64,000 nt of DNA from an uncultured Chlorobiaceae bacterium (lineage in GTDB: Bacteria > Bacteroidota > Ignavibacteria > UBA10030 > SZUA-254): positions 11,731-75,730 of the forward strand of contig CAZAFL010000003.1 in assembly GCA_964484465.1 (NCBI GenBank). Reading direction: 5' to 3'. The number at the start of each line of letters is the position of its first letter. Positions within the stretch are counted from its first letter, which is position 1. Shown here piece by piece: positions 1-64,000 of this stretch. The translations under genes were made by a program, and so were the position numbers. The notes under the pieces were generated by a model. That model was given only the letters and a program-made list of their open reading frames with translations, was not told the DNA's origin and did no database searches.

Positions 1-548
1 CTTTCGACGTGATTAATGTTCTCGTTTCTCTTCTCGGAAGAATTATTTTTGATTTCAATTTATGGAACAAGAATCGCCAGGATTTCCCGGTGCTGATTGT
101 CTTCGAGGAGGCACACACCTACCTTTCAACGACAGGGAGAAGCCATGCCGCGAGAAAAACCGTCGAACGAATCGCGAAAGAAGGAAGAAAATATGGCGTA
201 AGCTGTATGATTGTGAGCCAGCGACCGGCGGAAATATCCGAGACAATTACATCACAATGTAATAATTTTCTCGCGATGCGTCTGTTGAATCCCCACGACC
301 AGCAGTATGTCCGGAAGCTCGTGCCTGATACGCTGTCAAATATGATCGACATCCTGCCGACACTTCGTCAGGGAGAAGCCTTCATGATCGGTGACGCGGT
401 CGCCATACCGACAAGGGTGATGATCGATATGCCTTCGCCTCCACCGGCAAGCGGAGATATTAAGTTTTTTGGAAAATGGCAAAAGAAAGACGCCGACACT
501 AATGTTACCGACGTCGTTAACAACTGGTGGAAGCAAACGAGAACCTGA
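1..548 (+). CDS. HerA/FtsK-superfamily ATPase, C-terminal part (5' end lies outside the window)
   Basis: The reading frame runs off the window start (..FDVINVL..). It has a Walker-B-like hhhhEEAH (VLIVFEEAH) and a sensor motif IVSQRP typical of the HerA/DUF87 ATPase core, and is followed by a hairpin terminator. Confidence 0.55.
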   Translation, partial: FDVINVLVSLLGRIIFDFNLWNKNRQDFPVLIVFEEAHTYLSTTGRSHAARKTVERIAKEGRKYGVSCMIVSQRPAEISETITSQCNNFLAMRLLNPHDQQYVRKLVPDTLSNMIDILPTLRQGEAFMIGDAVAIPTRVMIDMPSPPPASGDIKFFGKWQKKDADTNVTDVVNNWWKQTRT

Positions 549-570
549 ATTCTGCAACACGCTAAAATTA

Positions 571-606
571 AAAAGCCGGCTCTCCTTTTGGGAACCGGCT
601 TTTTTG
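571..606. terminator. Putative bidirectional intrinsic terminator between convergent genes
   Basis: AAAAGCCGG...CCGGCTTTTTT: a short GC stem flanked by an A-run on one side and a T-run on the other. Confidence 0.4.
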
Positions 607-623
607 TATATCCCGGACTCCTT

Positions 624-3600
624 TTACTTAATCAACAACATTTTCTTCACACTCGTAAACGGTGTTCCGGACAGGTTTCCGTCTTCGTCTGTTACGGGCT
701 GGGCAACGAGTCTGTAGAAATACACTCCTGAAGAGAGATTTCCCGCATCAAATGCAATTTCCGTCCACCCTTCCTCCATCATTTCATGATCCTTTAACGT
801 TGCAACTTCCTGCCCCAACAAGTTATACACTTTCATGGTAATGATTGCCGGATTCGGTAGTTCAAACCGTATCTTCGTAGAAGGATTAAACGGATTCGGA
901 TAATTCTGATGCAGCATGTAGCTCACCGGCGTCATATCACCGACCACCTCCGGTGCGATATGATTCACTGGAGCAATACCGGGCGTCGGATGCAGGAATG
1001 GAACATCAATCAGGCGCCGTACCCCGGTTAAGCTCGTTTTTGCCGCGAACGAGTTCGTATCGATGACATTGCTGCTAAATGCAGAGTCGATACTTCGGAT
1101 AACATCGTACACTTCTGCGGGTGTTAGTGTGTCCCCTCCTTTTGTCGTATCGAGCAGGCACGAGATAACAAGGTCTGCTTTGCTGATAATTGTGTCGATT
1201 GTTTGTCCGTTGAGTAAATTCCCAGGCTGCGAGTTATCGTTGAACGTCAGCTCACCCAAACCATTCGGAAATTTGTTAAAGGCGCTTGCCGCGACATTCA
1301 ATTTCAACGCTGTGAGTTCGCCAAGAAGTTTGTTATTATGCTTGTCAGGGGACAGGCCTTCCTGTTGACGGTCTATCAAATGACCATTCCCGCTAACGCC
1401 GTTGTAGAAATCCAAGCATCTTGGGTCAAGTCCGTGGTATCGCACTCCAAAGGAAGAGACCTTCACCAGAGTTTTCATAACATCGGCGTATTTCTTATGG
1501 ATCACCGAATGTGCGCCATTGATTCCCTGCGGTACACCGACGATCATACCTGTCGGGAAGGCAACGCCCAGACCCTGACCAAATCCTTTCGGGAAAAGCT
1601 CCTCACCCACATTGTGGAGGTTTGGTAATGGCAGGCGAGGGGCATTCAATTTATAGCCGGTGTCTGGAATACGGACAGTTATTGTCTTTGTCCCAACCGT
1701 CCAAGCGACGGAGGTTCTTAGTTTCATACCTTTCGCACCAATACCCTCGACCTGAAATGTATCGCCGCTATCAATTGCAGCAGTGTACTGAACCGAACTC
1801 TGGCCTGTCCAGGAGAGAAGGGTATCTGCTTTTGCCTTGCCCGTGCTCAATCTTGCATCTGTCAACATCGAGAATTTAAGGGTGAAACCCTGTGAATTCT
1901 TCGGCGCGACGATGTTGAACTTAAACTCCACCTTATTGGCTTTTCGTCGAACAGCTTTGCGCTTAAGGCTCTGGTCCAAAGCGTTTGCCCAGTCTTCGTA
2001 CTTGCCTGTGCGGTACATCTGACCGAACGCCGGTGCTGCATTGATGAAATCAAGTGTTTTATTTTGTCCATCCGTGACAAGCACATTCCAGGAATTCATT
2101 GATGTATAGGTCGGTCCGGGGTCCATTATACCAAGATGGACCCATCCACTGCTGTCAGCCTCGACGCCAAAATACAGCCCATCTATAAGTCCCGGCACAG
2201 TGAGTGAATCGCCGTCATTACTCGCGACGAGAGGACCGTCAGCAGCTGATTTGTGAAGTTCAAGATGCCAGCTCTTTAGTGTCCTATCGCCGGTCGTGGT
2301 AAAATCTCCATCATTGTCGACAAACTTCCTGACAGTTATTGAATTGGGATGAAAGTTGCCAAAGTTGAATCCGGAATCCAGCACTGCCGCACCGACAGTT
2401 ACGATGTATGCACGAGGACCGGCGCCCGGTCCGAACGTTGACAATGTTACTCCAGGATCACCTATTCTTGGAACTGTTTGTATCCATCCAACCTGTAAGC
2501 TTTCTTCGACGGTATATGTATCGGCGGCGATGCCGGTGAACGAATAATGTCCGCCTCCGCTTGTCACAGTTCTCGCCTGCAGAATACCGCCTTTGTAGAG
2601 CTTGATAACCCATCCGTCGATCGCGTTATTTCCGGTAACCAAGCTGTCGTTTTCCACATCATTATATTTCGTTCCGCTAATGACATACTGGAAATTCCCG
2701 AAATCGTTGCCGGTGGAATTCTGACCGGATGAAAGTGGAATATTGTATGATGCGGGGCTAGTGGTTTGCGTCCATCCGGTTTGCTGCGTTTCACTCACGG
2801 TATAAATTCCCGCAGGTAAGCTGGTAAAGGAATACTGGCCATTAATGTCGGTTTGCGTCGTACCGTTTACAGTTCCAGTCAATTGAATCGTCCATCCCTG
2901 CAATACCGGTTCACTATTATTGACGCCATTTGCATTCAGGTCGTTAAACTTCAAACCTGAAATTGAAGCAGTGCCAGGAGCAATTCCTGTCCCGATCGCT
3001 CTGATGAGCCATGCGGAATAGGCCGGTTTCCAGTTCAGGGTATTGCCGGCATCGCCGGAATAGAGGCTGCGGCTCTGGTCCCCGGAAAAATCCGCACCCT
3101 GAGGATATGGTAAACCTGTGTACGTTATACTTACCCAGAAATCACTCCCATTATACATAGAAGGAGCATTCACCAACGGCAGCGACATGTATTCTCCTGA
3201 AGAACTAGAGGCAACATAATCGCTTCCCCCAAGTTTCTCGCTATACAGAAGGGCACCGGGTGTATTGTTATCGGCACCCTTACCCCAAACACGAACGAGC
3301 AATGAATCACTGCTTCCCATATTATTGATAAAGGCATCAACTTGCGTTAACTGGAGAGTTTGTGCGGGAGTAAATCGAACCGCTGCTGTAAATGAAGAGG
3401 CATTTCCGAATCCGACGTCGCCTTTTGAAGGATTCGTATTACCATCGTCATACAGTAAAGAAACTATTCCTCCCGGATATACGCGGGAGTGTCCCGTGGT
3501 AGTATTATTTGCTCCGTTGCCGTCTCCGATGGCACTCACTGTCGCTGAAATATTATGAGACCCCAAAACACTCGTCGAGTAATGCAGTCTTGCGGACTGT

Positions 3601-6077
3601 GACTGCTGTGAATTCACCGGACCACCGGAATATGGCGTTTGTGATGATCCGGAGACATTCCAATTAATCGAATAAGAAACAGAGCTTTGTCCAAGGTTAC
3701 CGACCAGCACATCAACAGAATCATTATACACCGTTGTAGTTTTCGAAGAATGATTCAAAGGGATACTCACCTGATGAACCGCCGTTGTCGAGATAGCACC
3801 TTTACGTGTCCATCGTTCGAGGGCAATATTCCCTGTGCTTTTCATGTCTAACTGATCCGCCTGGAGCTCCGGTTGCTCATTCGATGGGAAGATGAATTTG
3901 GTTTTGGGACTGATAATAAGCGGCGGAACCGAAGGCGTCAATGACCCAAGAGACAGGTCTACGGGTAGAACATCATTCAAATACTGCAACATAACGTCGT
4001 CCACGCGGATGGTATTACCTGCTGCCGAATAATCATGGAAAGCTATATAATAGAGAGAGTCAGTATTTACGCTGAAATCCTGCTGAACATATTCAAAGGC
4101 TGTGTTGGTGTTAAAGGCTCTGCTGTTGATGATCTGAGACGAGCTAACAGGTGGGCTGAAACCGACAGTCACGTCTAAACTATCTATGCCTTGTGGGCTT
4201 GCATTAATGAATGTTCGATCCCACCAGCTCAATCGGTAAATCTTATTATGTTTAAGCGTAATAGGTCCAAAATAAAGCCAATCATTTGCCTTACCGCTTG
4301 CAATCGAGCCTGTTCCGTCTTTTGCCGAACCGGGAGTCGAGTGGACTACACTGACATCACGCAGCCACGTGAAATTTCCGTTCGAGTTTACTACCCCCCA
4401 GCATGGAGGTGGAAACGTAGTGGTAGTAAAATCCTGGAACATTAACGTTGCTCCTGGGGCTATTCCCTGAACGCCAAAGTCAATTTTATCCTGACTATTC
4501 CCAGGACTGACAGCAACGGTGTATGCTCCTAGACAAGATGGCAGCGAAAGTGGAATTGTCTGAACCCAGCCGGTTTCAAGACTTTCACTTACAGTGTAGG
4601 TGCCGGACGTCAGCGAGGTCATCGAATACATTCCGTTGACGTCTGTGTAAATGGAGTCGTTTGAAGGTCCGTACGCACGCACCCGCCAGCCCGACAAACC
4701 CGGCTCGCCAATATCCTTGACCCTGTTCCCATTGAGATCGTTAAACACCGTCCCATTTATGGAGTTACCCGGTAAGGGTGTTAAATATATATCCAGATTT
4801 TGGGTATTATTAAGAACAAAAGTTAGTGTTGTGTCCTTTGGAAAATGCTGAGCCGACCTGAGATGGACCGTAGGGGATAATGTCGGATCATCGGTAAAAT
4901 AATTCAATGCATAACTTCCGCTGACATTGAGAGAATCCAAATTTTCTGTCGTGGTTATTGTAGCCGAAAGCGGGGTGCTGTTAACTCCATCCCGCACTGT
5001 CCCCTGTATAGTCGTCGTTGAAGCTCCAACATAATGATAAATCATACCGGGCCAATTGCTCCCGAAGGAATTCGTGCTTCCGGCAAGCCAGACGTCATTC
5101 GGCGCAAGCGGGTTAAGTTTGAGATTCCATGAAACGAATCCGGAATATCCTCCTGAAAGATCGATCTTAATGCCATTCTGAAAATGCTGGTATGTCATTC
5201 CTCCATCTGTCGTCCGGTCGATTCCATAACCAGAGCTGGAGAACCTTCCGGTGTACAATGTTTCCGGATGCACTGGATCTATAACTAACGACCAAAGAGC
5301 TGTGTCTTTCAGAATTGCAGCGTAAAACCACGTACTTCCCCCGTCAGTTGTTTTAATTAATCCGCAATTAGTTTCAGGAGGATTATCGGAAAACACGTTC
5401 GCATACCCGATAAGAGGATGAACGGGGTTAAAAACGATTTTAGGGACTTCACTCGTGTGAGCGTTAAATACCTGAGTCCAGTGAACACCGGCGTCGTTGC
5501 TTTTTGATATCGTACCGCCTCCAGATCCCACAAGAATGACGTTCCCGCTGTCCGGTCTCACAACAACACCGCACAACCAATCTCCGGATGTGTATTGCGC
5601 TGTCCATGTTTCTCCCCTGTTTGTACTGCGATACACAGTTCCGTCGCCATAATTCCCTGCATACATCGTATCAGGATGTTGTTTATCGTAGTCGATACTC
5701 TCACCATCAATCCCGTAATTTGCAATGACCTGGTACCAGCTTTGCCCGCCGTTCACGGTTTTCCACATTCCGCCAAGATCACGGAGAATAAACATTGTAA
5801 GCGTATCGTTAGGATGGATGAAGATATTCCTCATTCCCCTGAATGGGCCGGGGACAGGAGTCAATTGAGTCCAGGTTTTTCCCTTATCATGTGAAACATT
5901 CAATACACCGGTTCGGTCCTCGGCGTAAATCGTATTCGGATTATAGGGATTGATTGCGACATTATAACCGACACTTTGAAAGCGCGCCCGCCAATAGGAA
6001 TTTTGTGCGATAAGGGATGTTGTGATCCCCAGGGAAAGAGTGACGAATAAACAAAAGAACGATAAAAATCGCTTCAT
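624..6077 (-). CDS. Very large secreted T9SS cargo protein with BNR/Asp-box repeats and SdrD/CnaB-like beta-sandwich repeats
   Basis: Signal peptide MKRFLSFFCLFVTLSLGITTSLIAQ. There are multiple SxDxGxTW-like motifs (HDKGKTWTQ, STNRGETWT, TTDGGSTWF), repeated GxxNDxNGNGxxDxGE modules, and a C-terminal ~80-aa T9SS type-A sorting domain (NYPNPFNPSTKIRF...SGVYFYRLVA). Start trimmed to Met20 of the ORF-track protein. Confidence 0.75.
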   Translation of the reverse strand: MKRFLSFFCLFVTLSLGITTSLIAQNSYWRARFQSVGYNVAINPYNPNTIYAEDRTGVLNVSHDKGKTWTQLTPVPGPFRGMRNIFIHPNDTLTMFILRDLGGMWKTVNGGQSWYQVIANYGIDGESIDYDKQHPDTMYAGNYGDGTVYRSTNRGETWTAQYTSGDWLCGVVVRPDSGNVILVGSGGGTISKSNDAGVHWTQVFNAHTSEVPKIVFNPVHPLIGYANVFSDNPPETNCGLIKTTDGGSTWFYAAILKDTALWSLVIDPVHPETLYTGRFSSSGYGIDRTTDGGMTYQHFQNGIKIDLSGGYSGFVSWNLKLNPLAPNDVWLAGSTNSFGSNWPGMIYHYVGASTTTIQGTVRDGVNSTPLSATITTTENLDSLNVSGSYALNYFTDDPTLSPTVHLRSAQHFPKDTTLTFVLNNTQNLDIYLTPLPGNSINGTVFNDLNGNRVKDIGEPGLSGWRVRAYGPSNDSIYTDVNGMYSMTSLTSGTYTVSESLETGWVQTIPLSLPSCLGAYTVAVSPGNSQDKIDFGVQGIAPGATLMFQDFTTTTFPPPCWGVVNSNGNFTWLRDVSVVHSTPGSAKDGTGSIASGKANDWLYFGPITLKHNKIYRLSWWDRTFINASPQGIDSLDVTVGFSPPVSSSQIINSRAFNTNTAFEYVQQDFSVNTDSLYYIAFHDYSAAGNTIRVDDVMLQYLNDVLPVDLSLGSLTPSVPPLIISPKTKFIFPSNEQPELQADQLDMKSTGNIALERWTRKGAISTTAVHQVSIPLNHSSKTTTVYNDSVDVLVGNLGQSSVSYSINWNVSGSSQTPYSGGPVNSQQSQSARLHYSTSVLGSHNISATVSAIGDGNGANNTTTGHSRVYPGGIVSLLYDDGNTNPSKGDVGFGNASSFTAAVRFTPAQTLQLTQVDAFINNMGSSDSLLVRVWGKGADNNTPGALLYSEKLGGSDYVASSSSGEYMSLPLVNAPSMYNGSDFWVSITYTGLPYPQGADFSGDQSRSLYSGDAGNTLNWKPAYSAWLIRAIGTGIAPGTASISGLKFNDLNANGVNNSEPVLQGWTIQLTGTVNGTTQTDINGQYSFTSLPAGIYTVSETQQTGWTQTTSPASYNIPLSSGQNSTGNDFGNFQYVISGTKYNDVENDSLVTGNNAIDGWVIKLYKGGILQARTVTSGGGHYSFTGIAADTYTVEESLQVGWIQTVPRIGDPGVTLSTFGPGAGPRAYIVTVGAAVLDSGFNFGNFHPNSITVRKFVDNDGDFTTTGDRTLKSWHLELHKSAADGPLVASNDGDSLTVPGLIDGLYFGVEADSSGWVHLGIMDPGPTYTSMNSWNVLVTDGQNKTLDFINAAPAFGQMYRTGKYEDWANALDQSLKRKAVRRKANKVEFKFNIVAPKNSQGFTLKFSMLTDARLSTGKAKADTLLSWTGQSSVQYTAAIDSGDTFQVEGIGAKGMKLRTSVAWTVGTKTITVRIPDTGYKLNAPRLPLPNLHNVGEELFPKGFGQGLGVAFPTGMIVGVPQGINGAHSVIHKKYADVMKTLVKVSSFGVRYHGLDPRCLDFYNGVSGNGHLIDRQQEGLSPDKHNNKLLGELTALKLNVAASAFNKFPNGLGELTFNDNSQPGNLLNGQTIDTIISKADLVISCLLDTTKGGDTLTPAEVYDVIRSIDSAFSSNVIDTNSFAAKTSLTGVRRLIDVPFLHPTPGIAPVNHIAPEVVGDMTPVSYMLHQNYPNPFNPSTKIRFELPNPAIITMKVYNLLGQEVATLKDHEMMEEGWTEIAFDAGNLSSGVYFYRLVAQPVTDEDGNLSGTPFTSVKKMLLIK

Positions 6078-6245
6078 GATACGCCCCTTAAATGTTAAGA
6101 AGAACTTGTGATGGTGACCGATCCGTAACCCCAAGCAACAAATAGGTAAGTCATTTCTATTTAAAGAAAGGATAGATGAAAGTCAAGGAAAATATTGGAA
6201 AATGAGGAAGGAATAGAATCAAACAGGCTCATGACCGGAAAGGAT

Positions 6246-8768
6246 TCATTTTACCAACTGCATTTTACGCACCTGCTGATTAACTTGTCCGGTTCCAAAG
6301 TTAGATGCAATCAAACGATAATAATAGATTCCTGTTGAAAGTCCATTCGCGTTGAATAGTACTTCCTTCACCCCGGCAGTCATTTTCTGATTGTTGATGA
6401 TCACCGATACTTCCTGGCCAAGCAAATTGTATACTTTCAAGGAGACGGTACCGGAATGAGGGAGCGCAAACCGAATCACCGTCGACGGATTAAACGGGTT
6501 CGGGTAATTCTGATCGAGATGAAACGATTCCGGACCTCCGGTTGTGAAGTCATCATCAACGCCCAATATAATCGAGCCATCGAAATATCCAATAACTTTC
6601 TGCATGACATTTTTCCTGTTGCTCGACGGATTAATCGCTTCAAACCCATACCCGAAGAAAATTACTTTACTGCCCGAAACACTGTCTACTATTCTCACTC
6701 CGGCTATTCCCCCTGTTCCAGAACCCCCGTACGCAAAGACGAGGCGTGCGTTCGGGTTCAACACCGATATAATATCGGGAGATGACTGGTTGTAGGCGCC
6801 TCCCTGTCCGACAATAAGAAAGCCCATCGATGAAAATAATTCGGCTGTTCCAAGACCTTTGACAACAATTCCGAACCCCCCCGGATATCCGCCATAAGTA
6901 AGACCAAGGGTAGTGTGGAAAAAATGTGCAGTATCATTCATTTCAAGAATATCCTGTCCTGTGATAAACAGGTTGCCGCCCCCAGCGACATAAGCATCCA
7001 GACTATCCGCCTGACCCTGCGCGAGAGGGGTATGTTTTGAACCGGTAAAATAAATCAAAACGTTCTTCAGAAATTGATTCGTTTTACTCAAAGGCGCAGG
7101 ACCCCTTGTTATCATGTTCCACACATAAGACTTCAATCCTAAACTTTGAAGGGCGCTGACATAATAATTCATATAACTTGCACTGTCTTCACCGACGACA
7201 AAAATATCGGCGCGAGGGTTAAACGACAGGTTCAAGCCGTTTGTATCCAGGTTCAACTGGGTCACAGTGATATTCGCAAATGGAAGGTCGTTCGGCTCGA
7301 TTGTCATGCGTGCGTAGGAAACGACGCCCGAATATGAGACATACAAACTGTCGAAATGAAATGCCCCATACGTATCCGTACTGTCGGAGAGAACAAGGCT
7401 GTCTGACGGTGTCACAATGGTCAATTCCACTTTTGCGGCAACGGGTATTCCCGTCAGCGAATCTATCACCGTTCCATGAATCGAAGCTTTCGGAAGTTTT
7501 TGAAGTTTGATATTCTGAAGTCGGATTGAATCAAGAACAAACGTAAGTTGCTCGTCATGTGGATAGTAGGGATACGCATTCACGTGAACCATGGGGGTAA
7601 GCGACGGGTCTCCATCATAATAACGAAAGAGAAATGAACCGCCTGTTACCGCAAGATTCGCCGAATCACCCATCGCTGGTATTTTGATTGAGCCATTCGA
7701 GATGGGGATGTTCGTCTCCGCATCGAGGACTTGACCTTGCACTGTCGTCGTCGAAAACGACCACCGGTAAATTCCTCCGAAACCGAACACATCATTTGTT
7801 ACCGACGCCCATAACATGGAAGGGTCAACGGGGTGAATCTTCAGGCTCCATTGATAGCCTCCTTCGGGCATACCGTCCGCGAGGGAACTCCAGTTCAAAC
7901 CGCCATCGGTCGTTTTGAACACAGTACTCGGCGCATCGACAAAAGTTCCGGCGTAGACGGTATTCTGGTCATGAGAGTCGACAACCATCGACCATGTAGA
8001 AAGATAATCGAGTGCAGTCTGGTACCAGTGTTCTCCTCCGTCAGTCGTCTTCCACACACCCAGGTTATTTGTCCCGGCGTTAACAGTTGCATATGCGGTC
8101 ATCGGGTCGACGGCGCTGACGACAATTCTGGGGATTTCCTGACTCCCTCCCTGACCGGTCTTGACCACACGCCATGTTGCACCGAAATCCGAGCTTTTTG
8201 AAATAGTCCCTCCACCGGTCCCGGCGTAAAGAATATTTCCACTGTCAGGGCGTACAGCCAATGCGCACATCACAGAGTGTGAAGTTCCCTCGAGCACCCA
8301 GGAAAGGCCCCGGTTTGTGCTTCGGTAAACCGCACCATCGCTGAAATTCCCCGCATACATCGTATCTGGATGAACAGGGTCATACGTTATACTTTCACCG
8401 TCGATTCCGTAACCCGGAATCACTGTCTGCCATGTCGACCCGTTGTCCGTGCTCCTCTTCATGCTCGCGCTGAACGTCGCACAGAAAATTGTATTAGTAT
8501 CGTAAGGATGCACAAGTATTTGCCGGATCTGTCCGAATCCCGGCGATGTACGCTGGACCCATGACACCCCTTTGTTGTGCGAAACATAGAATGTCCCGAA
8601 TTCACCTTCAGCATAGACCGTGGCGGGGTTTAAGGGATTGATTCCTACCGTCGTCGCTACGCTTGAAAGTCTCTTTCTCCAGGAATAGACCTGTGAGAAC
8701 GCAGGAGTATGGCTTTCACAAATAATGATAATAAGGAGAAAAAGGAAAACTGCTGCGGGACGTGACAT
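6246..8768 (-). CDS. Secreted BNR-repeat protein with T9SS C-terminal sorting domain (paralog of 624..6077)
   Basis: Signal peptide, BNR-like motifs (STDNGSTWQ, TTDGGEHWY, TTDGGLNWS, SSDFGATWR), and C-terminus NYPNPFNPSTVIRFALP...GIYYYRL. Confidence 0.75.
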   Translation of the reverse strand: MSRPAAVFLFLLIIIICESHTPAFSQVYSWRKRLSSVATTVGINPLNPATVYAEGEFGTFYVSHNKGVSWVQRTSPGFGQIRQILVHPYDTNTIFCATFSASMKRSTDNGSTWQTVIPGYGIDGESITYDPVHPDTMYAGNFSDGAVYRSTNRGLSWVLEGTSHSVMCALAVRPDSGNILYAGTGGGTISKSSDFGATWRVVKTGQGGSQEIPRIVVSAVDPMTAYATVNAGTNNLGVWKTTDGGEHWYQTALDYLSTWSMVVDSHDQNTVYAGTFVDAPSTVFKTTDGGLNWSSLADGMPEGGYQWSLKIHPVDPSMLWASVTNDVFGFGGIYRWSFSTTTVQGQVLDAETNIPISNGSIKIPAMGDSANLAVTGGSFLFRYYDGDPSLTPMVHVNAYPYYPHDEQLTFVLDSIRLQNIKLQKLPKASIHGTVIDSLTGIPVAAKVELTIVTPSDSLVLSDSTDTYGAFHFDSLYVSYSGVVSYARMTIEPNDLPFANITVTQLNLDTNGLNLSFNPRADIFVVGEDSASYMNYYVSALQSLGLKSYVWNMITRGPAPLSKTNQFLKNVLIYFTGSKHTPLAQGQADSLDAYVAGGGNLFITGQDILEMNDTAHFFHTTLGLTYGGYPGGFGIVVKGLGTAELFSSMGFLIVGQGGAYNQSSPDIISVLNPNARLVFAYGGSGTGGIAGVRIVDSVSGSKVIFFGYGFEAINPSSNRKNVMQKVIGYFDGSIILGVDDDFTTGGPESFHLDQNYPNPFNPSTVIRFALPHSGTVSLKVYNLLGQEVSVIINNQKMTAGVKEVLFNANGLSTGIYYYRLIASNFGTGQVNQQVRKMQLVK

Positions 8769-8905
8769 TGAAAATCAGACTGGTGGTCGAATCGGAATTT
8801 ATACCAATCTATCAAGTATAAGTCCGAAAGTCAAGAACTGTCCCACAACGAGGCGGTGAGACAGCTCTTGATGATTTCGAGAATCTGTACGGTTATTGCT
8901 GCGGT

Positions 8906-10390
8906 TTAATTTTTTTCTTCCAGGACGGGCGCTTTTCCCAGGACGTCATCTATTGTCATATTCTGAATCGGTGCAAGATTCAGTCCGGATATTCCCTTTT
9001 CAATTTGCTGACGGTCACCCACGACAACAATTGCCATTTTCTCTGGGTCAAGATACTTTTTCGCAACCCGCTCCACATCATTCTTCGTGACGGCCAGAAT
9101 GTTTTTGACGTAATTGTTAAAATAATCATCCGATAAATTATAGAAGACAAGGTCGGACAATTGAGCCGCAACCGCTGCAACCGACTCGAAATTTTCGGGG
9201 TAACGTAACGTGAGATAATTTTTTGCCCGAATCAGTTCATCATCGGATACAGGCTGACGGATACCGGTAAGTTCTTTCATAAATTCGACCAGTGACTTAT
9301 CTGTTACTGCAGTTTGGACCGCCGCCCGGGCGATAAAGGGGCCGGGAAGCGGGCGGAAATCGAACGATGAACCCGCGCCATAAGTATAGCCATGCTGTTC
9401 ACGCAAATTCTGATTGAGCCGGGAAGTAAACGAACCGCCAAGTATCGTGTTCATCACAAGCAAAGGATAGTAATCCTCGGTCAGTCGTGGAACACCGAGA
9501 CTGCCGATGCGGATCTCCGACTGAGCAGCGGAAGGTTTGTCGACCAGATAAATTTGGCGTGACGTTAGTTGACCTACACTCTCCCATGACGCCTTGGGAA
9601 TCTGTTGAGCTTCCCATTTTCCCAGCGCTGCCTCAATTTTCGGTTGAATGGTTTCCCTTGTAATATCCCCGACGACGATCAGAATTGCATTATTCGGATG
9701 AAAGTAGGTTGTATGGAATGATTTTATATCGTTCACACTGATCGTCCGGATGGTTTTCTCATCGCCGATTGTCGGAATACCGTATGGATGATGTGTTCCA
9801 AATACGGTGCGGTTGAATATCACGGAAGCGATCGAACGCGGCTCGTCGTGCCATTGTATGAGCGTTGTCAGCCGCTCTTTGCGTTTTCTTTCAAGCTCTT
9901 CAGGCGAGAACATCGGCTTCAATGCTATATCTGAAAACAGCACAAGCGCCGAATCGAGTTTGGACAAAGGCGTATGAAGAATAACGTTTGATGTATGTTG
10001 ACCTGCAAACGTGGAAATGTCGGCACCAAGATAATCGATTGCATCAGCAAGCTGAAGAGCGTTTCTGGAACCGGCCCCTTCTTCCATCATGGCAACTGCC
10101 ACGCTGGCGAGACCCGGTTTATCTGCCGGATCATTGGCAGAACCGGCTTTTACCAGCAATTCCATTTGAACAAGCGGTACTTCATGCTTTTCCATCAATA
10201 CGACAGGCAAGCCGTTTGACAGCGTAAAGTGGGTGATTGGCGGCAGCTTTAGCGAGGGAGGCGGTCCGAGTTTCGGAGGCATTGACCGATCCACTTTTTG
10301 AGCATCCGCGAGAGATGGCTGTATCAGGGAGAATACAAGAAACAGTATTCCAGTTAATAACGTGATTGTCAAGTACCTACTCCAATTCAT
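8906..10390 (-). CDS. M16-family peptidase, catalytically inactive-type subunit (no HxxEH)
   Basis: M16 fold signatures (GSxNDPxxxPGLA, two-domain length) but no HxxEH motif. It has a signal peptide, and its start overlaps the upstream M16 gene. The ATG at 10390 (MNWSRY..) is preferred over the TTG at 10447. Confidence 0.7.
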   Translation of the reverse strand: MNWSRYLTITLLTGILFLVFSLIQPSLADAQKVDRSMPPKLGPPPSLKLPPITHFTLSNGLPVVLMEKHEVPLVQMELLVKAGSANDPADKPGLASVAVAMMEEGAGSRNALQLADAIDYLGADISTFAGQHTSNVILHTPLSKLDSALVLFSDIALKPMFSPEELERKRKERLTTLIQWHDEPRSIASVIFNRTVFGTHHPYGIPTIGDEKTIRTISVNDIKSFHTTYFHPNNAILIVVGDITRETIQPKIEAALGKWEAQQIPKASWESVGQLTSRQIYLVDKPSAAQSEIRIGSLGVPRLTEDYYPLLVMNTILGGSFTSRLNQNLREQHGYTYGAGSSFDFRPLPGPFIARAAVQTAVTDKSLVEFMKELTGIRQPVSDDELIRAKNYLTLRYPENFESVAAVAAQLSDLVFYNLSDDYFNNYVKNILAVTKNDVERVAKKYLDPEKMAIVVVGDRQQIEKGISGLNLAPIQNMTIDDVLGKAPVLEEKN

Positions 10391-10391
10391 A

Positions 10392-11750
10392 TTATTTGCC
10401 CTCCTTCCGGCCTGCGGCGGCGAGTTCCCGTTTTCCTTGCGGTACAACGCTCAAAACAAGACAGCCATCATCCCTTAAGTATGTTTGTGCTACAGTTTCA
10501 ATGTCATCGGCATCCACGGCTTTGTAGCGTGCGAGGTCTTCATTAAAATAATCCGGGTTTCCTGTTTCCGTATAATAATCCCCCAGCTGGTCTGCCTTGC
10601 CTGGGATGCTTTCCAACCTATCGAGAAAACTCGCTTCATACTGATTAACGGCACGTTTGAGCTCCCGTTCTGATGGCGCCTCGCGCTTCATGCGCTTTAA
10701 TTCTTCACGTATAACGGTCTCAATCTCTGTCAGTGTGTGGCCACTGCGGGCAGTAGCGACAACGTAAAACTTTGAAGCGAGCTTTCCCGATGCTTGAAAC
10801 GCTGAAACATCCTGTGCGATTTGCAGATCATAGACCATTCGTTTGTACAGTCTCGAATTTTTCCCGCCGGCAAATATACTTGCAAAAATATCCAGTTCTG
10901 CATCGCCAGGTGAAAAATGTGTCGGCGTGAGCCAGACAAGATATAATCGTGGCAATTGTACTTTATCCTCGGTTACCAGTCGTTTCTCTTCTGTCAATAC
11001 AGCCGGTGGGGGTGCAATGGGTTCGACCGGCTTACCTGCAGGAACGTCCTCAAACCACTTATTCATGAGTTTCTTGCACTCGGTATAATTAATATCACCT
11101 GCGATGACCATGTGGGCATTATTTGGTATATAATATTTCTTAAAGAAATCTACTACATCCTGGTAACCCGCAGCGGTGAGATCATCCATGTAGCCAATTG
11201 TAGGCCAATGATAAGGGTGTTCGGGGGGAAAGATATTCTCATCGATAATTATCGGCGCCATTCCGTACGGCCGGTTTTCGTATGATTGCCGCCGCTCGTT
11301 CTTTACAACATCGCGCTGCTGGTCCACGCGCGCAGGTGTCATCACATCGAGCAGATATCCCATGCGATCGGATTCAAGGAATAACGGAAGTTCAAGTGCA
11401 TTGCTTGGGACATTTTCAAAATATTTCGTCCGGTCTGTCGTCGTCGACCCGTTGTTATCACCGCCTGCAGCTTCCAGCCATTGGTCGAATTTACCTTCAG
11501 GCACATGGCCAGATCCCTCAAACATGATATGTTCGAAGAGATGCGCAAAACCGGTCCGCCCCGGCTTTTCCCTTCCTGAACCGACATGGTACCAGATATT
11601 TACCGAAATTACCGGTATTGAGTGATCCTCATGTAAAATGACCTGCAAGCCGTTATCAAGTGTAAATTTTTGATATTTAATTTTCAGTTGAGCAGATACC
11701 AACGAAACAGCACTCGATAACACTACAAAAAACAGAATTCGTAGTTTCAT
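10392..11750 (-). CDS. M16-family zinc peptidase, active-type subunit (pitrilysin/insulinase-like)
   Basis: HxxEH zinc motif HLFEH in GFAHLFEHIMFEGS, signal peptide MKLRILFFVVLSSAVSLVSAQ, 452 aa. It is directly followed by the overlapping inactive-type partner. Confidence 0.8.
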   Translation of the reverse strand: MKLRILFFVVLSSAVSLVSAQLKIKYQKFTLDNGLQVILHEDHSIPVISVNIWYHVGSGREKPGRTGFAHLFEHIMFEGSGHVPEGKFDQWLEAAGGDNNGSTTTDRTKYFENVPSNALELPLFLESDRMGYLLDVMTPARVDQQRDVVKNERRQSYENRPYGMAPIIIDENIFPPEHPYHWPTIGYMDDLTAAGYQDVVDFFKKYYIPNNAHMVIAGDINYTECKKLMNKWFEDVPAGKPVEPIAPPPAVLTEEKRLVTEDKVQLPRLYLVWLTPTHFSPGDAELDIFASIFAGGKNSRLYKRMVYDLQIAQDVSAFQASGKLASKFYVVATARSGHTLTEIETVIREELKRMKREAPSERELKRAVNQYEASFLDRLESIPGKADQLGDYYTETGNPDYFNEDLARYKAVDADDIETVAQTYLRDDGCLVLSVVPQGKRELAAAGRKEGK

Positions 11751-11847
11751 AACAGACTCCGGATGGTGATGATTTCGAACGTTTCAGAGGTATACGGAAT
11801 TACACACAGGAAGATACGGAGAATATCAGATAGGGGCAAGGATTGGA

Positions 11848-11890
11848 GGGTAATCTCCCCGCAGGTTCGTAACCTGCGGGGAGATTACCC
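11848..11890. repeat. Perfect 20-bp inverted repeat (GC-rich hairpin) just downstream of nuoI
   Basis: GGGTAATCTCCCCGCAGGTT-cgt-AACCTGCGGGGAGATTACCC with a 3-nt loop and no adjacent U-run. Confidence 0.8.
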
Positions 11891-11902
11891 GTGGTATCGT
11901 TA

Positions 11903-12409
11903 CTATCTATTTTGACGCAGAAATTCCAATCTTTCCTTTAGTTGCTCTGCGGGAACGAGAAGTTTGTCCTTTCCAAAGATGGCATCTTCCTGCCTGGTGA
12001 ATGTCAGCTCGTACTCTTTACTCATGACGATCGCCTCTTCAGGGCATACCTCTTCACAGAATCCGCAGAAAATACAACGAAGCATATTAATCTCGAATTT
12101 TACCGGATACCGCTCCTTCCAGTATTCACTTTCAGAACCCTGTACTTCAATGGCAAGTGCAGGACACACGCGCGCACACAATCCGCACGCAACGCATCGC
12201 TCCACTCCCTTCTCTTCGACAAGAACCGGTCTGCCGCGGAATGAAGCCGGTGGATTCCATTTCTCTTCGGGATATTGCCGCGTAAACTTCGGCTTAAAAA
12301 TTTGGCCGATCGTTATCAATAATCCCCGAAAAATCTCCGGCAGGTACATTTTCTGGAGAATTGTCAGATCTCTTTTATGAATAATCTCTTTATGTCCGTC
12401 AGGCTTCAT
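11903..12409 (-). CDS. nuoI: NADH-quinone oxidoreductase subunit I
   Basis: Two 4Fe-4S ferredoxin motifs, [12 protein letters not shown] and [12 protein letters not shown]. Start trimmed to MKPDGHKE to remove a 47-nt overlap with nuoH. Confidence 0.85.
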
Positions 12410-12428
12410 GGTTGAACTTCGTGAATTA

Positions 12429-13445
12429 TTAATTAACCAGTAACAAAATCGCACCTGTTGCAAGCAGATTCGCAATAGCCAACGGTAACATCACCTTCCA
12501 CCCCAAATTCATCAACTGGTCATAGCGGAAACGGGGGATCGTCCAGCGTACGATGATGAAGAAAACGACCAGCGCCGCAACCTTTGCGCAAAACCCAAGA
12601 ACCTGGACGACACTCACCCAGAAATCAGACAAACCGAGATGATGGACAAACGGTACTTGCCATCCGCCAAGGTACAGTGTTGTAATAATCGCGCTTGCTG
12701 TTACCATGTTCGCATATTCTGCAAGAAAGAATAACCCAAATTTCAATCCGCTGTATTCGGTGTGGTACCCTCCTACGAGCTCGGGCTCAGCCTCAGGCAA
12801 ATCGAACGGAAGACGGTTCGTTTCTGCAAACGCGGAAACGACAAACGTGATAAATCCCACCGGCTGCAGGATCATATTCCATTTCCACCCCGATTGCGCG
12901 AGGACAATTTTATCGAGCTGTAAACTTCCGGCAATCATGATCACGCCGATAACCGAAAGTCCCATCGATAATTCGTAACTTATCATTTGCGCAGACGAGC
13001 GCATTCCCCCGAGCAAAGAATATTTACTATTTGAGGACCACCCGCTCAGGGTGACACCGTAAACTCCGAGAGACGCGAACGCGAGAATAAACAGGATTCC
13101 GATATTAACATCGGCAATCTGGAGTTTTACATCGTGCCCGAAAAGGGTGATATGATTGCCGAACGGAACGACGGCAAACGTTACGAGGGCAACACTGATG
13201 GAAATCACCGGCGCGAGGTCATGAATGAACCTGTTCGCCTCAGCGGGAACAATATCTTCCTTCATCACCAGCTTGACGACATCTGCCAACGGCTGAAGGA
13301 ATCCCTTCCATCCTACCCGATTGGGACCTATCCGGTTCTGGATGGCAGCTGCAAGTTTCCTCTCGAGCAACACTGTATAGGCAACGACCGTCAGCATCAC
13401 TCCAAGAACACAGATGATTTTGATAAGAGAAATAATAATTTCCAT
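12429..13445 (-). CDS. nuoH: NADH-quinone oxidoreductase subunit H
   Basis: Polytopic membrane protein with the NuoH/ND1 signature (..[20 protein letters not shown]..). Confidence 0.85.
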
Positions 13446-13446
13446 G

Positions 13447-15129
13447 TTATACCGGGGTGGAGGTCAGTTCTTGTTTTGATTTCATCATCAACCCACGCGC
13501 GCCGAGACTGAGATAGGTCATCCCTTTAAATGGCTCCAATGTAGAAGCAAGCTCGTTAAAGACTTCTTCTGCCGTTGCGTATTTCCACTTCACGCCAAGA
13601 ATTGCAACAGCGACCGAAGAAATAATCCGCCATGCGGGCCGCGCGTCCCGTCTGATTCCCCTGGTCCAGCGATCATTCTGCGCGCCGAATTTGTCGAGCC
13701 TGCTCATCGCGAACCCGTCGAGTGCGCGGTCCTGCTCTACTGTAGTGACCGCCGGTCGTATCCGCTGAACACGTCCGTTGAAATTCGTAAACGTGCCGTG
13801 TTGTTCTGCATACGTTGAGTTTGAAAGCACAACATCAGCGTATTTCGCGGTTTCATTTTCATTCGATGTATGGAGAACAAGGAAATCCAGTTTCGGCAGC
13901 ACCTCAGCAACGGTCGGATCCGTAGCAATGTCATCGTCAAGGCAATACAGAGCTTTAATCGTTCCTTCCTTAATTCCTTTAATAATGCCCTCAAATCCCA
14001 GACCGTTTGTGCCGGGTTTGACACCTACTTCCTTTGCGCCTAAACTGTTCGGAGTCTTATCTGCGCGGATCAGGAGACCGTCTTCATCTCCACTCTTGAC
14101 ATGAGGCATATAATCAAGGTTGACAACACCGAGGTGTTTCATCATTTTTGCAAAGAGGTAATTTCCCTCATTCGTCACATACGCAGAGCCAAGGCCTGCG
14201 ATTTCATTGTTCTTGAACCCTTTCAAACCGGACGCCACCCGAGAAAATGCCTCATCCCAACCGACCTCCACTAACTCCCCTTCTTTGCGAATCATCGGCG
14301 CTTTTATTCTGGCGGGTGCATTCACAAATTTAAACGTATTGAGACGGCCGTGATCACACATCCAGTAATCATTGACATCGGGGTTGAAACGCGGAGTGAG
14401 ACGAAGAATTTCATTATTTCTCACCCACATTTTGATATTACAGCCACGCGCACAACCGTGACAAATTGTGTCTGTCGACGACAACTCCCACACGCGCGCC
14501 TTAAATCGAAAATCCCTACTCGTCAACGCGCCAACAGGACAAAGGTCGATGGTATTCATTGCATATGGATTATCGAGGCTCTCTCCGGGAAACGTGGTCA
14601 GGACAACATGGTCGCCGCGCTGAGTAAAGGTGAGCTGGGGTTTCTTTGCAACCTCATCACAAAACCGAATGCACCGTGAACACATAATACACCGCTCTAC
14701 GTCAAGCATCACACTTGGTCCCAATGCTACCCGTTTCGGTTTCCGGACCTTGTCGAAATCAAATCTGCTGACGCCGATGCTATGCTTGTACGCATAATCC
14801 TGAAGCTTGCACTCTCCCGCTTCATCACAAATAGGACAGTCGAGCGGATGATTGATGAGCAAAAACTCCATCACCGCCTCACGCGCGTGCAGAACTTTTT
14901 CCGATCGCGTTTTGACAACCATACCTTCGGTAACAGTTGTCGCGCAGGCAATCACGAGCTTCGGCATCTTGTCCACTTCGACCAGACAGATGCGGCAGTT
15001 TCCGGCAACGGAAAGCTTCGGGTGCCAGCAAAAGTGAGGGACACTGATCCCCTGTTCACGCGCGGCTTGAATAATTGTACGATTCGGTTCGACTTCGTAC
15101 GGTTGACCGTCGATAGTAATTTTTACCAT
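13447..15129 (-). CDS. nuoG: NADH-quinone oxidoreductase subunit G (short form)
   Basis: N-terminal 2Fe-2S ferredoxin-like region (CWHPKLSVAGNCRICLVEV) and Fe-S cysteine clusters (CPICDEAGEC, CIMCSRCIRFC). It lies immediately upstream of nuoH. Confidence 0.8.
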   Translation of the reverse strand: MVKITIDGQPYEVEPNRTIIQAAREQGISVPHFCWHPKLSVAGNCRICLVEVDKMPKLVIACATTVTEGMVVKTRSEKVLHAREAVMEFLLINHPLDCPICDEAGECKLQDYAYKHSIGVSRFDFDKVRKPKRVALGPSVMLDVERCIMCSRCIRFCDEVAKKPQLTFTQRGDHVVLTTFPGESLDNPYAMNTIDLCPVGALTSRDFRFKARVWELSSTDTICHGCARGCNIKMWVRNNEILRLTPRFNPDVNDYWMCDHGRLNTFKFVNAPARIKAPMIRKEGELVEVGWDEAFSRVASGLKGFKNNEIAGLGSAYVTNEGNYLFAKMMKHLGVVNLDYMPHVKSGDEDGLLIRADKTPNSLGAKEVGVKPGTNGLGFEGIIKGIKEGTIKALYCLDDDIATDPTVAEVLPKLDFLVLHTSNENETAKYADVVLSNSTYAEQHGTFTNFNGRVQRIRPAVTTVEQDRALDGFAMSRLDKFGAQNDRWTRGIRRDARPAWRIISSVAVAILGVKWKYATAEEVFNELASTLEPFKGMTYLSLGARGLMMKSKQELTSTPV

Positions 15130-15135
15130 ACGATC

Positions 15136-16566
15136 TTACACTTCTTCGAGTTCTTTAACGTAGCGTTCGTGGAATGATTTTAGTTTTTCTACAAACGCTT
15201 CAATTTCCTCGAGCGGTGGAAGGAATGTTGTTCTGAAGTGGAATGTTCCTGATGACTGGCCAAACCCCGACCCGGGAACGACGCAAATTCCTGTCTCCTC
15301 CAATAACGCCATGCAATAATCATTATCGCGCTGACTCTCGTATTTCAACCTCTCCGCCGAATCCATTTTCGAAAGGTCAACATTCGGATCGTCGGGCAAT
15401 TCAAATTTCACAAACGCGTACATTGCTCCCTGCGGAACCTCGAGCGTCATCCCTTCAATCCGGTTGACCTCTCTCCCCAGAAGCTCTGCTTTTGTTTTAA
15501 GGTCTTGAAGGACAGCGTCCCGTTCACGCACATAACGCTCATAACTTTCTTCACCCGGTTGGGGAGGAGCAACCATGACAAGAGTAGCAATTTGTCCGAC
15601 GGTGTTTGCACAAAGGCTGATCGACTGGAGCTTGATCAGTTCGGTCAAAACGTCAGTGGGAATATTCCTGAATTCAGTATAACCGCCGCGATGTCCGCAT
15701 TCCCCCCAAAAACCTTTCGAAACAGAATGAAAACTAAAGAGTGATACATCCTCTTCACCCATTTCATGCATCACCTTAGCGAACGAATAGAATTTTGCTC
15801 CTGCCGCGTACACATTCTCTTGGTAGACCTCGTCGGCAAGAATTGAAAGACGATGTCGCCTGGCGAAGCCGATAATCATCCGGATATTTTCGTGAGAAAG
15901 GACGGCACCGGTTGGATTCCCAGGATTGATAACCGCAATGGCAACAGGATTCATGCCGTCCCGAATAGCCTTATTCAAACTGTCGTTAAGAACTGACTCA
16001 TTCAATTGCCAGTGATTCTCTTCATCAAGAAAATATCCGATTTGGCGACCGCCGAAAAGTAAAATACTGGCACTGTACAGAGGATATTGCGGCATCGGAA
16101 TCATGATACCGTCATTCGGATTCTTCAAGAGTGCGATGAGCGCTCCCTGCACACCTTTACTCGCCCCGTCGGTGAGAATAACATAATCCTTATTTGTTGG
16201 AATACCGTCCCGCCGGTGGATAAAATCGGCAACCGCCTGCCGGATAAACGAAATCCCGGCGCTCTGTGTGTAGGCACCGGTTCCATGCGGATGACGTTCG
16301 AGAATCGATTGCACCCGACGAATGACGTCTGCCGGATAGAGTTTTCCGACTTGAGGAGAAGTCAGTAATTCAGGATATTCAAGTAAACTCAATATCTGCC
16401 GTAAATACGTCAGCGGTTTTTGTTTCAGTGCCTGGGGATTTCCGATGTTACAATAGATGATTTTCCTTCCTTCGTTCTCCAATTGCTGAGCCCTTATAAC
16501 AATCGGGCCCCGAACAGCATATTCGGCTTCCAGCAACCTCCGATTCAATGAATCTCTGCGCAACAT
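15136..16566 (-). CDS. Alanine aminotransferase (eukaryotic-type ALT family, PLP-dependent class I)
   Basis: Close motif match to ALT (INPGNPTG, LADEVYQENVYAAGAKFYSF, SFHSVSKGFWGECGHRGGY). Start trimmed to MLRRDSL to avoid an overlap with the downstream M16 gene. Confidence 0.75.
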   Translation of the reverse strand: MLRRDSLNRRLLEAEYAVRGPIVIRAQQLENEGRKIIYCNIGNPQALKQKPLTYLRQILSLLEYPELLTSPQVGKLYPADVIRRVQSILERHPHGTGAYTQSAGISFIRQAVADFIHRRDGIPTNKDYVILTDGASKGVQGALIALLKNPNDGIMIPMPQYPLYSASILLFGGRQIGYFLDEENHWQLNESVLNDSLNKAIRDGMNPVAIAVINPGNPTGAVLSHENIRMIIGFARRHRLSILADEVYQENVYAAGAKFYSFAKVMHEMGEEDVSLFSFHSVSKGFWGECGHRGGYTEFRNIPTDVLTELIKLQSISLCANTVGQIATLVMVAPPQPGEESYERYVRERDAVLQDLKTKAELLGREVNRIEGMTLEVPQGAMYAFVKFELPDDPNVDLSKMDSAERLKYESQRDNDYCMALLEETGICVVPGSGFGQSSGTFHFRTTFLPPLEEIEAFVEKLKSFHERYVKELEEV

Positions 16567-16609
16567 CTCATCTATTATATATAGCTGGCAACAAAATTGA
16601 CTATCGTGT

Positions 16610-17884
16610 TCACGCTGCGTTGGTTGAGGCGGCAGGTTTGAAAATGATTGTTGAAAAATTTTCCAGTTGGAAAAGACGTTTTGCCGTTTCAAAAACCTGC
16701 TCTGCAGTGACTGCTTCAACTTTTTTCAAAATAGTGCTCAGCGGAAGATAATTTCGGACATACATTTCACCGCTTCCCAAACGCATCATCCGGCTCGACA
16801 TGCTCTCGAGGCTCAGCATCATTGTCCCTTTGAGCTGGGCTTTCGTTCGTTTCAATTCGGCGTTCCCTACCGGTTTCGTCGTCAGCTTGTTCAGCTCTTT
16901 GTGAATGAGCTCAATTGAATTGTCAACATTCTGCGCATCCGTTCCGATATAGACGCCAAAATTACCGGTGTCGCTGAGAAGGTTGCTGTACGAATAGACA
17001 CTATACGCGAATCCGTATTTCTCACGAATGTTTTGAAACAAGCGTGAACTCATCCCTTCGCCAAGCAATGTGTTGAGGACGAGAAGAGGATACCGAAAAT
17101 GACTTTTTACGCTGTAGCCGATCGTACCGAGACAGACATGCGCCTGGCTGATGGGTCGCTCAAACTCTTCCCGCTTCGAGTAGACACGGTTTGAAACCGA
17201 GGCCCGCTTGGCTTGATTACGTTGCGGCTTACGGGATCGAAAATACTGTTCAACCAAATCAACGACTGCCTGATGCTTTAAATTTCCCGCTGCTGCAACT
17301 ACAATCCGGTTTGATGTATAATGGGTCTTCGCATGGTTCAGCAAATCATCTTTCGTAAAATTCCTGATATTTTCGGCTTTTCCGATCACTGGAAAACCTA
17401 GCGGGTGCTTATAATAGACACGATGGTCGAGGTAATCGTGAATAAGGTCGTCCGGGTCGTCTTCGATATTCTTCAATTCTTCCAGTACGACAAATTTCTC
17501 CTTTTCCATCTCCTTTTTATCGATAAGAGGATGTTGCACCAGTTCTGAGAGAACGTTGACTGCTTTCGCGAGATGTTCATCGAGTATTCGCGCATAAAAA
17601 CAGGTGTGCTCTTTGGACGTAAACGCGTTGAGGTATCCTCCGACCGATTCTAGACTCTGCGCAATCTGCTGGGTTGTAAATTGTCGAGTTCCTTTAAACA
17701 CCATATGTTCGACGAAATGGGAAATGCCGTTGTTATGTTCATTTTCATCCCGGGAACCGACATTAATCCACACTCCGATGGAAACTGACCGCACATATGG
17801 AATTTCTTCAGTAACAATCCGGATACCGTTTGGTAGGACAGTTTTTTTGTAATTAGACTGGTCAGATGAAAGAATGTCCGACAT
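16610..17884 (-). CDS. M16-family zinc peptidase (active type)
   Basis: HxxEH motif HFVEH (GISHFVEHMVFKGT), 424 aa, two-domain M16 architecture. Confidence 0.8.
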   Translation of the reverse strand: MSDILSSDQSNYKKTVLPNGIRIVTEEIPYVRSVSIGVWINVGSRDENEHNNGISHFVEHMVFKGTRQFTTQQIAQSLESVGGYLNAFTSKEHTCFYARILDEHLAKAVNVLSELVQHPLIDKKEMEKEKFVVLEELKNIEDDPDDLIHDYLDHRVYYKHPLGFPVIGKAENIRNFTKDDLLNHAKTHYTSNRIVVAAAGNLKHQAVVDLVEQYFRSRKPQRNQAKRASVSNRVYSKREEFERPISQAHVCLGTIGYSVKSHFRYPLLVLNTLLGEGMSSRLFQNIREKYGFAYSVYSYSNLLSDTGNFGVYIGTDAQNVDNSIELIHKELNKLTTKPVGNAELKRTKAQLKGTMMLSLESMSSRMMRLGSGEMYVRNYLPLSTILKKVEAVTAEQVFETAKRLFQLENFSTIIFKPAASTNAA

Positions 17885-18028
17885 TACATTTATGTTGAGA
17901 ATATGATATTGATTCGAACTTAAAAAGTTTATTTACTAAAAAAATATACCGATTTCAGCGGAGAGAGTCAAATAATTGGAACGGCGAGAATAGATTGTGT
18001 GTCTTCTGGCAGTACGTTCGTGAATGTA

Positions 18029-18652
18029 TCAGACCGCTCTGAGCATCTCTTCTATCTTTGTCGCAACCATGTCGATGGCGACTTCATTTTCTCCCCCCTT
18101 TGGAATAATTACATCAGCCCAACGCTTGCTCGGCTCGACGAATTCGAGGTGCATCGGTTTTACGGTGGCAACGTACTGATGCATCACGGATTCAAGAGAT
18201 CTTCCCCGCTTAAGCAGGTCACGTCGAAGTCTTCGCAACAGCCGTTCATCGGCATCGGTATCGACAAAAATTTTGATATCCATAAGATTGCGAAGTTGTT
18301 TTTCCACAAAAATCAGTATCCCTTCTACAATGATGATATTTCTCGGTTCAATCGATAATGTTTTTGAGGAACGCCGGTATGTTGTAAAATCGTAGACCGG
18401 CTGGTGAATCGATTTCCACTGTCGTAACTGCTGAAGATGTTCGACGAGAAGTGATGTCTCGAGGGCATCCGGATGGTCGAAGTTAACTTCATCCGGTGAA
18501 TGCCCGTCAAATGATGAAATATCCTTATAGTAAGAATCATGCTGGAGAACGACAACCTTCCCAAGGTCGAGACGCTCCAGGATTTTATTCGTTACAGTCG
18601 TTTTTCCGGAACCAGTCCCGCCTGCTATCCCTATAATCAATGGATGTTTCAT
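18029..18652 (-). CDS. udk: Uridine kinase
   Basis: P-loop IGIAGGTGSGKTT at the N-terminus (PRK/uridine kinase family). Start trimmed to MKHPLII. Confidence 0.75.
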   Translation of the reverse strand: MKHPLIIGIAGGTGSGKTTVTNKILERLDLGKVVVLQHDSYYKDISSFDGHSPDEVNFDHPDALETSLLVEHLQQLRQWKSIHQPVYDFTTYRRSSKTLSIEPRNIIIVEGILIFVEKQLRNLMDIKIFVDTDADERLLRRLRRDLLKRGRSLESVMHQYVATVKPMHLEFVEPSKRWADVIIPKGGENEVAIDMVATKIEEMLRAV

Positions 18653-18775
18653 ATTTTCGCGAGTCAATATAACGGAAACCCTTCGGAGAAGCAAGGAGCG
18701 GTTGGCGGCAGGAGTATCCGTTGTTTCGGTCGAATTGTTTTTTTACATTGTTCAGTTCGCAACAGAACTTATGAC

Positions 18776-19876
18776 ATGATCATCACAACTCTCCTCATTT
18801 TCGCAACAATTGCATACATTATTGAGTTCACGTTACTTCGCGCCGGGCTCAACAAGGCAGACTGCGCAAAGAAAAACCTCCACTACACGCCGAATGTTTC
18901 TATTATTGTTGCAGCAAGAAACGAGGAAGAACATATAGAGCAATGTCTCACGTCGCTCTCGCTGCTTGATTACCCGAAAGAAAAACTCCAAATCATCGTT
19001 GTCAACGACAGGTCAACTGACCGGACTCAGGAACTTGTTATCCCCTTCATCCGCCAATATCCGTTCATGAAACTGATTACCACATCGCCGGAGAAGGATA
19101 ATCTTCGGGGAAAGGCGAACGCCGTCGCTCAGGGGATTGACAATTCCAACGGGGAAATAATGATGTTGACTGACGCCGATTGCACAGTACCGCGGAACTG
19201 GGTACGGGAAACTGTTCAATACTTTGATGAAAATGCCGGAATCGTCGGTGGATTCACATTGCTTGACGCGAACAAAACCTTTGAGGGAATGCAAACATTA
19301 GATTGGATTTTTCTCTTCGGACTGGCTTCTTCGGCGGTCGGATGGAAGATCCCTTTAACCGTTATCGGGAATAATTTTTCTGTGCGACGGTCCGCATACG
19401 ATGCTGTCGGCGGGTATTCGAGTATTCCGTTCAGTGTTACCGAAGATTATGCTCTTGTGCAGGCGATAATCCGGAGAACAGCATTCGATGTCCGGTTCCC
19501 CGTTAACCCGCAAGCAGTGGTGAAAAGCCGGGCATGTCTTAACTGGGGTCAGCTATTTCGTCAGAAACAGCGATGGAGTGTCGGCGGCCTTGAGATGGTG
19601 TTCAGCGGCATGCTGATTACATCGGTCGTCTGGTTAACAAACCTCATGCTGGTCGCCGGGTTGTTCTTTGTTCCCTTGCCACTTTGGCTTGCGGCTTTTA
19701 GCGGAAAATCCATTATGGATGTCCTTTTTCTCTGGAAGCCTTTGAAATGTTTTAACGCCCGTCGATCTCTCAGATATTTTCCCGCATTTGAGTGTTATAT
19801 GGTGCTCTATGTCCTTATCGTTCCGGTTGTAGCACTATTTAGCAAGAACATCGTCTGGAAAGAGCGCACATTATAA
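18776..19876 (+). CDS. Family-2 glycosyltransferase, processive type (membrane-anchored; DXD and Q(K)QRW motifs)
   Basis: N-terminal TM helix, VSIIVAARNEEEHI, TDADCTVPRNW (DXD) and QKQRW; C-terminal TM helices. Start trimmed to MIITTLL (ATG at 18776), removing the antisense overlap with udk. Confidence 0.7.
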   Translation: MIITTLLIFATIAYIIEFTLLRAGLNKADCAKKNLHYTPNVSIIVAARNEEEHIEQCLTSLSLLDYPKEKLQIIVVNDRSTDRTQELVIPFIRQYPFMKLITTSPEKDNLRGKANAVAQGIDNSNGEIMMLTDADCTVPRNWVRETVQYFDENAGIVGGFTLLDANKTFEGMQTLDWIFLFGLASSAVGWKIPLTVIGNNFSVRRSAYDAVGGYSSIPFSVTEDYALVQAIIRRTAFDVRFPVNPQAVVKSRACLNWGQLFRQKQRWSVGGLEMVFSGMLITSVVWLTNLMLVAGLFFVPLPLWLAAFSGKSIMDVLFLWKPLKCFNARRSLRYFPAFECYMVLYVLIVPVVALFSKNIVWKERTL

Positions 19877-19900
19877 AGGAATGCAGTGTAGTAAAACAAA

Positions 19901-19925
19901 CATGCCCTTCATCGTGAAGGGCATG
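19901..19925 (-). terminator. Intrinsic terminator for the minus-strand regulator gene
   Basis: Perfect 11-bp stem CATGCCCTTCA-tcg-TGAAGGGCATG, followed on the minus strand by TTTGTTTT. Confidence 0.6.
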
Positions 19926-19945
19926 TGGAAGAAGAGGCTCGAGTC

Positions 19946-20971
19946 TCAGGCGCGGCTGCGCGAGCTTATAATATTCAGTCGTTTGAGTTTATAACGGAGC
20001 GTCTGCTCAGTCATGCCGAGGAAAATTGCCGCCTTCGATTGATTGAATCCAAATTTCTGCAACGCACGCTCAATAATACCCTTCTCAATAACATCGAGCG
20101 ATTTGTCGAGCACAAAATCCTGACCGGTTACAATATTGTTGATCATTTTCACGACCTCAGTCTTCTCATCGACGAGTTCGGGCGGAAGCATGAAACGACC
20201 GCCGCTTGAGAATAAAACTGATTTGTCGACAACGGCTTTCAGTTCCCTGATATTTTCCCGCCAACTCTGACGGACCAGAACGTCGATCGCATTGATATCG
20301 ATAACGAGCTCACCAATACCGATCTCTTTGCACAATTCGCCGGCAAAGTGTTTTACAAGAAGCGGAATATCTTCCGGTCGTTCACGAAGAGCCGGAATTT
20401 CAACCTTCTCAAAGTCGGCCATCTTTGTATACAAATCTTCCAGTAATTTCCTCTTATCGACAAGGCTTTTGGGTTCTTCTTTCACCGTCACAATGAGGCG
20501 AATATCGACAGGTTCAGAACGTGTGCCACCGATACGACGGGAGGTCCGTTCGTTCATGAACGCAAGGATCTTCATTTGATTGCGGAAGCTCGCTTCCTCA
20601 ATTTCTTCGATCAATACTGTGCCGCCGTTGGCAAGTTCAAACAGCCCCCTCCTGGTGGTATACGGCAATCCTTCGGCACCGCGGTCAAAGCCGAAAAGAA
20701 TCGATTCCAATTCTTTATCGTCCAGGACAGAGAGATTGATTGACATGAAAGGGGGATTGCTTTCAGGCGTTCGACCCGATGAATAAATATTCTTTGCAAC
20801 GGCGCCTTTTCCAACACCTGCTTCACCGATGACCACGACATCGCGTCGCGTTTTCGAAAGCCTCTGAATCTGCTTCACAAGTTGATCAACTGCACGGCTC
20901 TTCCCGATAATCGGGTATTCCATAACGGTTTTTTGTTCCTCAGCAGTTTTGACTTTCCTATCTTTTTCCAT
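19946..20971 (-). CDS. AAA+ enhancer-binding-protein-like regulator (sigma54-activator fold) lacking GAFTGA, with C-terminal Fis-type HTH; no receiver or sensor domain
   Basis: Walker A GEAGVGKG. The region that aligns to GAFTGA..GGTLFLDEIGE reads GAEGLPYTTRRGLFELANGGTVLIEEIEE. C-terminal HTH is AAIFLGMTEQTLRYKLKRL. Confidence 0.7.
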   Translation of the reverse strand: MEKDRKVKTAEEQKTVMEYPIIGKSRAVDQLVKQIQRLSKTRRDVVVIGEAGVGKGAVAKNIYSSGRTPESNPPFMSINLSVLDDKELESILFGFDRGAEGLPYTTRRGLFELANGGTVLIEEIEEASFRNQMKILAFMNERTSRRIGGTRSEPVDIRLIVTVKEEPKSLVDKRKLLEDLYTKMADFEKVEIPALRERPEDIPLLVKHFAGELCKEIGIGELVIDINAIDVLVRQSWRENIRELKAVVDKSVLFSSGGRFMLPPELVDEKTEVVKMINNIVTGQDFVLDKSLDVIEKGIIERALQKFGFNQSKAAIFLGMTEQTLRYKLKRLNIISSRSRA

Positions 20972-20991
20972 GAATCTCCCTAAGAATGAAT

Positions 20992-22125
20992 TTATTTACT
21001 GGAAGGATTTTGAAACAATCTTCCGTTGAAAATCTTGAAATTGAAAAAATGTGCCAGCACAATATTGTCGACCCAGTCTCTCCATCTGCTCACCTGCTGA
21101 GGATGGGCTGCAAGCTCGGATTCGTAGAACTCTCCCTGGACCGATGTAATGAACCGCAACCGCAAGCCGAAAAATAACGCCATCATCAATTGAATTATGA
21201 CTGTGATATACTGACCGATTGTAAACAATTCCGTCCACGAATTGAGCTCGACGCTTTTGATGTATCCCCATTGATGCAATATATCAGTGGAGACAAATAA
21301 TAGGAACAGGAACATGATCTTGTCGATATACGCCCCCTGGGGGGGGTCTTTCTTGTACTGGTATCCGAAGAAAAGAAGAACAAACATGATAATCATGATG
21401 TTCATGTAAATCATGTTAAAATACATCGGCTTCCACAATAGCACTTTGTAGCTGTCGCCGTCCAGATAGGGAATCAGTTCATCGATCCGTCTGATGTTTT
21501 CTTCCGGATAAAGGTCGCCCACAGGAAACCCGTTGCGCCATGTCTGCAGCTTCACCCTGCTCGCCAATTCCGCTGCAGTCGGCATTTCACTGCCGGAGCT
21601 TGTTGCCACAGCAGTCGACAATGTTTTGAATTGCTTGATTTCCTCCGTGGAATATAAATACATCGGGTCGGAAAAGAAGGGATGAAAATAATAACCGAAG
21701 AACATCAAAACAATCGAACAACTGATAAGATACTTTTGGTATACTTTGAAATCGCGGAACAGCAGGTCGATGACAAGATAGAGCACTGCTATTGCAAAAA
21801 ATAAAATGTATGCAATGGAAAGGTATTGTGAGAACAAGTGTCCGGCATACTTATCTGCAGTAAAAAATGCGACGCCGACAAAATCATATCCGAATTGAAG
21901 TATCATGAAAAAGTAGAAGACGACAAAATTCAAAAAGATGAATTTGTGTTTTCGGTTAGGCTCTTTCAAGAAAATAAAAAATGAGATAAAGAACAGAAGC
22001 GATTGAATTGAACGGTTTAACAAGCTTGGCAATGGGGAAGCTCTATGCGGAAACAGCACCAACAGAAGGCCGTACACGGCAAGCAGACAAGCCCAGAACA
22101 ACAATATTTTCTTTGCTAGTTTCAT
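20992..22125 (-). CDS. Polytopic membrane protein of unknown function (about 8 TM segments with a central soluble loop)
   Basis: Hydrophobic segments throughout. It ends 21 nt before the EBP-like regulator gene, so the two are likely cotranscribed. Confidence 0.6.
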   Translation of the reverse strand: MKLAKKILLFWACLLAVYGLLLVLFPHRASPLPSLLNRSIQSLLFFISFFIFLKEPNRKHKFIFLNFVVFYFFMILQFGYDFVGVAFFTADKYAGHLFSQYLSIAYILFFAIAVLYLVIDLLFRDFKVYQKYLISCSIVLMFFGYYFHPFFSDPMYLYSTEEIKQFKTLSTAVATSSGSEMPTAAELASRVKLQTWRNGFPVGDLYPEENIRRIDELIPYLDGDSYKVLLWKPMYFNMIYMNIMIIMFVLLFFGYQYKKDPPQGAYIDKIMFLFLLFVSTDILHQWGYIKSVELNSWTELFTIGQYITVIIQLMMALFFGLRLRFITSVQGEFYESELAAHPQQVSRWRDWVDNIVLAHFFNFKIFNGRLFQNPSSK

Positions 22126-22259
22126 GACCTATAGGGAATTAACTTACCTTACCTCATTTTTACCCCTAAAGATAGATATTTAACATATTCTTGTCAAGGG
22201 AATTCGCAATTTTTTTTTAATACACGTAAAAAAGGTGATGGTGCGCACGACAGTATTTT

Positions 22260-22276
22260 CGTGAAAATTTTTCACG
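22260..22276. promoter_or_regulatory. Perfect 17-bp palindrome (candidate operator) in the divergent promoter region
   Basis: CGTGAAAA-T-TTTTCACG. Nearby are direct repeats TTT(A/T)CCCCTAAA(G/A)ATA at about 22160 and 22279, and ACACGTGT at about 22323. Confidence 0.5.
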
Positions 22277-22392
22277 TTTTTCCCCTAAAAATATTGACGG
22301 TTTTACGCTATTTATATATCTTACACGTGTACCTCTGCCAAAGAAAATTCTTTTTTACCAATCACAATAGTATTACGAAGGAGAAGTTACCT

Positions 22393-22671
22393 ATGTCAAA
22401 ATCTGCTATCCGCAAGCGCAATGTAAAGCGTTTTCGGTCGATCTTGATCACGATGGCGCTGGTAGTGGCAACGAATTTTGCCATTTCCTATGCGAACGCA
22501 GGATTTGGAAACAAAGCCGGACTTTCAATGATTCCGGATTCACCGAGACCGAAAGCCGGGCTCTCGATGATTCCCGATTCTCCACGGCCGAAAGCCGGAC
22601 TTTCAATGATTCCGGATTCACCGAGACCGAAAGCCGGGCTCTCGATGATTCCCGATTCTCCTCGTCCATAG
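22393..22671 (+). CDS. Small signal-anchored/secreted protein with four exact tandem 13-aa repeats (KAGLSMIPDSPRP)x4
   Basis: RBS GAAGGAG 6 nt upstream of the ATG. Basic N-terminus (MSKSAIRKRNVKRFRS) followed by a hydrophobic stretch ILITMALVVATNFAISYANA. Four 39-bp units (22513..22668) alternate A-B-A-B' with only synonymous differences. A dedicated terminator follows. Confidence 0.65.
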   Translation: MSKSAIRKRNVKRFRSILITMALVVATNFAISYANAGFGNKAGLSMIPDSPRPKAGLSMIPDSPRPKAGLSMIPDSPRPKAGLSMIPDSPRP

Positions 22672-22689
22672 TACAACAATTTCCCCATA

Positions 22690-22742
22690 GAAGGCTCTGA
22701 ACAAAGGCGCATTTGCGCCCCGCAGAGCCTTTCTGTTTTTTT
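22690..22742 (+). terminator. Compound intrinsic terminator after the repeat-peptide gene
   Basis: AAGGCTCTG...(inner hairpin GGCGCATTTGCGCC)...CAGAGCCTT followed by TCTGTTTTTTT. Confidence 0.6.
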
Positions 22743-22800
22743 GTGCTTCTTTACTTTTGCAATGGTTTTCTGTATCTTCTTCTAGATACTTTCAAAAATC

Positions 22801-23799
22801 GTGGAAGAAGTAAACCAAGACAACGTTGTTTCACCGGAGAAGCACAGGGCAATCTTCACCAGGCTTCCTCGGTTATCCCTTCACATTTTCCTTTTCATTT
22901 TAACATTCTTTACAACCACCCTTGCAGGTATCGGATGGCTCAATAAAGACCCTCTCGAACTGACAAATTTCTCGCTGGGATTACCATACTCACTCAGCCT
23001 GCTCGCCGTTCTTGCCGCACACGAATACGGTCATTATTTCGCTGCAAAATTTTATAGGATCTCAACAACATATCCTTATTTCATACCGTTTCCGTCGGTC
23101 CCTCCTCTGATCCTTAACCCTTTCGGAACAATGGGCGCCGTTATTCGCATCCGCACACCAATTACATCTAAAAAGGTCCTTTTTGATATCGGCATCGCGG
23201 GGCCACTTGCAGGCTTAGTCGTGACTTTGGGCTTACTCTTTTATGGATTTTTTACCATGCCCCCCAAAGAGTACCTCTTCTCCATTCATCCGGAATATGC
23301 CGGAATGGATTCAATCCCCAGCGCTGGACTTACCCTCGGAAGTTCTCTTTTCTTCTGGGCAATATCCAAATTCTTTGCACTCAGCACGTTTGTTCCACCT
23401 ATGAATGAAATTTACCATTATCCTTTCCTTTGTGTAGGCTGGTTCGGTCTTTTTATCACAGCCCTTAACCTGATTCCCGTCGGACAATTAGATGGAGGAC
23501 ATGTTCTCTATGCACTCATCGGCCGCAAACAGGGTATAATCGCCCGAGTATTTTTTGTCGGATTAATCCTCACCGGATTATTAAGTTTCATTCCCTTCTT
23601 CGGCGGAAATATTCAGACCGGGACACTCGGATGGCTGGTCTGGGCAGGCATACTGTTCTTCCTTATAAAACTTGACCATCCCGAAATTTTCGACGATTCA
23701 GCACTTGATAAAAGACGAAAAGTTTTGGGATGGGTCACGTTCGGCATTTTTATCGTAACATTCCCGCCGGTTCCTTTTTATCAAATATTAGGAAGTTAA
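22801..23799 (+). CDS. Site-2 protease family (M50) intramembrane metalloprotease, PDZ-less
   Basis: HExxH within a TM segment (AAHEYGHYFAA) and the LDG motif NLIPVGQLDGGHV (NxxPxxxLDG). Polytopic, 332 aa. Confidence 0.75.
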   Translation: MEEVNQDNVVSPEKHRAIFTRLPRLSLHIFLFILTFFTTTLAGIGWLNKDPLELTNFSLGLPYSLSLLAVLAAHEYGHYFAAKFYRISTTYPYFIPFPSVPPLILNPFGTMGAVIRIRTPITSKKVLFDIGIAGPLAGLVVTLGLLFYGFFTMPPKEYLFSIHPEYAGMDSIPSAGLTLGSSLFFWAISKFFALSTFVPPMNEIYHYPFLCVGWFGLFITALNLIPVGQLDGGHVLYALIGRKQGIIARVFFVGLILTGLLSFIPFFGGNIQTGTLGWLVWAGILFFLIKLDHPEIFDDSALDKRRKVLGWVTFGIFIVTFPPVPFYQILGS

Positions 23800-23951
23800 C
23801 GTCATACGAACAACTGAATCGGTATTCTTGACTTTTGGCTTCATATTTCTTAGCTTAATCATAAGAGATTTAAGAAATCAGTCATACCGGGCTCCATGGA
23901 AAAGAACTTACAGTGAATGGCAGCTCGGTTTTTTGTAATGTATCGTCACTC

Positions 23952-25130
23952 ATGCGGATCGCTTTTCATTCTATACCCTCAATTCTCGTAGTAAGCTTAT
24001 TTTTTTTCTCTTGTGAAAAGGAACGAAACGGGTCTCTGGATTCTTCTATAAATCCACCGTTTCTATCTGGCGCCAGCCTCATGACCTCAATAATTAATCT
24101 GGATGATACTGCAAACACATTCATAACACGACTCCCGGACGGGACATTCAGCATCTCTGATTCTATTACTGCAGTGGTTTCCGACCCCGATGGCATACAG
24201 GATATCTCAAGGGTATATTTCCAGATCTATCATCCTGGAAACGCAAACCCCGATGCCAAACAGTTGCTCATAAAAAGTGGCAACATAGCGGTTTCAGGAG
24301 GCGGGGAAGGTCTTATCTTTACCGGGAAGCTTTCCTTTAATATAGACCGATCCCAAACGGGAATTTACAGAGTGGAAGTATTTGCTGTCGACAAGAGTAA
24401 TTCGATCAGCAATACTCTTCTGCGGCCTGTTATCATTACTGTGAATAATCGACCGCCACATCTTGGAATTCCTTCGTACCGAGAATATTCCCCTCCCGGC
24501 TCAGATTCGGCTACATTTACGTTTTTCGTCGCAGCTACCGACTCTGACGGCATTGAAGATATTTCGTCAGTCACAGTCCAACCGTTGTTTGCATCCGATA
24601 CATCTGTTAAATCGATGTATGACGACGGATTACCAGAACATGCAGATAACGTGCCAGGTGACGGAATTTATTCAACGAGATTTTCCATTGACACGGCTTC
24701 TCTCAGCCTGATTGAATTTCGATTTTTAGGAAAGGACAAATCCGGCGCCCTCAGCAATATCGTCAGGCGAACATTGCATAATAGACCTCCCGCATTTCTT
24801 AATTTAGATGTTCCGGATTCCATCCAGCGACCCCTCTCGGGCGTCGTTGTAGTGCAATTCTCAGCGACCGTGACTGACCTCGACAGCTTAAGCGATATTG
24901 ATTCGGTTTATTTCCGGAATTTCAGCTCAATCAATCCCTTAAACATCTTTCAGATGTACGATGACGGGAATTTTGCACAGCACGGCGATTCCACGGCAAA
25001 CGACGGCATATATTCATTTCTCGCACAAGTAGACCCATCGACTTCTCTCGGTGTGAAAGAGTTTCATTTCTATGTGGTCGATAAAGCCGGCGCGCGGGAT
25101 GAGCGTATTAAATACATAACAATTTATTGA
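23952..25130 (+). CDS. Putative lipoprotein with three tandem ~100-aa Ig-like repeats
   Basis: Signal peptide ending in the lipobox-like FFFSC. Three repeats share D(P/S/L)DG(I/L)xDI(S/D)xV ... DGIYS motifs. Its stop overlaps the start of the next gene (TGAATG). Confidence 0.55.
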   Translation: MRIAFHSIPSILVVSLFFFSCEKERNGSLDSSINPPFLSGASLMTSIINLDDTANTFITRLPDGTFSISDSITAVVSDPDGIQDISRVYFQIYHPGNANPDAKQLLIKSGNIAVSGGGEGLIFTGKLSFNIDRSQTGIYRVEVFAVDKSNSISNTLLRPVIITVNNRPPHLGIPSYREYSPPGSDSATFTFFVAATDSDGIEDISSVTVQPLFASDTSVKSMYDDGLPEHADNVPGDGIYSTRFSIDTASLSLIEFRFLGKDKSGALSNIVRRTLHNRPPAFLNLDVPDSIQRPLSGVVVVQFSATVTDLDSLSDIDSVYFRNFSSINPLNIFQMYDDGNFAQHGDSTANDGIYSFLAQVDPSTSLGVKEFHFYVVDKAGARDERIKYITIY

Positions 25131-26801
25131 ATGCGCTCCGGAAAGTTTATATCGCTGGCAATTCTTATCCTCCTTTCCTTCGCGTACCAAAACCTCTCCT
25201 ATGCACAGGGAACTTTCGCGAAGGGCTACAAGCTCGAAGGAGTTTCCTCTTCACAATCGAGCAACCTCCCCATCAGTAACAGCGTTTCGCAGATAGTAGC
25301 TGCTGATTCCATTCTATGGGCAGGAACGGGGAAAGGCGTTATGAAAAGTGCAACGTTCGGAGCCAGTTGGGAAAACTTTTATTCAGAAAAAGCCTTTGCA
25401 AATGAAGGCATCTTTGCTCTCGCAGTCAACGGAGATACTATCTGGGCGTCAACGGGTTATGACAAAGATGTTGGCGGAGACCAGACGATTCAAACCGGGA
25501 GCGGATATGCTTTTTCAATTGATGGCGGCATTACTTGGAAACACGTCAACCAGCCGCTCGATACCTGTATTCAGCTTCCCTCCTCTGATGGAAGACGAAT
25601 TTGTAAGAAAGATATTCTCAAACCCTACGGCATTAACAGCGGTACAACAACAACTGCGGTTACAACAACTGTCGCAAACGTATCGTATGACATTGCACTG
25701 GGCCCCGGCACGGTGTGGGTCGCTAGCTGGTCAAGCGGTTTGCGAAAATCCACAAATAACGGATCTACCTGGGAAACCGTCCTCCTCCCCCTGGATAACC
25801 TGAACTCGCTAAGACCAACCGATACCCTCTGGTCTTTTCATCCGAGCGATACCTTGCGTGCGGATACACTCTTCCCATTTTTCGATGTTGTACTCAACGA
25901 TAACTTAAAGGCATTTGCCGTACATGTTTCCGATAACGGGCAGACGATATGGTGCGGGACAGCAGGAGGCGTAAATAAATCCACTGACGGCGGTGTCAGC
26001 TGGGAAAAATTTTACAACAACAATTCTCAGGCAACACGGATTCTCAGTAACTGGGTGTATAGAATAGGCGAGCAGCATTTTCAGGGAAAACAACGTATCT
26101 GGACAACGAACTGGAAGAAGGAACCTCCGAGTTATTACGACCTCCCACAGGAATACGGGGTTAGCTATACGGATGACGATGGCAGAACGTGGAAGAACCT
26201 CCTTCAAGGGATAAAACCGTTTAATTTCGCTTTCAAGGATTCCATTGCATACATCACGACTGAAAACGGGCTCTACCGCACGGCGGACGGAGGCTTAAGT
26301 TTCACTAACGTATCAAATATCGTCGACCCTGTATCACATCAAATCATCACAACAACACAATTTATTTCAGTCGGAGTCATCGGCGATACCGTTTTTGTTG
26401 GAACTGACGCAGGAATCGCCTCAACTGTTGATAACGGAACTATACCGTTCGGTTCTTCCTGGAAAATCTATCGGGCATACCAGGCAGTAGGGTCGTCGCC
26501 AACAACTTATGCATACCCCAATCCTTTTTCCCCCGATCTGGAGCTTGTAAGAATCCACTATGGATCAAAAGCCTCATCGGCTTCATCGACGCGGAATGTA
26601 AGCATTGAAATTTTTGATTTCGGAATGAACCACGTGCGAACTCTCGTGAATAATGCACAACGCTCTGCTTCCCTCGAATATGATGAATTGTGGGATGGAA
26701 GAAATGATGACGGGAGACAGGTCGCAAACGGGGTATATTTCTACAGAATTAAAGTAGACAGTGACGACCCGACGTATGGAAAAATTTTAGTGCTGCAATG
26801 A
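25131..26801 (+). CDS. Secreted BNR/sortilin-like repeat protein with T9SS type-A-like C-terminal domain
   Basis: Signal peptide MRSGKFISLAILILLSFAYQNLSYAQG. Motifs SIDGGITWK, STNNGSTWE, STDGGVSWE, TDDDGRTWK. C-terminus YAYPNPFSPD...WDGRNDDGRQVANGVYFYRIKV. Its stop overlaps the next start. Confidence 0.7.
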   Translation: MRSGKFISLAILILLSFAYQNLSYAQGTFAKGYKLEGVSSSQSSNLPISNSVSQIVAADSILWAGTGKGVMKSATFGASWENFYSEKAFANEGIFALAVNGDTIWASTGYDKDVGGDQTIQTGSGYAFSIDGGITWKHVNQPLDTCIQLPSSDGRRICKKDILKPYGINSGTTTTAVTTTVANVSYDIALGPGTVWVASWSSGLRKSTNNGSTWETVLLPLDNLNSLRPTDTLWSFHPSDTLRADTLFPFFDVVLNDNLKAFAVHVSDNGQTIWCGTAGGVNKSTDGGVSWEKFYNNNSQATRILSNWVYRIGEQHFQGKQRIWTTNWKKEPPSYYDLPQEYGVSYTDDDGRTWKNLLQGIKPFNFAFKDSIAYITTENGLYRTADGGLSFTNVSNIVDPVSHQIITTTQFISVGVIGDTVFVGTDAGIASTVDNGTIPFGSSWKIYRAYQAVGSSPTTYAYPNPFSPDLELVRIHYGSKASSASSTRNVSIEIFDFGMNHVRTLVNNAQRSASLEYDELWDGRNDDGRQVANGVYFYRIKVDSDDPTYGKILVLQ

Positions 26802-27754
26802 AGAAAAAGATGCTCTATGTTGTTTTAATGTTATTGCTGCCTTTCGGGCTTTTTGCTCAGATCGGAGGTACAGCCGGCGCATTTTCTCGCCTCGGTTTCG
26901 GGGCACGGGGAATGGGAATGGGAAATGCGTTAACTGCTGTCAGCACTGGCGATATCAGCACGTATTATAATCCTGCGCTGGCAGCGTTCAGCGATCAACG
27001 GACAATCGCCGCTTCGTTCGGCATTCTCTCCCTCGACCGCTATCTGAATTTCATCAGTTACACGCAATCGATACAATCTCAGGCGGGCATCTCCGCCGGA
27101 CTGATCAACTCGGGCGTGCGAAATATTGATGGACGTGATAACGACGGCGTCCACACCGATGATTATTCAACCTCGGAAAATCAGGTATATCTTGCGTTTG
27201 CGAACCGCGTCGACCCTCGTGTCTCCCTCGGCGTCTCGATCAAACTTCTTTACAGCAGACTCTTTGACCAGGTGACTTCGTCAACTGTCGGTTTCGATGT
27301 TGGCGGGTATTTCCAGTTGACCGATGAGCTATCCGCCGGACTCACTGTTCAGGATCTAAATTCAAAATACAAATGGAATACACAATCGGTGTATGGTTCA
27401 GAGAATGGAGGACAAAGGCAAACACAAAACGATTTTCCTACACTGGTCCGTGTCGGACTCGCTTATCGCCTGCCGCAAAACACCGGCGTTGTATCTGCAG
27501 AGTTCGAAAATTCTTCGGAACACACAAACAGCATACGCCTCGGTGCAGAATATAGTATGATGGAATACTTTAGCGTTCGGAGTGGCATTGACCGGTGGGA
27601 ATTTGGCGACAACACAACCGGAGTGAAACCGACGTTTGGATTTACTGCAAAAAAATCGTTTAATCAATGGACGCCGGCTGTTACCTATGCATTTATTGTT
27701 GAAGGGTTTAGCCCTCACGGCATACATATGATCACACTCTCAACTACATTTTAA
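26798..27754 (+). CDS. FadL/PorV/PorP-like outer-membrane beta-barrel protein (paralog 1)
   Basis: Signal peptide, then the FadL/OMPP1-type N-terminal motif LGFGARGMGMGNALTAV..DISTYYNPAALA. C-terminus ends in an aromatic residue (..STTF). Confidence 0.55.
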   Translation: MKKKMLYVVLMLLLPFGLFAQIGGTAGAFSRLGFGARGMGMGNALTAVSTGDISTYYNPALAAFSDQRTIAASFGILSLDRYLNFISYTQSIQSQAGISAGLINSGVRNIDGRDNDGVHTDDYSTSENQVYLAFANRVDPRVSLGVSIKLLYSRLFDQVTSSTVGFDVGGYFQLTDELSAGLTVQDLNSKYKWNTQSVYGSENGGQRQTQNDFPTLVRVGLAYRLPQNTGVVSAEFENSSEHTNSIRLGAEYSMMEYFSVRSGIDRWEFGDNTTGVKPTFGFTAKKSFNQWTPAVTYAFIVEGFSPHGIHMITLSTTF

Positions 27755-27756
27755 GT

Positions 27757-28662
27757 ATGAAAAAGCAGATTCTCGTATTCACTCTCTTGCTCATTACCTG
27801 CAGAACATTCTTATATTCCCAGGCTGGGAGTACGGGGTTATCTTTCCTGAAACTTGGCGTTGGTGCAAGGGCGCTCAGCATGGGCGAAGCATATACCGCA
27901 ATCGCATCGGACCCTTCGGCAACGCATTACAACCCGGCAGCATTATCGCTGATGAACAATTCTCAAATCTTATTGATGCATAAGGAATGGATTCAGGATA
28001 CAAAGACAGAATTCCTCGCAGCGACAACGTCATTCGACAAGTTTAATGCTGGTATTAGTATCAACGGCACGACAATCAGCGATATTGAGCTCCGCACAAC
28101 TCCCGGTCCTGCACAGGGAACGTTTACAGCACGCAACGCCGCTATCGGAATTTCCGCTTCTTATGCACTCGATACGGCGCTGAGCGTGGGCGCAACTATG
28201 AAATACCTTTATGAAAAAATTCTTGTCGATGAAGCCAACGGATTAGGGTTCGATATCGGGGCTATTTACAGGACACCATGGGACATCCGGCTGGGTGCGG
28301 CTGTCTGTAACCTGGGGTCAATGAACGAATTGCGGAATGAGTCGTCAAAACTTCCACAAATGGTAAGATTCGGTGCAGCGTATGAGTCCCGGATTGAAAG
28401 CTTCGATGGTACGTTTACCGGATCAATCGATGTGGTGACACTATCAGGCGAAAGCCTGACACACGTCCTTTTCGGTGGAGAATTAAATTACCACAATACG
28501 TTTGCATTGCGGGCAGGGTATCAGACGTCATACGAATCGAAAAATTTCACGGCTGGAATCGGTATACATTACGGGTTGATCGGACTAAATTACGCTTTTG
28601 TTCCTTTTAAATACGACTTCGGTACGACCCACACATTTTCCTTAGGGATTGAAATCCCATAA
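27757..28662 (+). CDS. FadL/PorV/PorP-like outer-membrane beta-barrel protein (paralog 2)
   Basis: Same N-terminal motif (LGVGARALSMGEAYTAIASDPSATHYNPAALS). Tandem paralog of the preceding gene, separated from it by 2 nt. Confidence 0.55.
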   Translation: MKKQILVFTLLLITCRTFLYSQAGSTGLSFLKLGVGARALSMGEAYTAIASDPSATHYNPAALSLMNNSQILLMHKEWIQDTKTEFLAATTSFDKFNAGISINGTTISDIELRTTPGPAQGTFTARNAAIGISASYALDTALSVGATMKYLYEKILVDEANGLGFDIGAIYRTPWDIRLGAAVCNLGSMNELRNESSKLPQMVRFGAAYESRIESFDGTFTGSIDVVTLSGESLTHVLFGGELNYHNTFALRAGYQTSYESKNFTAGIGIHYGLIGLNYAFVPFKYDFGTTHTFSLGIEIP

Positions 28663-28717
28663 ACTGTTCCCTATACAATGCTGGTCAATTGATATTGTGA
28701 ACTTTAGTGAGATACCT

Positions 28718-29218
28718 ATGAAACAATTACCCATATTCTTCCTTCTTCTTGGTTTAACGGCGCCTGGATTGGCTGGCGAAAAAAAAGAGCTTACCTGGAC
28801 TAATTTTAATGATGGACTCGAACAGGCGAAGAAAAACGAAAAACACCTTCTCATCGACGTTTACACCAGTTGGTGCGGATGGTGTAAAAAAATGGACAAA
28901 GATGTCTACGGTAATGATTCAGTTGCGCAATATCTCAATCAACATTTTATCCTTGTGAAACTAGATGCAGAGTCACAGGAGAAAGTAACCTACAACGGCA
29001 AGCCCCTCACCGAACGAGCGCTTGCTGAATATTTCGGTGTCGCGGCATATCCGACCACAGTTTTCTTGGAATCCGACGGTAAACTTGTCTCCCCAGTCGA
29101 AGGCTACATCGAGGCAGAAACGTTTCTGGATGTTACTAAATTCATCGGTGAAAGCCTGTATAAAAAGATGACATGGAAAGAATACCAGTCAAAAACGGAA
29201 AATTCCATAAAAAAATAA
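28718..29218 (+). CDS. Periplasmic thioredoxin-fold protein (CxxC)
   Basis: Signal peptide MKQLPIFFLLLGLTAPGLAG and thioredoxin-like motif YTSWCGWCKKMDKDVY. Start trimmed to ATG 28718. Confidence 0.65.
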   Translation: MKQLPIFFLLLGLTAPGLAGEKKELTWTNFNDGLEQAKKNEKHLLIDVYTSWCGWCKKMDKDVYGNDSVAQYLNQHFILVKLDAESQEKVTYNGKPLTERALAEYFGVAAYPTTVFLESDGKLVSPVEGYIEAETFLDVTKFIGESLYKKMTWKEYQSKTENSIKK

Positions 29219-29242
29219 TATTATCTTTTTTTCGTCATGTTA

Positions 29243-29283
29243 AAATCTCGACTATTCCTTTTGTAGTTGAGATTTTTTTATTT
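29243..29283 (+). terminator. Intrinsic terminator at the end of the five-gene operon
   Basis: AATCTCGACT...AGTTGAGATT stem followed by TTTTTTTATTTT. Confidence 0.5.
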
Positions 29284-30339
29284 TCGACTATCCCAATCCG
29301 CTCTCTTGCTAAGTGCGGGGACGGCGTGCCCTGCACTTGTTACCATTCGTCGAAACGCTTCGACAACATCCCTGACGGGTAATTCCATCATACATTGATG
29401 CTCAATGGGACAGTGTAATAAATTACACACAAGGCAGGAAAGCTGTTCATTGCGTACCCACGAATGGAGATTGCCATAGGGCCCTTCCGGGAAGGTTGGA
29501 CCGTAAATACACAGTATGGGCACGTCAAAGGATGATGCGATATGCGTCGGTCCGGAATCATTCGCAATGATGGCTGTACATTGAGTCAACAAAGCGATAT
29601 TCCGGCTTAAGGATACGCGAGGGCCTAGTATCACTTTCGATTCGAGAGCTGTTGAAATTTCCCGTGCATCCTGTTCGTCTGTCGGACCCCACACAATAAG
29701 TCCCACAGCATTGAATTGCTCCACCAATGCCGATAGTATTTCCACAAATTTTACAGGCTCACACCGTTTTGAGGGCCACGAACCTGCCGGTAACACCCCA
29801 ATAATAAATCTATCTTTGAGATCATGTTCTTCAATAAATTTTCTTGCGAACTGCAGTTCATCCGCACTCAAAGAAAATTTCAGCCTTGGTGAATATGTTG
29901 GGGCGCCAAGAACGGGTAGTACCTGAAGGTTAACTTCAGCGCCGTGCAGTTGTTCCCGGCGGGCTTCACCCGTCATCGAATAAAGATATTTTCTCCATCC
30001 ATAATCCAAGCCGACACGGTACCGGGCGCCGCTGCAGAATGTGATAATTGCAGAGCGCGGGTTGCCGAACAGGTCTATCACAACATCATACTGCCGGCGG
30101 CGGACATTGAGGATAACACTGACAGGGTTTGTTTTATTTTTTTCTATTGCTATGATGGAATGAACGCGGGGGTCATGCGCAATAGCCTCCTGCCCGGCAC
30201 GTTCCACCAGATAATCAATTTCTGCATTCGGAAAATGCTGCCTCAAACTGTCGAGAACGATGGTCGAAAGAAAGACGTCACCAAGCCCGCCAAGTTTGAT
30301 GAGCAAAATCTTCCTGATTTCCTCTGCCTTTTCGATCAT
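29278..30339 (-). CDS. Family-9 glycosyltransferase (ADP-heptose:LPS heptosyltransferase-like)
   Basis: N-terminal ILLIKLGGLGDVFLSTIVLDSLRQHFPNAEIDYLV, typical of GT9 (WaaC/WaaF/RfaQ-like). Confidence 0.7.
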   Translation of the reverse strand: MIEKAEEIRKILLIKLGGLGDVFLSTIVLDSLRQHFPNAEIDYLVERAGQEAIAHDPRVHSIIAIEKNKTNPVSVILNVRRRQYDVVIDLFGNPRSAIITFCSGARYRVGLDYGWRKYLYSMTGEARREQLHGAEVNLQVLPVLGAPTYSPRLKFSLSADELQFARKFIEEHDLKDRFIIGVLPAGSWPSKRCEPVKFVEILSALVEQFNAVGLIVWGPTDEQDAREISTALESKVILGPRVSLSRNIALLTQCTAIIANDSGPTHIASSFDVPILCIYGPTFPEGPYGNLHSWVRNEQLSCLVCNLLHCPIEHQCMMELPVRDVVEAFRRMVTSAGHAVPALSKRADWDSRK

Positions 30340-31124
30340 CTCCTTTTACGAACCTTTCCTGTCCCCTCATGGATATGATCGAGCAGCATGAAATCATATT
30401 TGCCGTTGATTGAAGGATGTGACGGCATCTGCCGAAATCGTGACTTGCCGATGAATCGGCATTCTGTATAAAGAGGGCACTCACCGCAACGGGGACGGTC
30501 AGACCTGCAGATTTGTCTGCCGAAACGAATCAGATTCGTATGAAACGAATAAGATTTTTTTGCAGGAACGAGCTCCTTCATCCACTCATAGGTCTTTTCC
30601 GGCGTTTTACAATCCTGTGAAAGCCCAAGCCTTTCACAAATTCTGTGAACGTGCGTGTCAACAGGGAAAACATTTCTCCCGAGTGAGAATAATAGAACAC
30701 ATGCGACGGTCTTGGACCCGACTCCATCCAGAGAAAGCAGTATATCAGCGATTTCCACATCGGTTTTTGTCCTGAGAAAATTGAGGTCGAGTGTCCCGAA
30801 CCGCTGGTAAAGAGTTTTCAATATTCTTTTTATCCGTACACTTTTCTGATTTGCCATTCCACCCACCCTGATTGCTGTTGCAATTCTTCCCGTGGGAGCA
30901 GCGAGAACACCCGACCAGGCAGGGAACGTCTCTCTGAGTGAACAATACGCACGATGACTGTTTTTATCGTTCGTATTTTGTGAAAGGACGGTAGCGACAA
31001 GCATATCGAGCGGTTTTGCTTTTCGCTTTGGAGGAAGCGGAGTGCCCAAAAAGTGTTCCAGCTTTTTTATGACGCGTGAAGTCTTCTGTTTGCGCATCCT
31101 GAAGTCACGATCCATTGTTTTCAA
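30336..31124 (-). CDS. nth: Endonuclease III-family HhH-GPD DNA glycosylase with 4Fe-4S cluster loop
   Basis: HhH-GPD motif LLSLDGVGSKTVACVLLFSLG..FPVDTHVHR and C-x6-C-x2-C-x5-C (CRSDRPRCGECPLYTEC). 4-nt overlaps with both neighbouring genes. Confidence 0.7.
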   Translation of the reverse strand: MKTMDRDFRMRKQKTSRVIKKLEHFLGTPLPPKRKAKPLDMLVATVLSQNTNDKNSHRAYCSLRETFPAWSGVLAAPTGRIATAIRVGGMANQKSVRIKRILKTLYQRFGTLDLNFLRTKTDVEIADILLSLDGVGSKTVACVLLFSLGRNVFPVDTHVHRICERLGLSQDCKTPEKTYEWMKELVPAKKSYSFHTNLIRFGRQICRSDRPRCGECPLYTECRFIGKSRFRQMPSHPSINGKYDFMLLDHIHEGTGKVRKRR

Positions 31125-32527
31125 GCTTTAGCAGAAAAGTGCTCGAGCACTTCGAACGTCTCAGCGTCGTTTGTCGATTCGAAGAATACACGATGCATTC
31201 GTCTCACAACATCGTGGACTGCTGCGTCATCAACAAGAAAACTCAAATTTGAGGGAGTAGCACCAAACGATATCATTGAAACACCGATTCCCGCAATCGA
31301 TTCAAATACATTCCGGCTGACCTCGGGTGAATTCCGCATATCTGTCCCGACAACACTCACAATTCCCTTCCCTTCAATAAGTTCGACAACACTAATCTCT
31401 TCAAGTTCACGTTTGATCGACGGTATGTTGCCTGACTGTTCCAGGACAATAGATACATTATAATCCGACGTTACCGAGAGCGGACTGACGGCTCCGTATT
31501 TTGTGAGAATTCCGTAGATATGTTCCCAGAACGAATATTGGCTAAACCGTTTTTGCGGTACTGCATTGAGAATGACAACGTCTCGTTTAAATGCAATCGA
31601 TTTAACAATATTTCCTGTCGTCGCAGGATTTGCAGTGACAAGTGTACCGGAAAGGTTCGGCCGTTTCGAATTAAAGATATGGATAGGAATATTTTTCTCG
31701 ATCGCCGGCAACATCGTATTCGGGTGAAGTACCTTCGCGCCGAAAAATGAAAGTTCGAACGCCTCCCGGAATGAGAGCACTTTTACTTTTTTGGGGGAGG
31801 TTACGACGCGAGGATCCGCCGTCAGCACTCCGTCGACGTCCGTCCAGATCTGGACATCATCGACATGTAATCCGGCACCGATGACGGAGGCGGAATAGTC
31901 CGAACTCTCCCGACCCATCGTCGTCCTGACACCGGTCTGCGTTGCCCCGATAAATCCCTGTGTCACCGGTATCTTTCCCTCCTCCACAAGCGGCAGAACA
32001 AGCCTTTGCAATTGCTTTCTGACAATATCCATGATCGGCTTTGCCGAGTTATGGTGTTCATCTGTCACCATGAATTCCCTGGTATCGACCCATTCGGCAC
32101 TGATTCCCTGTTCCTGCAGGACCGCGGTCACGATGCGCGACGACAACAGTTCCCCGTAGCAGTAGAACGCATCCAGTGTGCGGGGAGTCAACTCGCGGAG
32201 GATGGAAACTCCCTTGATCAATTCCTCCAGTTCAGACAATGATCCTGCGATTGCCTTTCGCAGCGCCCCATGACGAAATTTGTCTTTGACAAGTTCATCC
32301 ACGATTGCAAAATGCCGGTCGAAGAGCTTTAGGAGTGTGTCTCGCGCCTCTCCCGGCTTACCCGCCGCCGCAAGCTTCCCCGCTCCCTCAAGATTGTTTG
32401 TCGCCTGCGCAATCGCTGAAATGACAAGAACGGGCTGCTGGGCGGATCGGGATTGCACGATGCGCGCAACATTCATCATTGCAGACGCATCCTGCGTCGA
32501 CGTCCCCCCAAATTTCATGACGATCAT
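31121..32527 (-). CDS. lysC: Aspartate kinase
   Basis: N-terminal MKFGGTS amino-acid-kinase signature and C-terminal ACT-like region. Start trimmed to MIVMKFGG. Confidence 0.75.
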   Translation of the reverse strand: MIVMKFGGTSTQDASAMMNVARIVQSRSAQQPVLVISAIAQATNNLEGAGKLAAAGKPGEARDTLLKLFDRHFAIVDELVKDKFRHGALRKAIAGSLSELEELIKGVSILRELTPRTLDAFYCYGELLSSRIVTAVLQEQGISAEWVDTREFMVTDEHHNSAKPIMDIVRKQLQRLVLPLVEEGKIPVTQGFIGATQTGVRTTMGRESSDYSASVIGAGLHVDDVQIWTDVDGVLTADPRVVTSPKKVKVLSFREAFELSFFGAKVLHPNTMLPAIEKNIPIHIFNSKRPNLSGTLVTANPATTGNIVKSIAFKRDVVILNAVPQKRFSQYSFWEHIYGILTKYGAVSPLSVTSDYNVSIVLEQSGNIPSIKRELEEISVVELIEGKGIVSVVGTDMRNSPEVSRNVFESIAGIGVSMISFGATPSNLSFLVDDAAVHDVVRRMHRVFFESTNDAETFEVLEHFSAKA

Positions 32528-32612
32528 ATACTCTTCCTCTTCCTCCAAAAATGATATTGATGCGAAAATATAACAAAGCCACTGTTGACTAGCAATTCCC
32601 AAAAACAAAAAT

Positions 32613-32637
32613 GCCTCTTATGAGAATCATAAGAGGC
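32613..32637 (-). terminator. Intrinsic terminator for the small ORF upstream of lysC
   Basis: Perfect 11-bp stem GCCTCTTATGA-gaa-TCATAAGAGGC, followed on the minus strand by ATTTTTGTTTTTGGG. Confidence 0.65.
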
Positions 32638-32665
32638 ACCATAGGAAATCCCGCAGAGAATTATC

Positions 32666-32800
32666 TCATCGAGAAGAATCCTCATGAAGAAATTTTTGTT
32701 TGCGCCGTTTGTTGATAATCACTACCAGATACACCAGCACAACCAAAATCACGACGCTGATAATGATGACATTTAATCCCAGAAATTCTACTTTTTCCAT
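32666..32800 (-). CDS. Unannotated 44-aa hydrophobic small protein (single TM plus basic tail); possible type-I-toxin-like or small membrane protein
   Basis: MEKVEFLGLNVIIISVVILVVLVYLVVIINKRRKQKFLHEDSSR. SD-like GAGAGGG 5 nt upstream. A near-consensus promoter sits about 100 nt upstream and a terminator lies just downstream. It is absent from the ORF track because it is short. Confidence 0.45.
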   Translation of the reverse strand: MEKVEFLGLNVIIISVVILVVLVYLVVIINKRRKQKFLHEDSSR

Positions 32801-32903
32801 GTGACCCTCTCTCTATATCGAAACCCCTTATCGCATGCTGCATCCATTGTACGAAACGGAAAGCGATTCGTTACATTTTATATTCCGGGAATTATTAAGA
32901 ATC

Positions 32904-32932
32904 TTTATACTAATTTAAATTCATATTTGCAA
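32904..32932 (-). promoter_or_regulatory. Sigma70-like promoter (TTGCAA-17 nt-TATAAA) driving the small ORF
   Basis: On the minus strand: TTGCAAatatgaatttaaattagTATAAA. Confidence 0.45.
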
Positions 32933-33071
32933 ACAAATTCCATCCGATGTGCATTGAATGCGAAATCAGCGGTATTACGCAAAAAATTTTCCCTCCAATA
33001 CTGTGACTATGGATCGATCAGGAACAACATGGCGAGACAAGAATCTCTCTCTTCCCGGATAACGCGGTAAA

Positions 33072-34436
33072 TCATCTGATAGAAGGATGTTTCTTGTAAC
33101 GGTCGATTTCCTGATAGAGCCGAGCATTTTCCAGCGCTACTGTCGCTGCTTCCGCAAAGGATTTGACAAGTAAGGCCTCTTCCTCAATAAATCCCGGGTC
33201 TCGGTTTCTTGACACGACGAGAACCCCGAAAAGGGCTCCCCGTCCCTTTAACGGAACGGCAATGAAATGTTCTTTTTCGGGGCGCATACCAGGAGGATAT
33301 CTTGACCGCGGGTCGTGGTGTGCATTGTTGACCATTACCATTTTTCCGGACTGTGCTGCCATGCCGATGATTCCTTCTCCCATTGGTAAGGGCAGTTTCG
33401 CCAGCTTTCTTGAGAAGACGGTTTGCTTCGACAGCGTGTGCGCAATCAGATTTTTCCGTTGCGGATCGTACGAATATATGCCGGCAAGGTCATGTTCCAC
33501 AAGTTTTTTAATTCCATTTGTTATCGCCTTAAATATCTGCGGGATATTCGCATTTTTGAGAACCAACAAGTTTACTTCCTCTAAGGTCTGAAGCCGTTGC
33601 GCTTTGCGTTGTATGTCCATGGTGAGCCGCTGCATCCGCTCATACGACCTGTGAAGCTCCTCAATATAGTGTATCTTTGAGTTCTGGCGGAGGGATATCA
33701 CAAAACGCCTCGTCGCACCGGACCGTGAGTGGAGTAAGTAAAGCGACAGGCTGACAACAACTTTGGATCCATCTCTGCGCCGCCAGCCAATGGTGTAGTT
33801 CCTCAACTTACCCTCCTTCGTAACTATCTTCAACCCTTTCCTGAGTTTCTCCGCATCAGCTTGATCCACCCACGGGTATGGAAGACTGGCTCCCACAATT
33901 TCGTCTTTTCGATAGCCAAGCAGTCTGCCGTGCGCTTCATTACACATGAGAATTTTGCCTTTGACGTCGGCTACAAAAATTGCATCTTCCATCGATTCAA
34001 TGACCGACTGCAGTTTTCCTTCAGACTCCCACACCCGTTGTTCGAGAAGCCTTCTATCCCGAAGATCATGACCGATTCCGATAGTACCTGCCGGCATTCC
34101 ACGTTCATCAAAAAAAACAAAAATTGTCGCGTCGGTGCAGAGGCTTGTACCGTCTTTTTTCCTTATCTCAATTTCACCTTCCCAGAAATCCTCCTCGTGA
34201 AGTGCTTTATAGATCCTCGCTGTATATTTTGAGCGGTTCCGGACATGATAGAGCAACGGAATCTTTTCACCGACAAGCTCTTTAACCTTATATCCGGTTT
34301 TCTCACACACTGACCGATTGGCAAACGATATCGTGCGCTCCCAGTCGGCAATGACAATAAGGTCGCGTGAATAGTTTGCAACCGCCCGAAGAAGATCGAA
34401 CTCGGCGATTGGAGTAGTAAGCTTTATTTTACTCAC
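33072..34436 (-). CDS. PAS-PAS-GAF sensor protein without a recognisable output domain
   Basis: Two PAS-like segments, a coiled-coil stretch, and a C-terminal GAF-like region (GEGIIGMAAQSGKMVMVNNAHHDPR..FIAVPLKGRGALFGVLVV). No kinase or HTH domain. Confidence 0.6.
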   Translation of the reverse strand: MSKIKLTTPIAEFDLLRAVANYSRDLIVIADWERTISFANRSVCEKTGYKVKELVGEKIPLLYHVRNRSKYTARIYKALHEEDFWEGEIEIRKKDGTSLCTDATIFVFFDERGMPAGTIGIGHDLRDRRLLEQRVWESEGKLQSVIESMEDAIFVADVKGKILMCNEAHGRLLGYRKDEIVGASLPYPWVDQADAEKLRKGLKIVTKEGKLRNYTIGWRRRDGSKVVVSLSLYLLHSRSGATRRFVISLRQNSKIHYIEELHRSYERMQRLTMDIQRKAQRLQTLEEVNLLVLKNANIPQIFKAITNGIKKLVEHDLAGIYSYDPQRKNLIAHTLSKQTVFSRKLAKLPLPMGEGIIGMAAQSGKMVMVNNAHHDPRSRYPPGMRPEKEHFIAVPLKGRGALFGVLVVSRNRDPGFIEEEALLVKSFAEAATVALENARLYQEIDRYKKHPSIR

Positions 34437-34569
34437 AGAAGTATTTAGCGGCTAGTATATATCGAAGGAACCCACGACAATAAAATATAACCATGGTAGT
34501 TGCAGGAAACACCGTCTCACTCTCCGATTTCTGAATTCGGGGAGCATAATATGCCTCTCATTACATTTC

Positions 34570-34872
34570 TTATTTTTTCTTACACTCTTTTCCCGTTGTC
34601 CCGGCAAGCGCCTCTTTCTTATGTGTGATCTGGGTCCCTATCGGCGCCTTTTCATAATTTATTGGGATCCAATTTTTCCATTGCTCGGGGACGTCTGCCT
34701 CGGCAAAAATCGCTTCCACCGGACATTCCGGGATGCAGGCGCCGCAATCGATGCATTCATCGGGATGGATATACAACATACGGTCATCTTCATAAAAACA
34801 ATCGACCGGACAGACCTCCACGCAATCGGTGAATTTACAATCAAAGCAAGGTTCACAGACAATATATGCCAT
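34570..34872 (-). CDS. 7Fe-type (Azotobacter-type) ferredoxin
   Basis: [25 protein letters not shown]...[16 protein letters not shown] (3Fe-4S plus 4Fe-4S cysteine pattern). Confidence 0.75.
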
Positions 34873-34973
34873 ATAATCCTCTCAAGACAGGGATAGCTAC
34901 AGTGTGGGATAAATATATGTAATGACTTATTTTAATATTGTCAAGTAATGAGGTCAAAAACAGTCCTGCAGGG

Positions 34974-35318
34974 CTATTTTTCACCTAATTCGTCAAGAAA
35001 CGCCACTGCACGTCGAAGATGCGGAATTACAATGGAACCTCCAACTGTTAAAGCAACGCTGAAAATATCAAACATCTCTTCATTCGTCACCCCTTCATTC
35101 TTGCATTGAATAATATGATAAGAAATACAATCATCACAACGAAGCACCATAGACGCCACAAGTCCGAGCATTTCCTTCGTGCGCGTGTCAAGTTTACCTG
35201 ACTCGTAAGTTAACGTATCGACACCAAAGAACCGCTTGATCGCACGATGATTAGCGTCAAGAATTCTCTTATTCATTTTTGAACGGAAGGATTGAAATTC
35301 TTGTACACGCTTACCCAT
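34974..35318 (-). CDS. Carboxymuconolactone decarboxylase (AhpD-like) family protein
   Basis: CMD-family core with CDDCISYHI (CxxC...H), 114 aa. Confidence 0.6.
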   Translation of the reverse strand: MGKRVQEFQSFRSKMNKRILDANHRAIKRFFGVDTLTYESGKLDTRTKEMLGLVASMVLRCDDCISYHIIQCKNEGVTNEEMFDIFSVALTVGGSIVIPHLRRAVAFLDELGEK

Positions 35319-35417
35319 AGTAGTTAATCCCTTTCATAAATGAGATAGGTGAGAAGGAAATTGTACAAACATTCTCCCAAAAAATAAAAAGCAGGCCGGG
35401 TTTAGCCGCTGCTTTTG

Positions 35418-35490
35418 TGGAGCTGAAGGGGATCGAACCCTCGACCTCGTGAATGCCATTCACGCGCTCTCCCAGCTGAGCTACAGCCCC
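35418..35490 (-). tRNA. tRNA-Ala (anticodon GGC)
   Basis: Minus-strand cloverleaf GGGGCTGTAGCTCAGCTGGGAGAGCGCGTGAATGGCATTCACGAGGTCGAGGGTTCGATCCCCTTCAGCTCCA. Anticodon loop is AUGGCAU and the G3:U70 alanine identity pair is present. CCA is not encoded. The overlapping ORF 35311..35607 is a translation artefact. Confidence 0.85.
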
Positions 35491-35731
35491 AGGATAATTC
35501 TTACTCCCCGATTGCCAATTCATAATTGACAAGGGACACTGGTAATTTCTCCTAGAATATACAAAACTTTGGGTGGTAAAACAAGGAGGAGTTGAAAAGA
35601 AGGCCACCTGTTACCCTTTATTTCCAAAATTAGTTTTTCTGTTTATATTGTGTTCATTAATCCGGGTATACATTATTTGATTTCTACAAGTGCGTTAAGA
35701 TGTTCATCAAGCAATCTATATTTTCCGAATA

Positions 35732-37261
35732 ATGGATAAAAAGGCTTTTCTCTTTTTTCTCTTCATCACCACCTGTTCATTCGCTCAACCCGGCGGACAT
35801 GCTCATCTTACTATACTCCACTGGAATGATTTTCATGCACAAAATTTTCCTTTTCAGGTCACCGACACGATATCCGGTAAAGAACCGCATACGTATCTTG
35901 TCGGCGGAACAGCTACGTTACTTGCGTACATCAATCAAATCAAACAAGGGTCTAACAACGTTGCTCTGTTGAATGCAGGAGATGATTTCCAGGGAACCCC
36001 CATTTCGACGCTAACATCCGGCCGTTCACAAATCGAGCTGATGAATCTCATTAACCCCGATGCTGTGACGCTTGGGAACCACGAATTTGATTATGGAAGC
36101 GACAGCCTTCGGGTCAATCTCAGCCGCGCTCACTATCCGGTGATCTGCGATAATATTATTACTTCCGGCTATGATTCAACACTCGGATTGCCGTACATAG
36201 TGAAGACGTTCGGCGACGTGGAACTCGGGATCATCGGATTGACCGCCCCTGATTTGGAAAGCCTTTCACTAAAGAACAACCTTGCCGGACTGCGTCTGCG
36301 AGATACGGACAGCTCGCTGAACATTACGCTCAGAATGATAAGAACACATTACCATCCGAATATCATTGTTCTGCTCAGCCATATGGGATTCGATAAAGAC
36401 ACGCTACTTGCATCCCGTCGGAATGATATCGACGTTATTGTAGGTGGTCATTCACATACCGCCCTTCGTTCTCCGTTCAAAAAAAATCGTACCATCATAG
36501 TGCAGGCAGGGTCCAGAGGTCAGTACCTCGGAAAACTCGACCTCGATGTCGACGTAAAAGGAGATTCAGTGTTCAATTATGCAGGCAAGCTTATTGAAAC
36601 AAAAAACGACAATATACCACCCGATCCTGTCGCAGAAAGAATCGTTAACGAATATGAAACTCTCGTCGAGTCAAAATTTGGGACAGTGATTGGCGTGCTT
36701 ACCACACCGTGGAAACGACAAGAAGGAAAAAAAACTGAAATTAATATCGGGAATTTCGAATGCGATGCAATGAGATATGCTGCAAAAACCGATATCGCAT
36801 TCCACAACGTTGGAGGGATTCGCAAAGACCTCGACAACGGCGTTATCAAAATTCGCGACATCTGGGAGATCAACCCATTCGGCAATACGTTGGTGACGTT
36901 CTCCGTCGATGGCTCAACATTGCGCACTATGATGGAGTGGCAGGCAGGTGTTGCTCCGAGAGAATTCGCACAGGTTGGAGGGTTGCATTACAAATATGAC
37001 GCAACGAAACCGGCGGGGAAAAAATTACTTTCGGTGGAGGTCGACAATCGGCCATGCATCGACACTGCGTTGTATTCGATATGTACAAATAATTTTATCG
37101 GAAGCCATTTGTATGATTTTTTCGGACTGCGTGAAGGCTCTGTAAACGTGACCGACACCGGAATGGTTGACCGCGATATCATTATTGATTACATTAAGAT
37201 TAAGAAGAACATTTCGTCTGTCATTGAAGGCAGGATTATTGATGTTTCTTCCCAAAAATAA
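35732..37261 (+). CDS. 5'-nucleotidase/UDP-sugar hydrolase family metallophosphoesterase
   Basis: Signal peptide; calcineurin-like motifs ILHWNDFH, GDDF, GNHEFD; C-terminal 5'-nucleotidase substrate-binding domain. Confidence 0.75.
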   Translation: MDKKAFLFFLFITTCSFAQPGGHAHLTILHWNDFHAQNFPFQVTDTISGKEPHTYLVGGTATLLAYINQIKQGSNNVALLNAGDDFQGTPISTLTSGRSQIELMNLINPDAVTLGNHEFDYGSDSLRVNLSRAHYPVICDNIITSGYDSTLGLPYIVKTFGDVELGIIGLTAPDLESLSLKNNLAGLRLRDTDSSLNITLRMIRTHYHPNIIVLLSHMGFDKDTLLASRRNDIDVIVGGHSHTALRSPFKKNRTIIVQAGSRGQYLGKLDLDVDVKGDSVFNYAGKLIETKNDNIPPDPVAERIVNEYETLVESKFGTVIGVLTTPWKRQEGKKTEINIGNFECDAMRYAAKTDIAFHNVGGIRKDLDNGVIKIRDIWEINPFGNTLVTFSVDGSTLRTMMEWQAGVAPREFAQVGGLHYKYDATKPAGKKLLSVEVDNRPCIDTALYSICTNNFIGSHLYDFFGLREGSVNVTDTGMVDRDIIIDYIKIKKNISSVIEGRIIDVSSQK

Positions 37262-37282
37262 ATTTCGAATACCGACTGAGTC

Positions 37283-37957
37283 TTGAGAAATATTGGTGAA
37301 GCGTTTTCATTCCCGTTTAAGGACCCGGACTGGGTCAGCAAATTCCTCAAGGGAGGAGCATTCATTTTTCTTTCCTTCTTTATCATTGGAATCCCGGTAG
37401 TCTTTGGTTATGACACTGAACTCGTTCAACGCGTCCGGCGTGGAGACCAACACCCATTACCCGAATGGAATGAACCGGGAGTGAAATTTATTCTTGGAAT
37501 CAAATATCTCACGGTCTTGTTCATATACCATATACCGTTGATATTCATCATATTCCCGACATGGATTCTCATCATCATCACTTCTCTTCATGGAGTACAC
37601 ATCACCTCAATCGTTAGTACAGCGGCGGTAGTGTTTGGGGTTTTCACAGTTGTTATTCCATATGTATTGTTCATTAATCTCCTTACGCCGATTATTTCGG
37701 CTAAGTTTGCTGAGCGTGAACGCATTGCGGACGCTGTACAGGTGGGTACAATCCTTCACTTGTTCAAAACACATTGGCGGGACTGTCTTGCGGCAACTCT
37801 TATTTCTGTTGTTACCGGGATATTCGCTGCAGTAGGAATAATCTTCTTCATTATCGGAATTTTGTTTACCACATTTTATGCTTCACTCATCCGGTTTCAT
37901 CTCTACGGTCAAATTGCACAATGTATAAAACAATCGCCCGACTACAACACTCCTTGA
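37283..37957 (+). CDS. Membrane protein, DUF4013-like
   Basis: N-terminal FSFPFKDPDWVSKFLKGGAFIFL...IPVVFGY resembles the DUF4013 signature. 4-5 TM segments. Confidence 0.45.
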   Translation: MRNIGEAFSFPFKDPDWVSKFLKGGAFIFLSFFIIGIPVVFGYDTELVQRVRRGDQHPLPEWNEPGVKFILGIKYLTVLFIYHIPLIFIIFPTWILIIITSLHGVHITSIVSTAAVVFGVFTVVIPYVLFINLLTPIISAKFAERERIADAVQVGTILHLFKTHWRDCLAATLISVVTGIFAAVGIIFFIIGILFTTFYASLIRFHLYGQIAQCIKQSPDYNTP

Positions 37958-38382
37958 AACGGATTAATGCCCGGCAAAAAATCCTCGTCGGCGTTGTTGT
38001 TCTGCTAGTGCTGTGGATTTGCGGAAACTGTAAAGACGAAATTACAGGCGGGACAATTGTTTTTCCGGACTCAGGAGTAAGTTACGGGAAGCAGGTCGAG
38101 CCATTATTCCTAGAAAATTGTGCGTTTTCCGGTTGTCACGGAGAAGATACATATTCAGAACGGGGATACAGCCTTGAAGCCTACCAGCATGCGACTGCAA
38201 GAGCGGGAATTATTGTTCCTTGCATACCGAATCAACCCTGTGATCCTGAAAACAGTATTTTGGTGAGGAGAATTGAAGGGCTGGATGGACTTCCGCAGAT
38301 GCCGATTTCAAGACCCGCGCTTAACTCGAATCAAATCAACGGTATTAAGACGTGGATCCGTGAAGGAGCGCAAAATAATTAA
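37921..38382 (+). CDS. Small lipoprotein with a PSCyt1-like (planctomycete cytochrome c-like) domain carrying CX4CH instead of CXXCH
   Basis: Signal/lipobox-like VLLVLWICGNC. Domain VEPLFLENCAFSGCHGED...SILVRRIEGLDGLPQMP...INGIKTWIREGAQ matches my recollection of the PSCyt1 consensus (..C..CH.....S.L......MP.....L......WI..GA). Start at Met50 of the ORF-track protein; 37-nt overlap with the previous gene. Confidence 0.5.
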   Translation: MYKTIARLQHSLKRINARQKILVGVVVLLVLWICGNCKDEITGGTIVFPDSGVSYGKQVEPLFLENCAFSGCHGEDTYSERGYSLEAYQHATARAGIIVPCIPNQPCDPENSILVRRIEGLDGLPQMPISRPALNSNQINGIKTWIREGAQNN

Positions 38383-39683
38383 GATGCAGTCGTTACAAGA
38401 TGAGGCGGCGATACAATTTTCGGTGAACGGAGGGTCTTACCGGCTCTTCTCTCAAACTCATCACGAAATTTCCTGATAACACTTTGCACGGGCCAAGCTG
38501 CGGCATCTCCGAGTGCGCAAATGGTATTCCCTTCAATGTTGTTCGCGACATTTAGCAGCAGGTCGACATCTTCCAGAGATCCTTCTCCGTCGACAAAACG
38601 TTGAAGGATTTTCTCCATCCAACCGCACCCTTCACGGCAGGGTGTACATTGTCCGCACGATTCGTGGTGGTAAAAATGTGTTATACGAGTGAGAACTTTC
38701 AGAACATCCGTGTCCTCATCCATGACAATTACGCCACCGGTACCGATGGATGTACCCGCGGCTTTTAAGGAATCTGCATCCATTCTGACGCCTTCGATTT
38801 CTTTACCCCTCAGCCACATCGTCGAAGAGCCGCCCGGGATAACCGCTTTGATTTTTTTGTTCCCGCGAACACCCCCCGCGTATTTATAAATGATATCTGA
38901 CAATAGAACACCGGTTGGAAGTTCATACACGCCGGGCTTATTTACATGTCCGCTGATTCCAAAGAGAAGTGTTCCCGGTTGTTTTGGCGCTCCGATCTTT
39001 GAGTACCATTCCCATCCTTTATGAACAATTACCGGGACGTTTGCCAGAGTTTCGATATTATTAATTGTGGTGGGACATCCCCACAATCCAAACTGTGCAG
39101 GAAAAGGGGGCTTCACACGTGGATATCCGCGATCCCCTTCGAGCGAATTCATGAGTGCGGATTCTTCACCACAGATGTACGCACCCGCCCCTTTGTAAAT
39201 CACGATGTCAGTATTAAATTGTGTGCCTAAAACATTTTCCCCGATATACTGCTTTGCATACGCATCATCTACTGCTTTTTGCAACATCCTGATCCAGGGT
39301 GCATATTCACCACGTACATAGGTGTACACGGTTTTTATCCCCATTGCGTACGCAGCTATTAGGGCACCTTCAACGAAAAGATGCGGATTGAACTCAAAAA
39401 TCTGTCTATCCTTAAACGTTCCGGGTTCGCTCTCATCACCGTTGGCGCAAAGATACTTCGGTTTAACACCTTGCTTGGGCATGAACGTCCATTTTAAGCC
39501 AGTTGGAAAACAGGCTCCTCCACGCCCACGAAGGTTCGATTTTTTTATCTCATCAGTCACCGCATCTGGCTTCATTGTCACTGCTTTGCGGAGCGCCTGA
39601 TAACCACCATGTTCTTCGTACACTTCAATCCGGTGAAGGTTGGGTATATCCGGAAGAATCAGTTTTTCGGTAAACTCTGCCAT
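38379..39683 (-). CDS. nuoF: NADH-quinone oxidoreductase subunit F
   Basis: FMN/NADH site GAGAYICGEESALMNSLEG and 4Fe-4S motif ESCGQCTPCREG. Its stop overlaps the stop of the convergent gene (AATTAA). Confidence 0.85.
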   Translation of the reverse strand: MAEFTEKLILPDIPNLHRIEVYEEHGGYQALRKAVTMKPDAVTDEIKKSNLRGRGGACFPTGLKWTFMPKQGVKPKYLCANGDESEPGTFKDRQIFEFNPHLFVEGALIAAYAMGIKTVYTYVRGEYAPWIRMLQKAVDDAYAKQYIGENVLGTQFNTDIVIYKGAGAYICGEESALMNSLEGDRGYPRVKPPFPAQFGLWGCPTTINNIETLANVPVIVHKGWEWYSKIGAPKQPGTLLFGISGHVNKPGVYELPTGVLLSDIIYKYAGGVRGNKKIKAVIPGGSSTMWLRGKEIEGVRMDADSLKAAGTSIGTGGVIVMDEDTDVLKVLTRITHFYHHESCGQCTPCREGCGWMEKILQRFVDGEGSLEDVDLLLNVANNIEGNTICALGDAAAWPVQSVIRKFRDEFERRAGKTLRSPKIVSPPHLVTTAS

Positions 39684-39684
39684 C

Positions 39685-40149
39685 TTACTTCAACTCCATG
39701 AGAAGTTTTTCCACTTTCTCTTCTGAGAGATTCTCGTAATATGATTCATTCACCTGCATCATCGGCGCCGTACCGCAAGAACCGAGGCATTCGACTTCCG
39801 ATAGAGTAAATTTCCTGTCCGTAGTCGTTTCCCCGACCTTGATATGGAGGCGGTTGCAAATATGGTCGACAATTTTCTCTGCCCCAAGCAACTGACAGGA
39901 AACATTCGTACACACCTGAAGATGGTTGTTTCCGACAGGCTTGGTGTTGAACATCGTATAGAACGTAACAACGCCCAAAATATGGCTCAACGGGAGGTTC
40001 AGCAGGCCGGCAACGTATTTCATCGTGTCAGGGGAAATCCAGCCGAACTGTTCCTGTGCAATCCATAAAACTGGCAGTGTGAGTGATTTACCGGTTGGAT
40101 ATTGTTTCCTAAGCTTTTCAACTTTCTCAACGTTTTCTATTGTGAACAT
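39685..40149 (-). CDS. nuoE: NADH-quinone oxidoreductase subunit E
   Basis: 2Fe-2S thioredoxin-like ferredoxin motifs (..VCTNVSCQLLG.., ECLGSCGTAPMMQVN). Confidence 0.85.
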   Translation of the reverse strand: MFTIENVEKVEKLRKQYPTGKSLTLPVLWIAQEQFGWISPDTMKYVAGLLNLPLSHILGVVTFYTMFNTKPVGNNHLQVCTNVSCQLLGAEKIVDHICNRLHIKVGETTTDRKFTLSEVECLGSCGTAPMMQVNESYYENLSEEKVEKLLMELK

Positions 40150-40222
40150 GGAGTTGGTTCTACTGTGGATACATTATTGCCCTGATAATTTTCATCTTTG
40201 ATTTATGCAGAAACACGGAAGA

Positions 40223-41473
40223 TTATTTATCGGCTTCTCCCATCACTGGGTCAACGCTCCCGATGACTGCCACAACATCGGAAATCATCCCACCTTTCAG
40301 CATCGGGGGCAGCGCCTGCAGGTTGACAAAGGATGGGGAACGAATCTTTAATCTCCAGGGATAACCTTCCCCGTGACTCGCAATGTAGAAGCCCAATTCT
40401 CCTTTCGAGCCCTCGATTGCATGGTACACTTCACCGATAGGGGGGTTGATGCCAAAATTCACTATCATAAAATCGTGAATTAATTCTTCCATTTTGGCGT
40501 ACGTGCGCTCCTTTCGGGGCAATACGCGTTTGGCGTCGTTCGCGTGAATTGGTCCTTCCGGAATTTTTTCCAACGCCTGACGAAGAATTTTTACACTTTC
40601 CCGCATCTCTCTCATTCGCACGTAAAACCTGGCAAGAGTGTCACCATCGGTATAGACGGGGATCTCAAAATCGAATTCATTGTACACGAGATACGGTTCA
40701 TCACGTCGCAGATCGTGCATAACACCACTCGCACGAAGACATGGCCCGGTAAGACCCATATCGACTGCATCCTGTTTTGAGATATACCCGACGCCTTCAC
40801 AACGCTCCAGGAAGATACGGTTCTTCACGAGAAGTTTATTACACTCCTCCAACTTCTCGCCAAACTGGTCGAGGAAATTCCTCGTCAGCATGACAGCTTC
40901 ATTCGTCATATCCTGAGCAAGACCCCCTACACGAGTGAAGCTTGTCGTGAAGCGAACACCGGTCAGGACGTCCCATATATCCTGGATCTTCTCGCGCTCA
41001 CGAAACCCCCATAAGAGAACAGTAACAGCGCCGACATCCATCGCCTGAGTGCCGAGCCATACTAGGTGTGAAGCAAGCCGTGCGAGCTCAGCACAGATGA
41101 CTCTTATGATTTGCGCACGCCGGGGGACTTCAATGCCAGCTAATTTTTCAACTGCGAGAACATAGGCAACGTTATTGGCGAGAGGTGAAAGGTAATCAAG
41201 CCGGTCTGTGTGTGGGATGAACTCATGGTACGTGCAATTTTCTGCAATCTTTTCATATCCCCGATGGAGATAGCCAAGTTCGGGAACTGCCGAGACGATC
41301 GTTTCCCCGTCGAGACGAACGAGCAGACGCAGCACTCCATGCGTTGCAGGATGTTGAGGCCCCATATTGAGGACCATCTCATTTTCGAGAGGGTCGTCAA
41401 ACATGACGGTTGTATCCTGGTTCTCAAGCGCCTGAAGGATTTTTTCCCGGGAGACGGGAAGAGAAAGGGTCAT
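40223..41473 (-). CDS. nuoD: NADH-quinone oxidoreductase subunit D
   Basis: 49-kDa subunit signature LNMGPQHPATHGVLRL. Confidence 0.85.
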   Translation of the reverse strand: MTLSLPVSREKILQALENQDTTVMFDDPLENEMVLNMGPQHPATHGVLRLLVRLDGETIVSAVPELGYLHRGYEKIAENCTYHEFIPHTDRLDYLSPLANNVAYVLAVEKLAGIEVPRRAQIIRVICAELARLASHLVWLGTQAMDVGAVTVLLWGFREREKIQDIWDVLTGVRFTTSFTRVGGLAQDMTNEAVMLTRNFLDQFGEKLEECNKLLVKNRIFLERCEGVGYISKQDAVDMGLTGPCLRASGVMHDLRRDEPYLVYNEFDFEIPVYTDGDTLARFYVRMREMRESVKILRQALEKIPEGPIHANDAKRVLPRKERTYAKMEELIHDFMIVNFGINPPIGEVYHAIEGSKGELGFYIASHGEGYPWRLKIRSPSFVNLQALPPMLKGGMISDVVAVIGSVDPVMGEADK

Positions 41474-41483
41474 ATAACTTGTA

Positions 41484-41969
41484 TCATTTTCGCGGAAGAG
41501 AAAGCGAACCGGGAATTCCCATTAACGGAAAATCTTTTCGCAGTGGATAATATTCGAATTCCTCAGGAATATACATTCGCCGGAGATGTGGATAACCGTC
41601 AAAAATTATACCTAACAGATCGTATGGTTCCCGTTCATGCCAATCTGCAGTTCGCCAAACAGAAGTCACGGAAGGAACATGAAGGTCGGATTCACCCGTC
41701 CGGACTTTAATCCGAAGCCGGAAATTACTCTGCAGGGAATAAAGATTATAAATGACTTCGAATCGATCGTCCGTTCGATAGTAGTCCGCGCCGCATATAT
41801 CCCTCAGGGAATCGAACCGAAGGTCGCTGTCGTCGCGAAGGAACTCACATACCCGGACAATATCCCTTTTCCTGACGACAACAGTCAGTTCCCCCCGAAA
41901 TTCGTTTATGGTCTCGATTGAATCACGGAAATTGTCCAGAAGTTTTTGTGTAACTTTTTCTTTCATCAA
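41484..41969 (-). CDS. nuoC: NADH-quinone oxidoreductase subunit C
   Basis: 30-kDa subunit fold (..[11 protein letters not shown]..), 161 aa. Confidence 0.8.
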
Positions 41970-42475
41970 AAACGTGCAGATTCTTGAATATAAACCTTTT
42001 CGCTTTGCCCCGGTTTTTCGCCGCGTGCAATTTTATTCTGAACCTCCATCAAACCTTTGAGTAGGTTGTCCGGCCGTGGAGGGCAGCCTGCCACGTACAC
42101 GTCGACAGGAAGAAACAAATCAATTCCCTGAACAACGGCATAGGAACGGTACATACCTCCGCTTGAAGTACACGCGCCCATTGCGATGACCCATTTAGGG
42201 TCAGGCATCTGATCATATATCTTGCGGACAACATGAGACATTTTATAGGTCACTGTGCCCGCGACAATCATGAGGTCGCTTTGTCGGGGCGAAAACCGAA
42301 ACGCTTCCGAACCGAATCGTGATACATCGTACCGGGGTCCCGCAAACGCCATCATCTCGATTGCACAACATGAGATGCCCATCGGCATAGGCCAGAGGGA
42401 ATTTTTCCTCGCCCAGCCGATGATATTATCCAATCTGGTGGTAAAAAAACTTTCCTTCGTAAATTCTAATCCCAT
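41966..42475 (-). CDS. nuoB: NADH-quinone oxidoreductase subunit B
   Basis: PSST subunit motifs [20 protein letters not shown] and CPPRP (cluster N2 ligands). Confidence 0.85.
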
Positions 42476-42822
42476 TTCAACGCCCCTTTTCTCCAGACAT
42501 AAACAAATCCTAACATTACCACTGCGATAAAAACTCCCATTTCGACAAGACCGAACATTCCAAGACTACGAAAATTTACCGCCCAGGGGTAGAGAAACAC
42601 AACCTCAATGTCGAAGAGGATGAACAACATGGCAACCATATAATATTTTACGGAGACCCGTTCATGAGCGCTGCGCAACGGTTTCATTCCGCTTTCATAG
42701 GTAGAAAGTTTTTGATCGGTTGGATTTTTCGGACCAAACCATTCACTAGCCTTCGACATCACAACACCGAACCCGATGCCGAATATGATCATGATTCCGA
42801 TCGGAATATAATGTTCAACCAT
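42466..42822 (-). CDS. nuoA: NADH-quinone oxidoreductase subunit A
   Basis: Three-TM ND3-like protein (..YESGMKPL...[23 protein letters not shown]). Start trimmed to MVEHYIPIG (118 aa). Confidence 0.75.
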
Positions 42823-42957
42823 TGTAGAAAACAAATAAAATTCTAAAAAAATGTAGCTAAAAAGAGGAATAAATGCAAACCTTAGGACGCCTTCCCTTAA
42901 AACAGAGAGCCGACCCGATTGGGCCGGCTCCATGAAATTGACGTAGAATGTAATATA

Positions 42958-45816
42958 CTATTTCAGAAGCATCATTTTCCTTACGCTTGTAAATTTTTGA
43001 CCTCCGATGCCGTTCTCATTTGGAATACCATGCGCTTCAAGCCTATAAAAATAAATTCCCGAAGCAACATTACCCCCGTTAAATTCGATTTCCTGGATTC
43101 CTTCATCCATCGATTCATTGTTTACCAGCGTCGCTACTTCCTGACCGAGAAGAGAATAAATTTTCAATGTAACAGTAGCAGGCTCAGGCAGCTGAAATCG
43201 TATCATTGTCGACGGGTTAAACGGATTCGGGTAATTCTGCCGCAACGCATATCCTGACGGCATTGTCCATTGATTTTTTGTCGACGGAATAAATGTCGCG
43301 GACAAAATTCCGGGAGTGAAATGAAGGTACGGCACGTCCGCTAATCGTTTTATCCCTGTTAAATTTGTCTTTGCAGCAAAACTGTTTGTATCGACAGTGT
43401 ATGGACTATCTGCAAACGCGCAATTGATCTTTCGTACGACGTCGTACATGTCCTCCGGTGTGAGCGTATCCCCTTTTGTCGTGTCGATAAAGCACGCAAG
43501 GACCCGGTCGGCTTTCACCACAATCGAGTCGACAAGCTGGCCGTTTAGTAACCCGCCGGGGTCGCTTTGGTCATCGTACGTTAACTGACCAAGCCCGGAA
43601 GGAAACTTCCCGGTGACGCTGGCGGCAACATTAAGCTTTAACGTGAGCACTTCCGCGAATAGCTTGTTGTTGTGTTTATCCGGCGGCAAACTCTTCGGCT
43701 GTTTGGTAATCGGCTTTGATGAATTCGGCGACCCGTTTGTATCAAAAAAATTAAGACATCTTGCGGGCATATTATGAAGGACGTCGCCATTCTTTGTTCT
43801 CTTGATAAGAGATTTCTGCACATCTTTGTACTCCTGATGCCGGACCGAATTAGGATTGTCTCCCCCCTTAAGCGTGCCGACAACCAGCGGGTTCGATGGA
43901 CTGTAATAGGAAATCTGTTGCCCAAATCCCTTCGGGAAAAGCTCTTCTCCAACATTATGAAGATTCGGCATTGGTAAACCGAGAAGGTTCTTTTTCCAGC
44001 CAGGAGAATTTTTCTTATATTTGACGGTTGTCGCACGGCCGGCAGTTTCCCAAACCACGCTTACCTCAAAGGGCTTGCCTTTAAAACCACGCCCTTCGAT
44101 CTGGAAACTGTCGTTCGCTGAAACCGCCTCGGTGTAGTGGACTTCCTTTACGCTATCCCACGGAGCATCAGGAATTAGCGTATCATCTTTGGCTTCAGTA
44201 AAGAATAATTTTCCCCTTGATTCGACGTTCAACTTTAAAGTAAATCCATCTGCGTCAGCAGGAGCTACGATGTTTCTCTTAAAATCAACTTTATCCGCTT
44301 TGCGCTTGAGGGATTTAAGATTACCCTTCATGTCCTCAGCAGTTGCCCATTCGAGAGATGTTGCAGTCCGATATTTTTGACTACTCGGAGGAACATTAAC
44401 AAAATCCAGCACAACATGATGATTATTCGATAAGGCAACGCCGACATTATTGCTGTCGGCTTCAACGGGCACACCGTCCGTGAGATATCCGAGATGGAGC
44501 CAGCCATTGCTGTCGGCTTCAACAGCGTAATATGTTCCATTCGGCAGACCCGTCGCCGACACAGAATCACCGTCCCCCGATGCAATCACAGCACCTCCGG
44601 CTGAGCCTTGCCTGATTTCAAGATGCCAATTTTTTAGCGTTCTATCACCAGCCGTTGCCATGGCGCCGTCTTCATCATCGTAGCTACGTACCGTGAGGTG
44701 GTTGTCTGGTGGACCCAGAGTTTCTGCGTACTTTGAAATACTTCCGAACGTGCCAACCGCGTATCCAAAAAGTCCGTTTGATGAATTATTCTCTCTTATT
44801 TTCAAATGGTTAAACCCAACCGATGGATTCGAATGAGTATAATCGGTTTGCCAACTGGTGCCACGGTTAGTGGAGACCTGAACTTCGTTTGTCCCGTTGG
44901 TTTTCCACCAGCGCTCACCACCTGTAGTTGTTCCGGCTAAATGGACGAACTCATCATTCCCCGGAATAATCTCGTGCGAATAGACACTATCCCATATAGC
45001 TCCACCATCGGTCGTGAGATTCACCAGCGAATCTCCTGATAAGCCAGTGTTGGCATCGTTGAATGCAACAGTATAATCATTGACTGATTTTGTCGATGAT
45101 GCTGTCCACGAACCGCCACCATTTGTCGTTCGATAGATGCGTGAGTTATCCGTGCCAAACCATCCGTTTTGTGTACCCGACCATGCCATTGAATTTGGGT
45201 AACCTGCTTCCCCTCCATTCTGAGAAAGTGCGCCGGACGGGGACCATGTACTTCCACCGTCAGATGTTCTTAGCAGGACCCAGCTGCCGGTGACAGGGTC
45301 ACCGACTGCAAATCCATTGTTTGTATCGAACATGAATATGTCATCCATAAATGCTGCCGGGTCGGAGTTATTATAGACCAACGCCCAGCTGATGCCGCCA
45401 TCAGACGTACGATACATGTTTCCAAATACTGGCGCCAGGACAGTGTCCTTGCTTAACGCGCATACACTGAAACAAAAGTCAGGCAATCTTGTGACAGCCA
45501 GCCAGTTTGTTCCACCATCTGTCGTGCGCAACGCGATGCCACTATCTCCGACTGCCCATGCAACCTGGTCATCAACAATCGACACGCTCCAAAGCGTTAA
45601 ATTCGTGCCGCTCGACTGTTCTGTCCACGTGCCGGATGATAGAGTTTTGGAGAGTCCTACAGAACGAGTCCGGCTTTGGACGGCTATACTTGCAGTATGT
45701 GAAACTTCGGCAAAGTGCCTAAACCGGTCTATTTTGGAAATCTTACCGGAGGATAAACAGTTACTAACACCAAAAATCAGCGCAGAAAGAATAATCAGCA
45801 CATTTGCAAGTTTCAT
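42958..45816 (-). CDS. Secreted BNR-repeat T9SS cargo protein (paralog of 624..6077 sharing a ~550-aa C-terminal module)
   Basis: Signal peptide MKLANVLIILSALIFGVS. BNR-like motifs (TTDGGTNWL, TSDGGISWA, TSDGGSTWS, TTNGGGSWT, STNRGTSWQ). Shared blocks PNLHNVGEELFPKGFGQ and PPDKHNNKL..LTLKLNVAAS. C-terminus LRQNYPNPFNPSTMIRF...SGIYFYRLEA. Confidence 0.75.
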   Translation of the reverse strand: MKLANVLIILSALIFGVSNCLSSGKISKIDRFRHFAEVSHTASIAVQSRTRSVGLSKTLSSGTWTEQSSGTNLTLWSVSIVDDQVAWAVGDSGIALRTTDGGTNWLAVTRLPDFCFSVCALSKDTVLAPVFGNMYRTSDGGISWALVYNNSDPAAFMDDIFMFDTNNGFAVGDPVTGSWVLLRTSDGGSTWSPSGALSQNGGEAGYPNSMAWSGTQNGWFGTDNSRIYRTTNGGGSWTASSTKSVNDYTVAFNDANTGLSGDSLVNLTTDGGAIWDSVYSHEIIPGNDEFVHLAGTTTGGERWWKTNGTNEVQVSTNRGTSWQTDYTHSNPSVGFNHLKIRENNSSNGLFGYAVGTFGSISKYAETLGPPDNHLTVRSYDDEDGAMATAGDRTLKNWHLEIRQGSAGGAVIASGDGDSVSATGLPNGTYYAVEADSNGWLHLGYLTDGVPVEADSNNVGVALSNNHHVVLDFVNVPPSSQKYRTATSLEWATAEDMKGNLKSLKRKADKVDFKRNIVAPADADGFTLKLNVESRGKLFFTEAKDDTLIPDAPWDSVKEVHYTEAVSANDSFQIEGRGFKGKPFEVSVVWETAGRATTVKYKKNSPGWKKNLLGLPMPNLHNVGEELFPKGFGQQISYYSPSNPLVVGTLKGGDNPNSVRHQEYKDVQKSLIKRTKNGDVLHNMPARCLNFFDTNGSPNSSKPITKQPKSLPPDKHNNKLFAEVLTLKLNVAASVTGKFPSGLGQLTYDDQSDPGGLLNGQLVDSIVVKADRVLACFIDTTKGDTLTPEDMYDVVRKINCAFADSPYTVDTNSFAAKTNLTGIKRLADVPYLHFTPGILSATFIPSTKNQWTMPSGYALRQNYPNPFNPSTMIRFQLPEPATVTLKIYSLLGQEVATLVNNESMDEGIQEIEFNGGNVASGIYFYRLEAHGIPNENGIGGQKFTSVRKMMLLK

Positions 45817-45951
45817 ACTCGTTATCGTAAGTTGTGACTGTATGATAGAGTATCAGTTTTGCTAATACTCCTTAAGCAGCAAATTCTACTGAAAATATGT
45901 CTCTAGGTCAAGGGAGGTATGATTGCCGTCAATGCATGGGATTGACGTATG

Positions 45952-46776
45952 TCACGGTGAAGGCTGGTGGAGAGCAAGTTTACAGGCACTAAGTATAATC
46001 CCGCATGAAACGGCAACATTTAATGATTCCGCTTTCCCGAATTGGGGAATCGTAACTATTTCATTCGCAATTTCTTTTAGCTCTGGTGATATGCCGTTTG
46101 CTTCGTTTCCAAAGACAAGAGCAAGCTTGCCCAGACGAGGGCGGCTCTTAATAAACTTGCCCTCCCCCACTGCGGTTGCAACGACATTAAATCCATGATG
46201 TTTTTCTTTTCTGAAGACATCAGCTAAATCAACTTCAGGATAAACTGGCAGGTGAAATAATGCTCCCATCGTAGCACGAACAACCTTCGGATTATAAATA
46301 TCTGCACAGGTTCGATTCAGCAAGACCGCATCCACGCCAAACCAGTCGCATGTGCGAAGGATTGTTCCGACATTCCCGGGGTCGGCAATATTTTCGAGCG
46401 CGACGATAATTGAAGAATGATCAAGGGTTTTCGATACTTTGTTCAATTCGAATTCTTTCATTTCCACAATTGCCAGTATCCCTTGAGGAGTTACGGTTTC
46501 TGAAAGCTTTCGAATATCCTGCTCCGCAATCTCATATATGGTAATTTTCCGCTCTTTGGCTCTATGAATAATGTCTTTGCTCGCTTCCTTTGACAAATAA
46601 TCGCTGCTTACCAGGAGAGCTGCAATAGTCCAGTCAGAATTTAATACCTCAGTTACCAGACGCGTGCCTTCGACAATGAATTTTTGTTCCTCTTTCCGGT
46701 ATTTTTTCTGGAGAAGTTTTCGAAAATCCTTCAGGGTATCCCTGCCGATTCTACTCTTTGCGCTCATAGAGTGCAA
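45952..46776 (-). CDS. TrmH/SpoU-family RNA 2'-O-methyltransferase (RlmB-like)
   Basis: SpoU methylase motifs LENIADPGNVGTILRTCDWFGVDAVLL and GNEANGIS...ESLNVAVSCGIIL, plus an N-terminal substrate-binding domain. Confidence 0.7.
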   Translation of the reverse strand: MHSMSAKSRIGRDTLKDFRKLLQKKYRKEEQKFIVEGTRLVTEVLNSDWTIAALLVSSDYLSKEASKDIIHRAKERKITIYEIAEQDIRKLSETVTPQGILAIVEMKEFELNKVSKTLDHSSIIVALENIADPGNVGTILRTCDWFGVDAVLLNRTCADIYNPKVVRATMGALFHLPVYPEVDLADVFRKEKHHGFNVVATAVGEGKFIKSRPRLGKLALVFGNEANGISPELKEIANEIVTIPQFGKAESLNVAVSCGIILSACKLALHQPSP

Positions 46777-46874
46777 ATATAGATAATAAGAGCAACAGTT
46801 CCAAAGACCTTATTAGAGGTTTACTTGATTCTCAGAGCACTTCTCCATATATTGCAACGCTAAATACATTTTTT

Positions 46875-47918
46875 TTGAATCCGGAGCATGCATTCGTGAT
46901 ACATATTTCTGAACAACGCTTGGATGAATTATTCAATCGATTTTCAGGCAAGCAGGTTGCTGTGATCGGTGACCTGATGATTGACCGATATATCTGGGGC
47001 CATGTCAACAGGATATCCCCCGAGGCACCTGTACCCATAGTAGACCTGGAGACAGAACAGGCAAGGCTTGGCGGCGCTGCAAATGTTGCTATGAACATCA
47101 AATCACTTGGAGGCGAACCATTCCTGATGGGTGTAATAGGCGCGGACAATAGCGGTAAGCAGTTGCTGGAACTTGTCCGTGAGAGCAATTTCAAGCTTAA
47201 CGGCATCATTACCGATCCTTCCCGCCCTACAACAGTAAAAACACGTGTGATTGCTCATAGTCAGCATGTAGTCCGGATCGACAGGGAATCAAAATCGGAT
47301 ATTTCCTATTCCATTCAGGATGAAATTGTTGATGTTCTTCGCCATAACATCGATTCTATCGATGCGATTATACTTGAAGATTACAACAAAGGGGTCATTG
47401 TTGCGAGCCTTATTAAACAAGTTATTGAGCTCGCGAACCGACACAACAAAGTCGTAACGGTTGACCCAAAATTCCACAACTTTTTCGATTATAAGAATGT
47501 TACAGTATTTAAGCCTAACAGAAAAGAAGTCGAGGAAATTCTGGGAATGCGAATCAAAAATGAAGAAGATGCGGCACAGGCCGGTAAAACTTTACTCAAT
47601 AAACTGAGCGCAAAATGTATTCTTCTTACCCTTGGCGAACAGGGGATGACATTGTTTGAAGAAAATGGCACGATCACACATGCTGAGACAAAAGCACGTA
47701 ATGTGATCGATGTCTCAGGGGCAGGTGACACTGTTATTTCGACATTAACCATTGCTCTTGCCGGGGGCGCATCAACAAAAGAAGCGGCTACATTATCAAA
47801 TTTTGCCGGAGGGATTGTGTGTGGCTCAGTCGGCATTGTTCCGATCGACCGAGAGCAACTGAGAAAAGCCGTGCTTTCCGAGATAAACCATCGCCCTCGC
47901 TCAACCGGAGAGCGTTAA
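46875..47918 (+). CDS. hldA: D-glycero-beta-D-manno-heptose-7-phosphate kinase (RfaE domain I, PfkB-type)
   Basis: VAVIGDLMIDRYIWG..ISPEAPVPIV (ribokinase-like heptose kinase). Its stop overlaps the next start (TAATG). Confidence 0.7.
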   Translation: MNPEHAFVIHISEQRLDELFNRFSGKQVAVIGDLMIDRYIWGHVNRISPEAPVPIVDLETEQARLGGAANVAMNIKSLGGEPFLMGVIGADNSGKQLLELVRESNFKLNGIITDPSRPTTVKTRVIAHSQHVVRIDRESKSDISYSIQDEIVDVLRHNIDSIDAIILEDYNKGVIVASLIKQVIELANRHNKVVTVDPKFHNFFDYKNVTVFKPNRKEVEEILGMRIKNEEDAAQAGKTLLNKLSAKCILLTLGEQGMTLFEENGTITHAETKARNVIDVSGAGDTVISTLTIALAGGASTKEAATLSNFAGGIVCGSVGIVPIDREQLRKAVLSEINHRPRSTGER

Positions 47919-48394
47919 TGGGAAAAATTGTCGATGTGTTAACGCTAAAGAAAATCCGAACCGACTTGCGTCAGAACCGGAAGAAAGTTGTCTTTACCAA
48001 CGGCTGCTTCGATATTCTTCATCGCGGTCATGTTGAATATCTTCTCAATGCAAAAGCATTGGGAGATGTCTTGATTGTAGGAGTAAATTCCGATGGCTCA
48101 GTCCGTCGCATCAAAGGCGAAAAACGTCCCATCATTCTTCAGGACGACAGGGCGTTTATTGTCTCATGCCTTTCTCCCGTTGATTACGTTTGTCTCTTTG
48201 ATGATGATACACCCCTCCAACTCATCTCCGCTATAGTTCCGGACATCCTTGTCAAAGGCGAAGACTGGAACATCAACGACATTGTGGGTAAAGATGTTGT
48301 CGAACAAGCGGGGGGAAGGGTCGAAACAATTTCCTTCATACCTCACCGTTCCACATCGATCATCATCGAACGGATAGTCGACCGTTTCTCCTGA
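47918..48394 (+). CDS. hldC: D-glycero-beta-D-manno-heptose-1-phosphate adenylyltransferase (RfaE domain II)
   Basis: Cytidylyltransferase motif VFTNGCFDILHRGHVEYL. Start taken at MGKIVDV (ATG 47918). Confidence 0.7.
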   Translation: MGKIVDVLTLKKIRTDLRQNRKKVVFTNGCFDILHRGHVEYLLNAKALGDVLIVGVNSDGSVRRIKGEKRPIILQDDRAFIVSCLSPVDYVCLFDDDTPLQLISAIVPDILVKGEDWNINDIVGKDVVEQAGGRVETISFIPHRSTSIIIERIVDRFS

Positions 48395-48410
48395 TACTGA
48401 AGTCCTCCTT

Positions 48411-51400
48411 ATGACGAAACTCAAACGCATCTTGAAATTCTTCGGTTATGCGATTGGAGTTGTGCTCATATTGTTGATGCTGGTTGCCGGTTTTACTCAA
48501 ACAGGATTTTTTAAGGACCGTCTCCGTGTAATTCTTGTTTCACAACTTACCTCACACCTTAACGGATCGCTGGCGTTAGGCACGATACGGGGAAATTTTG
48601 TAACGGGTTTTGTCATTGACTCCGTTGCTGTGTATTACGGAGATGAACTGTTTCTCACCACCTCCAGAATCACATGCCAGTATGAGGCGATGTCGTTGGT
48701 AAAAAAATCCATCCATGTCAAAAATATCATTGTTGAACAGCCCCGGATATACTTGTTGAGAGCGAATAATGGAGAATGGAATTTTAAGAAGCTGTTGAAG
48801 CCTGTTGAAAAAACCAGCGAGGGTGGTCCTGTGCAGGCGGTTACTCTCGACAACCTCGAGCTCAAAAACGGGCTCGTCGCTGTGATGGATTCGACATCTC
48901 CTGTATCATCTCAAGACAAAAACCAGTCCGGACAATATATTGATTATCATCGTTTCACCGTGCGGGACCTCAATTTGAAACTCAGCGCGGCAATGACACA
49001 GAATGGCTACGTTGCTCACGTGACACATGCAAGTTTTTATTCTACACAGCCGAAATTCGAACTGACGCATTTCACAGGCACATTCATACTTAATAAAACT
49101 GAACTATCACTGAAGGATCTCGTTCTCCAGACAGGGCATTCTTACATGGAAATGGATGGTAAACTCGGTGGAAGCAATTTTCTGGAGTTACCGACCTTGC
49201 AGGGGCTGGTTAACGATTCGCTACTGCTTCATCTCACTGCAAGAAATCTCGACTTTGCCGAGCTCAAAAGCTTCATTCACCCTGTCTCATTTCTCGAGGG
49301 GTCTGCAATTGTGAACCTGGATGCCGCCGGTACATTCGGCGACTTCAGCATTCAGCGGCTGAACATTCAGACATACCGAAGTACTTTAAAAATAAGCGGA
49401 AGGGTTCAACATCTTCATCAACCGCGAAATTTATCCCTCGACGTCTATCTTGGAGACAGTAAAATCGACATGTCCGATCCGGTGAAGCTTTTGCCGACGT
49501 TCAACCTTCCGGATTTTAATGATTCCGGTGAGACATCACTCTACGCACACTACGTTGGGAAACCGCTTAATTTTAAATCAAATGTCTCTCTTCAGGGAAA
49601 ATTTGGAAAAGTTGAGCTCGACGGGCACCTGGACATTGAACATCATCTTCCTAAATATGATCTTTCGTTTAAGACGGAAAGACTCAATCTCATCCCTCTT
49701 ATTCGTCAACATCAGCTGCTCACCGGACTTTCGTCTACAGGTGAATTAAAAGGAGAAGGAACGTCGCTTGATAACATCGATGCACATCTCAAAATGACAA
49801 TCGATTCCGCAAAAACTCAGGATTTCACCATCGGGAATTCAGAGATCCAAATCACAGCATCGCCTCATATTCTTGAAGGGACCGCGCATCTCGCATCGGG
49901 AAAAACAAAAGTCCACCTTGCTTCGAACGTCGATTTCTCCGACGCTCAGAGCCCAAAGTTTACGTCTGACATTACGATGTCATCATTCGACCTGTCAAAA
50001 ATCCTCATGGATCAGAAGTACAATACCGACCTTAACCTCGAGGCAAAGGTATCCGGTTCCGGAAGGAATATCGATAATCTCAACGGTAACATGGAGATTT
50101 CCCTTTTTCAATCGACGATCCGGCAATATGAATTCTCTCCCGAAACAATTACGCTTTCAGTGAATCAGCGAGACGTCAGCAACAAGCGTATACAGTTCCA
50201 GTCATCGATTGCTGATATCGACCTCCGGGGAAAATTCGATCTCGACGTTGCCGAATTAACCCTCCGGCAGCAACTTACAACCCTCATCCATGCGATTGTG
50301 AAACACGCGTCATTGGGGGATACGATACAGATTGCAAACGAAAAAAACGCAAAAAAAATCCTGCAGCACCCGTTGGAGGAGCGACAGCTGGATTTTCAAT
50401 ATTCTTTCAACTTTAAAGACCTCGAACCGATCTCCGGTATCATCAACGAGACCCCATTCAACATGCAATGTCAATTCGGGGGACATGTTCAGGGGAATGA
50501 ACAATTGCTCTCGATGGACGGCAAGGGTACAATTGATGAACTATATATCGGTTCGATCCAAAAAGGCCTTCTTGTGCGGGGAGGGACGGTAGAGGTTCAC
50601 GTACGCGACATCTCCCCCGAACAGACTTTGCAACAATTGTCGGCAAGAGTAGACCTGACAATGCAATCATGCATCACGAAATCACTTACGTTTGACAGCG
50701 TTCAAGCGATGGTACGATATCAAAATAACAAGAACACCTTTTCGTTCAGCAGTATACTCGATTCCACATACGCGGTTTCGCTCACCGGGAATTCAGCTAC
50801 ACAACCACGGACATACGCGGTCGATTTTGATAAAATTGCAATTGCATTCGGCCCGTATCTCTGGACGAATGAAGACGATGTTCAGCTTCGCATCAACAAA
50901 GACGGCGTGAGAATCATGCACGCACTCATGAAACATGATTCCGAATCTGTCTCTCTCATGGGGCTCGTAGCGGATACAGGGTCTTCCGATCTTACGGTAG
51001 CGCTCAGAAAATTTCCCCTCAAAGTCCTGCACACGCTTATCAGAGGTGCAAAATCCACGCGACGGACCCAGGACCTTGACGGGGTGGTTTCTGCCGATGC
51101 GCATATCGGCGGATCAATAACCTCCCCAATCATTAACCTCCGGGCGGTTGCCGACGGGATAATGTACCGGAAAAGTTCTATTGGGAGTGCAACGGCGAGA
51201 GTCGAATATGCCGAAAAACTGGCGACAGTCGACCTGACTATTAAGCCTTCCACAACCGATTCGCTCACCGGCCTCATCATTAAGGGAAGGATCCCTATTG
51301 ACCTCGCTTTGTCCGGAGTTCAGGAGCGATTTCCGGATCAGGAACAACATATCCGTATCTATTCGGAACACTTCAATATGAATGTGCTTGAACCTTTCTT

Positions 51401-52928
51401 GCCGGAGTTCGAAAACCTTACCGGAAATATTGTTTGCGACATGACAATCACCGGGACTCCGCAACGTCCGCAGTACCTTGGTTCATTGTCTATTACTGAT
51501 GCCCGTTTTATTTTTGTGCCGAATAATGTTTCATACACCGTTGCCGGTACATTTGAGCCATCAGGAGACAGTATAACGCTGAAAAACTTCTTCATCCGCA
51601 ATGTCCCCGAAGACCGGGTAAACGGCGAAGCTCGTGTTACGGGCGGCATCACGATAAGAGACTTCCGGATTCATAATTTTAACCTGTGGCTGTACGGTCA
51701 ATTATTATTTATGAATGATGCCACCAGAAAGCCTATTCCGACAATGTATGGCCCTCTATTTGCCGCAATGGGCCCCGATGGGCTTCATCTCACTGGAACA
51801 TTCGACCGCCCCTTTCTTTCCGGAAACCTGTTTGTCCGGGATGCCAATCTCACGTTTCCACCGACCAAAGAAGGGTTGGGCGGTCGGTCCGGCGTCAAAC
51901 TCGTCTACATCGTTGTCGATGATACGTCAAAACCAAAACAGGGTCAATCTCCTTTTAGCGAACGCTTTTATGCTCTGCATGACACTGTTACTCAGGTTGT
52001 TGTAAAACAACGAGCCCCGTCAGACCTATCCTTGATCGACCGGCTGCGGTACGACGTGAATATCGAAACACAGGGCCCCACAAGAATTCGCATGATATTT
52101 ACTCCAAGTACGAACGAAGAGCTTTATGCGGAACTCGAAGGAAAAGTCAACGCCATCAATTACACAGGCACACCTAATATTTATGGAGAAATTACTATCT
52201 CCCCCAATTCATACTACAATTTTTTCAAGAAATTTGATGCTACGGGAACGTTGAAATTTACAGGACAATGGGACAACCCGGAACTCGACATCAAAGCAAC
52301 CTATGAAGGCGTGGCCATTCGGGATACTGCCGAACAGAAAGTGATTGTCGACCTTAGCATTACTGGCAAACGCTACGAACCAAAACTTGAAATGGGTATG
52401 AAAGTCCAGCTGGAACAAGGAAGAGATCCCGTTGATTGGGCAACGCAAGCCAAGGGAGGAGACGTGCAATCGGATGCCATCTCATTTATCCTGACCGGGA
52501 AATTCCGTGATGAGCTGACAACAAGAGATAGAGAAAACATTGTTTCCAACGTCGGCTCCGCAGCCGGCACCTCGGCAGTGTCAGGGCTTACATCGACATA
52601 TCTTTCGGGGATGTTGACCGACTTTCTCAGAAAAGAATTTTCCTTCATTCGCAGCGCCGAAGTAACGTACGGAGGCGGGAATTTGCAGGGATCTGCCGAC
52701 CTTCGCTTGAGCGGGGAGGCATTCAAAGGATACTGGAAATTTGGCGGAAGAATATTTAACGACATCGGGAACGCAAACGTCAACTATCAGGTCAGCCTCG
52801 GCGATGTGTTCAACACTGCAACTATCCGCAACCTGTTCATCGAACTCGAGCGCAAAGTTGAAGGCAGTGAATATGAGGAAAAAAAACTTACCAACGCGGC
52901 GCGCATCTATTATCGAATCTCTTTTTGA
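48411..52928 (+). CDS. tamB: TamB/AsmA-family translocation and assembly module protein
   Basis: N-terminal signal-anchor (IGVVLILLMLVAGF), 1505 aa of beta-rich repeats, and a C-terminal DUF490-like region. Confidence 0.65.
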   Translation: MTKLKRILKFFGYAIGVVLILLMLVAGFTQTGFFKDRLRVILVSQLTSHLNGSLALGTIRGNFVTGFVIDSVAVYYGDELFLTTSRITCQYEAMSLVKKSIHVKNIIVEQPRIYLLRANNGEWNFKKLLKPVEKTSEGGPVQAVTLDNLELKNGLVAVMDSTSPVSSQDKNQSGQYIDYHRFTVRDLNLKLSAAMTQNGYVAHVTHASFYSTQPKFELTHFTGTFILNKTELSLKDLVLQTGHSYMEMDGKLGGSNFLELPTLQGLVNDSLLLHLTARNLDFAELKSFIHPVSFLEGSAIVNLDAAGTFGDFSIQRLNIQTYRSTLKISGRVQHLHQPRNLSLDVYLGDSKIDMSDPVKLLPTFNLPDFNDSGETSLYAHYVGKPLNFKSNVSLQGKFGKVELDGHLDIEHHLPKYDLSFKTERLNLIPLIRQHQLLTGLSSTGELKGEGTSLDNIDAHLKMTIDSAKTQDFTIGNSEIQITASPHILEGTAHLASGKTKVHLASNVDFSDAQSPKFTSDITMSSFDLSKILMDQKYNTDLNLEAKVSGSGRNIDNLNGNMEISLFQSTIRQYEFSPETITLSVNQRDVSNKRIQFQSSIADIDLRGKFDLDVAELTLRQQLTTLIHAIVKHASLGDTIQIANEKNAKKILQHPLEERQLDFQYSFNFKDLEPISGIINETPFNMQCQFGGHVQGNEQLLSMDGKGTIDELYIGSIQKGLLVRGGTVEVHVRDISPEQTLQQLSARVDLTMQSCITKSLTFDSVQAMVRYQNNKNTFSFSSILDSTYAVSLTGNSATQPRTYAVDFDKIAIAFGPYLWTNEDDVQLRINKDGVRIMHALMKHDSESVSLMGLVADTGSSDLTVALRKFPLKVLHTLIRGAKSTRRTQDLDGVVSADAHIGGSITSPIINLRAVADGIMYRKSSIGSATARVEYAEKLATVDLTIKPSTTDSLTGLIIKGRIPIDLALSGVQERFPDQEQHIRIYSEHFNMNVLEPFLPEFENLTGNIVCDMTITGTPQRPQYLGSLSITDARFIFVPNNVSYTVAGTFEPSGDSITLKNFFIRNVPEDRVNGEARVTGGITIRDFRIHNFNLWLYGQLLFMNDATRKPIPTMYGPLFAAMGPDGLHLTGTFDRPFLSGNLFVRDANLTFPPTKEGLGGRSGVKLVYIVVDDTSKPKQGQSPFSERFYALHDTVTQVVVKQRAPSDLSLIDRLRYDVNIETQGPTRIRMIFTPSTNEELYAELEGKVNAINYTGTPNIYGEITISPNSYYNFFKKFDATGTLKFTGQWDNPELDIKATYEGVAIRDTAEQKVIVDLSITGKRYEPKLEMGMKVQLEQGRDPVDWATQAKGGDVQSDAISFILTGKFRDELTTRDRENIVSNVGSAAGTSAVSGLTSTYLSGMLTDFLRKEFSFIRSAEVTYGGGNLQGSADLRLSGEAFKGYWKFGGRIFNDIGNANVNYQVSLGDVFNTATIRNLFIELERKVEGSEYEEKKLTNAARIYYRISF

Positions 52929-55091
52929 ATGACCACAGGGAACAACCCCCAACAACTGAAGGACCGCATCCTTCGACTGTTCGCAAAATATCCTCAACAG
53001 TACTTTAAACCGAAAGAGATAGCGCACAGATTGGCAATCAGGGGTGAGGATGAGTATCGAAACATCCTGAAAGCGCTGCATGAACTCCTCCAAGAACAGC
53101 TTATCAGCCGCGCCCGACGGAAGCGCTATGGCCACGGTCAACCGCCGCCGGGTGCGCGGAGACTCACAGGCGTACTCTCCCTGACGAAACAGGGTCATGG
53201 TTTCATCGACCTTTCCCCTCCGGACGAAGGGAGGGTTTTGATCCCGGCAAGATTCCTCAGCAACGCACTGGACGGTGACACGGTCACGGTTGTGCTCTTC
53301 GCACAACGCTCCCCAGCCGATGAGGAGGGAACAGAGCATATTCTTCCTGAGGGTGAAGTCGTGGAAGTGGTGAAAAGAAGTAATAAACCAATTATCGGTA
53401 CGTTTGGAAAAAGCAGTCATTTTTTCTTTGTAACACCCGATGAAACTCGAATCGGGCGTGACATCTATATCGCCAGGGGAAAAACACTCGGTGCTCGCCC
53501 GGGCCAAAAAGTGGTCGCCCTTCTTGACGGCTGGATCTCACGCCATCTGAATCCCGAAGGGCACATCATTGAAGTGCTTGGCAAGGCAGGTGAAGTCCGC
53601 GCAGAGATGGCCTCTGTTGCGCGGCAATTCCGATTGCCACTCCGGTTCCCGAAAGAGGTGGTATCGGACGCGGAGAACATACCTGAATCAATCCCCAAGG
53701 ATGAAATTAAAAAAAGACTCGATCTGCGGAAATCGGTCTGCTTTACAATCGACCCTGAGGATGCAAAAGATTTTGATGATGCCGTCTCTCTCGAAATCCT
53801 CCCCGATGGAAATTGCCTTCTCGGTGTTCACATCGCCGATGTCAGCTATTACGTCGGCGAAGCGTCTTCCCTCGACAACGAAGCGTTCACGAGAGGAACG
53901 AGCGTGTATCTGGCAGACGAAGTCATTCCCATGTTACCGGAAAAATTATCGAACAGTGTCTGCAGCCTCCGTCCTCACGAAGACCGGCTTACGTATTCCG
54001 TTGTGATGAATATTTCTCCGCAGGGTACCGTCAAAGAATATCGGATAGCAAAAAGTATTATCCACAGCAAGCGAAGGTTTTCGTATGAAGAAGTCCAAAA
54101 AATTATTGAAACCGGTAAAGGCGAATTTTCCGAACCTATTGCGGCGATGCACGCATTGAGTAAAATCCTTCTGAAGAAACGCATGAAGGAAGGAAGCATC
54201 GATTTTGAATCTGTGGAGACAAAGTTTCGATTCGATGAGAATGGGAAACCGTCAGCGATCATAAAAAAAGTCAGATTGGACGCTCATCGGCTTGTAGAAG
54301 AATTTATGCTGCTTGCGAACCAGGTCGTGGCAAAACATATAGGTCTTTCAAAAAAGGATGGAAATAGTAGTCCATTCGTTTATCGGGTTCACGACCTCCC
54401 TGACCCCGAAAAACTCCGCGACCTTGCTTCCTTTGTCGAACACCTCGGCTATTCCTTGCATGCGGGCAAGGGGGTCACATCCCGCGCAATACAAACACTG
54501 CTCAATAGCATTAAAGGAAAAGAAGAAGAAAATGTTATCAATGAAGTTGCGATCCGTTCGATGGCAAAAGCCGTTTACTCGGAAAAAAACATAGGTCATT
54601 TTGGATTGGGCTTCAAATACTATACGCACTTCACATCTCCAATCCGCCGGTATCCCGACCTGATCGTTCACCGGTTGCTTTGGGAGTATGACCACAACAT
54701 GGCTCACAGACGGCGAGAGCAGATTGCCGCAAAATTGCCGGATATGTGTAAACACTCATCTGAAATGGAACGAAATGCAATGGAAGCTGAGCGCGCTTCG
54801 GTGAAGGTCATGCAGGTCGAATATATGAAACGGCATGTTGGAGATGAATTCCATGCTATCATTTCCGGCGTTACAAATTTTGGAATATTTGTCGAAATCA
54901 CCGACACGCTTGTTGAAGGCCTCATCCATGTGCGTGATTTGGAAGACGACTTTTATGTCTACGACGAAAAAAAATACTCACTCATCGGTAAGCGCACAAA
55001 AAAACGTTATCGCCTCGGCGATAAAGTAACGGTGCAGGTCGTGCGCGTCGATCCCGAAGAGCGCGAGATCGATTTCGCACTTGTGGAATAA
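52929..55091 (+). CDS. rnr: Ribonuclease R
   Basis: Cold-shock/OB N-terminus; RNB catalytic domain (CFTIDPEDAKDFDDAVSLE..); C-terminal S1 domain (HAIISGVTNFGIFVEI). Confidence 0.8.
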   Translation: MTTGNNPQQLKDRILRLFAKYPQQYFKPKEIAHRLAIRGEDEYRNILKALHELLQEQLISRARRKRYGHGQPPPGARRLTGVLSLTKQGHGFIDLSPPDEGRVLIPARFLSNALDGDTVTVVLFAQRSPADEEGTEHILPEGEVVEVVKRSNKPIIGTFGKSSHFFFVTPDETRIGRDIYIARGKTLGARPGQKVVALLDGWISRHLNPEGHIIEVLGKAGEVRAEMASVARQFRLPLRFPKEVVSDAENIPESIPKDEIKKRLDLRKSVCFTIDPEDAKDFDDAVSLEILPDGNCLLGVHIADVSYYVGEASSLDNEAFTRGTSVYLADEVIPMLPEKLSNSVCSLRPHEDRLTYSVVMNISPQGTVKEYRIAKSIIHSKRRFSYEEVQKIIETGKGEFSEPIAAMHALSKILLKKRMKEGSIDFESVETKFRFDENGKPSAIIKKVRLDAHRLVEEFMLLANQVVAKHIGLSKKDGNSSPFVYRVHDLPDPEKLRDLASFVEHLGYSLHAGKGVTSRAIQTLLNSIKGKEEENVINEVAIRSMAKAVYSEKNIGHFGLGFKYYTHFTSPIRRYPDLIVHRLLWEYDHNMAHRRREQIAAKLPDMCKHSSEMERNAMEAERASVKVMQVEYMKRHVGDEFHAIISGVTNFGIFVEITDTLVEGLIHVRDLEDDFYVYDEKKYSLIGKRTKKRYRLGDKVTVQVVRVDPEEREIDFALVE

Positions 55092-55127
55092 TAATCAATC
55101 TTATCGGATTAACATTTCATTCTGGCC

Positions 55128-55781
55128 GTGGAATTTCTTACAAAGGTATTCGATTTCGCCCTCCACATTGATGTCCATCTTCATGAGCTCATTGTTACCT
55201 ACGGGTTGTGGACGTATGCGATTCTATTCATCATTATTTTTTGTGAAACCGGACTCGTGGTCTTTCCTTTTTTACCCGGCGATTCCCTCCTTTTTGCTGC
55301 GGGAGCATTTGCGGCAACCGGAACGCTGGACCCCATCTGGCTCTTTATTTTGCTATCTGTGGCAGCTATCACGGGCAATATTGTTAATTACTGGATAGGA
55401 TATTATGTTGGACCAACGGTATTACAGAAAAATAACATCCGGTTTTTGCGCAAGGAATATCTTGACCGTACTCATAAATTTTTTGAGAAACATGGGGGGA
55501 AGACAATCGTGTTTGCGAGATTCATTCCGATCATCCGAACCTTTGCTCCCTTCGTGGCAGGCGTTGGGTTTATGACATATGGCCGGTTCATGCTGTACAA
55601 TATTGTTGCAGGCATCGGTTGGGTCGGAATGTTTGTCGCCGGCGGATATTTCTTTGGAAACCTTCCATCCGTCAAAGAGCATTTCACACTCGTGATTGTC
55701 GCAATTATCGTCATCTCCACGCTCCCCCCGATCATTGAGTTTGTCCGCGGCCAGTTTCGTTCAAACACCTCCGGAGAGTAA
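55128..55781 (+). CDS. DedA-family membrane protein
   Basis: DedA/SNARE-associated signature FIIIFCETGLVVFPFLPGDSLLFAAG...GKTIVFARFIPIIRTF. Confidence 0.75.
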   Translation: MEFLTKVFDFALHIDVHLHELIVTYGLWTYAILFIIIFCETGLVVFPFLPGDSLLFAAGAFAATGTLDPIWLFILLSVAAITGNIVNYWIGYYVGPTVLQKNNIRFLRKEYLDRTHKFFEKHGGKTIVFARFIPIIRTFAPFVAGVGFMTYGRFMLYNIVAGIGWVGMFVAGGYFFGNLPSVKEHFTLVIVAIIVISTLPPIIEFVRGQFRSNTSGE

Positions 55782-55828
55782 TTCATGCCCGGTTTCTGTT
55801 CTTGCCATTTTTTGCTATATTGCGCCGC

Positions 55829-56686
55829 ATGAGAACAATACCAATACTATGTGCTGTTGCTATCCTCCTAACTGGGTGTATTCATACAATTGCGATCAAC
55901 ACCATCGGTGGAATTCTCGACAACGGGTTTGATGTTATTAACGAAGAACAGGATCTTGATATTGCGGAGAAAAGTATCGCGTCAAATCTAAAATTATTGG
56001 AAGCGCTTATAAAAAGCGACCCCGGAAATGAACATTTTCTCCTCATGGCGTCCGAAGGGTATTCGAGTTATTCCCTCGGTTTTGTTGAAGACGACAGCAT
56101 CGAGCGGGCAAAACTGTTTTACCTGCGTGGGAAAGAATACGGCTTGAGAGTCCTAAAACAACATAAGCAATTCGCAGATGCTCTTGACGGATCCATCAAC
56201 GAATTTCAGCTTGCACTGGCACAATTGACAAAGGAGGATGTTCCGGCAGTATTCTGGACTGCGGTCGGCTGGGGAAGCTACTCAGGCCTGAGTCTTACAG
56301 ACCCCGGCGCTATCGCGGACATCCCTAAAATTGAAGCGATGATGAAGTTTGTGATGGAAGAAGATTCAACCTATTTTCACGGCGGCGCACTTTTTTTTCT
56401 TGGTGCATTATATGGCGGCAGGACGAAAATTCTCGGTGGCGAACCGGAACGGTCCCACGACCTCTTTGACAGATGCCTGAAAATCAATCAGGGTAAATTT
56501 TTGATGACCTATTACTACTACGCACGTTCATACTCAATCCAAACACAGAACCGGGAACTGTTTAAGCAGTGCTTGTCGGCAATCGATGCAGCTTCTCTCA
56601 ACGTTCTTCCGGAATCCAGACTTTCGAATGCAATTGCAAAAAGGAAGAGTCATCTCCTGAGAGAAAAAATCGATAGTTTATTCTGA
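55829..56686 (+). CDS. TPR-like lipoprotein, TatT-type (T-component of TPAT TRAP systems)
   Basis: Lipobox LLTGC, a helical TPR-like body, and position immediately upstream of a DctP-type binding protein. Family assignment is from memory. Confidence 0.45.
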   Translation: MRTIPILCAVAILLTGCIHTIAINTIGGILDNGFDVINEEQDLDIAEKSIASNLKLLEALIKSDPGNEHFLLMASEGYSSYSLGFVEDDSIERAKLFYLRGKEYGLRVLKQHKQFADALDGSINEFQLALAQLTKEDVPAVFWTAVGWGSYSGLSLTDPGAIADIPKIEAMMKFVMEEDSTYFHGGALFFLGALYGGRTKILGGEPERSHDLFDRCLKINQGKFLMTYYYYARSYSIQTQNRELFKQCLSAIDAASLNVLPESRLSNAIAKRKSHLLREKIDSLF

Positions 56687-56734
56687 CATGTGTACACAGA
56701 CACAATTATACGATAGAATACGGAAGGATAACGA

Positions 56735-57733
56735 TTGAAAAACATTCTGCTATGCCTGCTGATAGCAGCGACTCATATGTATGCCCAACAATACACCATC
56801 AAGTTTGCGACACTGGCGCCCGAAGGGAGTACGTGGATACAGGTGATGAAGGAATATGACCAGGCAATCCGGAAAGAAAGTGGAGGAAGACTCGGCTTCA
56901 AAATCTATCCGGGCGGCGTTCAGGGAGACGAAAAAGATGTTCTTCGTAAAATCAAGCTCGGACAGCTGCAGAGCGCGGGAGTGACGGGCAACGGACTGAC
57001 AACAATTGCGCCAAGAGCCCGCATTCTCGATTCCCCGTTCCTTTTCAAATCATATGGTGAAGTCGATTATGTGTATAAGAATTTTGAAAAAGAATTCAAC
57101 CAGGCATTCGAAGAAAATGGTTTTATCAACCTCGGATGGTCCGAAGTCGGATTCGTGTATGTTTTTACAAACACTCCGGTAAAAACGCAGGCGGACTTGA
57201 AAAAGGTGAAAATGTGGATGTGGGAAGGAGACCCCGTCGCAGAGGCAACATTCAGGGCGTTGGATATCCACCCGATTCCGCTTTCGATTGCCGATGTGCT
57301 GACGTCACTTCAGACAAAACTTATCGACGGCGTATACACCACACCACTCGCTGCATTAGGATACCAGTGGTTTACTCGCGTGAAATATATGCTGAATATA
57401 CCTCTTGCTGATGCAGCCGGTGCTATTGTTATTTCAAAGAAAAAATTTGACGAACTTCCCACCGACCTTCAGGAGATTCTCCTCAGGAACGGCAAACATT
57501 ACATGCGCAAACTTACAGAGCTCATCCGTAAAGATACATCAATTGAAACATTGAAGAAAAATGGAGTCACCGTGATCGAACCGCCTTCCCGGGAAGAACT
57601 TGCAAGATACGACGACGTGGGAAAGCGGGGAAGGCGTCTTCTTGCAGGAAAGCTCTATAGTGAGGACCTATTGAACCGGGTTGAAAAGGCAATCGCCGAT
57701 TATCGAACGACCAACGGCAAAGAATCCAAATAA
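56735..57733 (+). CDS. TRAP-transporter DctP-type periplasmic solute-binding protein (TatP(T)-like)
   Basis: Signal peptide and DctP-family length and motifs (..KFATLAPEGSTW..GGRLGFKIYPGG..). Confidence 0.65.
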   Translation: MKNILLCLLIAATHMYAQQYTIKFATLAPEGSTWIQVMKEYDQAIRKESGGRLGFKIYPGGVQGDEKDVLRKIKLGQLQSAGVTGNGLTTIAPRARILDSPFLFKSYGEVDYVYKNFEKEFNQAFEENGFINLGWSEVGFVYVFTNTPVKTQADLKKVKMWMWEGDPVAEATFRALDIHPIPLSIADVLTSLQTKLIDGVYTTPLAALGYQWFTRVKYMLNIPLADAAGAIVISKKKFDELPTDLQEILLRNGKHYMRKLTELIRKDTSIETLKKNGVTVIEPPSREELARYDDVGKRGRRLLAGKLYSEDLLNRVEKAIADYRTTNGKESK

Positions 57734-57784
57734 CCTTCTTCAACAAACTATCCATGTCGATAGAACATTTCAGGAGATGAGAGA

Positions 57785-58312
57785 ATGAAAAAAAAATTGT
57801 TACTCCTTACACTTGTTTTTTGTTTGACTGTTGCAATTCATGCACAGGAAGGTCACCTCATCCCAAACCCGGTCAGGAAAATCCCGAAATGGGTGAGAAC
57901 GGTTTTCACTTCTCAGCAACTCGATAACCGTTACCAGATCACGTATCAACTTTATCCTCCCTCTCTTAATGGAGATTTTAACGGAGACCATAAAAAAGAT
58001 TGTGCGATTCTCGTTCAGGAAAAATCGAGCGGGAAATTCGGCATCGCTGTCATTCATGGAAAAGAAGCCCAGGCATTCAAAAACCGCATCATCGTCCTTG
58101 GCGCCGGCAACGCGTTCAGCACTCTCGGTGATGATTTAAAATGGATGAAACTTTGGAGTACTTTTAGCCCGCGGAAGCCCGCTCAGGGAAGCGAACAATT
58201 GAAACATCCTCAATTGGAAGGAACCGCCATCAGAGTGCAGTCGACAGATGGCGGCAGCGGCCTTGTGTATTGGGACGGGAAAAAATATGCATGGTATTCA
58301 CTGCGCCGATGA
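57785..58312 (+). CDS. Hypothetical secreted protein
   Basis: Signal peptide MKKKLLLLTLVFCLTVAIHAQ. No recognisable motifs. Confidence 0.5.
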   Translation: MKKKLLLLTLVFCLTVAIHAQEGHLIPNPVRKIPKWVRTVFTSQQLDNRYQITYQLYPPSLNGDFNGDHKKDCAILVQEKSSGKFGIAVIHGKEAQAFKNRIIVLGAGNAFSTLGDDLKWMKLWSTFSPRKPAQGSEQLKHPQLEGTAIRVQSTDGGSGLVYWDGKKYAWYSLRR

Positions 58313-58368
58313 AAATGTGTTGATTCATAACCTCCAAACCCTTTTGGGTCTTCTATTTACTCCACCGA

Positions 58369-59403
58369 ATGGGTACATTTACCCTCAACGAATCGTTACT
58401 TGCAAGCCTTAATATACTCCCGAGAGCTATCTATGATGCCTTCCCTGCTGTATTATTCGGCAGGATGCTTGTCATTTCAACCAGGCTGGGTGTATTCGAC
58501 ACCCTTGATGAACAGGCACAAACCTGCAGTGAGCTCGCCCGCCGTCTGAAGGTCCACCCAAAAGGAATGGCACTCATCTGCGATGCTCTCACCGCATCTC
58601 ATTATCTTAAGAAACATGGAGAAAAATATTCCCTATCCGCACAATCAAAAAAATGGCTTGTTCAGTCCTCTCCTTCATATCTCGGAAACTTTTTTGCATA
58701 TATAGACCTTCTCTATTCACATTGGCTAAACCTCGAAGAAACCTTGAAACAGGGTAAACCCCCAACGACCTATGTTCAATCCTTCAATGAGAACGAATGG
58801 AAAATATACACATCAGGCATGATGGACCTTGCAAAATTATTATTGCCTTACCTCATTCCGAAGATCGACATCCCTGTTCATGCCCGGTCGCTTCTTGACG
58901 TCGGAGGTTCCCACGGGTTGTATGCCATGGAAGTGTGCAAGAGACACCCCTTGCTACACGCGACCATTGCCGACTTTCCTCAGGTCCTCGCCATCACTCA
59001 ACAGTTCGTTCACGAACATCACGTTGAAAACCGCGTAGCTCTGATGCCTTGCGATCTGACAACAACAGCCTTCGAGCCGGAAAAGTATGACGTTGTCTTT
59101 GTGTTCAACATTGTCCACGGTTTTAACCATGAAACCAACAAAAAGTTATTCTCTGTCATTTCATCTTCACTGAAACCGCAAGGGGTGGTGTACATTATGG
59201 ATCAATTCAAAGAAAGTCGTGCATCCGGTGTTCGGCGTCTGCTACCTCTTATGGTCGGATTAAACCTGCTCAACGAAATCGGCGGGAATGTCTACACGTT
59301 CCAGGAAATTAAGGCGATCTGTACAGATGCAGGACTATCCCCTGTCAAACTCACCCGACTAATTACTCCCGGTGTAAGCCTCATAACAGCGAAGCGAGGA
59401 TAA
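58369..59403 (+). CDS. Class I SAM-dependent O-methyltransferase (family 2, with dimerisation domain)
   Basis: SAM-binding motif LLDVGGSHGLYAMEV and N-terminal winged-helix dimerisation region. Confidence 0.7.
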   Translation: MGTFTLNESLLASLNILPRAIYDAFPAVLFGRMLVISTRLGVFDTLDEQAQTCSELARRLKVHPKGMALICDALTASHYLKKHGEKYSLSAQSKKWLVQSSPSYLGNFFAYIDLLYSHWLNLEETLKQGKPPTTYVQSFNENEWKIYTSGMMDLAKLLLPYLIPKIDIPVHARSLLDVGGSHGLYAMEVCKRHPLLHATIADFPQVLAITQQFVHEHHVENRVALMPCDLTTTAFEPEKYDVVFVFNIVHGFNHETNKKLFSVISSSLKPQGVVYIMDQFKESRASGVRRLLPLMVGLNLLNEIGGNVYTFQEIKAICTDAGLSPVKLTRLITPGVSLITAKRG

Positions 59404-59404
59404 T

Positions 59405-61096
59405 TTAATTACCAACAATGAAGTCGCGTTTTTGAGAATACTCCCCCGCGACCAGCAAGCAGGTATAGTTTCCTTTCTTAAGATTTGAAACATTCGTCGC
59501 TGCGATATATCGTCCCGCCTCCTGTACTGAATCCACGATATTCATGACCTCATTATTCGCCATATCCAAAATTTTCAGCAGAACCGGCGATTGCCGTTTA
59601 ATCTCGTATGGAATAAAGACGATCCCATTCGCTGAACCGGGATATTGCTCACCCAGCTTAAACTCAAGCTCATACCGTTTTGCAAGCTCCGCGATTTCGG
59701 GAATAAGCGCCGCGCGTTCCCGCGTCGGTGCACTTTCATTATTTCCTTTATCGAAGGAGCTCACCGCATAATAATATTGAGCCGCAGCAGGGTGGACAAT
59801 GGTGTCGCTGTACATTGTAGCTGCAGAAGTTGTAATCGTCAGAAGATTTTCCGGCGCGAGTACATTCACAGGCGATCGTGACGATCGATAAATATTATAA
59901 TAACGCGCATAATCTCCATCGACTGCACGCGTCGGTTTATCCCACTGAAGGTTGAAGATTCCACCCGTACTACTTCTGACGACAAGATTCTGAGGAGGGT
60001 TTGGAGGAATTGAATCCTTCCATGGCATCGGCGGAATATTTGCAGGATACCTGTACCGCATTCCTACCTCCAGCATGTTTGCAATGTGTTCGTAGCGGAA
60101 AAAGGAATTTCCTGCAGCTCCTGCACAGCGGGAGGTATCGATAAGTTCGGGAATTTGCTCATGAACCTCCGGTTTATATGCACCGATGCCGAGGTACACA
60201 TGACGGCCAAAGGAATGAGTCGACCAGTCTCTGGCCAGCAGACCGAAGTCGGGATTGCCCGACTTCCCTCCTAACTGCCAGTACACCTGCGGCGCAACGT
60301 AGTCATGTTTTCCTTCACGGAGCCATTCACGAGAATCCTGAAAAAGTTCATAGTATCCCTGCAAGCCGCTTGCCCGGGGGAGGTTCGTATAAATCCCGAT
60401 GGGAGCCGAACCTATTTTTAACATTGGCTTTACAGCCGTTGCAGAATCGTAAAATGACCGCACAAATTGATTGATATTCTCTCTTCTCCAATCTTCCTTC
60501 GAGAGTTTCTTTCCGTATCGTTTGTACGTAGATTCGTCGGGGAATGGTTTCCCCGGATATCGAATGAAGTCAAAATGAATGCCGTCAATGTCGTACCGAC
60601 GCACAATCTCCATTCCAATTTCAACTAGATAATTACGAACTGCAGGAATACCGGGGTCTAACCACCATTCATTTTCGATAAGATGAAACCATTCGGGGTG
60701 CCGCAAGATGATATGTTGCGGATTGGATTCCGGAGGCTTCGACTTGCCTGTTCTGGTAAGAAATGCGTTGAACCAAGCATGGACCTCCATTCCCTGTTCG
60801 TGAGCTTCCCGTATGATAAACGCAAGCGGATCCCATCCCGGGTCTTTTCCAAGTGTACCGGTGAGTTGATCTGACCAGGGTTCGGTCCTGGACTTATACA
60901 TCGCATCACCCCGACCACGCGCCTGAAAAAAAATAGTATTAAACCTGGCAGCTTTCAGGTTCATGACGATTTGTTGAAGGGAACGCTTCTGCTGAGCTGT
61001 GTCGAACGTTGTAGGCCAATCAAGCCCGCCGATAGTCGTAACCCAGACGGCCCGAAACTCATGTGTTGTAGGATGAGCACAATCAGTCTGCGACAT
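59405..61096 (-). CDS. Glycoside-hydrolase-like GHL10 (DUF187/YngK-like) family protein
   Basis: N-terminal FRAVWVTT...NTIFFQARGRGDAMY typical of GHL10. The true start is uncertain: a signal-peptide-like in-frame sequence lies upstream of the annotated ATG. Confidence 0.6.
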   Translation of the reverse strand: MSQTDCAHPTTHEFRAVWVTTIGGLDWPTTFDTAQQKRSLQQIVMNLKAARFNTIFFQARGRGDAMYKSRTEPWSDQLTGTLGKDPGWDPLAFIIREAHEQGMEVHAWFNAFLTRTGKSKPPESNPQHIILRHPEWFHLIENEWWLDPGIPAVRNYLVEIGMEIVRRYDIDGIHFDFIRYPGKPFPDESTYKRYGKKLSKEDWRRENINQFVRSFYDSATAVKPMLKIGSAPIGIYTNLPRASGLQGYYELFQDSREWLREGKHDYVAPQVYWQLGGKSGNPDFGLLARDWSTHSFGRHVYLGIGAYKPEVHEQIPELIDTSRCAGAAGNSFFRYEHIANMLEVGMRYRYPANIPPMPWKDSIPPNPPQNLVVRSSTGGIFNLQWDKPTRAVDGDYARYYNIYRSSRSPVNVLAPENLLTITTSAATMYSDTIVHPAAAQYYYAVSSFDKGNNESAPTRERAALIPEIAELAKRYELEFKLGEQYPGSANGIVFIPYEIKRQSPVLLKILDMANNEVMNIVDSVQEAGRYIAATNVSNLKKGNYTCLLVAGEYSQKRDFIVGN

Positions 61097-61368
61097 CGAC
61101 GGCGAGCCGAAGAAACAAACAGTGAGCGTACAAAGCCAGACAACACGTACGAAAGTCGTAGTAATATCAATCGCCTTTGTTAATGAAAAAGAATATAGAA
61201 GAGTACGTTCTGATAAGCAAGTATATTTGCCAATCCTATGCTTTATGTCGAATCGGGATGAGGAAAAATGATTGACTTTGAGGAAAATTTACGTTATATT
61301 TTTCTCCTAAATTCTCGATAAACAAGCCTCATTGTACCAATTTTGAACTAGAAGTGTAAGGACGTTAC

Positions 61369-63252
61369 GTGAAGAAAAATCGCGGCAAGATAGTTATTAT
61401 TCTTATTTCCATCCTGCTTTCTCTCTACTTTCTCTATCCCACGTATAAGGACTATAGTTTCAACAAGGATATACGAAAGCTTTCCGGAACGGATAGTCTA
61501 AAATATTTTGATGAACACGAAAGCGGAATCAGGGATGCACGTCTGAAGCGTATTAAACTGGGTCTTGACTTGCAGGGGGGAATGCGAGTCGTGTTGGAAG
61601 TGAATGTCATTAAACTTCTCGAAGACCTTGCAAAAAACAAAGACGACCAGTTTACTTCGACGATGCAGGAAGTCCGCTCCGAAATAAAAACTGGTGAAGA
61701 GGACCTCATCGATTTACTGCAGAAAAAATTCCAGGCAAAACAAATTCGTCTCAGCCGGTACTACGGCAGCATCCGGGACAGTGACGATGACATTGTAAAA
61801 AAATTACGGGATGAAACTACCAATGCTATCGACCGGGCAATGGAAATCGTCCGGAACCGTGTCGACCAATACGGTGTTTCTGAACCTTCCATTCAGAAAC
61901 AGGGCGGCAGGAGAATCATCGTTGAATTACCGGGCGTCAGTAAAGAAGCAGAGGTGCGGCAATTACTGCAGGGTACTGCACTATTGGAATTCAAATTGCT
62001 TATCGACCCGCAGATTACCCAGAAGATTTATGAATCGATCGATAAGGTAGTCGCCGGAAAGAACCCGAACGATACCACTGGAACCGATACTTCTGCCGCC
62101 ACGGCGACAAACGATACAAGTTCCAAAAAGGATTCCGCTCTGGCTGCCCTTCCCGAGGAACAGCTGAAAGCTGAAAAGAAAGCTGAAAAGGAACATCCTT
62201 TCTTCATGTTGGCAAATCCTTTTCAGCAGGAAGGACAAAACTGGAGCGGCGAGCTGTACAGCACTGAAGAAAACAAAGCCAAAGTTATGCGGATACTCGA
62301 ACAGCCGGAAGTAAAAAAACTTATTCCGTCCGACATGGCGTTTGTCTGGGAAGCAAAACCCCGGTTCATAACGGAGGCAAAAAAGTATTATGCTCTGTAC
62401 GCTGTAAAGAAACAACCGGAGCTGACTGGAGGCGTTATCGTGAACGCTCGTGCGACGATCGACCCCAGTTTCAATACACCTATTGTAACGATGGAGATGA
62501 ACAGCGAGGGTTCCCGGGAATGGGCGCGCATCACGGGCGCCAACATCAACAAGCGAATGGCGATCATCATGGATAATTCCTGTTTCTCTGCTCCTGTCAT
62601 TCGTACAAAAATTACCGGTGGAAACTCTCAGATTGAAGGAATGGCGAATGTGGAAGAGGCAAAGCTGCTGGAAATCGTGCTGAAGGCGGGTGCTCTTCCG
62701 GCTCCCGTTGATATTATTCAACAGGCAACAGTGGGACCCTCATTGGGCGAAGATTCGATTCAAAAGGGTGTTCTGGCAGCGATGCTTGCGCTTGGGCTGA
62801 CTGCAATATTTATGATCGTTTATTACCGCACCGGCGGAACAATGGCGGACATTGCCCTGCTTTTGAATATTCTCTTCGTGCTGGGTGTGCTCGCGGGGTT
62901 CCAGGGAACATTAACGCTTCCTGGCATCGCTGGATTAATTCTGACTGTAGCAATCGCTGTCGATGCCAACGTTCTTATCTATGAGCGCATCCGGGAAGAA
63001 TCGGTAACCGGAAAAACTCTCTCTGCAGCAATTGATGCCGGATATAAACGGGCGTTTACGGCAATTTTTGATTCCAACCTGACGGCATTTATCACCGGCG
63101 TTATTCTTTACCAATTCGGCAGCGGGCCAGTTCAAGGATTTGCTCTGACGCTTATGATCGGCATTGTCGCAAGCGTCTTCAGTGCAGTGGTAGTGAGTCA
63201 TGTCATTATCAACGTCCTGGTCGAACGCGGCAAACACGTCGGTTTCGGATAA
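61369..63252 (+). CDS. secD: Protein translocase subunit SecD
   Basis: N-terminal TM helix, large periplasmic domain (LGLDLQGGMRVVLEV) and C-terminal 6-TM region. GTG start. Confidence 0.85.
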   Translation: MKKNRGKIVIILISILLSLYFLYPTYKDYSFNKDIRKLSGTDSLKYFDEHESGIRDARLKRIKLGLDLQGGMRVVLEVNVIKLLEDLAKNKDDQFTSTMQEVRSEIKTGEEDLIDLLQKKFQAKQIRLSRYYGSIRDSDDDIVKKLRDETTNAIDRAMEIVRNRVDQYGVSEPSIQKQGGRRIIVELPGVSKEAEVRQLLQGTALLEFKLLIDPQITQKIYESIDKVVAGKNPNDTTGTDTSAATATNDTSSKKDSALAALPEEQLKAEKKAEKEHPFFMLANPFQQEGQNWSGELYSTEENKAKVMRILEQPEVKKLIPSDMAFVWEAKPRFITEAKKYYALYAVKKQPELTGGVIVNARATIDPSFNTPIVTMEMNSEGSREWARITGANINKRMAIIMDNSCFSAPVIRTKITGGNSQIEGMANVEEAKLLEIVLKAGALPAPVDIIQQATVGPSLGEDSIQKGVLAAMLALGLTAIFMIVYYRTGGTMADIALLLNILFVLGVLAGFQGTLTLPGIAGLILTVAIAVDANVLIYERIREESVTGKTLSAAIDAGYKRAFTAIFDSNLTAFITGVILYQFGSGPVQGFALTLMIGIVASVFSAVVVSHVIINVLVERGKHVGFG

Positions 63253-63274
63253 TTTATCTCAAAGGAGATTTTGA

Positions 63275-64000
63275 ATGCGGTTTTTCGGTAAAACAAATAT
63301 TGATTTTATGGGGAAACGGAAAATGTGGTACACAGTTTCTGTTTCCGTCATTCTCATTGGATTCCTGTCACTCGGCATCAAAGGTTTTCACTTTGGCATT
63401 GATTTCCTGGGTGGGACGGAACTCATCATCGAATTCTCTCAACCTCCCGACGTCGGCAAAGTCCGCACAATGATGGACAATGCCGGTTTCACCAAAGCTG
63501 AAATCAAGGCGTACGGCGGTGAGAGAAGATTGCTGATACGCACAGAACGTCAGGGGGAAGGAACCAGCATCGGTGATAGGATTAAAGAGGAACTCCAGAA
63601 AACATTCCCGGAATATAACCCGAAAGTTCTGCAGGAACAAAAAATCGGTCCGAAGATAGGCCAGGAACTTCGGCGCAACGCTCTCTATGCCGTCCTTTCA
63701 TCTCTTGTACTTATGGGGCTGTACGTTGCATTCCGGTTTGAGTTTATTTACGGTCTTGGTGCGATCGTGGCTCTTTTCCATGACGTTGCGGTCGCTCTCG
63801 GCTTCGTCTCTCTCATCGACGGACTCACGCCGTATACAAATTTTGAAATTGACCAGAATATGATCGCTGCGTTTCTGACAATCATCGGTCTTTCGATGAA
63901 TGACACCGTAGTGATTTTCGACCGTATTCGCGAAAACAAAAAGATCTACCGTTCCATGGGACTTCAGGACTTGATTAATAAGAGTCTTAATGAAACACTC
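63275..64000 (+). CDS. secF: Protein translocase subunit SecF (3' end outside window)
   Basis: RBS AAAGGAG; MRFFGKTNIDFMGKRKMWYTVSV...GIDFLGGTELII. The frame stays open to the window end. Confidence 0.75.
   Translation, partial: MRFFGKTNIDFMGKRKMWYTVSVSVILIGFLSLGIKGFHFGIDFLGGTELIIEFSQPPDVGKVRTMMDNAGFTKAEIKAYGGERRLLIRTERQGEGTSIGDRIKEELQKTFPEYNPKVLQEQKIGPKIGQELRRNALYAVLSSLVLMGLYVAFRFEFIYGLGAIVALFHDVAVALGFVSLIDGLTPYTNFEIDQNMIAAFLTIIGLSMNDTVVIFDRIRENKKIYRSMGLQDLINKSLNETL

Follow-up and report, generated by a model that had tools for sequence, protein, structure and literature searches.

Signalling by peptides, whether between cells or autocrine, is well known in Gram-positive bacteria and, to our knowledge, essentially undescribed in bacteria with two membranes. 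The staphylococcal Agr system combines the precursor AgrD with the membrane protease AgrB, the receptor AgrC, and the regulator AgrA. Multi-copy precursors are represented by yeast alpha-factor, insect apidaecin, plant CLE polyproteins, and cyanobactin PatE-type RiPPs; we know of no bacterial example in which a Sec-type tandem array of identical units serves as a signal precursor. Substrates of site-2 proteases (S2P) often carry polar residues in their hydrophobic segment. S2P enzymes mature peptide signals or clear signal peptides, and Eep produces peptide pheromones from signal peptides (reviewed in PMC10202637). As to transcription factors, EBP relatives without the GAFTGA motif, such as VpsR (PMC6158489) and Caulobacter NtrC (10.1101/2023.06.06.543975), as well as TyrR and Rhodobacter NtrC (covered by the same two sources), act together with sigma-70.

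Here we describe a locus in a 64-kb window (64,000 nucleotides, the whole stretch of DNA that was analysed) that looks like an undescribed peptide-signalling circuit. It is organised around a 267-bp intergenic region (22126-22392) between an orphan polytopic membrane-protein gene, MEM (20992-22125, minus strand; 377 aa), and a repeat-peptide gene, PEP (22393-22671, plus strand; 92 aa). The divergent region, its palindrome and repeats, and its gene neighbours, as listed in an initial annotation, were all found in place, with the PEP start codon at 22393 rather than 22394, behind a Shine-Dalgarno sequence (AAGGAGA, 22378-22384). The MEM gene is followed after 20 nt by the gene for an EBP-like AAA+ regulator (19946-20971, minus strand; 341 aa). 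Convergent with the latter runs a gene for a PgaC/HpnB-like GT2 membrane glycosyltransferase (18539-19876, plus strand; true start probably near 18773; Pfam Glycos_transf_2, 4.6e-25; NCBIfam PgaC_IcaA, 8.8e-26, under the family cutoff). On the far side of PEP lies the gene for a PDZ-less M50 site-2-type metalloprotease (22801-23799, plus strand; 332 aa). A literature search on motif, taxon, and architecture returned no prior description.

The arrangement is conserved. PEP was found upstream of MEM homologues in all 52 unique loci with enough flank, the regulator directly downstream of MEM in 57/57 loci, and the M50 gene on the far side of PEP in 33/35, so the neighbourhood-conservation check proposed in the initial annotation came out positive. 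Recurrence of the peptide family, its position, and its promoter architecture in >50 metagenomic loci places them beyond chance. These loci are related, mostly from one bacterial class and all from one broad lineage, and the synteny counts are therefore not independent. Throughout this lineage, the cluster occupies a fixed chromosomal position rather than being patchy, and the conserved neighbours of the peptide comprise only MEM, the regulator, GT2, M50, and T9SS-type proteins. The MEM-regulator pair was retained down to ~25% identity; two remote relatives (L087, L090) possess the pair and lack the peptide, and in a third (L089) a small ORF diverges from the pair, its product having a basic N-terminus, one TM segment, and …PPPPPPIP at the C-terminus.

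Whether the protease belongs to the module is a separate matter. It may be a housekeeping enzyme that resides here by inherited gene order, leaving peptide, MEM, and regulator as the module proper, and we regard this as a real possibility, albeit not as our expectation. The peptide gene is predicted to be monocistronic: a strong intrinsic terminator (22687-22742, plus strand), in which AGGCTCTG pairs with CAGAGCCT around an inner GC hairpin followed by TTTCTGTTTTTTT, ends it (RNA fold, -27.1 kcal/mol, z -4.1), and in 37/48 unique loci the peptide gene is followed by a T-run and a hairpin at least as stable as -8 kcal/mol. M50 is thus transcribed separately, in keeping with a housekeeping role. 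The M50 gene is, moreover, not adjacent in two main-clade lineages (L001, L010) and three loci of remote relatives (L087, L089, L090), and the neighbourhoods of L001, L010, and L089 still hold peptide, MEM, and regulator. Genes further downstream of M50 (encoding choice-of-anchor and T9SS-type proteins) are often syntenic too (19/26), and the descent of all loci from one broad lineage likewise suits inherited order. On the other hand, M50 is more tightly linked (33/35) than the flanking genes are (GT2, 28/36; next downstream gene, 19/26), and its linkage persists where the gene beyond M50 has changed (L053, L061, L068, L085).

The protease itself bears out the earlier description of a PDZ-less S2P. 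Pfam finds solely an M50 domain in the 332-aa protein (PF02163, E 7.7e-16), with HEYGH at residue 74 and the NLIPVGQLDGG motif (NLIPVGQLDGGH at 223); both catalytic motifs are kept in all loci. The protein has ~6 hydrophobic segments, predicted as TM helices, and is encoded by the only ORF with an M50 motif in the window. An NCBIfam search of the protein gave no match, and its PDB matches (RseP, SpoIVFB, and MjS2P) were weak and limited to the C-terminal region with the catalytic motif.

Cleavage of PEP by M50 is plausible. PEP consists of MSKSAIRKRNVKRFRSILITMALVVATNFAISYANAGFGN followed by four copies of KAGLSMIPDSPRP (residues 41-92), and it had no match in Pfam or NCBIfam searches. Residues 1-36 comprise a basic n-region of charge +6, a hydrophobic core of 11-12 residues (ILITMALVVAT), and N28-x-A-I-S32-Y-A34-N-A36, a pattern conserved in 52 sequences; in the family, this export/anchor segment (KRxR…T…N.AIS.A) is free of indels across all 52 and its hydrophobic part carries the invariant polar residues T, N, and S. 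A lipoprotein reading was rejected, as PEP has no Cys. The topology suggested initially, N-in with one hydrophobic segment and the repeats outside, is consistent with hydropathy and charge, but a cleavable Sec signal peptide fits the N-terminal segment as well.

Regulated intramembrane proteolysis (RIP), the model of the initial annotation, would exploit the first of these options: the peptide, as an uncleaved anchor, would bind MEM or restrain the regulator, a signal would cause the repeats to be trimmed, and M50 would then cut the TM segment and so switch the regulator. We consider this unlikely. It is favoured by the adjacency of M50 in 33/35 loci with intact catalytic motifs, by the unusual, indel-free conservation of the hydrophobic segment, whose invariant T, N, and S could destabilise the helix, by a 19-residue hydropathy average of 1.65, which is borderline for a TM helix, and by the longer, anchor-like hydrophobic segment of the distant L089 homologue. 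Distances in the N-terminal segment also correlate weakly with M50 distances when the regulator is controlled for (partial r = 0.26, p = 0.007), although the MEM core gives a similar value and residual phylogeny may explain the correlation. Against RIP, the predicted cytoplasmic part of PEP amounts to ~16 basic residues in the window and ~6-16 in most homologues; such a stretch (~10-16 basic residues) offers no domain able to hold a regulator, and in this PEP is unlike anti-sigma-type RIP substrates. No site-1 protease, sigma/anti-sigma pair, or ECF sigma factor occurs among the conserved neighbours, which also speaks against RIP, though the genome could encode them elsewhere. Small residues at -3 and -1 (S32-Y-A34 or A34-N-A36; AxA in the window), together with first units that start directly after AISYA in ~20 family members, favour signal-peptidase cleavage instead. 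Finally, M50 forms a separate transcription unit behind a terminator and is not adjacent in L001, L010, and L089.

The repeat array of PEP (22513-22668, plus strand) was delineated by TRF, a repeat finder, and codon comparison. At the DNA level, it consists of two 100% identical copies of a 78-bp unit; within each copy, two 39-bp halves of ~80% identity differ at synonymous sites only (22 synonymous and 0 non-synonymous codon differences). The same holds family-wide. Among 828 differing codon pairs between adjacent units in 53 genes, 774 were synonymous and 54 non-synonymous, in a comparison seeded on 5-residue identical stretches, which biases it slightly towards few non-synonymous differences; for random single-nucleotide changes, a synonymous share of ~27% would be expected. 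Units are identical within a protein yet strongly divergent between lineages. The repeats are under selection, presumably as functional units.

The family, which includes 27 database homologues of PEP, carries 1-7 proline-rich units of 12-17 aa, each ending in P-[RK]-P; array length varies ~five-fold, with single-unit forms in L029 and L089. Single K/R residues stand between units only, and nothing follows the last P-R-P; with the first unit placed directly after AISYA in ~20 members, this layout resembles that of a precursor. One clade with 17-residue units has no basic linker, so unit-by-unit processing is not universal. An O-glycosylation motif was considered and rejected, since the S/T position is not conserved.

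The array might instead be a structural or multivalent component of the envelope, an extended proline-rich chain, either anchored or free in the periplasm, that binds several copies of a partner or spans the periplasm and whose level is set by the regulator. PxxPxP units are typical of extended polyproline-II ligands, the 17-residue-unit clade is devoid of basic processing linkers, and copy numbers of 2-7 would fit multivalency. The reading can also draw on the comparison of repeat units with the periplasmic regions of MEM, in which a crude partial Mantel test controlling for relatedness detected no ligand-receptor covariation (r = 0.04, p = 0.35). Nevertheless, we deem it improbable: the ~five-fold variation in array length and the single-unit forms (L029, L089) argue against a ruler or spacer, and units that are strictly identical at all positions of a protein but change fast from one lineage to the next are more in line with a specific recognition pair.

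A proline-rich antimicrobial peptide or bacteriocin, released apidaecin-like from a multi-copy precursor with MEM as immunity or export factor, is very improbable. Peptides of this class are generally known for their PRP motifs and multi-copy precursors (see also PMC8864165), and some units (…IPQPAPRP…) resemble apidaecin-like cores. That class is strongly cationic, however, whereas the units here are near neutral, with one acidic and one or two basic residues (AGLSMIPDSPRP has a net charge of 0, or +1 counting the linker K). The fixed rather than patchy chromosomal position across the lineage, the lack of ABC exporter or modification genes nearby, and a transcription regulator as the obligatory partner likewise point away from an antimicrobial.

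That the small ORF could be a cis-acting leader or arrest peptide of the SecM/MifM/TnaC type, controlling M50 by ribosome stalling, is hardly credible: although it combines an N-terminal export signal with a proline-rich C-terminus and P-R-P before the stop, and lies directly upstream of a membrane-protein gene, the terminator begins at least 16 nt past the stop codon (45-120 nt in other loci), beyond the reach of a stalled ribosome, lineage-specific residues are identical in every repeat, for which stalling has no need, the peptide persists where M50 is absent, and an Rfam search of 21900-23000 found no element.

The intergenic region carries conserved candidate signals on both strands. A sigma-70-type promoter for the MEM-regulator operon was predicted by promoter scan at 22169-22197 on the minus strand (10/12 matches; -35 TTGACA, 22197-22192; -10 TATCTT, 22174-22169), together with a conserved box, AATTCGCAA, at 22201-22209. 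TGTCAAG and AATTCGCAAA were the most conserved words, as judged from 53 unique intergenic regions and a 25-locus alignment. The sigma-70-type promoter that the scan placed before the peptide gene (22294-22322, plus strand; -35 TTGACG, 17 nt spacer, -10 TATCTT) has an equivalent -35/-10 pair in 43/53 unique loci.

Two inverted repeats are candidate operators. The first, GTGA-N6-(T/G)CAC, is present in the window as GTGATGGTGCGCAC (22235-22248, unstranded) and, in the window's subclade, starts at a fixed distance of 59 nt (57-59) upstream of the peptide -35; GTGA-N6-NCAC occurred in 30/53 unique intergenic regions, as compared to 0.7 expected from shuffles. The second is the perfect 17-bp palindrome reported initially, which is real: an 8+1+8 inverted repeat, CGTGAAAATTTTTCACG (22260-22276, unstranded), unique in the 64-kb window, with its centre ~61 nt before the position at which peptide transcription is predicted to start. 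It is moderately conserved in aligned loci as TCGTnAAAAATTTT(C/A)(A/G)CG, and L089 has an analogous palindrome just upstream of the -35. Elsewhere in the window, we found neither an exact GTGA-N6-TCAC nor, even with three mismatches, another match to the palindrome, and therefore propose no further regulon members. The direct repeats (TTTWCCCCTAAARATA; 22158-22174 and 22277-22293) that had been singled out alongside the palindrome are present and agree at 15/17 positions, but were rejected as functional elements: they show no conservation, not even in L007, the closest relative, and are probably incidental.

MEM is predicted to contain 8 TM helices with both termini inside (N-in, C-in) and a ~70-aa periplasmic insert between TM5 and TM6. 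Its conserved parts are cytoplasmic, namely an invariant loop (KDPPQGAY) and a tail (…RWRDWVDN). Pfam and NCBIfam searches of MEM gave no match, and a Foldseek search against PDB structures gave insignificant matches only.

The regulator was expected to carry an HTH and to lack a sensory N-domain, and it does: the AAA+ domain starts at residue 21 (Sigma54_activat, PF00158, E 1.1e-37, residues 21-186), no sensor domain precedes it, and AAA_lid_14 and a C-terminal Fis-type HTH (HTH_8, E 1.4e-13, residues 292-332) complete the Pfam architecture. Walker A reads GEAGVGKG, and Walker B is atypical (VLIEEIEE, with EE rather than DE). In an alignment to NifA and NtrC1, the GAFTGA position reads GAEGLP, and G[VA]EGLPYT or a similar non-GAFTGA sequence occupies it in ~60 homologous loci. 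As for -24/-12 promoters, the intergenic region of the window contains no GG-N10-GC, and a comparison of 59 loci, covering the adjacent promoters, revealed no conserved one. Given the family-wide loss of GAFTGA and the lack of a -24/-12 promoter, the regulator is probably sigma-54-independent. The proposed resemblance to PspF thus extends to the sensor-less layout; GAEGLP, the EE of Walker B, and the missing -24/-12 promoter do not fit a working sigma-54 activator.

Taken together, we suggest, at what we would call close to an even chance, that the cluster is a self-contained module of peptide ligand, receptor, and AAA+ regulator of Ignavibacteria-type bacteria, with Agr-like logic built from unrelated parts. 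The signalling module envisaged in the initial annotation is partly supported, by neighbourhood, topology, polar residues in the hydrophobic segment, and the sensor-less regulator; PspF-type activity and a role of the direct repeats are not supported, and cleavage by M50 is a candidate step. The peptide gene would be a strongly expressed monocistronic unit, whose product would enter the inner membrane N-in via its conserved basic and hydrophobic N-terminal segment. The proline-rich array would be released into the periplasm by signal peptidase I after AIS-x-A / AxA, by intramembrane cleavage through the adjacent M50, or by both; alternatively, M50 might act like RseP and Eep and remove what is left of the conserved signal peptide. 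Cuts at the single basic linker residues may then yield n identical peptides of 12-16 residues. As an array or as single units, the repeats would act on the variable periplasmic face of MEM, whose near-invariant cytoplasmic loop and tail could in turn govern how its operon partner, the regulator, oligomerises or how active it is. Since it lacks the GAFTGA loop, the regulator is proposed to act on sigma-70-type promoters, via the conserved inverted repeats in the divergent region, and might in this way exert feedback on its own operon as well as on the peptide gene. Speaking against the circuit, peptides of 12-16 residues could act between cells only if they had a way through the outer membrane, and the cluster holds no exporter. 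Further points against it are the lack of covariation between repeat units and MEM periplasmic regions in the partial Mantel test, the relatedness of the loci, the clade devoid of basic linkers, the remote relatives that have MEM and regulator but no peptide (L087, L090), and the GTGA/TCAC half-sites, which also resemble CRP/FNR-type sites. We are more doubtful about its fullest form, a polyprotein-type pheromone in which a Sec-exported precursor would yield several identical, lineage-specific proline-rich peptides, a GPCR-fold receptor would sense them and directly gate a sigma-54-independent AAA+ factor, and a dedicated PDZ-less M50 would mature or reset the precursor, all serving Agr-like autoinduction and kin recognition.

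If true, the proposed circuit would introduce a receptor of a new class (an orphan protein of 8 TM helices whose predicted fold may be GPCR-like), a novel mode of control for AAA+ transcription factors that relies on a membrane partner instead of sigma-54, and a previously unseen task for PDZ-less site-2 proteases. Such a circuit would also provide a handle on the social or envelope-sensing behaviour of Ignavibacteria, which are widespread and poorly studied. Even if the signalling reading is wrong, two unannotated conserved protein families gain a defined genetic context, and the selection for identical repeats is an evolutionary signature that makes both experimentally approachable.

Compared with known systems, an M50 protease with HExxH and NxxPxxxxDG next to a candidate substrate that is N-in and single-pass or a signal peptide, with polar residues, recalls RseA/RseP and Eep. 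Unlike RseP, the enzyme here has no PDZ domain, its candidate substrate has no sizeable cytoplasmic domain, the cleavage is a candidate event, and several lineages have no such protease in the neighbourhood. The regulator shares with EBPs an AAA+ domain of the sigma-54-interaction type plus a Fis-type HTH, and with VpsR and TyrR the absence of GAFTGA; it differs from such atypical EBPs in being both sensor-less and GAFTGA-less, with EE in Walker B. PspF also lacks an N-terminal regulatory domain and is controlled in trans by PspA; by the same token, control of the regulator here must come from a partner protein, but the protein that invariably shares its operon is an orphan with 8 TM helices and is not PspA-like. 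A small protein with one hydrophobic segment beside a polytopic membrane signalling protein, its presumed target, is reminiscent of MgrB-PhoQ, SafA, and MzrA (reviewed in PMC12648545); those proteins are without repeat arrays or selection for repeat homogeneity, and their targets are histidine kinases. The signal or leader followed by several identical short units with short linkers is shared with multi-copy precursors, which are eukaryotic or else RiPPs dependent on adjacent modifying enzymes, whereas the linker here is a single K/R or none, and no heterocyclase, subtilisin-like protease, or radical SAM enzyme was found among the conserved neighbours. With respect to Agr, all four proteins are unrelated to their counterparts, and the functional links are those we infer here. 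The receptor lacks a kinase domain, and an AAA+/HTH protein takes the place of the LytTR response regulator. The precursor strings identical units in tandem after a Sec-type signal and carries no thiolactone; in addition, the cell is bounded by two membranes and the protease is separately transcribed. Common to both are a precursor peptide, a polytopic protease, a polytopic receptor, and a DNA-binding regulator grouped around a divergent promoter region, as well as a peptide that diverges fast between lineages while its machinery is conserved.

ORF listing, sequence reading and Pfam searches bore out the gene layout of the initial annotation, repeat peptide included. On the minus strand, the gene for a 377-aa polytopic membrane protein without a family match (MEM, 20992-22125) ends 20 nt upstream of the start of an AAA+/HTH regulator gene (19946-20971; Sigma54_activat, AAA_lid_14 and HTH_8, with the AAA+ domain from residue 21). 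A divergent intergenic region of 267 bp (22126-22392) separates MEM from the plus-strand gene of a 92-aa repeat peptide (PEP, 22393-22671; AAGGAGA ahead of the start). Past PEP, a hairpin with a T-run precedes a plus-strand gene for a 332-aa Peptidase_M50 (M50, 22801-23799) that carries HEYGH and NLIPVGQLDGG without a PDZ domain. A GT2 glycosyltransferase gene (18539-19876, plus strand) lies next to the regulator.

Farther out, an M16-family (pitrilysin-like) zinc peptidase with an inverted HxxEH motif (HFVEHMVF) is encoded at 16610-17884 on the minus strand, three genes from the regulator and five from the PEP gene; peptide processing by M16 enzymes is known from some systems. The gene is not kept in the MEM-PEP neighbourhood, its place being taken by a large PAS/GAF protein in L001, one of the metagenomic loci with MEM homologues. 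On the 3' side of M50, four plus-strand genes (23913-28662) stand in the same order in locus L002: a choice-of-anchor-X domain protein, a BNR/sortilin-like protein with a type-IX-secretion C-terminal domain, and two further genes (26798-27754 and 27757-28662), whose L002 counterparts include a faint DUF5723 match. They may form an envelope or secretion block neighbouring, or regulated by, the module; outside L002 only the first two were scored, the first adjoining M50 in 19 of 26 loci.

PEP in the window consists of MSKSAIRKRNVKRFRSILITMALVVATNFAISYANAGFGN and then four copies of KAGLSMIPDSPRP. Its array DNA (22513-22668) consists of a 78-bp unit present twice with 100% identity, and codon comparison of the 39-bp halves of that unit revealed 8 differing positions, all synonymous. 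The four 39-bp units follow an ABAB pattern (1 and 3 identical, 2 and 4 nearly so), which implies that a block of two units was duplicated or converted very recently, and hence that PEP copy number is evolving now. A protein search returned 27 homologues, all unannotated and each with 2-5 repeats ending in PDSPRP; their variable positions were the same across repeats within one protein and different between proteins. We gathered 80 metagenomic loci via MEM, plus look-up loci, and screened every one on the upstream side of MEM. A divergent PEP-type ORF was present in all 52 unique loci with at least 650 nt upstream of MEM (47 found by a strict pattern, five by inspection). Units across the family measure 12-17 residues, number 1-7 per protein and terminate, with few exceptions, in P-[RK]-P (for example KSGVTNIPDSPRP, KSVLSQPKPPIP, SFAADAVIPQPAPRPSN, RGSIGTLPGMGDPRPTE and KTLDPNNPIYGSPRP). 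A codon-level comparison of neighbouring units, made in 53 unique genes, yielded 1103 identical, 774 synonymous and 54 non-synonymous cases, with the caveat that identical 5-residue stretches served as seeds for the repeat regions; a random single-nucleotide change in these codons would be synonymous in only ~27% of cases. This synonymous excess indicates that selection, not just DNA homogenisation, keeps the repeats identical at the protein level.

The segment ahead of the repeats, from KRxR to AIS-x-A, contained zero indels in 52 sequences (consensus kr.Rs..iT..li.atN.AISya; T, N, A, I and S near-invariant). Its n-region is strongly basic and its hydrophobic core 12 residues long; the residues at -3 and -1 are small, forming S-x-A family-wide and A-N-A in addition in the window. 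In ~20 members the first repeat unit directly follows AISYA, single K/R residues are confined to positions between units, and the protein ends right after the last P-R-P. Judged by sequence, this layout of signal, [unit-K]n-1 and unit looks like a polyprotein precursor, with AGLSMIPDSPRP(K) as the predicted single-unit peptide in the window. A candidate alternative is that the segment is a membrane anchor: the 19-residue hydropathy window is borderline for a TM helix, conservation is far above that of ordinary signal peptides, the clade with 17-residue units has no basic linkers, and a remote homologue in locus L089 combines a longer anchor-like segment with a single C-terminal …PPPPPPIP. That homologue (687-971, minus strand) is a non-repeated 94-aa variant with a basic N-terminus and a longer TM-like stretch, whose last residues are …NNPPPPPPIP; a palindrome of its own, TTTCGTtaatACGAAA, lies immediately 5' of its -35 element, and it too has a terminator. 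The variant suggests that the ancestral functional element is the proline-rich C-terminus.

MEM matched nothing in Pfam or NCBIfam, and a profile search of 1.84 billion representatives found only 189 relatives. Many of these matches are fragments, full-length members span ~350-410 residues, and none is long enough for a fused extra domain. A distant subgroup (P0279, P0281, P0284, P0291, P0293 and P0294) is missing the periplasmic insert and carries additional helices at the C-terminus. Conservation is polarised, being high in the cytoplasmic loop KDPPQGAY (0.94) and the C-terminal tail with RWRDWVDN (0.73), whereas the outer loops (0.30-0.45) and the periplasmic segment 167-192 (0.37, with indels) vary. 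Such a pattern would be expected of a receptor whose ligand side varies and whose effector side is conserved, but is not specific proof of one.

Aligned to NifA and NtrC1, the regulator has GAEGLP in place of the GAFTGA loop; in ~60 loci the loop reads G[VA]EGLPYT and Walker B reads VLIEEIEE. The initial annotation had likened the protein to PspF, a comparison that holds for the missing sensor domain and otherwise falls with the loss of GAFTGA. As a sigma-54 activator the regulator failed both the GAFTGA test and the promoter test, no -24/-12 element being found in the intergenic region of any locus searched. Relatives without GAFTGA act with sigma-70, namely VpsR (PMC6158489) and Caulobacter NtrC (10.1101/2023.06.06.543975). 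The absence of a sensor domain implies control by a partner protein.

An alignment of 25 intergenic regions and a promoter scan revealed a sigma-70-type PEP promoter (TTGACG, 17 nt, TATCTT) and, on the minus strand, a MEM promoter (TTGACA and TATCTT) followed by a conserved AATTCGCAAAT box. The inverted repeat GTGA-N6-(T/G)CAC (22235-22248 in the window) occurs in 30 of 53 unique loci against 0.7 expected; in the window's subclade it begins at a constant distance of 59 nt (57-59) upstream of the PEP -35 element. The palindrome reported previously is indeed present (22260-22276, 8+1+8), moderately conserved and directly upstream of the PEP -35; the direct repeats reported with it exist (15/17 match) but are not conserved even in the closest relative. 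An Rfam search of the region gave no match. RNA folding predicted an intrinsic terminator after PEP in the window (-27.1 kcal/mol, z = -4.1), and 37 of 48 unique loci carry a comparable hairpin and T-run. Because of this strong terminator, PEP appears monocistronic and M50 transcribed on its own. Just after the terminator lies an M50 promoter candidate (22743-22800; TTTACT, 17 nt, TATCTT), read by eye, below the promoter-scan threshold and weaker than the other two, with which it shares the -10 hexamer TATCTT.

Across relatives, the regulator, PEP and MEM co-occur and M50 is frequent, in keeping with the grouping first proposed: among loci with room, the regulator directly follows MEM in 57/57 and M50 lies beyond PEP in 33/35, counts that overstate independence since the loci are phylogenetically related (source names Ignavibacteriales or Bacteroidota MAGs). 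Remote MEM relatives (~25% identity) keep the sensor-less regulator. In loci L087 and L090 both PEP and M50 are missing and a MerR gene lies upstream; L089 has no M50 within 7 kb. The L090 regulator (locus 8001-11525), sensor-less and with a wholly degenerate GAFTGA region, comes after two MEM paralogues in tandem (391 and 397 aa), the MerR-family gene occupying PEP's upstream place. The linkage pattern marks MEM and the regulator as the core, with PEP almost always attached and M50 as a frequent but dispensable neighbour.

From the observed anatomy, linkage, selection on the repeats, motif loss and cis-element conservation, we tentatively favour, at close to even chances, a peptide, receptor and regulator module, every physical interaction in which we infer. 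PEP would be exported and released, and its repeats, as an array or as processed units, would act on MEM at its periplasmic face. Through its conserved cytoplasmic surface, MEM would in turn control the AAA+ regulator, which would act via the conserved inverted repeats on two sigma-70-type promoters, that of PEP and that of the regulator's own operon. M50 may either release or mature PEP or remove the conserved remnant of its signal peptide; RseP and Eep act in this way on other peptides (PMC10202637).

Compatible with this module, and quite possible, is that M50 is a mere syntenic housekeeping gene. Its link is broken in L001 and in L010 (pdxA, ftsE); in L001 (8506-9169), PEP is followed by a Lys/Cys-rich 86-aa ORF, an HMA domain protein and then cytochrome c maturation (ccm) genes. 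Linkage of M50 is nevertheless tighter than that of the flanks, given 33/35 against 28/36 for the adjoining GT2 gene and 19/26 for the gene beyond M50, and it persists where the latter has changed. The regulated intramembrane proteolysis originally proposed for PEP and M50 strikes us as unlikely. The M50 catalytic motifs are intact in all loci. By a crude partial Mantel test, repeat units did not covary with the outer regions of MEM (r = 0.04, p = 0.35); weak correlations linked the PEP N-terminus to M50 and to the MEM core, and these may reflect residual phylogeny. PEP as a structural or multivalent envelope protein seems improbable. A proline-rich bacteriocin is very hard to credit, and an arrest or leader peptide harder still.

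Two of the four cluster proteins lie outside any described family, and we found no prior description of such a cluster in the literature. An anti-sigma-type proteolytic cascade was rejected: the candidate substrate lacks a cytoplasmic domain, and neither a site-1 protease nor a sigma factor is encoded in the cluster. With GAFTGA and a -24/-12 promoter both missing, a sigma-54 enhancer system was likewise rejected, as was a RiPP cluster, given that modifying enzymes are absent. We rate the cluster as categorically new as a system, its function being inferential. In logic the cluster resembles Agr, which likewise combines a precursor, a membrane protease, a polytopic receptor, a regulator, divergent promoters and fast-evolving peptides, yet none of its components is homologous to its Agr counterpart.

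Follow-up and report, generated by a model that had tools for sequence, protein, structure and literature searches.

A conserved small gene of Ignavibacteria-type bacteria encodes four identical proline-rich units and is a candidate precursor of an exported multi-copy peptide

Positions 22393 to 22671 (+ strand) of the window, the 64-kb stretch of DNA that was analyzed, encode a 92-aa protein in which one short proline-rich peptide is repeated four times, and sequence and comparison together indicate that the unit peptide itself is the object of selection. The same comparisons point to a conserved small gene with independent transcription. Our best explanation, held with about as much doubt as confidence, is that the product is exported and serves as a poly-peptide precursor, possibly for a signaling peptide. 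The four repeats had been noticed in a sequence-only reading of this DNA; that observation was confirmed, and the interpretation given to the repeat gene was supported. The gene has the following parts:

22393 to 22671, + strand, stop codon included: coding sequence of the 92-aa precursor (translation; 27 + 118 homologs of like architecture)
22393 to 22494, + strand: leader and predicted Sec signal peptide, aa 1 to 34, MSKSAIRKRNVKRFRS ILITMALVVAT NFAISYA (conservation in 104 representatives)
22495 to 22512, + strand: short polar linker, NAGFGN, variable among the family and absent in 22 of 104 members
22513 to 22668, + strand: four 39-nt units, each a Lys spacer followed by AGLSMIPDSPRP, in the DNA pattern A-B-A-B'
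22513 to 22551, + strand: unit A
22552 to 22590, + strand: unit B
22591 to 22629, + strand: second copy of unit A, identical to the first
22630 to 22668, + strand: unit B'

Translation reproduces exactly the 92-aa product proposed earlier. It begins with a basic N terminus and a hydrophobic leader that ends in N-F-A-I-S-Y-A; a short linker leads to K-AGLSMIPDSPRP, present four times. The exact product is absent from a collection of ~15 billion predicted proteins, and the precursor is thus a small gene that annotation can overlook. It had been said to belong to no known family, and scans against Pfam, NCBIfam, and Rfam gave no match; the Rfam scan of positions 21900 to 23000 found no RNA element, which rules out a known one. 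None of the papers found in searches on the PDSPRP motif and on small or tandem-repeat proteins of Ignavibacteria describes the family, and the matches to PDSPRP are unrelated. The homolog search suggested as a check found more than 100 homologs in which the + frame protein, the leader, the Shine-Dalgarno (SD) sequence, and the stop are conserved. Because homologs conserve the frame, the start region, and the SD sequence, the + frame is the coding frame, and the gene almost certainly specifies a real, translated, and exported protein.

Tandem Repeats Finder describes positions 22513 to 22661 either as 3.7 copies of a 39-nt period (81% matches) or as 1.9 copies of a 78-nt period (100% matches). 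Units A and B differ at eight nucleotides in seven codons, all synonymous as claimed; seven of the differences lie at third positions, and the remaining one affects the first base of an AGA/CGG arginine codon. Units B and B' have three further differences, again at third positions. In simulations, the peptide remained unchanged after eight random substitutions with P = 7.5e-6 and after three with P = 0.017. The proposal of purifying selection on the peptide also held in a comparison of 16 genes, where ~500 synonymous differences between units stand against one real amino acid difference, within-gene unit pS ranges from 0.19 to 0.84, and serine codons of the units even change between TCN and AGY.

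These data bear directly on the possibility that there is no + strand gene here and that the region is instead a neutral DNA repeat, an array of protein-binding sites, or a minus-strand open reading frame (ORF; 22448 to 22669 or 22488 to 22712). The repeat does keep minus-strand frames open, giving ORFs of 73 and 74 aa, but the units are non-identical in frames -1 and -2, as had been stated (and likewise in +2), and in the + frame none of the 11 DNA differences among the units changes an amino acid, 10 of them falling at third positions and the eleventh at the Arg first position. Together with the conservation of the + frame protein, leader, SD sequence, and stop in the homologs and the lack of an Rfam match, this leaves the possibility effectively refuted.

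The architecture of the precursor recurs in Ignavibacteria-type metagenomes, where more than 100 sequence clusters have it. The family sample comprised 27 word-based and 118 profile matches, and the leader motif is present in 104 to 112 small proteins, the number being set by the pattern used. Three loci from a degenerate DNA pattern scan (L007, L008, and L018; Actinomycetota and Hydrogenibacillus) were unrelated on translation and were left out. The family was undescribed before and has so far been found only in Ignavibacteria-type bacteria. Its leader is strongly conserved, whereas the units, identical within one protein, differ between species. Repeat number varies, as the reading had asked to be checked, from one to five copies with a mode of four while the unit pattern is kept; the closest relative has five copies compared with four here. 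Ten members have a single copy, which suggests dosage rather than obligatory multivalency. Frameshifts, the kind of change that had been set against the peptide reading, were found in one ortholog, L010 (an MFD-labeled MAG; assembly error or pseudogene).

Nearly all units end in P-[R/K]-P, and no residue separates the last one from the stop codon; the C-terminal residue is proline in 97 of 112 proteins, and 80 of the 112 end in PRP. Conserved residues within the unit are limited to P, D/E, P, R/K, and P. Spacers vary across the family (K, R, KD/RT, TER/SER/ADR, 6 to 15 residues, or none), yet the units they separate are still identical. Long spacers usually have K or R immediately before the unit, and K or R follows 86% of internal units. 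In a minority of members a non-basic residue (N, H, D, S, G, or M) precedes the unit, and L029 has no spacer, so a single trypsin-like rule is insufficient for the whole family. Nearly all members, including the 92-aa protein, have units without Cys. Modification of the unit serine, by O-glycosylation at D-S-x or otherwise, was rejected as a family-wide feature because the serine is replaced elsewhere by A, V, M, T, N, or P.

Three neighboring genes recur in the discussion of function:

20992 to 22125, - strand: MP377, 377 aa, eight transmembrane (TM) helices, divergent from the peptide gene, 7TM-receptor-like fold, no known family
19946 to 20971, - strand: AAA+/HTH_8 regulator, co-operonic with MP377 (Pfam name Sigma54_activat)
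22801 to 23799, + strand: PDZ-less M50 (site-2-protease [S2P] family) intramembrane metalloprotease (Pfam PF02163, E = 7.7e-16; synteny)

MP377 adjoins the peptide gene in every evaluable locus, including nine of the nine loci that were fetched via MP377 alone and had enough upstream sequence. The MP377 protein of the window had no significant sequence match, and its Foldseek TM-scores were mostly 0.25 to 0.47. It differs from 7TMR-DISM proteins and eukaryotic GPCRs in its eight helices, in a small inserted domain that separates TM5 from TM6, and in the lack of a fused signaling module. The regulator lacks GAFTGA, R-fingers, the sensor-I Asn, and an N-terminal sensor domain, and the loop at the GAFTGA position reads G-A-E-G-L-P here and in 17 orthologs. 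Its assignment as a sigma-54 enhancer-binding protein was rejected on the missing GAFTGA and R-fingers and on the absence of a conserved -24/-12 promoter in any locus; sigma-54 control of the peptide gene was rejected likewise, since no -24/-12 promoter lies upstream or is conserved in any locus and the neighbor lacks GAFTGA. The M50 gene lies directly downstream in 18 of 22 evaluable loci and is not in the neighborhood of L001, L005, L009, and L020, all of which have an intact peptide gene.

Pfam and NCBIfam scans of the neighbors identified GT2, AAA+/HTH_8, and M50 domains and no TPR protein, and the Pfam scan of adjacent genes found no sigma factor gene, ECF sigma factors included. The conserved neighborhood contains no recognized modifying enzyme (radical SAM, YcaO, lanthipeptide synthetase, and similar) and no ABC exporter, and no protease with spacer-cutting specificity is linked to the locus. 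The locus resembles conserved core synteny beside housekeeping genes rather than a patchy accessory cluster, and the strict phylum-wide synteny could in part represent inherited gene order and not functional coupling. Unit distance did not covary specifically with the predicted periplasmic parts of MP377 when the TM parts were controlled for (partial Mantel r = -0.27, P = 0.93), in what was a weak test of 19 loci with strong phylogenetic structure.

In the 104 representatives, the leader combines an n-region of K-R-x-R, an h-region of ~12 aa, and a c-region of N-x-A-I-S-[YF]-A at fixed spacing, with R-15 conserved in 97, N0 in 103, A+2 in 98, I+3 in 93, S+4 in 95, and A+6 in 76. This is the n/h/c layout of an N-terminal Sec signal peptide, in agreement with the earlier suggestion, the call being a heuristic pattern and not that of a trained predictor; S-x-A agrees with the -3/-1 rule. 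The cleavage site first proposed, ANA|G, is a permissible alternative in this protein, but the motif conserved in the family is instead S-[Y/F]-A, here SYA|N. Export by the Tat pathway was rejected by inspection, as K-R-x-R-[SA] misfits S/T-R-R-x-F-L-K. In the AF2 model, the leader helix is the only structured part, and the repeat region has pLDDT values below 50. From these features the leader is probably cleaved.

Positions -11 to +6 form a hydrophobic stretch of 18 residues, which could also function as a signal anchor. An uncleaved anchor would make the product a type II inner-membrane protein whose periplasmic tail displays four proline-rich docking motifs and which serves as an M50 substrate in regulated intramembrane proteolysis, a reading that we consider unlikely. 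The stretch contains conserved polar, helix-destabilizing residues (T-8, T-1, N0, and S+4), as do typical S2P substrates, M50 adjoins in 18 of 22 loci, and the orientation would be the N-in/C-out one that S2Ps cleave, as RseP does in RseA. A multivalent ligand would likewise show identical units and variable spacers. However, ten family members have one unit only, the peptide gene is intact in the four loci that lack a nearby M50 gene, and in 22 of 104 representatives the first unit follows the hydrophobic segment directly, with S-x-A exactly at the junction, which fits cleavage better than display. Nor does the protein resemble an anti-sigma substrate of the RseA/RsiW type: its cytoplasmic part is only ~10 to 16 residues, with no anti-sigma or other domain, and no sigma factor gene, ECF or other, is close by.

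The sequence-only reading had credited the gene with its own SD sequence (GAAGGAG), an upstream palindrome, and its own terminator, all of which are present. The expression signals and the intergenic region shared with MP377 comprise the following:

22377 to 22383, + strand: SD sequence GAAGGAG, 9 nt 5' of the ATG (from sequence)
22294 to 22322, + strand: candidate sigma-70-type promoter, TTGACG-17-TATCTT (consensus scan)
22260 to 22276, no strand assigned: palindrome CGTGAAAATTTTTCACG, family consensus about CGTAAAAATTTTTAGCG
22235 to 22248, no strand assigned: conserved operator-like box GTGA-N6-(T/G)CAC, preceded by an A-run
22191 to 22209, no strand assigned: conserved TTGTCAAG-N3-ATTCGCAA, whose minus strand holds the TTGACA -35 of the divergent MP377 operon promoter
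22687 to 22742, + strand: intrinsic terminator, hairpin plus U-run (-27.1 kcal/mol, z = -4.4)

Most orthologous loci have an SD sequence of the GGAG/GGGG type at the same position; those of L001 and L016 are weaker. When 11 AT-rich loci are aligned, the -35 TTG and -10 TA..T columns of the promoter are conserved, and the GTGA and CAC of the operator-like box are invariant in the 11 aligned loci. The box occurs in exact form only once within the 64-kb window; the palindrome has no other close match there, only one distant match with three mismatches. Of 23 orthologous loci, 18 have an equivalent hairpin with a T-run, which begins 10 to 36 nt past the stop. The M50 gene, although adjacent, is separately transcribed from the peptide gene, with an apparent TAnnTTG-type promoter of its own past the terminator (GC-rich clade); as a dedicated leader protease, M50 is a candidate.

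The position of the terminator matters for another reading, namely, that the product is a monitoring substrate or arrest peptide in which an export signal and a C-terminal Pro-stop stall ribosomes unless the chain is pulled, tuning M50 expression. There is a precedent in small ORFs, found exclusively in Bacteroidota upstream of secA or secDF, that encode an export signal, end in N-S-P-stop or N-A-P-stop, and stall ribosomes in vitro (PMC10987492). Those ORFs, from a sister lineage within the FCB group, share with the present family the export signal, a spacer of more than 30 residues (here ~55 from the leader to the C terminus), and a conserved Pro directly before the stop codon (97 of 112 members), and here too the next gene downstream encodes a membrane protein. 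They differ in that the C-terminal motif is repeated two to five times here and in that M50, which is not a Sec or YidC component, lies behind a terminator and is absent in 4 of 22 loci, the peptide gene remaining intact. The terminator stem begins ~19 nt past the stop (17 to 27 nt in most loci), outside the footprint of a terminating ribosome, and attenuation by a ribosome stalled at the Pro-stop is for this reason not supported. Thus, measured against arrest substrates such as SecM, MifM, VemP, and the Pro-stop upstream ORFs (uORFs), the predicted export signal and C-terminal motif are there, while a cotranscribed Sec/YidC uORF with a stall-responsive structure is not. Arrest would moreover constrain the last unit only, yet all units are kept identical, and the apparent M50 promoter also speaks against it; we regard this reading as highly improbable.

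A precursor of separate peptides accounts for invariant units between variable spacers and for the start of unit 1 exactly at the predicted P1' position in 22 of 104 representatives, features that strengthen the multi-copy pro-peptide reading offered earlier. The leader would carry the protein through Sec, signal peptidase I would cut after S-Y-A, an endoprotease would cut after the Lys or Arg preceding each unit, and leftover spacer residues would be trimmed back to a protease-resistant P-R-P C terminus. By these steps, one translation event would give four copies of one short, stable, species-specific peptide, ending in the periplasm or outside the cell. Whether the units are in fact released as separate peptides we judge to be evenly balanced. 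In the most speculative step, the peptide would be a signal for MP377, the invariant partner at the locus; through its conserved cytoplasmic loop and tail, MP377 would control the cotranscribed AAA+/HTH regulator, whose targets may be the conserved operators of the shared promoter region, and M50 may handle the unusually conserved leader. Signaling through MP377 and the regulator is a tentative proposal. The full circuit, a peptide pheromone system in a diderm FCB bacterium that converges on yeast alpha-factor/Ste2, with a four-copy, species-specific peptide of 12 to 13 residues, MP377 as a receptor with a GPCR-like fold, a sigma-54-independent regulator, and leader processing by M50, seems rather doubtful.

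Fungi and animals have multi-copy precursors of pheromones and other peptides, and the family appears to be a bacterial equivalent. Like the yeast alpha-factor precursor and the fungal Kex2-processed repeat proteins (KEPs; PMC7329392), it has a secretion signal (heuristic here) followed by tandem copies, at least three in that class and four here, of one short peptide. The alpha-factor precursor has four copies of 13 residues and the present protein four units with a 13-residue period; basic residues separate the units, copy number varies between relatives, and the unit is species specific. Here, however, the host is a bacterium without Kex2 or a Golgi, and processing and receptor are candidates only; the spacers are mostly single K or R, sometimes other or none, rather than dibasic Kex2 sites (KR/RR), and the leader is itself strongly conserved. 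A bacterial comparison is offered by the tandemly duplicated Phr propeptides of RRNPPA quorum sensing in Bacillota (PMC11343458), which are likewise small and Sec exported (predicted here), with several putative pheromone copies toward the C terminus, and whose genes also adjoin a regulatory partner. Phr copies are matured by extracellular proteolysis; they have 5 to 6 residues, usually number two, and are often non-identical, unlike the units here. Once imported by Opp, they meet a cytoplasmic TPR protein (Rap) as their receptor, whereas the present host is a diderm of the FCB group, no TPR receptor of the Rap/NprR/PlcR/PrgX/AimR type is adjacent, and the partners are an eight-TM protein and an AAA+/HTH regulator.

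Multi-core RiPP precursors, for example, those of the cyanobactin PatE type, carry a conserved leader and hypervariable, in some cases repeated, cores, and insects encode proline-rich antimicrobial peptides as multi-copy precursors. The present product could be a ribosomal natural product or bacteriocin-like precursor in which the leader is conserved and the cores are hypervariable; M50 would then remove the leader, and MP377 would act in modification, escort, export, or immunity. We hold this to be improbable. The layout agrees, the units of close relatives have changed fast and in concert, no function has been assigned to MP377, which could be a novel enzyme, and the PRP motifs recall proline-rich antimicrobial peptides. 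The closest parallel is TMcin, a staphylococcal product whose hydrophobic, membrane-integrated precursor loses its leader to a membrane-embedded S2P-clan protease and needs an uncharacterized membrane protein as escort (PMC13252029). TMcin, however, keeps its TM helix and has disulfides, while the units here lack Cys in nearly all members, and the leader here looks like an ordinary Sec signal. Against a natural product also stand the lack of a linked, recognizable modifying enzyme or exporter, the core-type synteny near housekeeping genes, and the few conserved unit residues, given that replaceable serines make a universal Ser modification impossible. Unit AGLSMIPDSPRP has one Asp and one Arg, and its net charge of ~0 to +1 with the spacer Lys is far below that of cationic proline-rich antimicrobial peptides of the apidaecin/drosocin type.

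Secreted linear peptides are the standard signaling currency of Gram-positive bacteria, fungi, plants, and animals; in diderm bacteria, to our knowledge, they are seldom found and little documented. The present locus combines, in one lineage-wide family, multi-copy, species-specific peptides predicted to be protease resistant with a 7TM-like MP377 and a transcription regulator, and the exported precursor is thus a concrete candidate for peptide signaling in Ignavibacteria-type bacteria. Even if its function differs, it is an unusually clean natural case of selection on each peptide copy while the DNA copies diverge, and the family shows concerted amino acid change between close relatives. In L005 and L009, MP377 is 94% identical and the leader DNA 95% identical, and the units differ by two residue replacements, the same ones in all four units; if the pheromone circuit were real, such rapid concerted change would represent diversification into "pherotypes."

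The peptide gene of the window encodes a 92-aa product that ends in four exact copies of a proline-rich unit, and it has its own Shine-Dalgarno sequence and its own terminator. It lies among the following features (window coordinates).

19946-20971 (-), regulator, labeled a sigma-54 activator by Pfam and NCBIfam (Sigma54_activat and HTH_8)
20992-22125 (-), MP377, a divergent 377-aa membrane protein
22294-22322, candidate sigma-70-type promoter of the peptide gene
9 nt before the peptide ATG (+), Shine-Dalgarno sequence GAAGGAG
22393-22671 (+), peptide coding sequence, translated as MSKSAIRKRNVKRFRSILITMALVVATNFAISYANAGFGN, then four copies of KAGLSMIPDSPRP, then the stop
After the peptide stop, hairpin and U-run (-27.1 kcal/mol, z = -4.4)
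22801-23799 (+), M50, a site-2-protease-family intramembrane metalloprotease

Tandem Repeats Finder reports periods of 39 nt (3.7 copies, 81% matches) and 78 nt (1.9 copies, 100% matches), and the DNA versions of the unit are ordered A-B-A-B'. A and B differ at 8 nt, and a further 3 separate B' from B. Of these 11 changes, ten fall at third codon positions and one at the initial base of an Arg codon (AGA/CGG), and none alters an amino acid. The probability that 8 random substitutions, as between A and B, would leave the unit peptide unchanged is 7.5e-6. The other frames open across the repeat yield nonidentical units when translated. The sequence-only reading had described the product, the order of the repeats, the synonymous nature of their differences in the plus frame, and the gene's own signals, all of which are confirmed as written. 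The exact product has no match in a collection of ~15 billion predicted proteins, which does contain the products of both flanking genes, MP377 and M50, of that 153,727-bp contig, indicating that annotation of the source assembly probably either missed the peptide gene or placed its start elsewhere.

Purifying selection on the peptide itself, as previously proposed, is upheld across the 16 genes for which DNA was available. Pairwise comparison of units within these genes gives ~500 synonymous differences (pS of 0.19 to 0.84) and one real amino acid difference, a P-to-L replacement at one orthologous locus (L006); small "nonsynonymous" counts arise where path-averaging meets switches between Ser TCN and AGY or Arg AGA and CGN codons. 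Thus, the DNA copies are old or fast-drifting, whereas the peptide they encode is kept the same. Spacers, by contrast, vary (K, R, KD/RT, TER/SER/ADR, or 6 to 15 residues, and none at locus L029), and the functional entity is the 12- to 14-residue unit rather than the repeat period. Units also change in concert between lineages. An A-to-S replacement in every unit separates the window from its closest relative, L022, which carries five units and whose MP377 is 76% identical. Between loci L005 and L009, MP377 is 94% identical and the leader DNA is 95% identical, whereas the unit DNA is only 86% identical, with the same two replacements (I/V and M/L) across all four units. The L005 units are the most homogeneous at synonymous sites (pS of 0.19), which, together with the concerted replacements, points to recent conversion or duplication spreading a new variant. 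The perfect 78-nt duplication in the window shows this process while it is under way.

The homologue search suggested by the sequence-only reading returned 27 small proteins by word-based search and, by profile search of 1.84 billion cluster representatives, 118 matches, ~85 of which are small proteins with the same layout. The window peptide, judged by its sequence relatives, is therefore one member of a sizeable, undescribed family. That reading could not place the peptide in a known family, and neither Pfam nor NCBIfam holds a model for it; literature searches on the protein returned nothing. Most homologues are metagenome derived, and the genome matches are labeled Ignavibacteria/Ignavibacteriales or bear generic MAG names ("Chlorobiaceae," "Bacteroidetes," or "Chitinophagales"). 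Leaders were compared by aligning 104 representatives at a nearly invariant Asn, N(0), and their spacing is fixed: K(-16) R(-15) x R(-13) [S/A], a run of 11 hydrophobic residues, T(-8) and T(-1) among them, and finally N(0) x A(+2) I(+3) S(+4) [Y/F](+5) A(+6). This pattern has the n/h/c layout of a predicted Sec signal peptide, with S-x-A at -3/-1. Repeat number, which the earlier reading had also singled out, varies between relatives, with 10, 14, 31, 47, and 2 representatives carrying one, two, three, four, and five units, respectively. Units are hypervariable between proteins and nearly always identical within one; examples are AGLSMIPDSPRP, SGVTNIPDSPRP, STVPLLPDSPRP, AGVTILPDAPRP, GSIGTLPGMGDPRP, STAPGAPPPPWP, and NVPALPPVVRP. 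A C-terminal Pro is found in 97 of 112 family proteins and a PRP end in 80, and the stop directly follows the last unit in 84 of 94 multicopy proteins.

Two individual loci are unusual. L016 (contig SCUC01000511.1, 40-488, minus strand) has two tandem paralogous peptide genes side by side, each with four AGIPILPDSPRP units; at the protein level the units are the same, but they carry many synonymous differences, and the N-terminal regions of the two genes differ slightly. At L010 (contig CAWEKI010000004.1, ~4940-5250, minus strand), the orthologue has several frameshifts and units that differ from one another; this broken gene, from an MFD-labeled MAG, may be a pseudogene or an assembly error.

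On evidence that is comparative throughout, we interpret the product as an exported poly-peptide precursor of which the identical, apparently protease-resistant, species-specific units would be the product; whether they are released as free peptides we put at about even. In the simplest model, the protein would first be exported via Sec and its leader cleaved by signal peptidase (a step predicted from a residue pattern rather than by a trained predictor), endoproteolysis would follow after the basic residue ahead of each unit, and trimming would proceed back to P-R-P. Unit 1 begins exactly after S-[Y/F]-A in 22 of the 104 representatives, where the signal-peptidase cut would create an N terminus (e.g., SGV...) equal to that of later units after the spacer. 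Linkers and long spacers usually end in K or R just before a unit, and 86% of internal units have K/R after them; exceptions with N, H, D, S, G, or M before the unit mean that the basic-residue rule is not universal. The unit's own Arg precedes Pro, a bond that trypsin-like enzymes cut poorly, and most carboxypeptidases do not readily remove a C-terminal Pro. AF2 predicts confident structure for the leader helix and none for the repeats, as expected of a peptide precursor more than of a folded domain.

The peptide gene is a separate transcription unit, with terminators (hairpin and T-run) after it in 18 of 23 loci. It is divergent from the two-gene MP377-regulator operon in every locus with enough flank, including 9/9 loci retrieved via MP377 alone with enough upstream sequence. 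In 11 AT-rich loci, the shared intergenic region conserves both promoters, a GTGA-N6-(T/G)CAC box, and a palindrome centered on AAAATTTTT; the window holds no second close match to the box or the palindrome. Downstream, a PDZ-less M50 protease follows in 18 of 22 evaluable loci. In one rival reading, the leader stays uncleaved as an anchor displaying multivalent motifs and/or the protein is an M50 substrate; we regard this as unlikely. Pro-stop arrest open reading frames with export signals occur in Bacteroidota (PMC10987492), a precedent for an arrest peptide regulating M50, but the terminator geometry, the loci without M50, and selection on all units rather than the last one only make this highly improbable. 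A TTTT-N4-5-TATATTG element, resembling the Bacteroidetes-type -7 motif TAnnTTTG, is conserved ahead of the M50 start, after the terminator of the peptide gene, in L002, L006, L011, L012, L014, and L021, which suggests that M50 has its own promoter; in the GC-rich clade, this promoter appears to be of the TAnnTTG type.

MP377 has at least 666 homologues, and sequence comparison of the window protein with Pfam, NCBIfam, and the PDB gave nothing significant; a weak Pfam 7TMR-DISM_7TM match occurs in 2 of 47 family members. In the AF2 model (pLDDT of 85.9), there are eight transmembrane helices, TM5 and TM6 are separated by a small alpha/beta domain, and the cytoplasmic loop and C-terminal tail are very conserved. 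Foldseek hits agree in kind but are weak (E of 0.03 to 0.3, TM-scores mostly 0.25 to 0.47). The regulator lacks a sensor domain at its N terminus. All 18 orthologues compared have G-x-E-G-L-P-Y or another non-GAFTGA variant at the GAFTGA loop and EEIEE in place of DE at Walker B, and none has the arginine fingers or the sensor-I Asn; no conserved -24/-12 promoter is present anywhere in the loci examined. It is probably a sigma-54-independent AAA+/HTH protein, possibly ATPase impaired. Of the sigma-54 promoter-like matches in the window, the best (24641-24656, minus strand, TGGCACGTTATCTGCA, 1 mismatch) lies antisense within a 405-aa "choice-of-anchor X" gene and, having no equivalent in other loci, is probably due to chance.

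Multicopy secreted peptide precursors are a known kind; the lineage and the partner proteins are new here. Yeast alpha-factor and fungal KEPs (PMC7329392) are similar in proposed function, and among bacteria the tandemly duplicated Phr propeptides (PMC11343458) are similar, but the precursor lacks dibasic Kex2 sites and has no adjacent TPR receptor. Multicore RiPP precursors and the membrane-processed TMcin (PMC13252029) are similar in layout, but the conserved neighborhood holds no recognized modification enzyme, and a RiPP or bacteriocin-like product seems improbable. Since each system's defining feature is missing, the family should not be filed under any of them. Signaling is the most attractive role for the units, given the locus-wide conservation, the dedicated regulated promoter, the invariant 7TM-like protein and regulator, the lack of modification enzymes, and the fast concerted change of units. 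However, the one direct test found no specific covariation between units and the periplasmic parts of MP377, and we therefore rate this role as less likely than not.

Other window genes include a string downstream of M50 (23913-28662, plus strand), conserved in many loci, that encodes a choice-of-anchor X domain protein, a BNR/Sortilin-like protein bearing a type IX secretion C-terminal domain, and two outer-membrane proteins of the PorV/UPF0164-like type. A block of NADH dehydrogenase-type genes (11903-15129), together with an aminotransferase gene (15136-16719), is flanked by three M16 (insulinase/pitrilysin-type) peptidase genes (8906-11750 and 16610-17884, minus strand). Small peptides are the typical substrates of M16 enzymes; these peptidase genes lie outside the conserved synteny examined around the peptide locus. 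In most loci, a membrane GT2 gene (PgaC/HpnI-like) and the regulator are convergent. The listed 445-aa GT2 open reading frame (18539-19876, plus strand) overlaps an opposite-strand uridine-kinase-like gene (18029-18694), and its homologues are 367 to 368 aa and align from about residue 62 to 80, so the true start is probably near 18770.

What the first reader, a model, noticed from the sequence alone, without database searches (positions are those of the whole stretch)
23952..29218. Five-gene operon coupling a T9SS-type cargo to two dedicated FadL/PorV/PorP-like barrels and a periplasmic thioredoxin
The genes are tightly packed with overlapping stop/start codons (TGAATG at 25131, ATGA at 26798, a 2-nt gap at 27757) and a terminator only after the last gene. 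The order is: lipoprotein with 3 Ig-like repeats, BNR-repeat protein with a T9SS type-A CTD (the WDGRNDDG...GVYFYRI variant), two tandem paralogous ~300-aa outer-membrane proteins, and a signal-peptide-bearing CxxC thioredoxin-fold protein. The two ~300-aa proteins carry the FadL/OMPP1 N-terminal motif (LGxGARxxxMGxAxTA...YNPAAL), a motif I also associate with PorV. In Bacteroidota, PorV-family and PorP/SprF-family barrels act as cargo shuttles or cargo-specific adaptors and are often encoded next to their cognate cargo (sprB-sprF). A cargo gene followed by two paralogous small barrels and a redox partner suggests a self-contained secretion/attachment cassette for this particular cargo, perhaps involving a disulfide step. 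Attribution to the T9SS is by motif memory.
Basis: partly seen in the sequence, partly recalled or inferred. Interest (0 to 1): 0.6.

Follow-up and report, generated by a model that had tools for sequence, protein, structure and literature searches.

The report
Propeller protein with private PorV-like anchors
A tightly conserved operon in Ignavibacteria-type bacteria encodes a beta-propeller protein with its own unusual type IX secretion tail next to two PorV/PorQ-family outer-membrane barrels that most likely hold it on the cell surface; the neighbouring thioredoxin is only a local neighbour.

Summary
The five genes, their overlaps and the terminator are real. Both ~300-aa proteins are PorV/PorQ-family barrels: they pass the NCBIfam family cut-off, and g4's closest solved relative by sequence and fold is the T9SS shuttle PorV. 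They are not FadL-type uptake channels, PorP/SprF or BamG. The 556-aa protein is a seven-bladed-type propeller plus a C-terminal beta-sandwich.

- **The tail.** It is homologous to T9SS CTDs but forms a distinct class. It is more conserved than the propeller and was found only on this protein's orthologues.
- **The conserved unit.** The core is g2-g3-g4, usually preceded by the lipoprotein g1. The order and 4-6 nt spacing hold in more than 130 loci. In Zixibacteria at ~30% identity, all flanking synteny is lost. Anchoring on g2, 38 of 39 loci with room carry both barrels.
- **The thioredoxin.** It is adjacent only in the nearest clade, and g1-g4 contain no conserved disulfide pair.

Best reading: a PorQ-PorZ or PorV-PorU-like module, in which a T9SS-exported protein is retained on dedicated barrels through an uncleaved CTD.

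It is unresolved whether these barrels are private paralogues or the lineage's general PorV/PorQ. New variant of a known kind; moderate interest.

The parts
23952..25130 (+). g1: lipoprotein (lipobox ...LFFFSC, acidic residues after the Cys) with Ig-like repeats carrying choice-of-anchor X motifs. It is a fast-evolving accessory partner.
   Evidence: ORF. NCBIfam choice_anch_X 48.2 bits against cut-off 25, two stretches. It lies directly upstream of g2 in most Ignavibacteria-type loci at 24-42% identity, is not detected in Zixibacteria, and is present with four choice_anch_X stretches in L083.
25131..26495 (+). g2 N-terminal part: signal peptide (predicted mature N-terminus Gln26), short linker and a BNR/Ycf48/Reg_prop-like beta-propeller.
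26496..26801 (+). g2 C-terminal domain (residues ~456-556): beta-sandwich of the T9SS CTD type, forming a private class (YPNPF...WDGRNDDG...ANGVYFYRI...GKILVLQ).
   Evidence: Sub-threshold FlgD_ig 25.4, CHU_C 21.2 and Por_Secre_tail 16.5 bits; PorU C-terminus E 4.6e-8. It is 63% identical to orthologues against 54% for the propeller. The CTD HMM scores 57-176 bits on g2 orthologues and at most 41 bits on every other cargo tail in 1.73 Mb. Its motifs differ from the three canonical cargo tails in the window.
26798..27754 (+). g3: PorV/PorQ-family outer-membrane barrel, paralogue 1.
   Evidence: NF033709 101.3 bits against cut-off 90, full-length match 26-316. PorQ 59 and PorV 44 bits are below the equivalog cut-offs. 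26% identical to g4. It always lies between g2 and g4.
27757..28662 (+). g4: PorV/PorQ-family outer-membrane barrel, paralogue 2. It is the better conserved of the two and occurs alone in Eisenbacteria.
   Evidence: NF033709 161.1 bits; Pfam UPF0164 43.4 bits against cut-off 21.4. The model has an N-terminal helical segment that looks like a FadL-type plug, then 14 strands (pLDDT 83.3). Profile against PDB: PorV 6h3i_F E 4e-18, TbuX 0.2. Foldseek: PorV 8gl6_F E 2e-14, TM 0.78.
28718..29218 (+). g5: secreted thioredoxin-fold protein (DsbH/DUF255-like, WCGWC). It is probably co-transcribed here but is not part of the conserved module.
   Evidence: Pfam Thioredox_DsbH 64.7 and Thioredoxin_2 60.8 bits. 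It is adjacent only in the closest clade, displaced or absent elsewhere. The g4-g5 gap has a median of 55 nt and exceeds 1 kb in 21% of loci.
29242..29276 (+). Intrinsic-terminator-like hairpin closing the transcription unit.
   Evidence: 14-pair stem, 7-nt loop and T-run.

Best explanation
g2-g3-g4 (with g1 in Ignavibacteria) is a self-contained type IX secretion surface-display module of the PorQ-PorZ or PorV-PorU kind.

**Proposed steps (all inferred by analogy)**
1. g2 is exported by Sec.
2. It crosses the outer membrane through the T9SS, using its C-terminal beta-sandwich domain.
3. It is not handed to the general shuttle and sortase. It is collected and kept on the cell surface by one or both of the adjacent dedicated PorV/PorQ-family 14-stranded barrels.
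4. These barrels bind its specialised, probably uncleaved, CTD.
5. The lipoprotein g1 is a lineage-specific, probably surface-exposed partner.
6. The thioredoxin g5 is a neighbour that is co-transcribed in this clade but has no demonstrable role in the module.

**Shown here:** family membership and fold of the barrels; the propeller-plus-CTD architecture; the distinctness and high conservation of the CTD; near-obligate gene linkage across phyla.

**Not shown:** secretion through the T9SS, CTD retention, physical binding of g2 to g3 or g4, and the biochemical activity of the propeller.
For: - **Barrels.** g3 and g4 pass the NCBIfam PorV/PorQ family cut-off (101 and 161 bits against 90), as do the Zixibacterial copies (141 and 200 bits). 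The g4 profile hits PorV at E 4e-18 and FadL-type channels only at E >= 0.2. Its model has a plug-like N-terminal segment and 14 strands, and it superposes best on PorV (TM 0.78).
- **g2.** It is a propeller plus beta-sandwich.
- **CTD.** Its CTD is more conserved than its propeller (63 against 54%). It resembles the retained PorU C-terminus (E 4.6e-8) more than the generic type-A tail. It forms a class found only on g2 orthologues (57-176 bits against <= 41 bits).
- **Internal control.** A g2-like propeller paralogue with an ordinary CTD (L158) has no barrels next to it.
- **Linkage.** All g4-anchored Ignavibacteria-type and Zixibacterial loci with enough upstream DNA show g2-g3-g4, including Zixibacteria where every flank differs. 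Anchored on g2, 38 of 39 and 16 of 16 loci have the barrels. Median gaps are 4 and 6 nt.
- **T9SS is present.** Three proteins in the window carry type-A CTDs above the cut-off.
- **Precedent.** PorU and PorZ are T9SS substrates with uncleaved CTDs, anchored on PorV and PorQ. PorQ is proposed to collect PorZ from the translocon (PMC10947112; PMC12365241). porU and porV are adjacent genes (PMC5445135). Type-B cargos use adjacent cognate shuttles (PMC12618676).
Against: - No interaction, localisation or secretion data exist.
- g2's tail scores below the curated cut-offs of every CTD model.
- g2 gives no sequence match to PorZ (NF052228 absent; no 5m11) and has one propeller rather than two.
- Why two barrels are needed is unexplained.
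- A g4-like barrel occurs without g2 or g3 in Eisenbacteria, so g4-type barrels can serve other roles.
- I could not establish whether other PorV-family genes exist in these genomes (one search covers only +/- 8 kb).
Confidence: 0.55

Rival explanations
1. General machinery. g3 and g4 are this lineage's only PorV and PorQ orthologues, and g2 is its functional PorZ (or another attachment-complex subunit). The operon would then encode core T9SS attachment or shuttle machinery serving all type-A cargo, not a private display module.
For: - g2, g3 and g4 are conserved at housekeeping-like levels. g2 is 48-63% identical, comparable with the M50 protease and aspartokinase flanks.
- The module is apparently single-copy and present in every Ignavibacteria-type locus sampled.
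- The organism has ordinary type-A cargo that needs a PorV.
- The Zixibacterial g4-like protein scores higher on PorV (101.5 bits) than on PorQ (85.7), while the g3-like protein scores slightly higher on PorQ.
- PorZ is the top Foldseek hit of g2.
- LPS genes (GT9 heptosyltransferases; an ArnT-like gene and O-antigen-type genes in I. album) lie next to the module.
Against: - Both barrels are short (301 and 318 aa, against about 390-400 aa for PorV). Both fall far below the PorV (250) and PorQ (220) equivalog cut-offs, and in this window both score higher on PorQ than on PorV.
- There is no sequence match to PorZ or to a PorU sortase domain.
- The LPS genes are on the opposite strand and belong to clade-wide synteny that is lost in Zixibacteria.
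Confidence: 0.22
2. T9SS-independent uptake or envelope complex. The barrels work as FadL-like channels for hydrophobic molecules, and the propeller and the lipoprotein are surface binding partners. The C-terminal domain would be just an FlgD-type Ig domain.
For: - FadL, TodX and TbuX are the next-best fold matches (TM 0.60-0.67).
- g4 has a weak Toluene_X N-terminal match (17.5 bits).
- Pfam places g4 in UPF0164, a family defined in spirochaetes.
- g2's tail scores best on FlgD_ig.
Against: - Sequence profiles separate the barrels clearly from FadL-type channels (PorV E 4e-18 against TbuX 0.2), and Toluene_X is below its cut-off.
- The tail HMM recovers bona fide type-A CTD cargos as its only other hits. 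The tail starts with the CTD-typical YPNPF motif and resembles the PorU CTD.
- The taxa that carry the module encode abundant CTD cargo.
Confidence: 0.1
3. BAM-accessory analogue. The barrels act like BamG, a FadL-family barrel that holds the surface lipoprotein BamH on the Bacteroidota BAM complex, and g1 and g2 act as canopy proteins.
For: BamG chains appear among the g4 fold matches (9n2d_B E 9e-7; 9hjm_F). BamG binds the N-terminus of a surface lipoprotein (PMC12611786), and g1 is a lipoprotein.
Against: No NCBIfam BamG match for the window proteins, and only 23.5 bits against a cut-off of 250 for a Zixibacterial copy. PorV is a far better match by both sequence and fold. The module is not next to bamA in any locus examined.
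Confidence: 0.04

Closest known systems
PorQ-PorZ subcomplex of the Porphyromonas gingivalis T9SS attachment complex
   Same: A PorV/PorQ-family 14-stranded barrel is paired with one beta-propeller surface protein. That protein is itself a T9SS substrate, and its CTD is atypical and retained (PMC10947112, PMC12365241). g2 has the same propeller-plus-CTD layout, and PorZ is its top Foldseek hit.
   Different: - g2 has one propeller (556 aa), not two (about 750-780 aa).
- g2 shows no detectable sequence homology to PorZ.
- There are two barrels here instead of one.
- The genes here form a tight, conserved operon, whereas porQ (PG0602) and porZ (PG1604) are unlinked in P. gingivalis.
- A-LPS binding is untested.
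PorU-PorV pair (T9SS sortase anchored on the shuttle PorV)
   Same: The gene for a CTD-bearing surface protein lies directly next to the gene for the PorV-family barrel that anchors it (75 bp apart in P. gingivalis). g2's tail matches the PorU C-terminus (E 4.6e-8). g4's closest solved relative is PorV.
   Different: g2 has no gingipain-like sortase domain. g3 and g4 are about 80-100 residues shorter than PorV and miss the PorV equivalog cut-off (44 and 71 bits against 250).
Type-B CTD cargo with cognate PorP/SprF-like shuttles (SprB-SprF and relatives in Flavobacterium johnsoniae)
   Same: The same genetic logic applies: a cargo gene followed by the gene for its own outer-membrane shuttle or anchor, with CTD-shuttle specificity (PMC12618676).
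   Different: The barrels here belong to the PorV/PorQ family, not PorP/SprF (no PF11751 match). The CTD is not type B (CHU_C 21.2 bits, below its cut-off of 27). There are two barrels per cargo. The module is conserved across phyla rather than being strain-variable adhesin loci.
BamG-BamH of the Bacteroidota BAM complex; FadL/TodX channels
   Same: All share the 14-stranded FadL-type barrel architecture, and BamG is used as a holder for a surface-exposed protein (PMC12611786).
   Different: Neither the BamG model nor the FadL/Toluene_X model is met. There is no link to bamA.

Membership tests
PorV/PorQ family (NCBIfam NF033709) | Full-length match at or above the curated cut-off (90 bits) | tested here: met
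   g3 scores 101.3 bits (residues 26-316) and g4 scores 161.1 bits (26-299). The Zixibacterial orthologues score 141 and 200.5 bits.
PorV/PorQ family (NCBIfam NF033709) | 14-stranded FadL-type barrel with an N-terminal plug segment; closest solved structure is PorV | tested here: met
   For g4, the model has a plug-like helical N-terminal segment and 14 strands. Foldseek gives PorV 8gl6_F/6h3i_F at E 2e-14, TM 0.78, and the profile gives E 4e-18. Its membership is inferred from its 26% full-length identity to g4.
PorV/PorQ family (NCBIfam NF033709) | Binds the CTD of a T9SS substrate at the cell surface | not testable with these tools
   Needs a multimer prediction or pull-downs. Only genetic linkage is shown.
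PorV proper (NF033710) and PorQ proper (NF033711) equivalogs | Score at or above the equivalog cut-off (250 and 220 bits) | tested here: not met
   g3 scores PorQ 59 and PorV 44.3. g4 scores PorQ 101.7 and PorV 70.6. These models may be tuned to Bacteroidia and Flavobacteriia, so orthology is not excluded.
FadL/OMPP1/TodX transporters (Pfam PF03349 Toluene_X) | Match at or above the gathering score (29.7 bits) | tested here: not met
   g4 scores 17.5 bits, over the N-terminal motif only (37-73). g3 has no match. The profile against solved FadL-type channels gives E >= 0.2.
PorP/SprF (Pfam PF11751) | Match to the family model | tested here: not met
   Neither g3 nor g4 matches at E <= 0.1. A few g4 homologues carry precomputed PF11751 hits.
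T9SS type-A CTD (TIGR04183 / PF18962 Por_Secre_tail) | C-terminal domain scoring at or above the cut-off (23 and 27 bits) | tested here: not met
   g2 scores 15.1 and 16.5 bits. Three other proteins in the window score 31-36 bits. None of the 120 listed g2 homologues carries a precomputed PF18962 hit, whereas many carry PF13860 FlgD_ig.
T9SS CTD superfamily (broad sense) | C-terminal ~80-100-residue beta-sandwich homologous to known CTDs, at the extreme C-terminus of a Sec-exported protein | tested here: met
   Beta-sandwich strands span residues 459-554 in the model. The PorU C-terminus matches at E 4.6e-8 and at E 0.013 against solved PorU 6za2. The g2-CTD HMM retrieves bona fide type-A cargo tails at 14-41 bits. 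The tail starts with the YPNPF motif.
PorZ (NCBIfam NF052228) | Sequence match to the family; two beta-propellers plus CTD | tested here: not met
BamG (NCBIfam NF053685) | Score at or above the cut-off (250 bits) | tested here: not met
   The window proteins give no match. A Zixibacterial g3-like protein scores 23.5 bits.
Thioredoxin fold, DsbH/DUF255-like (Pfam PF03190, PF13098) | Domain match above the cut-off, a CxxC motif and a signal peptide | tested here: met
   g5 scores 64.7 and 60.8 bits. It has WCGWC at residues 52-56 and an N-terminal hydrophobic leader. The DsbH equivalog is not met (59 against 190 bits).
choice-of-anchor X domain proteins (NF041940) | Domain match at or above 25 bits | tested here: met
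   g1 scores 48.2 bits over two stretches. The L083 orthologue scores 89.9 bits over four stretches.

The most novel reading that the evidence does not exclude
The g2-g3-g4 operon is the form that the T9SS attachment or shuttle machinery takes in Ignavibacteria, Zixibacteria and related FCB lineages. On this reading g3 and g4 are the true PorQ and PorV counterparts. g2 is a single-propeller functional equivalent of PorZ, delivering the anchoring glycolipid or otherwise organising cargo attachment. This would be core machinery that has gone unrecognised because every component falls below the Bacteroidia-trained model cut-offs.
Probability: 0.22. Interest if true: 0.7.

Novelty: new variant of a known kind. 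Interest (0 to 1): 0.5.

Why it matters
T9SS biology rests almost entirely on Porphyromonas and Flavobacterium. There, all type-A cargo is thought to use one general PorV, and dedicated shuttles are known only for type-B cargo (PorP/SprF) and for PorZ (PorQ).

This module is a compact, operon-encoded pairing of one distinctive CTD with two PorV/PorQ-family barrels, conserved across at least two phyla. It offers a clean natural system for asking what in a CTD specifies its shuttle or anchor, meaning the 'targeting signal' as opposed to the 'secretion signal'. Hundreds of co-evolving sequence triplets are available for covariation and multimer modelling.

If the barrels prove to be the lineage's general PorV and PorQ, the module would instead define the attachment machinery of the non-Bacteroidia FCB lineages. 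It would also give a name to a widespread 'hypothetical protein'.

Tried and rejected
- **Source contig.** Exact look-up of the window's g4, and of its 100% identical database twin P0001, found no encoding contig. Cluster look-up gave no name or accession. The source organism therefore stays unidentified, beyond its nearest relatives being Ignavibacteria-type MAGs.
- **PorU in I. album.** The 1088-aa protein upstream of the cassette (L050) is only a type-A CTD cargo, not PorU.
- **BAM-accessory idea.** I tested BamG/BamH against the 2025 BAM paper and the NCBIfam BamG model and rejected it.
- **Disulfide step.** I tested this by cysteine conservation and rejected it. g1 has only its lipobox Cys. 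g3 has no cysteines. g4 has none that are conserved. g2 has one invariant lone Cys275 and a non-conserved pair.
- **Extra barrels.** An HMM search of all ORFs in 1.73 Mb of fetched loci found no third PorV-family barrel. This covers only +/- 8 kb per genome, so it is uninformative genome-wide.
- **Literature.** Searches for T9SS components in Ignavibacteria and Zixibacteria returned nothing specific.
- **Eisenbacteria.** The g4-like barrel there has no g2 or g3 neighbour.
- I did not use the representative-library search or the third homologue search, because neither gives taxonomy or genome context.

Full report
**1. Observation**

| Gene | Coordinates | Length | Features read from the sequence |
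|---|---|---|---|
| g1 | 23952-25130 | 392 aa | lipobox LFFFSC |
| g2 | 25131-26801 | 556 aa | |
| g3 | 26798-27754 | 318 aa | |
| g4 | 27757-28662 | 301 aa | |
| g5 | 28718-29218 | 166 aa | leader peptide, WCGWC |

- The g1 stop abuts the g2 start. g2 and g3 overlap by 4 nt. The g3-g4 gap is 2 nt and the g4-g5 gap is 55 nt.
- The only strong terminator-like hairpin on this strand (14-pair stem, T-run) is at 29242-29276.
- The window is 43-50% G+C with no compositional break at the locus.

**2. What the proteins are**

*g3 and g4*
- Both pass the curated cut-off of the NCBIfam PorV/PorQ family model (101.3 and 161.1 bits against 90). Both fall well below the PorV, PorQ and PorV2 equivalog cut-offs.
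- In Pfam, g4 passes UPF0164. Its PorV and Toluene_X matches are sub-threshold, and there is no PorP_SprF match.
- A profile of 32 g4 orthologues hits F. johnsoniae PorV at E 4e-18. The FadL-type channels TbuX and CymD reach only E 0.2-0.3.
- The g4 model (pLDDT 83) has an N-terminal helical segment that looks like a FadL-type plug, followed by 14 strands.
- It superposes best on PorV (E 2e-14, TM 0.78). FadL, TodX and TbuX follow (TM 0.60-0.67) and BamG is further down.
- g3 and g4 are old paralogues (26% identity, E 1e-21).

*g2*
- The model is good (pLDDT 82.8, pTM 0.80): a beta-propeller followed by a C-terminal beta-sandwich.
- Foldseek ranks PorZ (5m11) first. It is only just ahead of the HTCS sensor propellers, GH74 and Ycf48.
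- There is no sequence match to the PorZ model or to the PorZ chain.

*The g2 tail*
- It scores below the cut-off on every CTD model: FlgD_ig 25.4, CHU_C 21.2 and Por_Secre_tail 16.5/15.1 bits.
- It matches the C-terminus of the PorU sortase at E 4.6e-8.

*g1 and g5*
- g1 carries choice-of-anchor X motifs.
- g5 is a DsbH/DUF255-type thioredoxin.

**3. The organism has ordinary T9SS cargo, and g2 differs from it**

- Three other proteins in the window (1836, 840 and 952 aa) combine BNR/Ycf48-like propellers with type-A CTDs above the cut-off (31-36 bits).
- Their tails share the canonical QNYPNPFNPST-IRF-LP motif series. g2's tail has the FlgD/PorU-like WDGRxDDG...ANGVYFYRI...GKILVLQ pattern.
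- An HMM of the g2 tail scores 57-176 bits on g2 orthologues. It scores only 14-41 bits on every other cargo tail in the 1.73 Mb of DNA fetched, and 18 bits on the window's 952-aa cargo.
- Within the g2 family the tail is more conserved than the propeller (63 against 54% identity to the window protein). That is what one expects of a domain kept as a binding interface, not of a disposable signal. This last step is an inference.

**4. Conservation and linkage**

- g4 and g2 each have about 900-1050 database relatives at E <= 1e-5. The listed ones are 48-74% identical, and the named ones come from Ignavibacteria-type MAGs. There g4 is annotated 'PorV/PorQ family protein' and g2 'hypothetical protein'.
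- *Anchored on g4.* A scan of one genome per GTDB species with the g4 profile gave 80 loci. Mapping the window proteins onto them shows g2-g3-g4 in the same order and strand in every Ignavibacteria-type locus with enough upstream DNA.
- *Zixibacteria.* The triplet is also present there (g2 28-31%, g3 30-33%, g4 35-39% identity). In those loci the M50, GT9, HhH-GPD and aspartokinase flanks are gone. The three genes sit alone between what look like uvrB and atpC on one side and an isocitrate/isopropylmalate-dehydrogenase-like gene on the other (identified by reading the ORF ends).
- The linkage therefore goes beyond general synteny.
- *Anchored on g2.* In metagenome contigs, 38 of 39 loci with at least 2 kb downstream have g3 and g4, and 16 of 16 with 0.6-2 kb have g3.
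- *The one exception.* L158 is a 682-aa g2-like propeller paralogue with an ordinary CTD (18.9 bits) and no barrels. It serves as an internal control tying the barrels to the private CTD.
- *Spacing.* Median gaps are 4 nt (g2-g3) and 6 nt (g3-g4), and 96% are <= 60 nt.
- *g1.* It is present upstream in most Ignavibacteria-type loci but evolves fast (24-42% identity). It is not detected in Zixibacteria.
- *g5.* It is adjacent only in the closest clade. It lies about 6 kb downstream in another clade and is not within 8 kb in I. album-like and Zixibacterial loci.
- *Eisenbacteria.* A g4-like barrel occurs there without g2 or g3.

**5. The disulfide idea**

- The mature proteins contain no conserved cysteine pair:
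  - g1 has only its lipobox Cys.
  - g3 has no cysteines.
  - g4 has none that are conserved.
  - g2 has a single invariant Cys275, in the motif [IV]WCGTA[GD]G, plus a pair present in 11% of orthologues.
- Together with the unstable linkage of g5, this removes the basis for a dedicated disulfide step.
- The lone invariant cysteine remains unexplained.

**6. Mechanism**

Established knowledge:
- PorU and PorZ are T9SS substrates whose CTDs are not cleaved.
- They are anchored on the PorV and PorQ barrels respectively.
- PorQ is proposed to collect PorZ from the translocon (PMC10947112; PMC12365241).
- porU and porV are adjacent genes, whereas porQ and porZ are unlinked in P. gingivalis (PMC5445135).
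- Type-B cargos use cognate PorP/SprF shuttles encoded next to them (PMC12618676).

The module here has the same logic, but with PorV/PorQ-family barrels and a private CTD class.

- *Best explanation (confidence 0.55).* g2 is exported through the T9SS and retained on g3 and/or g4 through its uncleaved CTD. g1 is a surface partner specific to Ignavibacteria.
- *Main rival (0.22).* The barrels are the lineage's general PorV and PorQ, and g2 is its PorZ equivalent. I could not separate the two readings because whole genomes cannot be scanned with these tools. The +/- 8 kb neighbourhoods contain no third PorV-family gene, but that says nothing about the rest of each genome.
- *Weaker rivals.* A T9SS-independent FadL-like uptake complex (0.10) and a BamG/BamH-like BAM accessory (0.04) are disfavoured by the family and profile results.

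**7. Novelty**

- I found no paper describing this operon or the T9SS attachment components of Ignavibacteria or Zixibacteria.
- Public annotation stops at 'PorV/PorQ family protein' and 'hypothetical protein'.
- The parts are of known kinds. What is new is the arrangement: one private-CTD propeller plus two PorV-family barrels, held as an operon across phyla. I rate it a new variant of a known kind, with interest 0.5.

Noticed in passing
window 22390-22671 (+), ORF listed as 22261..22671; 130 nt upstream of the M50 protease gene 22801-23799: A small protein with a basic stretch and a hydrophobic helix, followed by four identical 13-residue repeats (KAGLSMIPDSPRP). The ORF ends right after the last repeat. 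The 39-nt DNA units are only 81% identical (the 78-nt period is 100%), so the peptide is kept identical through synonymous differences. The same kind of ORF sits at the same position in at least 29 syntenic Ignavibacteria-type loci. The repeat unit differs between species (e.g. KTGSSLLPNPPRP, KATSALSIPTDTPRP, KSTVPILPDSPRP), with 3-4 near-identical copies within each protein, most ending in PRP. There is no Pfam match. It looks like a membrane-anchored multi-copy peptide precursor, possibly processed by the adjacent intramembrane M50 protease.
   Followed up: partly
window 624-6134 (-), 6246-8768 (-), 42958-45816 (-): Three large secreted proteins (1836, 840 and 952 aa) combine BNR/Ycf48/F510_1955-like propeller repeats with type-A T9SS sorting domains above the cut-off. 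g2's propeller is distantly paralogous to them (25-31% identity over local segments). Propeller-plus-CTD proteins are therefore a common cargo type in this organism.
   Followed up: partly
window 25131-28662 (signal peptides of g2, g3 and g4): The predicted signal-peptidase sites leave an N-terminal glutamine (SYA|QGT, LFA|QIG, LYS|QAG). Gln26 of g2 and Gln22 of g4 are at least 90% conserved among orthologues. This fits the Bacteroidota 'Q-rule' described in PMC5837995, in a lineage outside the classical Bacteroidia.
   Followed up: no
window 25953-25955 (Cys275 of g2): A single cysteine in the motif [IV]WCGTA[GD]G is invariant in all 36 aligned g2 orthologues, with no conserved partner cysteine anywhere in g1-g4. 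Its role is unknown. It could be a free thiol, an intermolecular disulfide or a ligand. It is the only conceivable link to the neighbouring thioredoxin.
   Followed up: no
window 48411-52928 (+) and 52929-55091 (+): A 1505-aa TamB-like protein (partial match to the autotransporter-assembly TamB model, 91.8 bits against a cut-off of 825) is immediately followed by RNase R (794 bits).
   Followed up: no
L069, L074, L076-L078, L080-L082 (Eisenbacteria MAGs); e.g. L078 8001-8912: A g4-type PorV/PorQ-family barrel (35-38% identical to g4) occurs alone, without g2 or g3 neighbours. In L078 it lies next to two divergently transcribed lipoproteins with an internally repeated domain. The g4 subfamily therefore also exists outside the triplet context.
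   Followed up: partly
L050 (Ignavibacterium album MAG) 8920-16788: In I. album the triplet is followed, on the same strand, by an ArnT-like lipid A glycosyltransferase homologue (69.8 bits, below its cut-off). After that come ORFs that by eye look like LPS/O-antigen-type genes (epimerase, formyltransferase-like, flippase-like). Other clades have GT9 heptosyltransferases next to the module. The recurrent proximity to LPS genes may be meaningful, given that PorZ binds A-LPS, or it may be coincidental.
   Followed up: no
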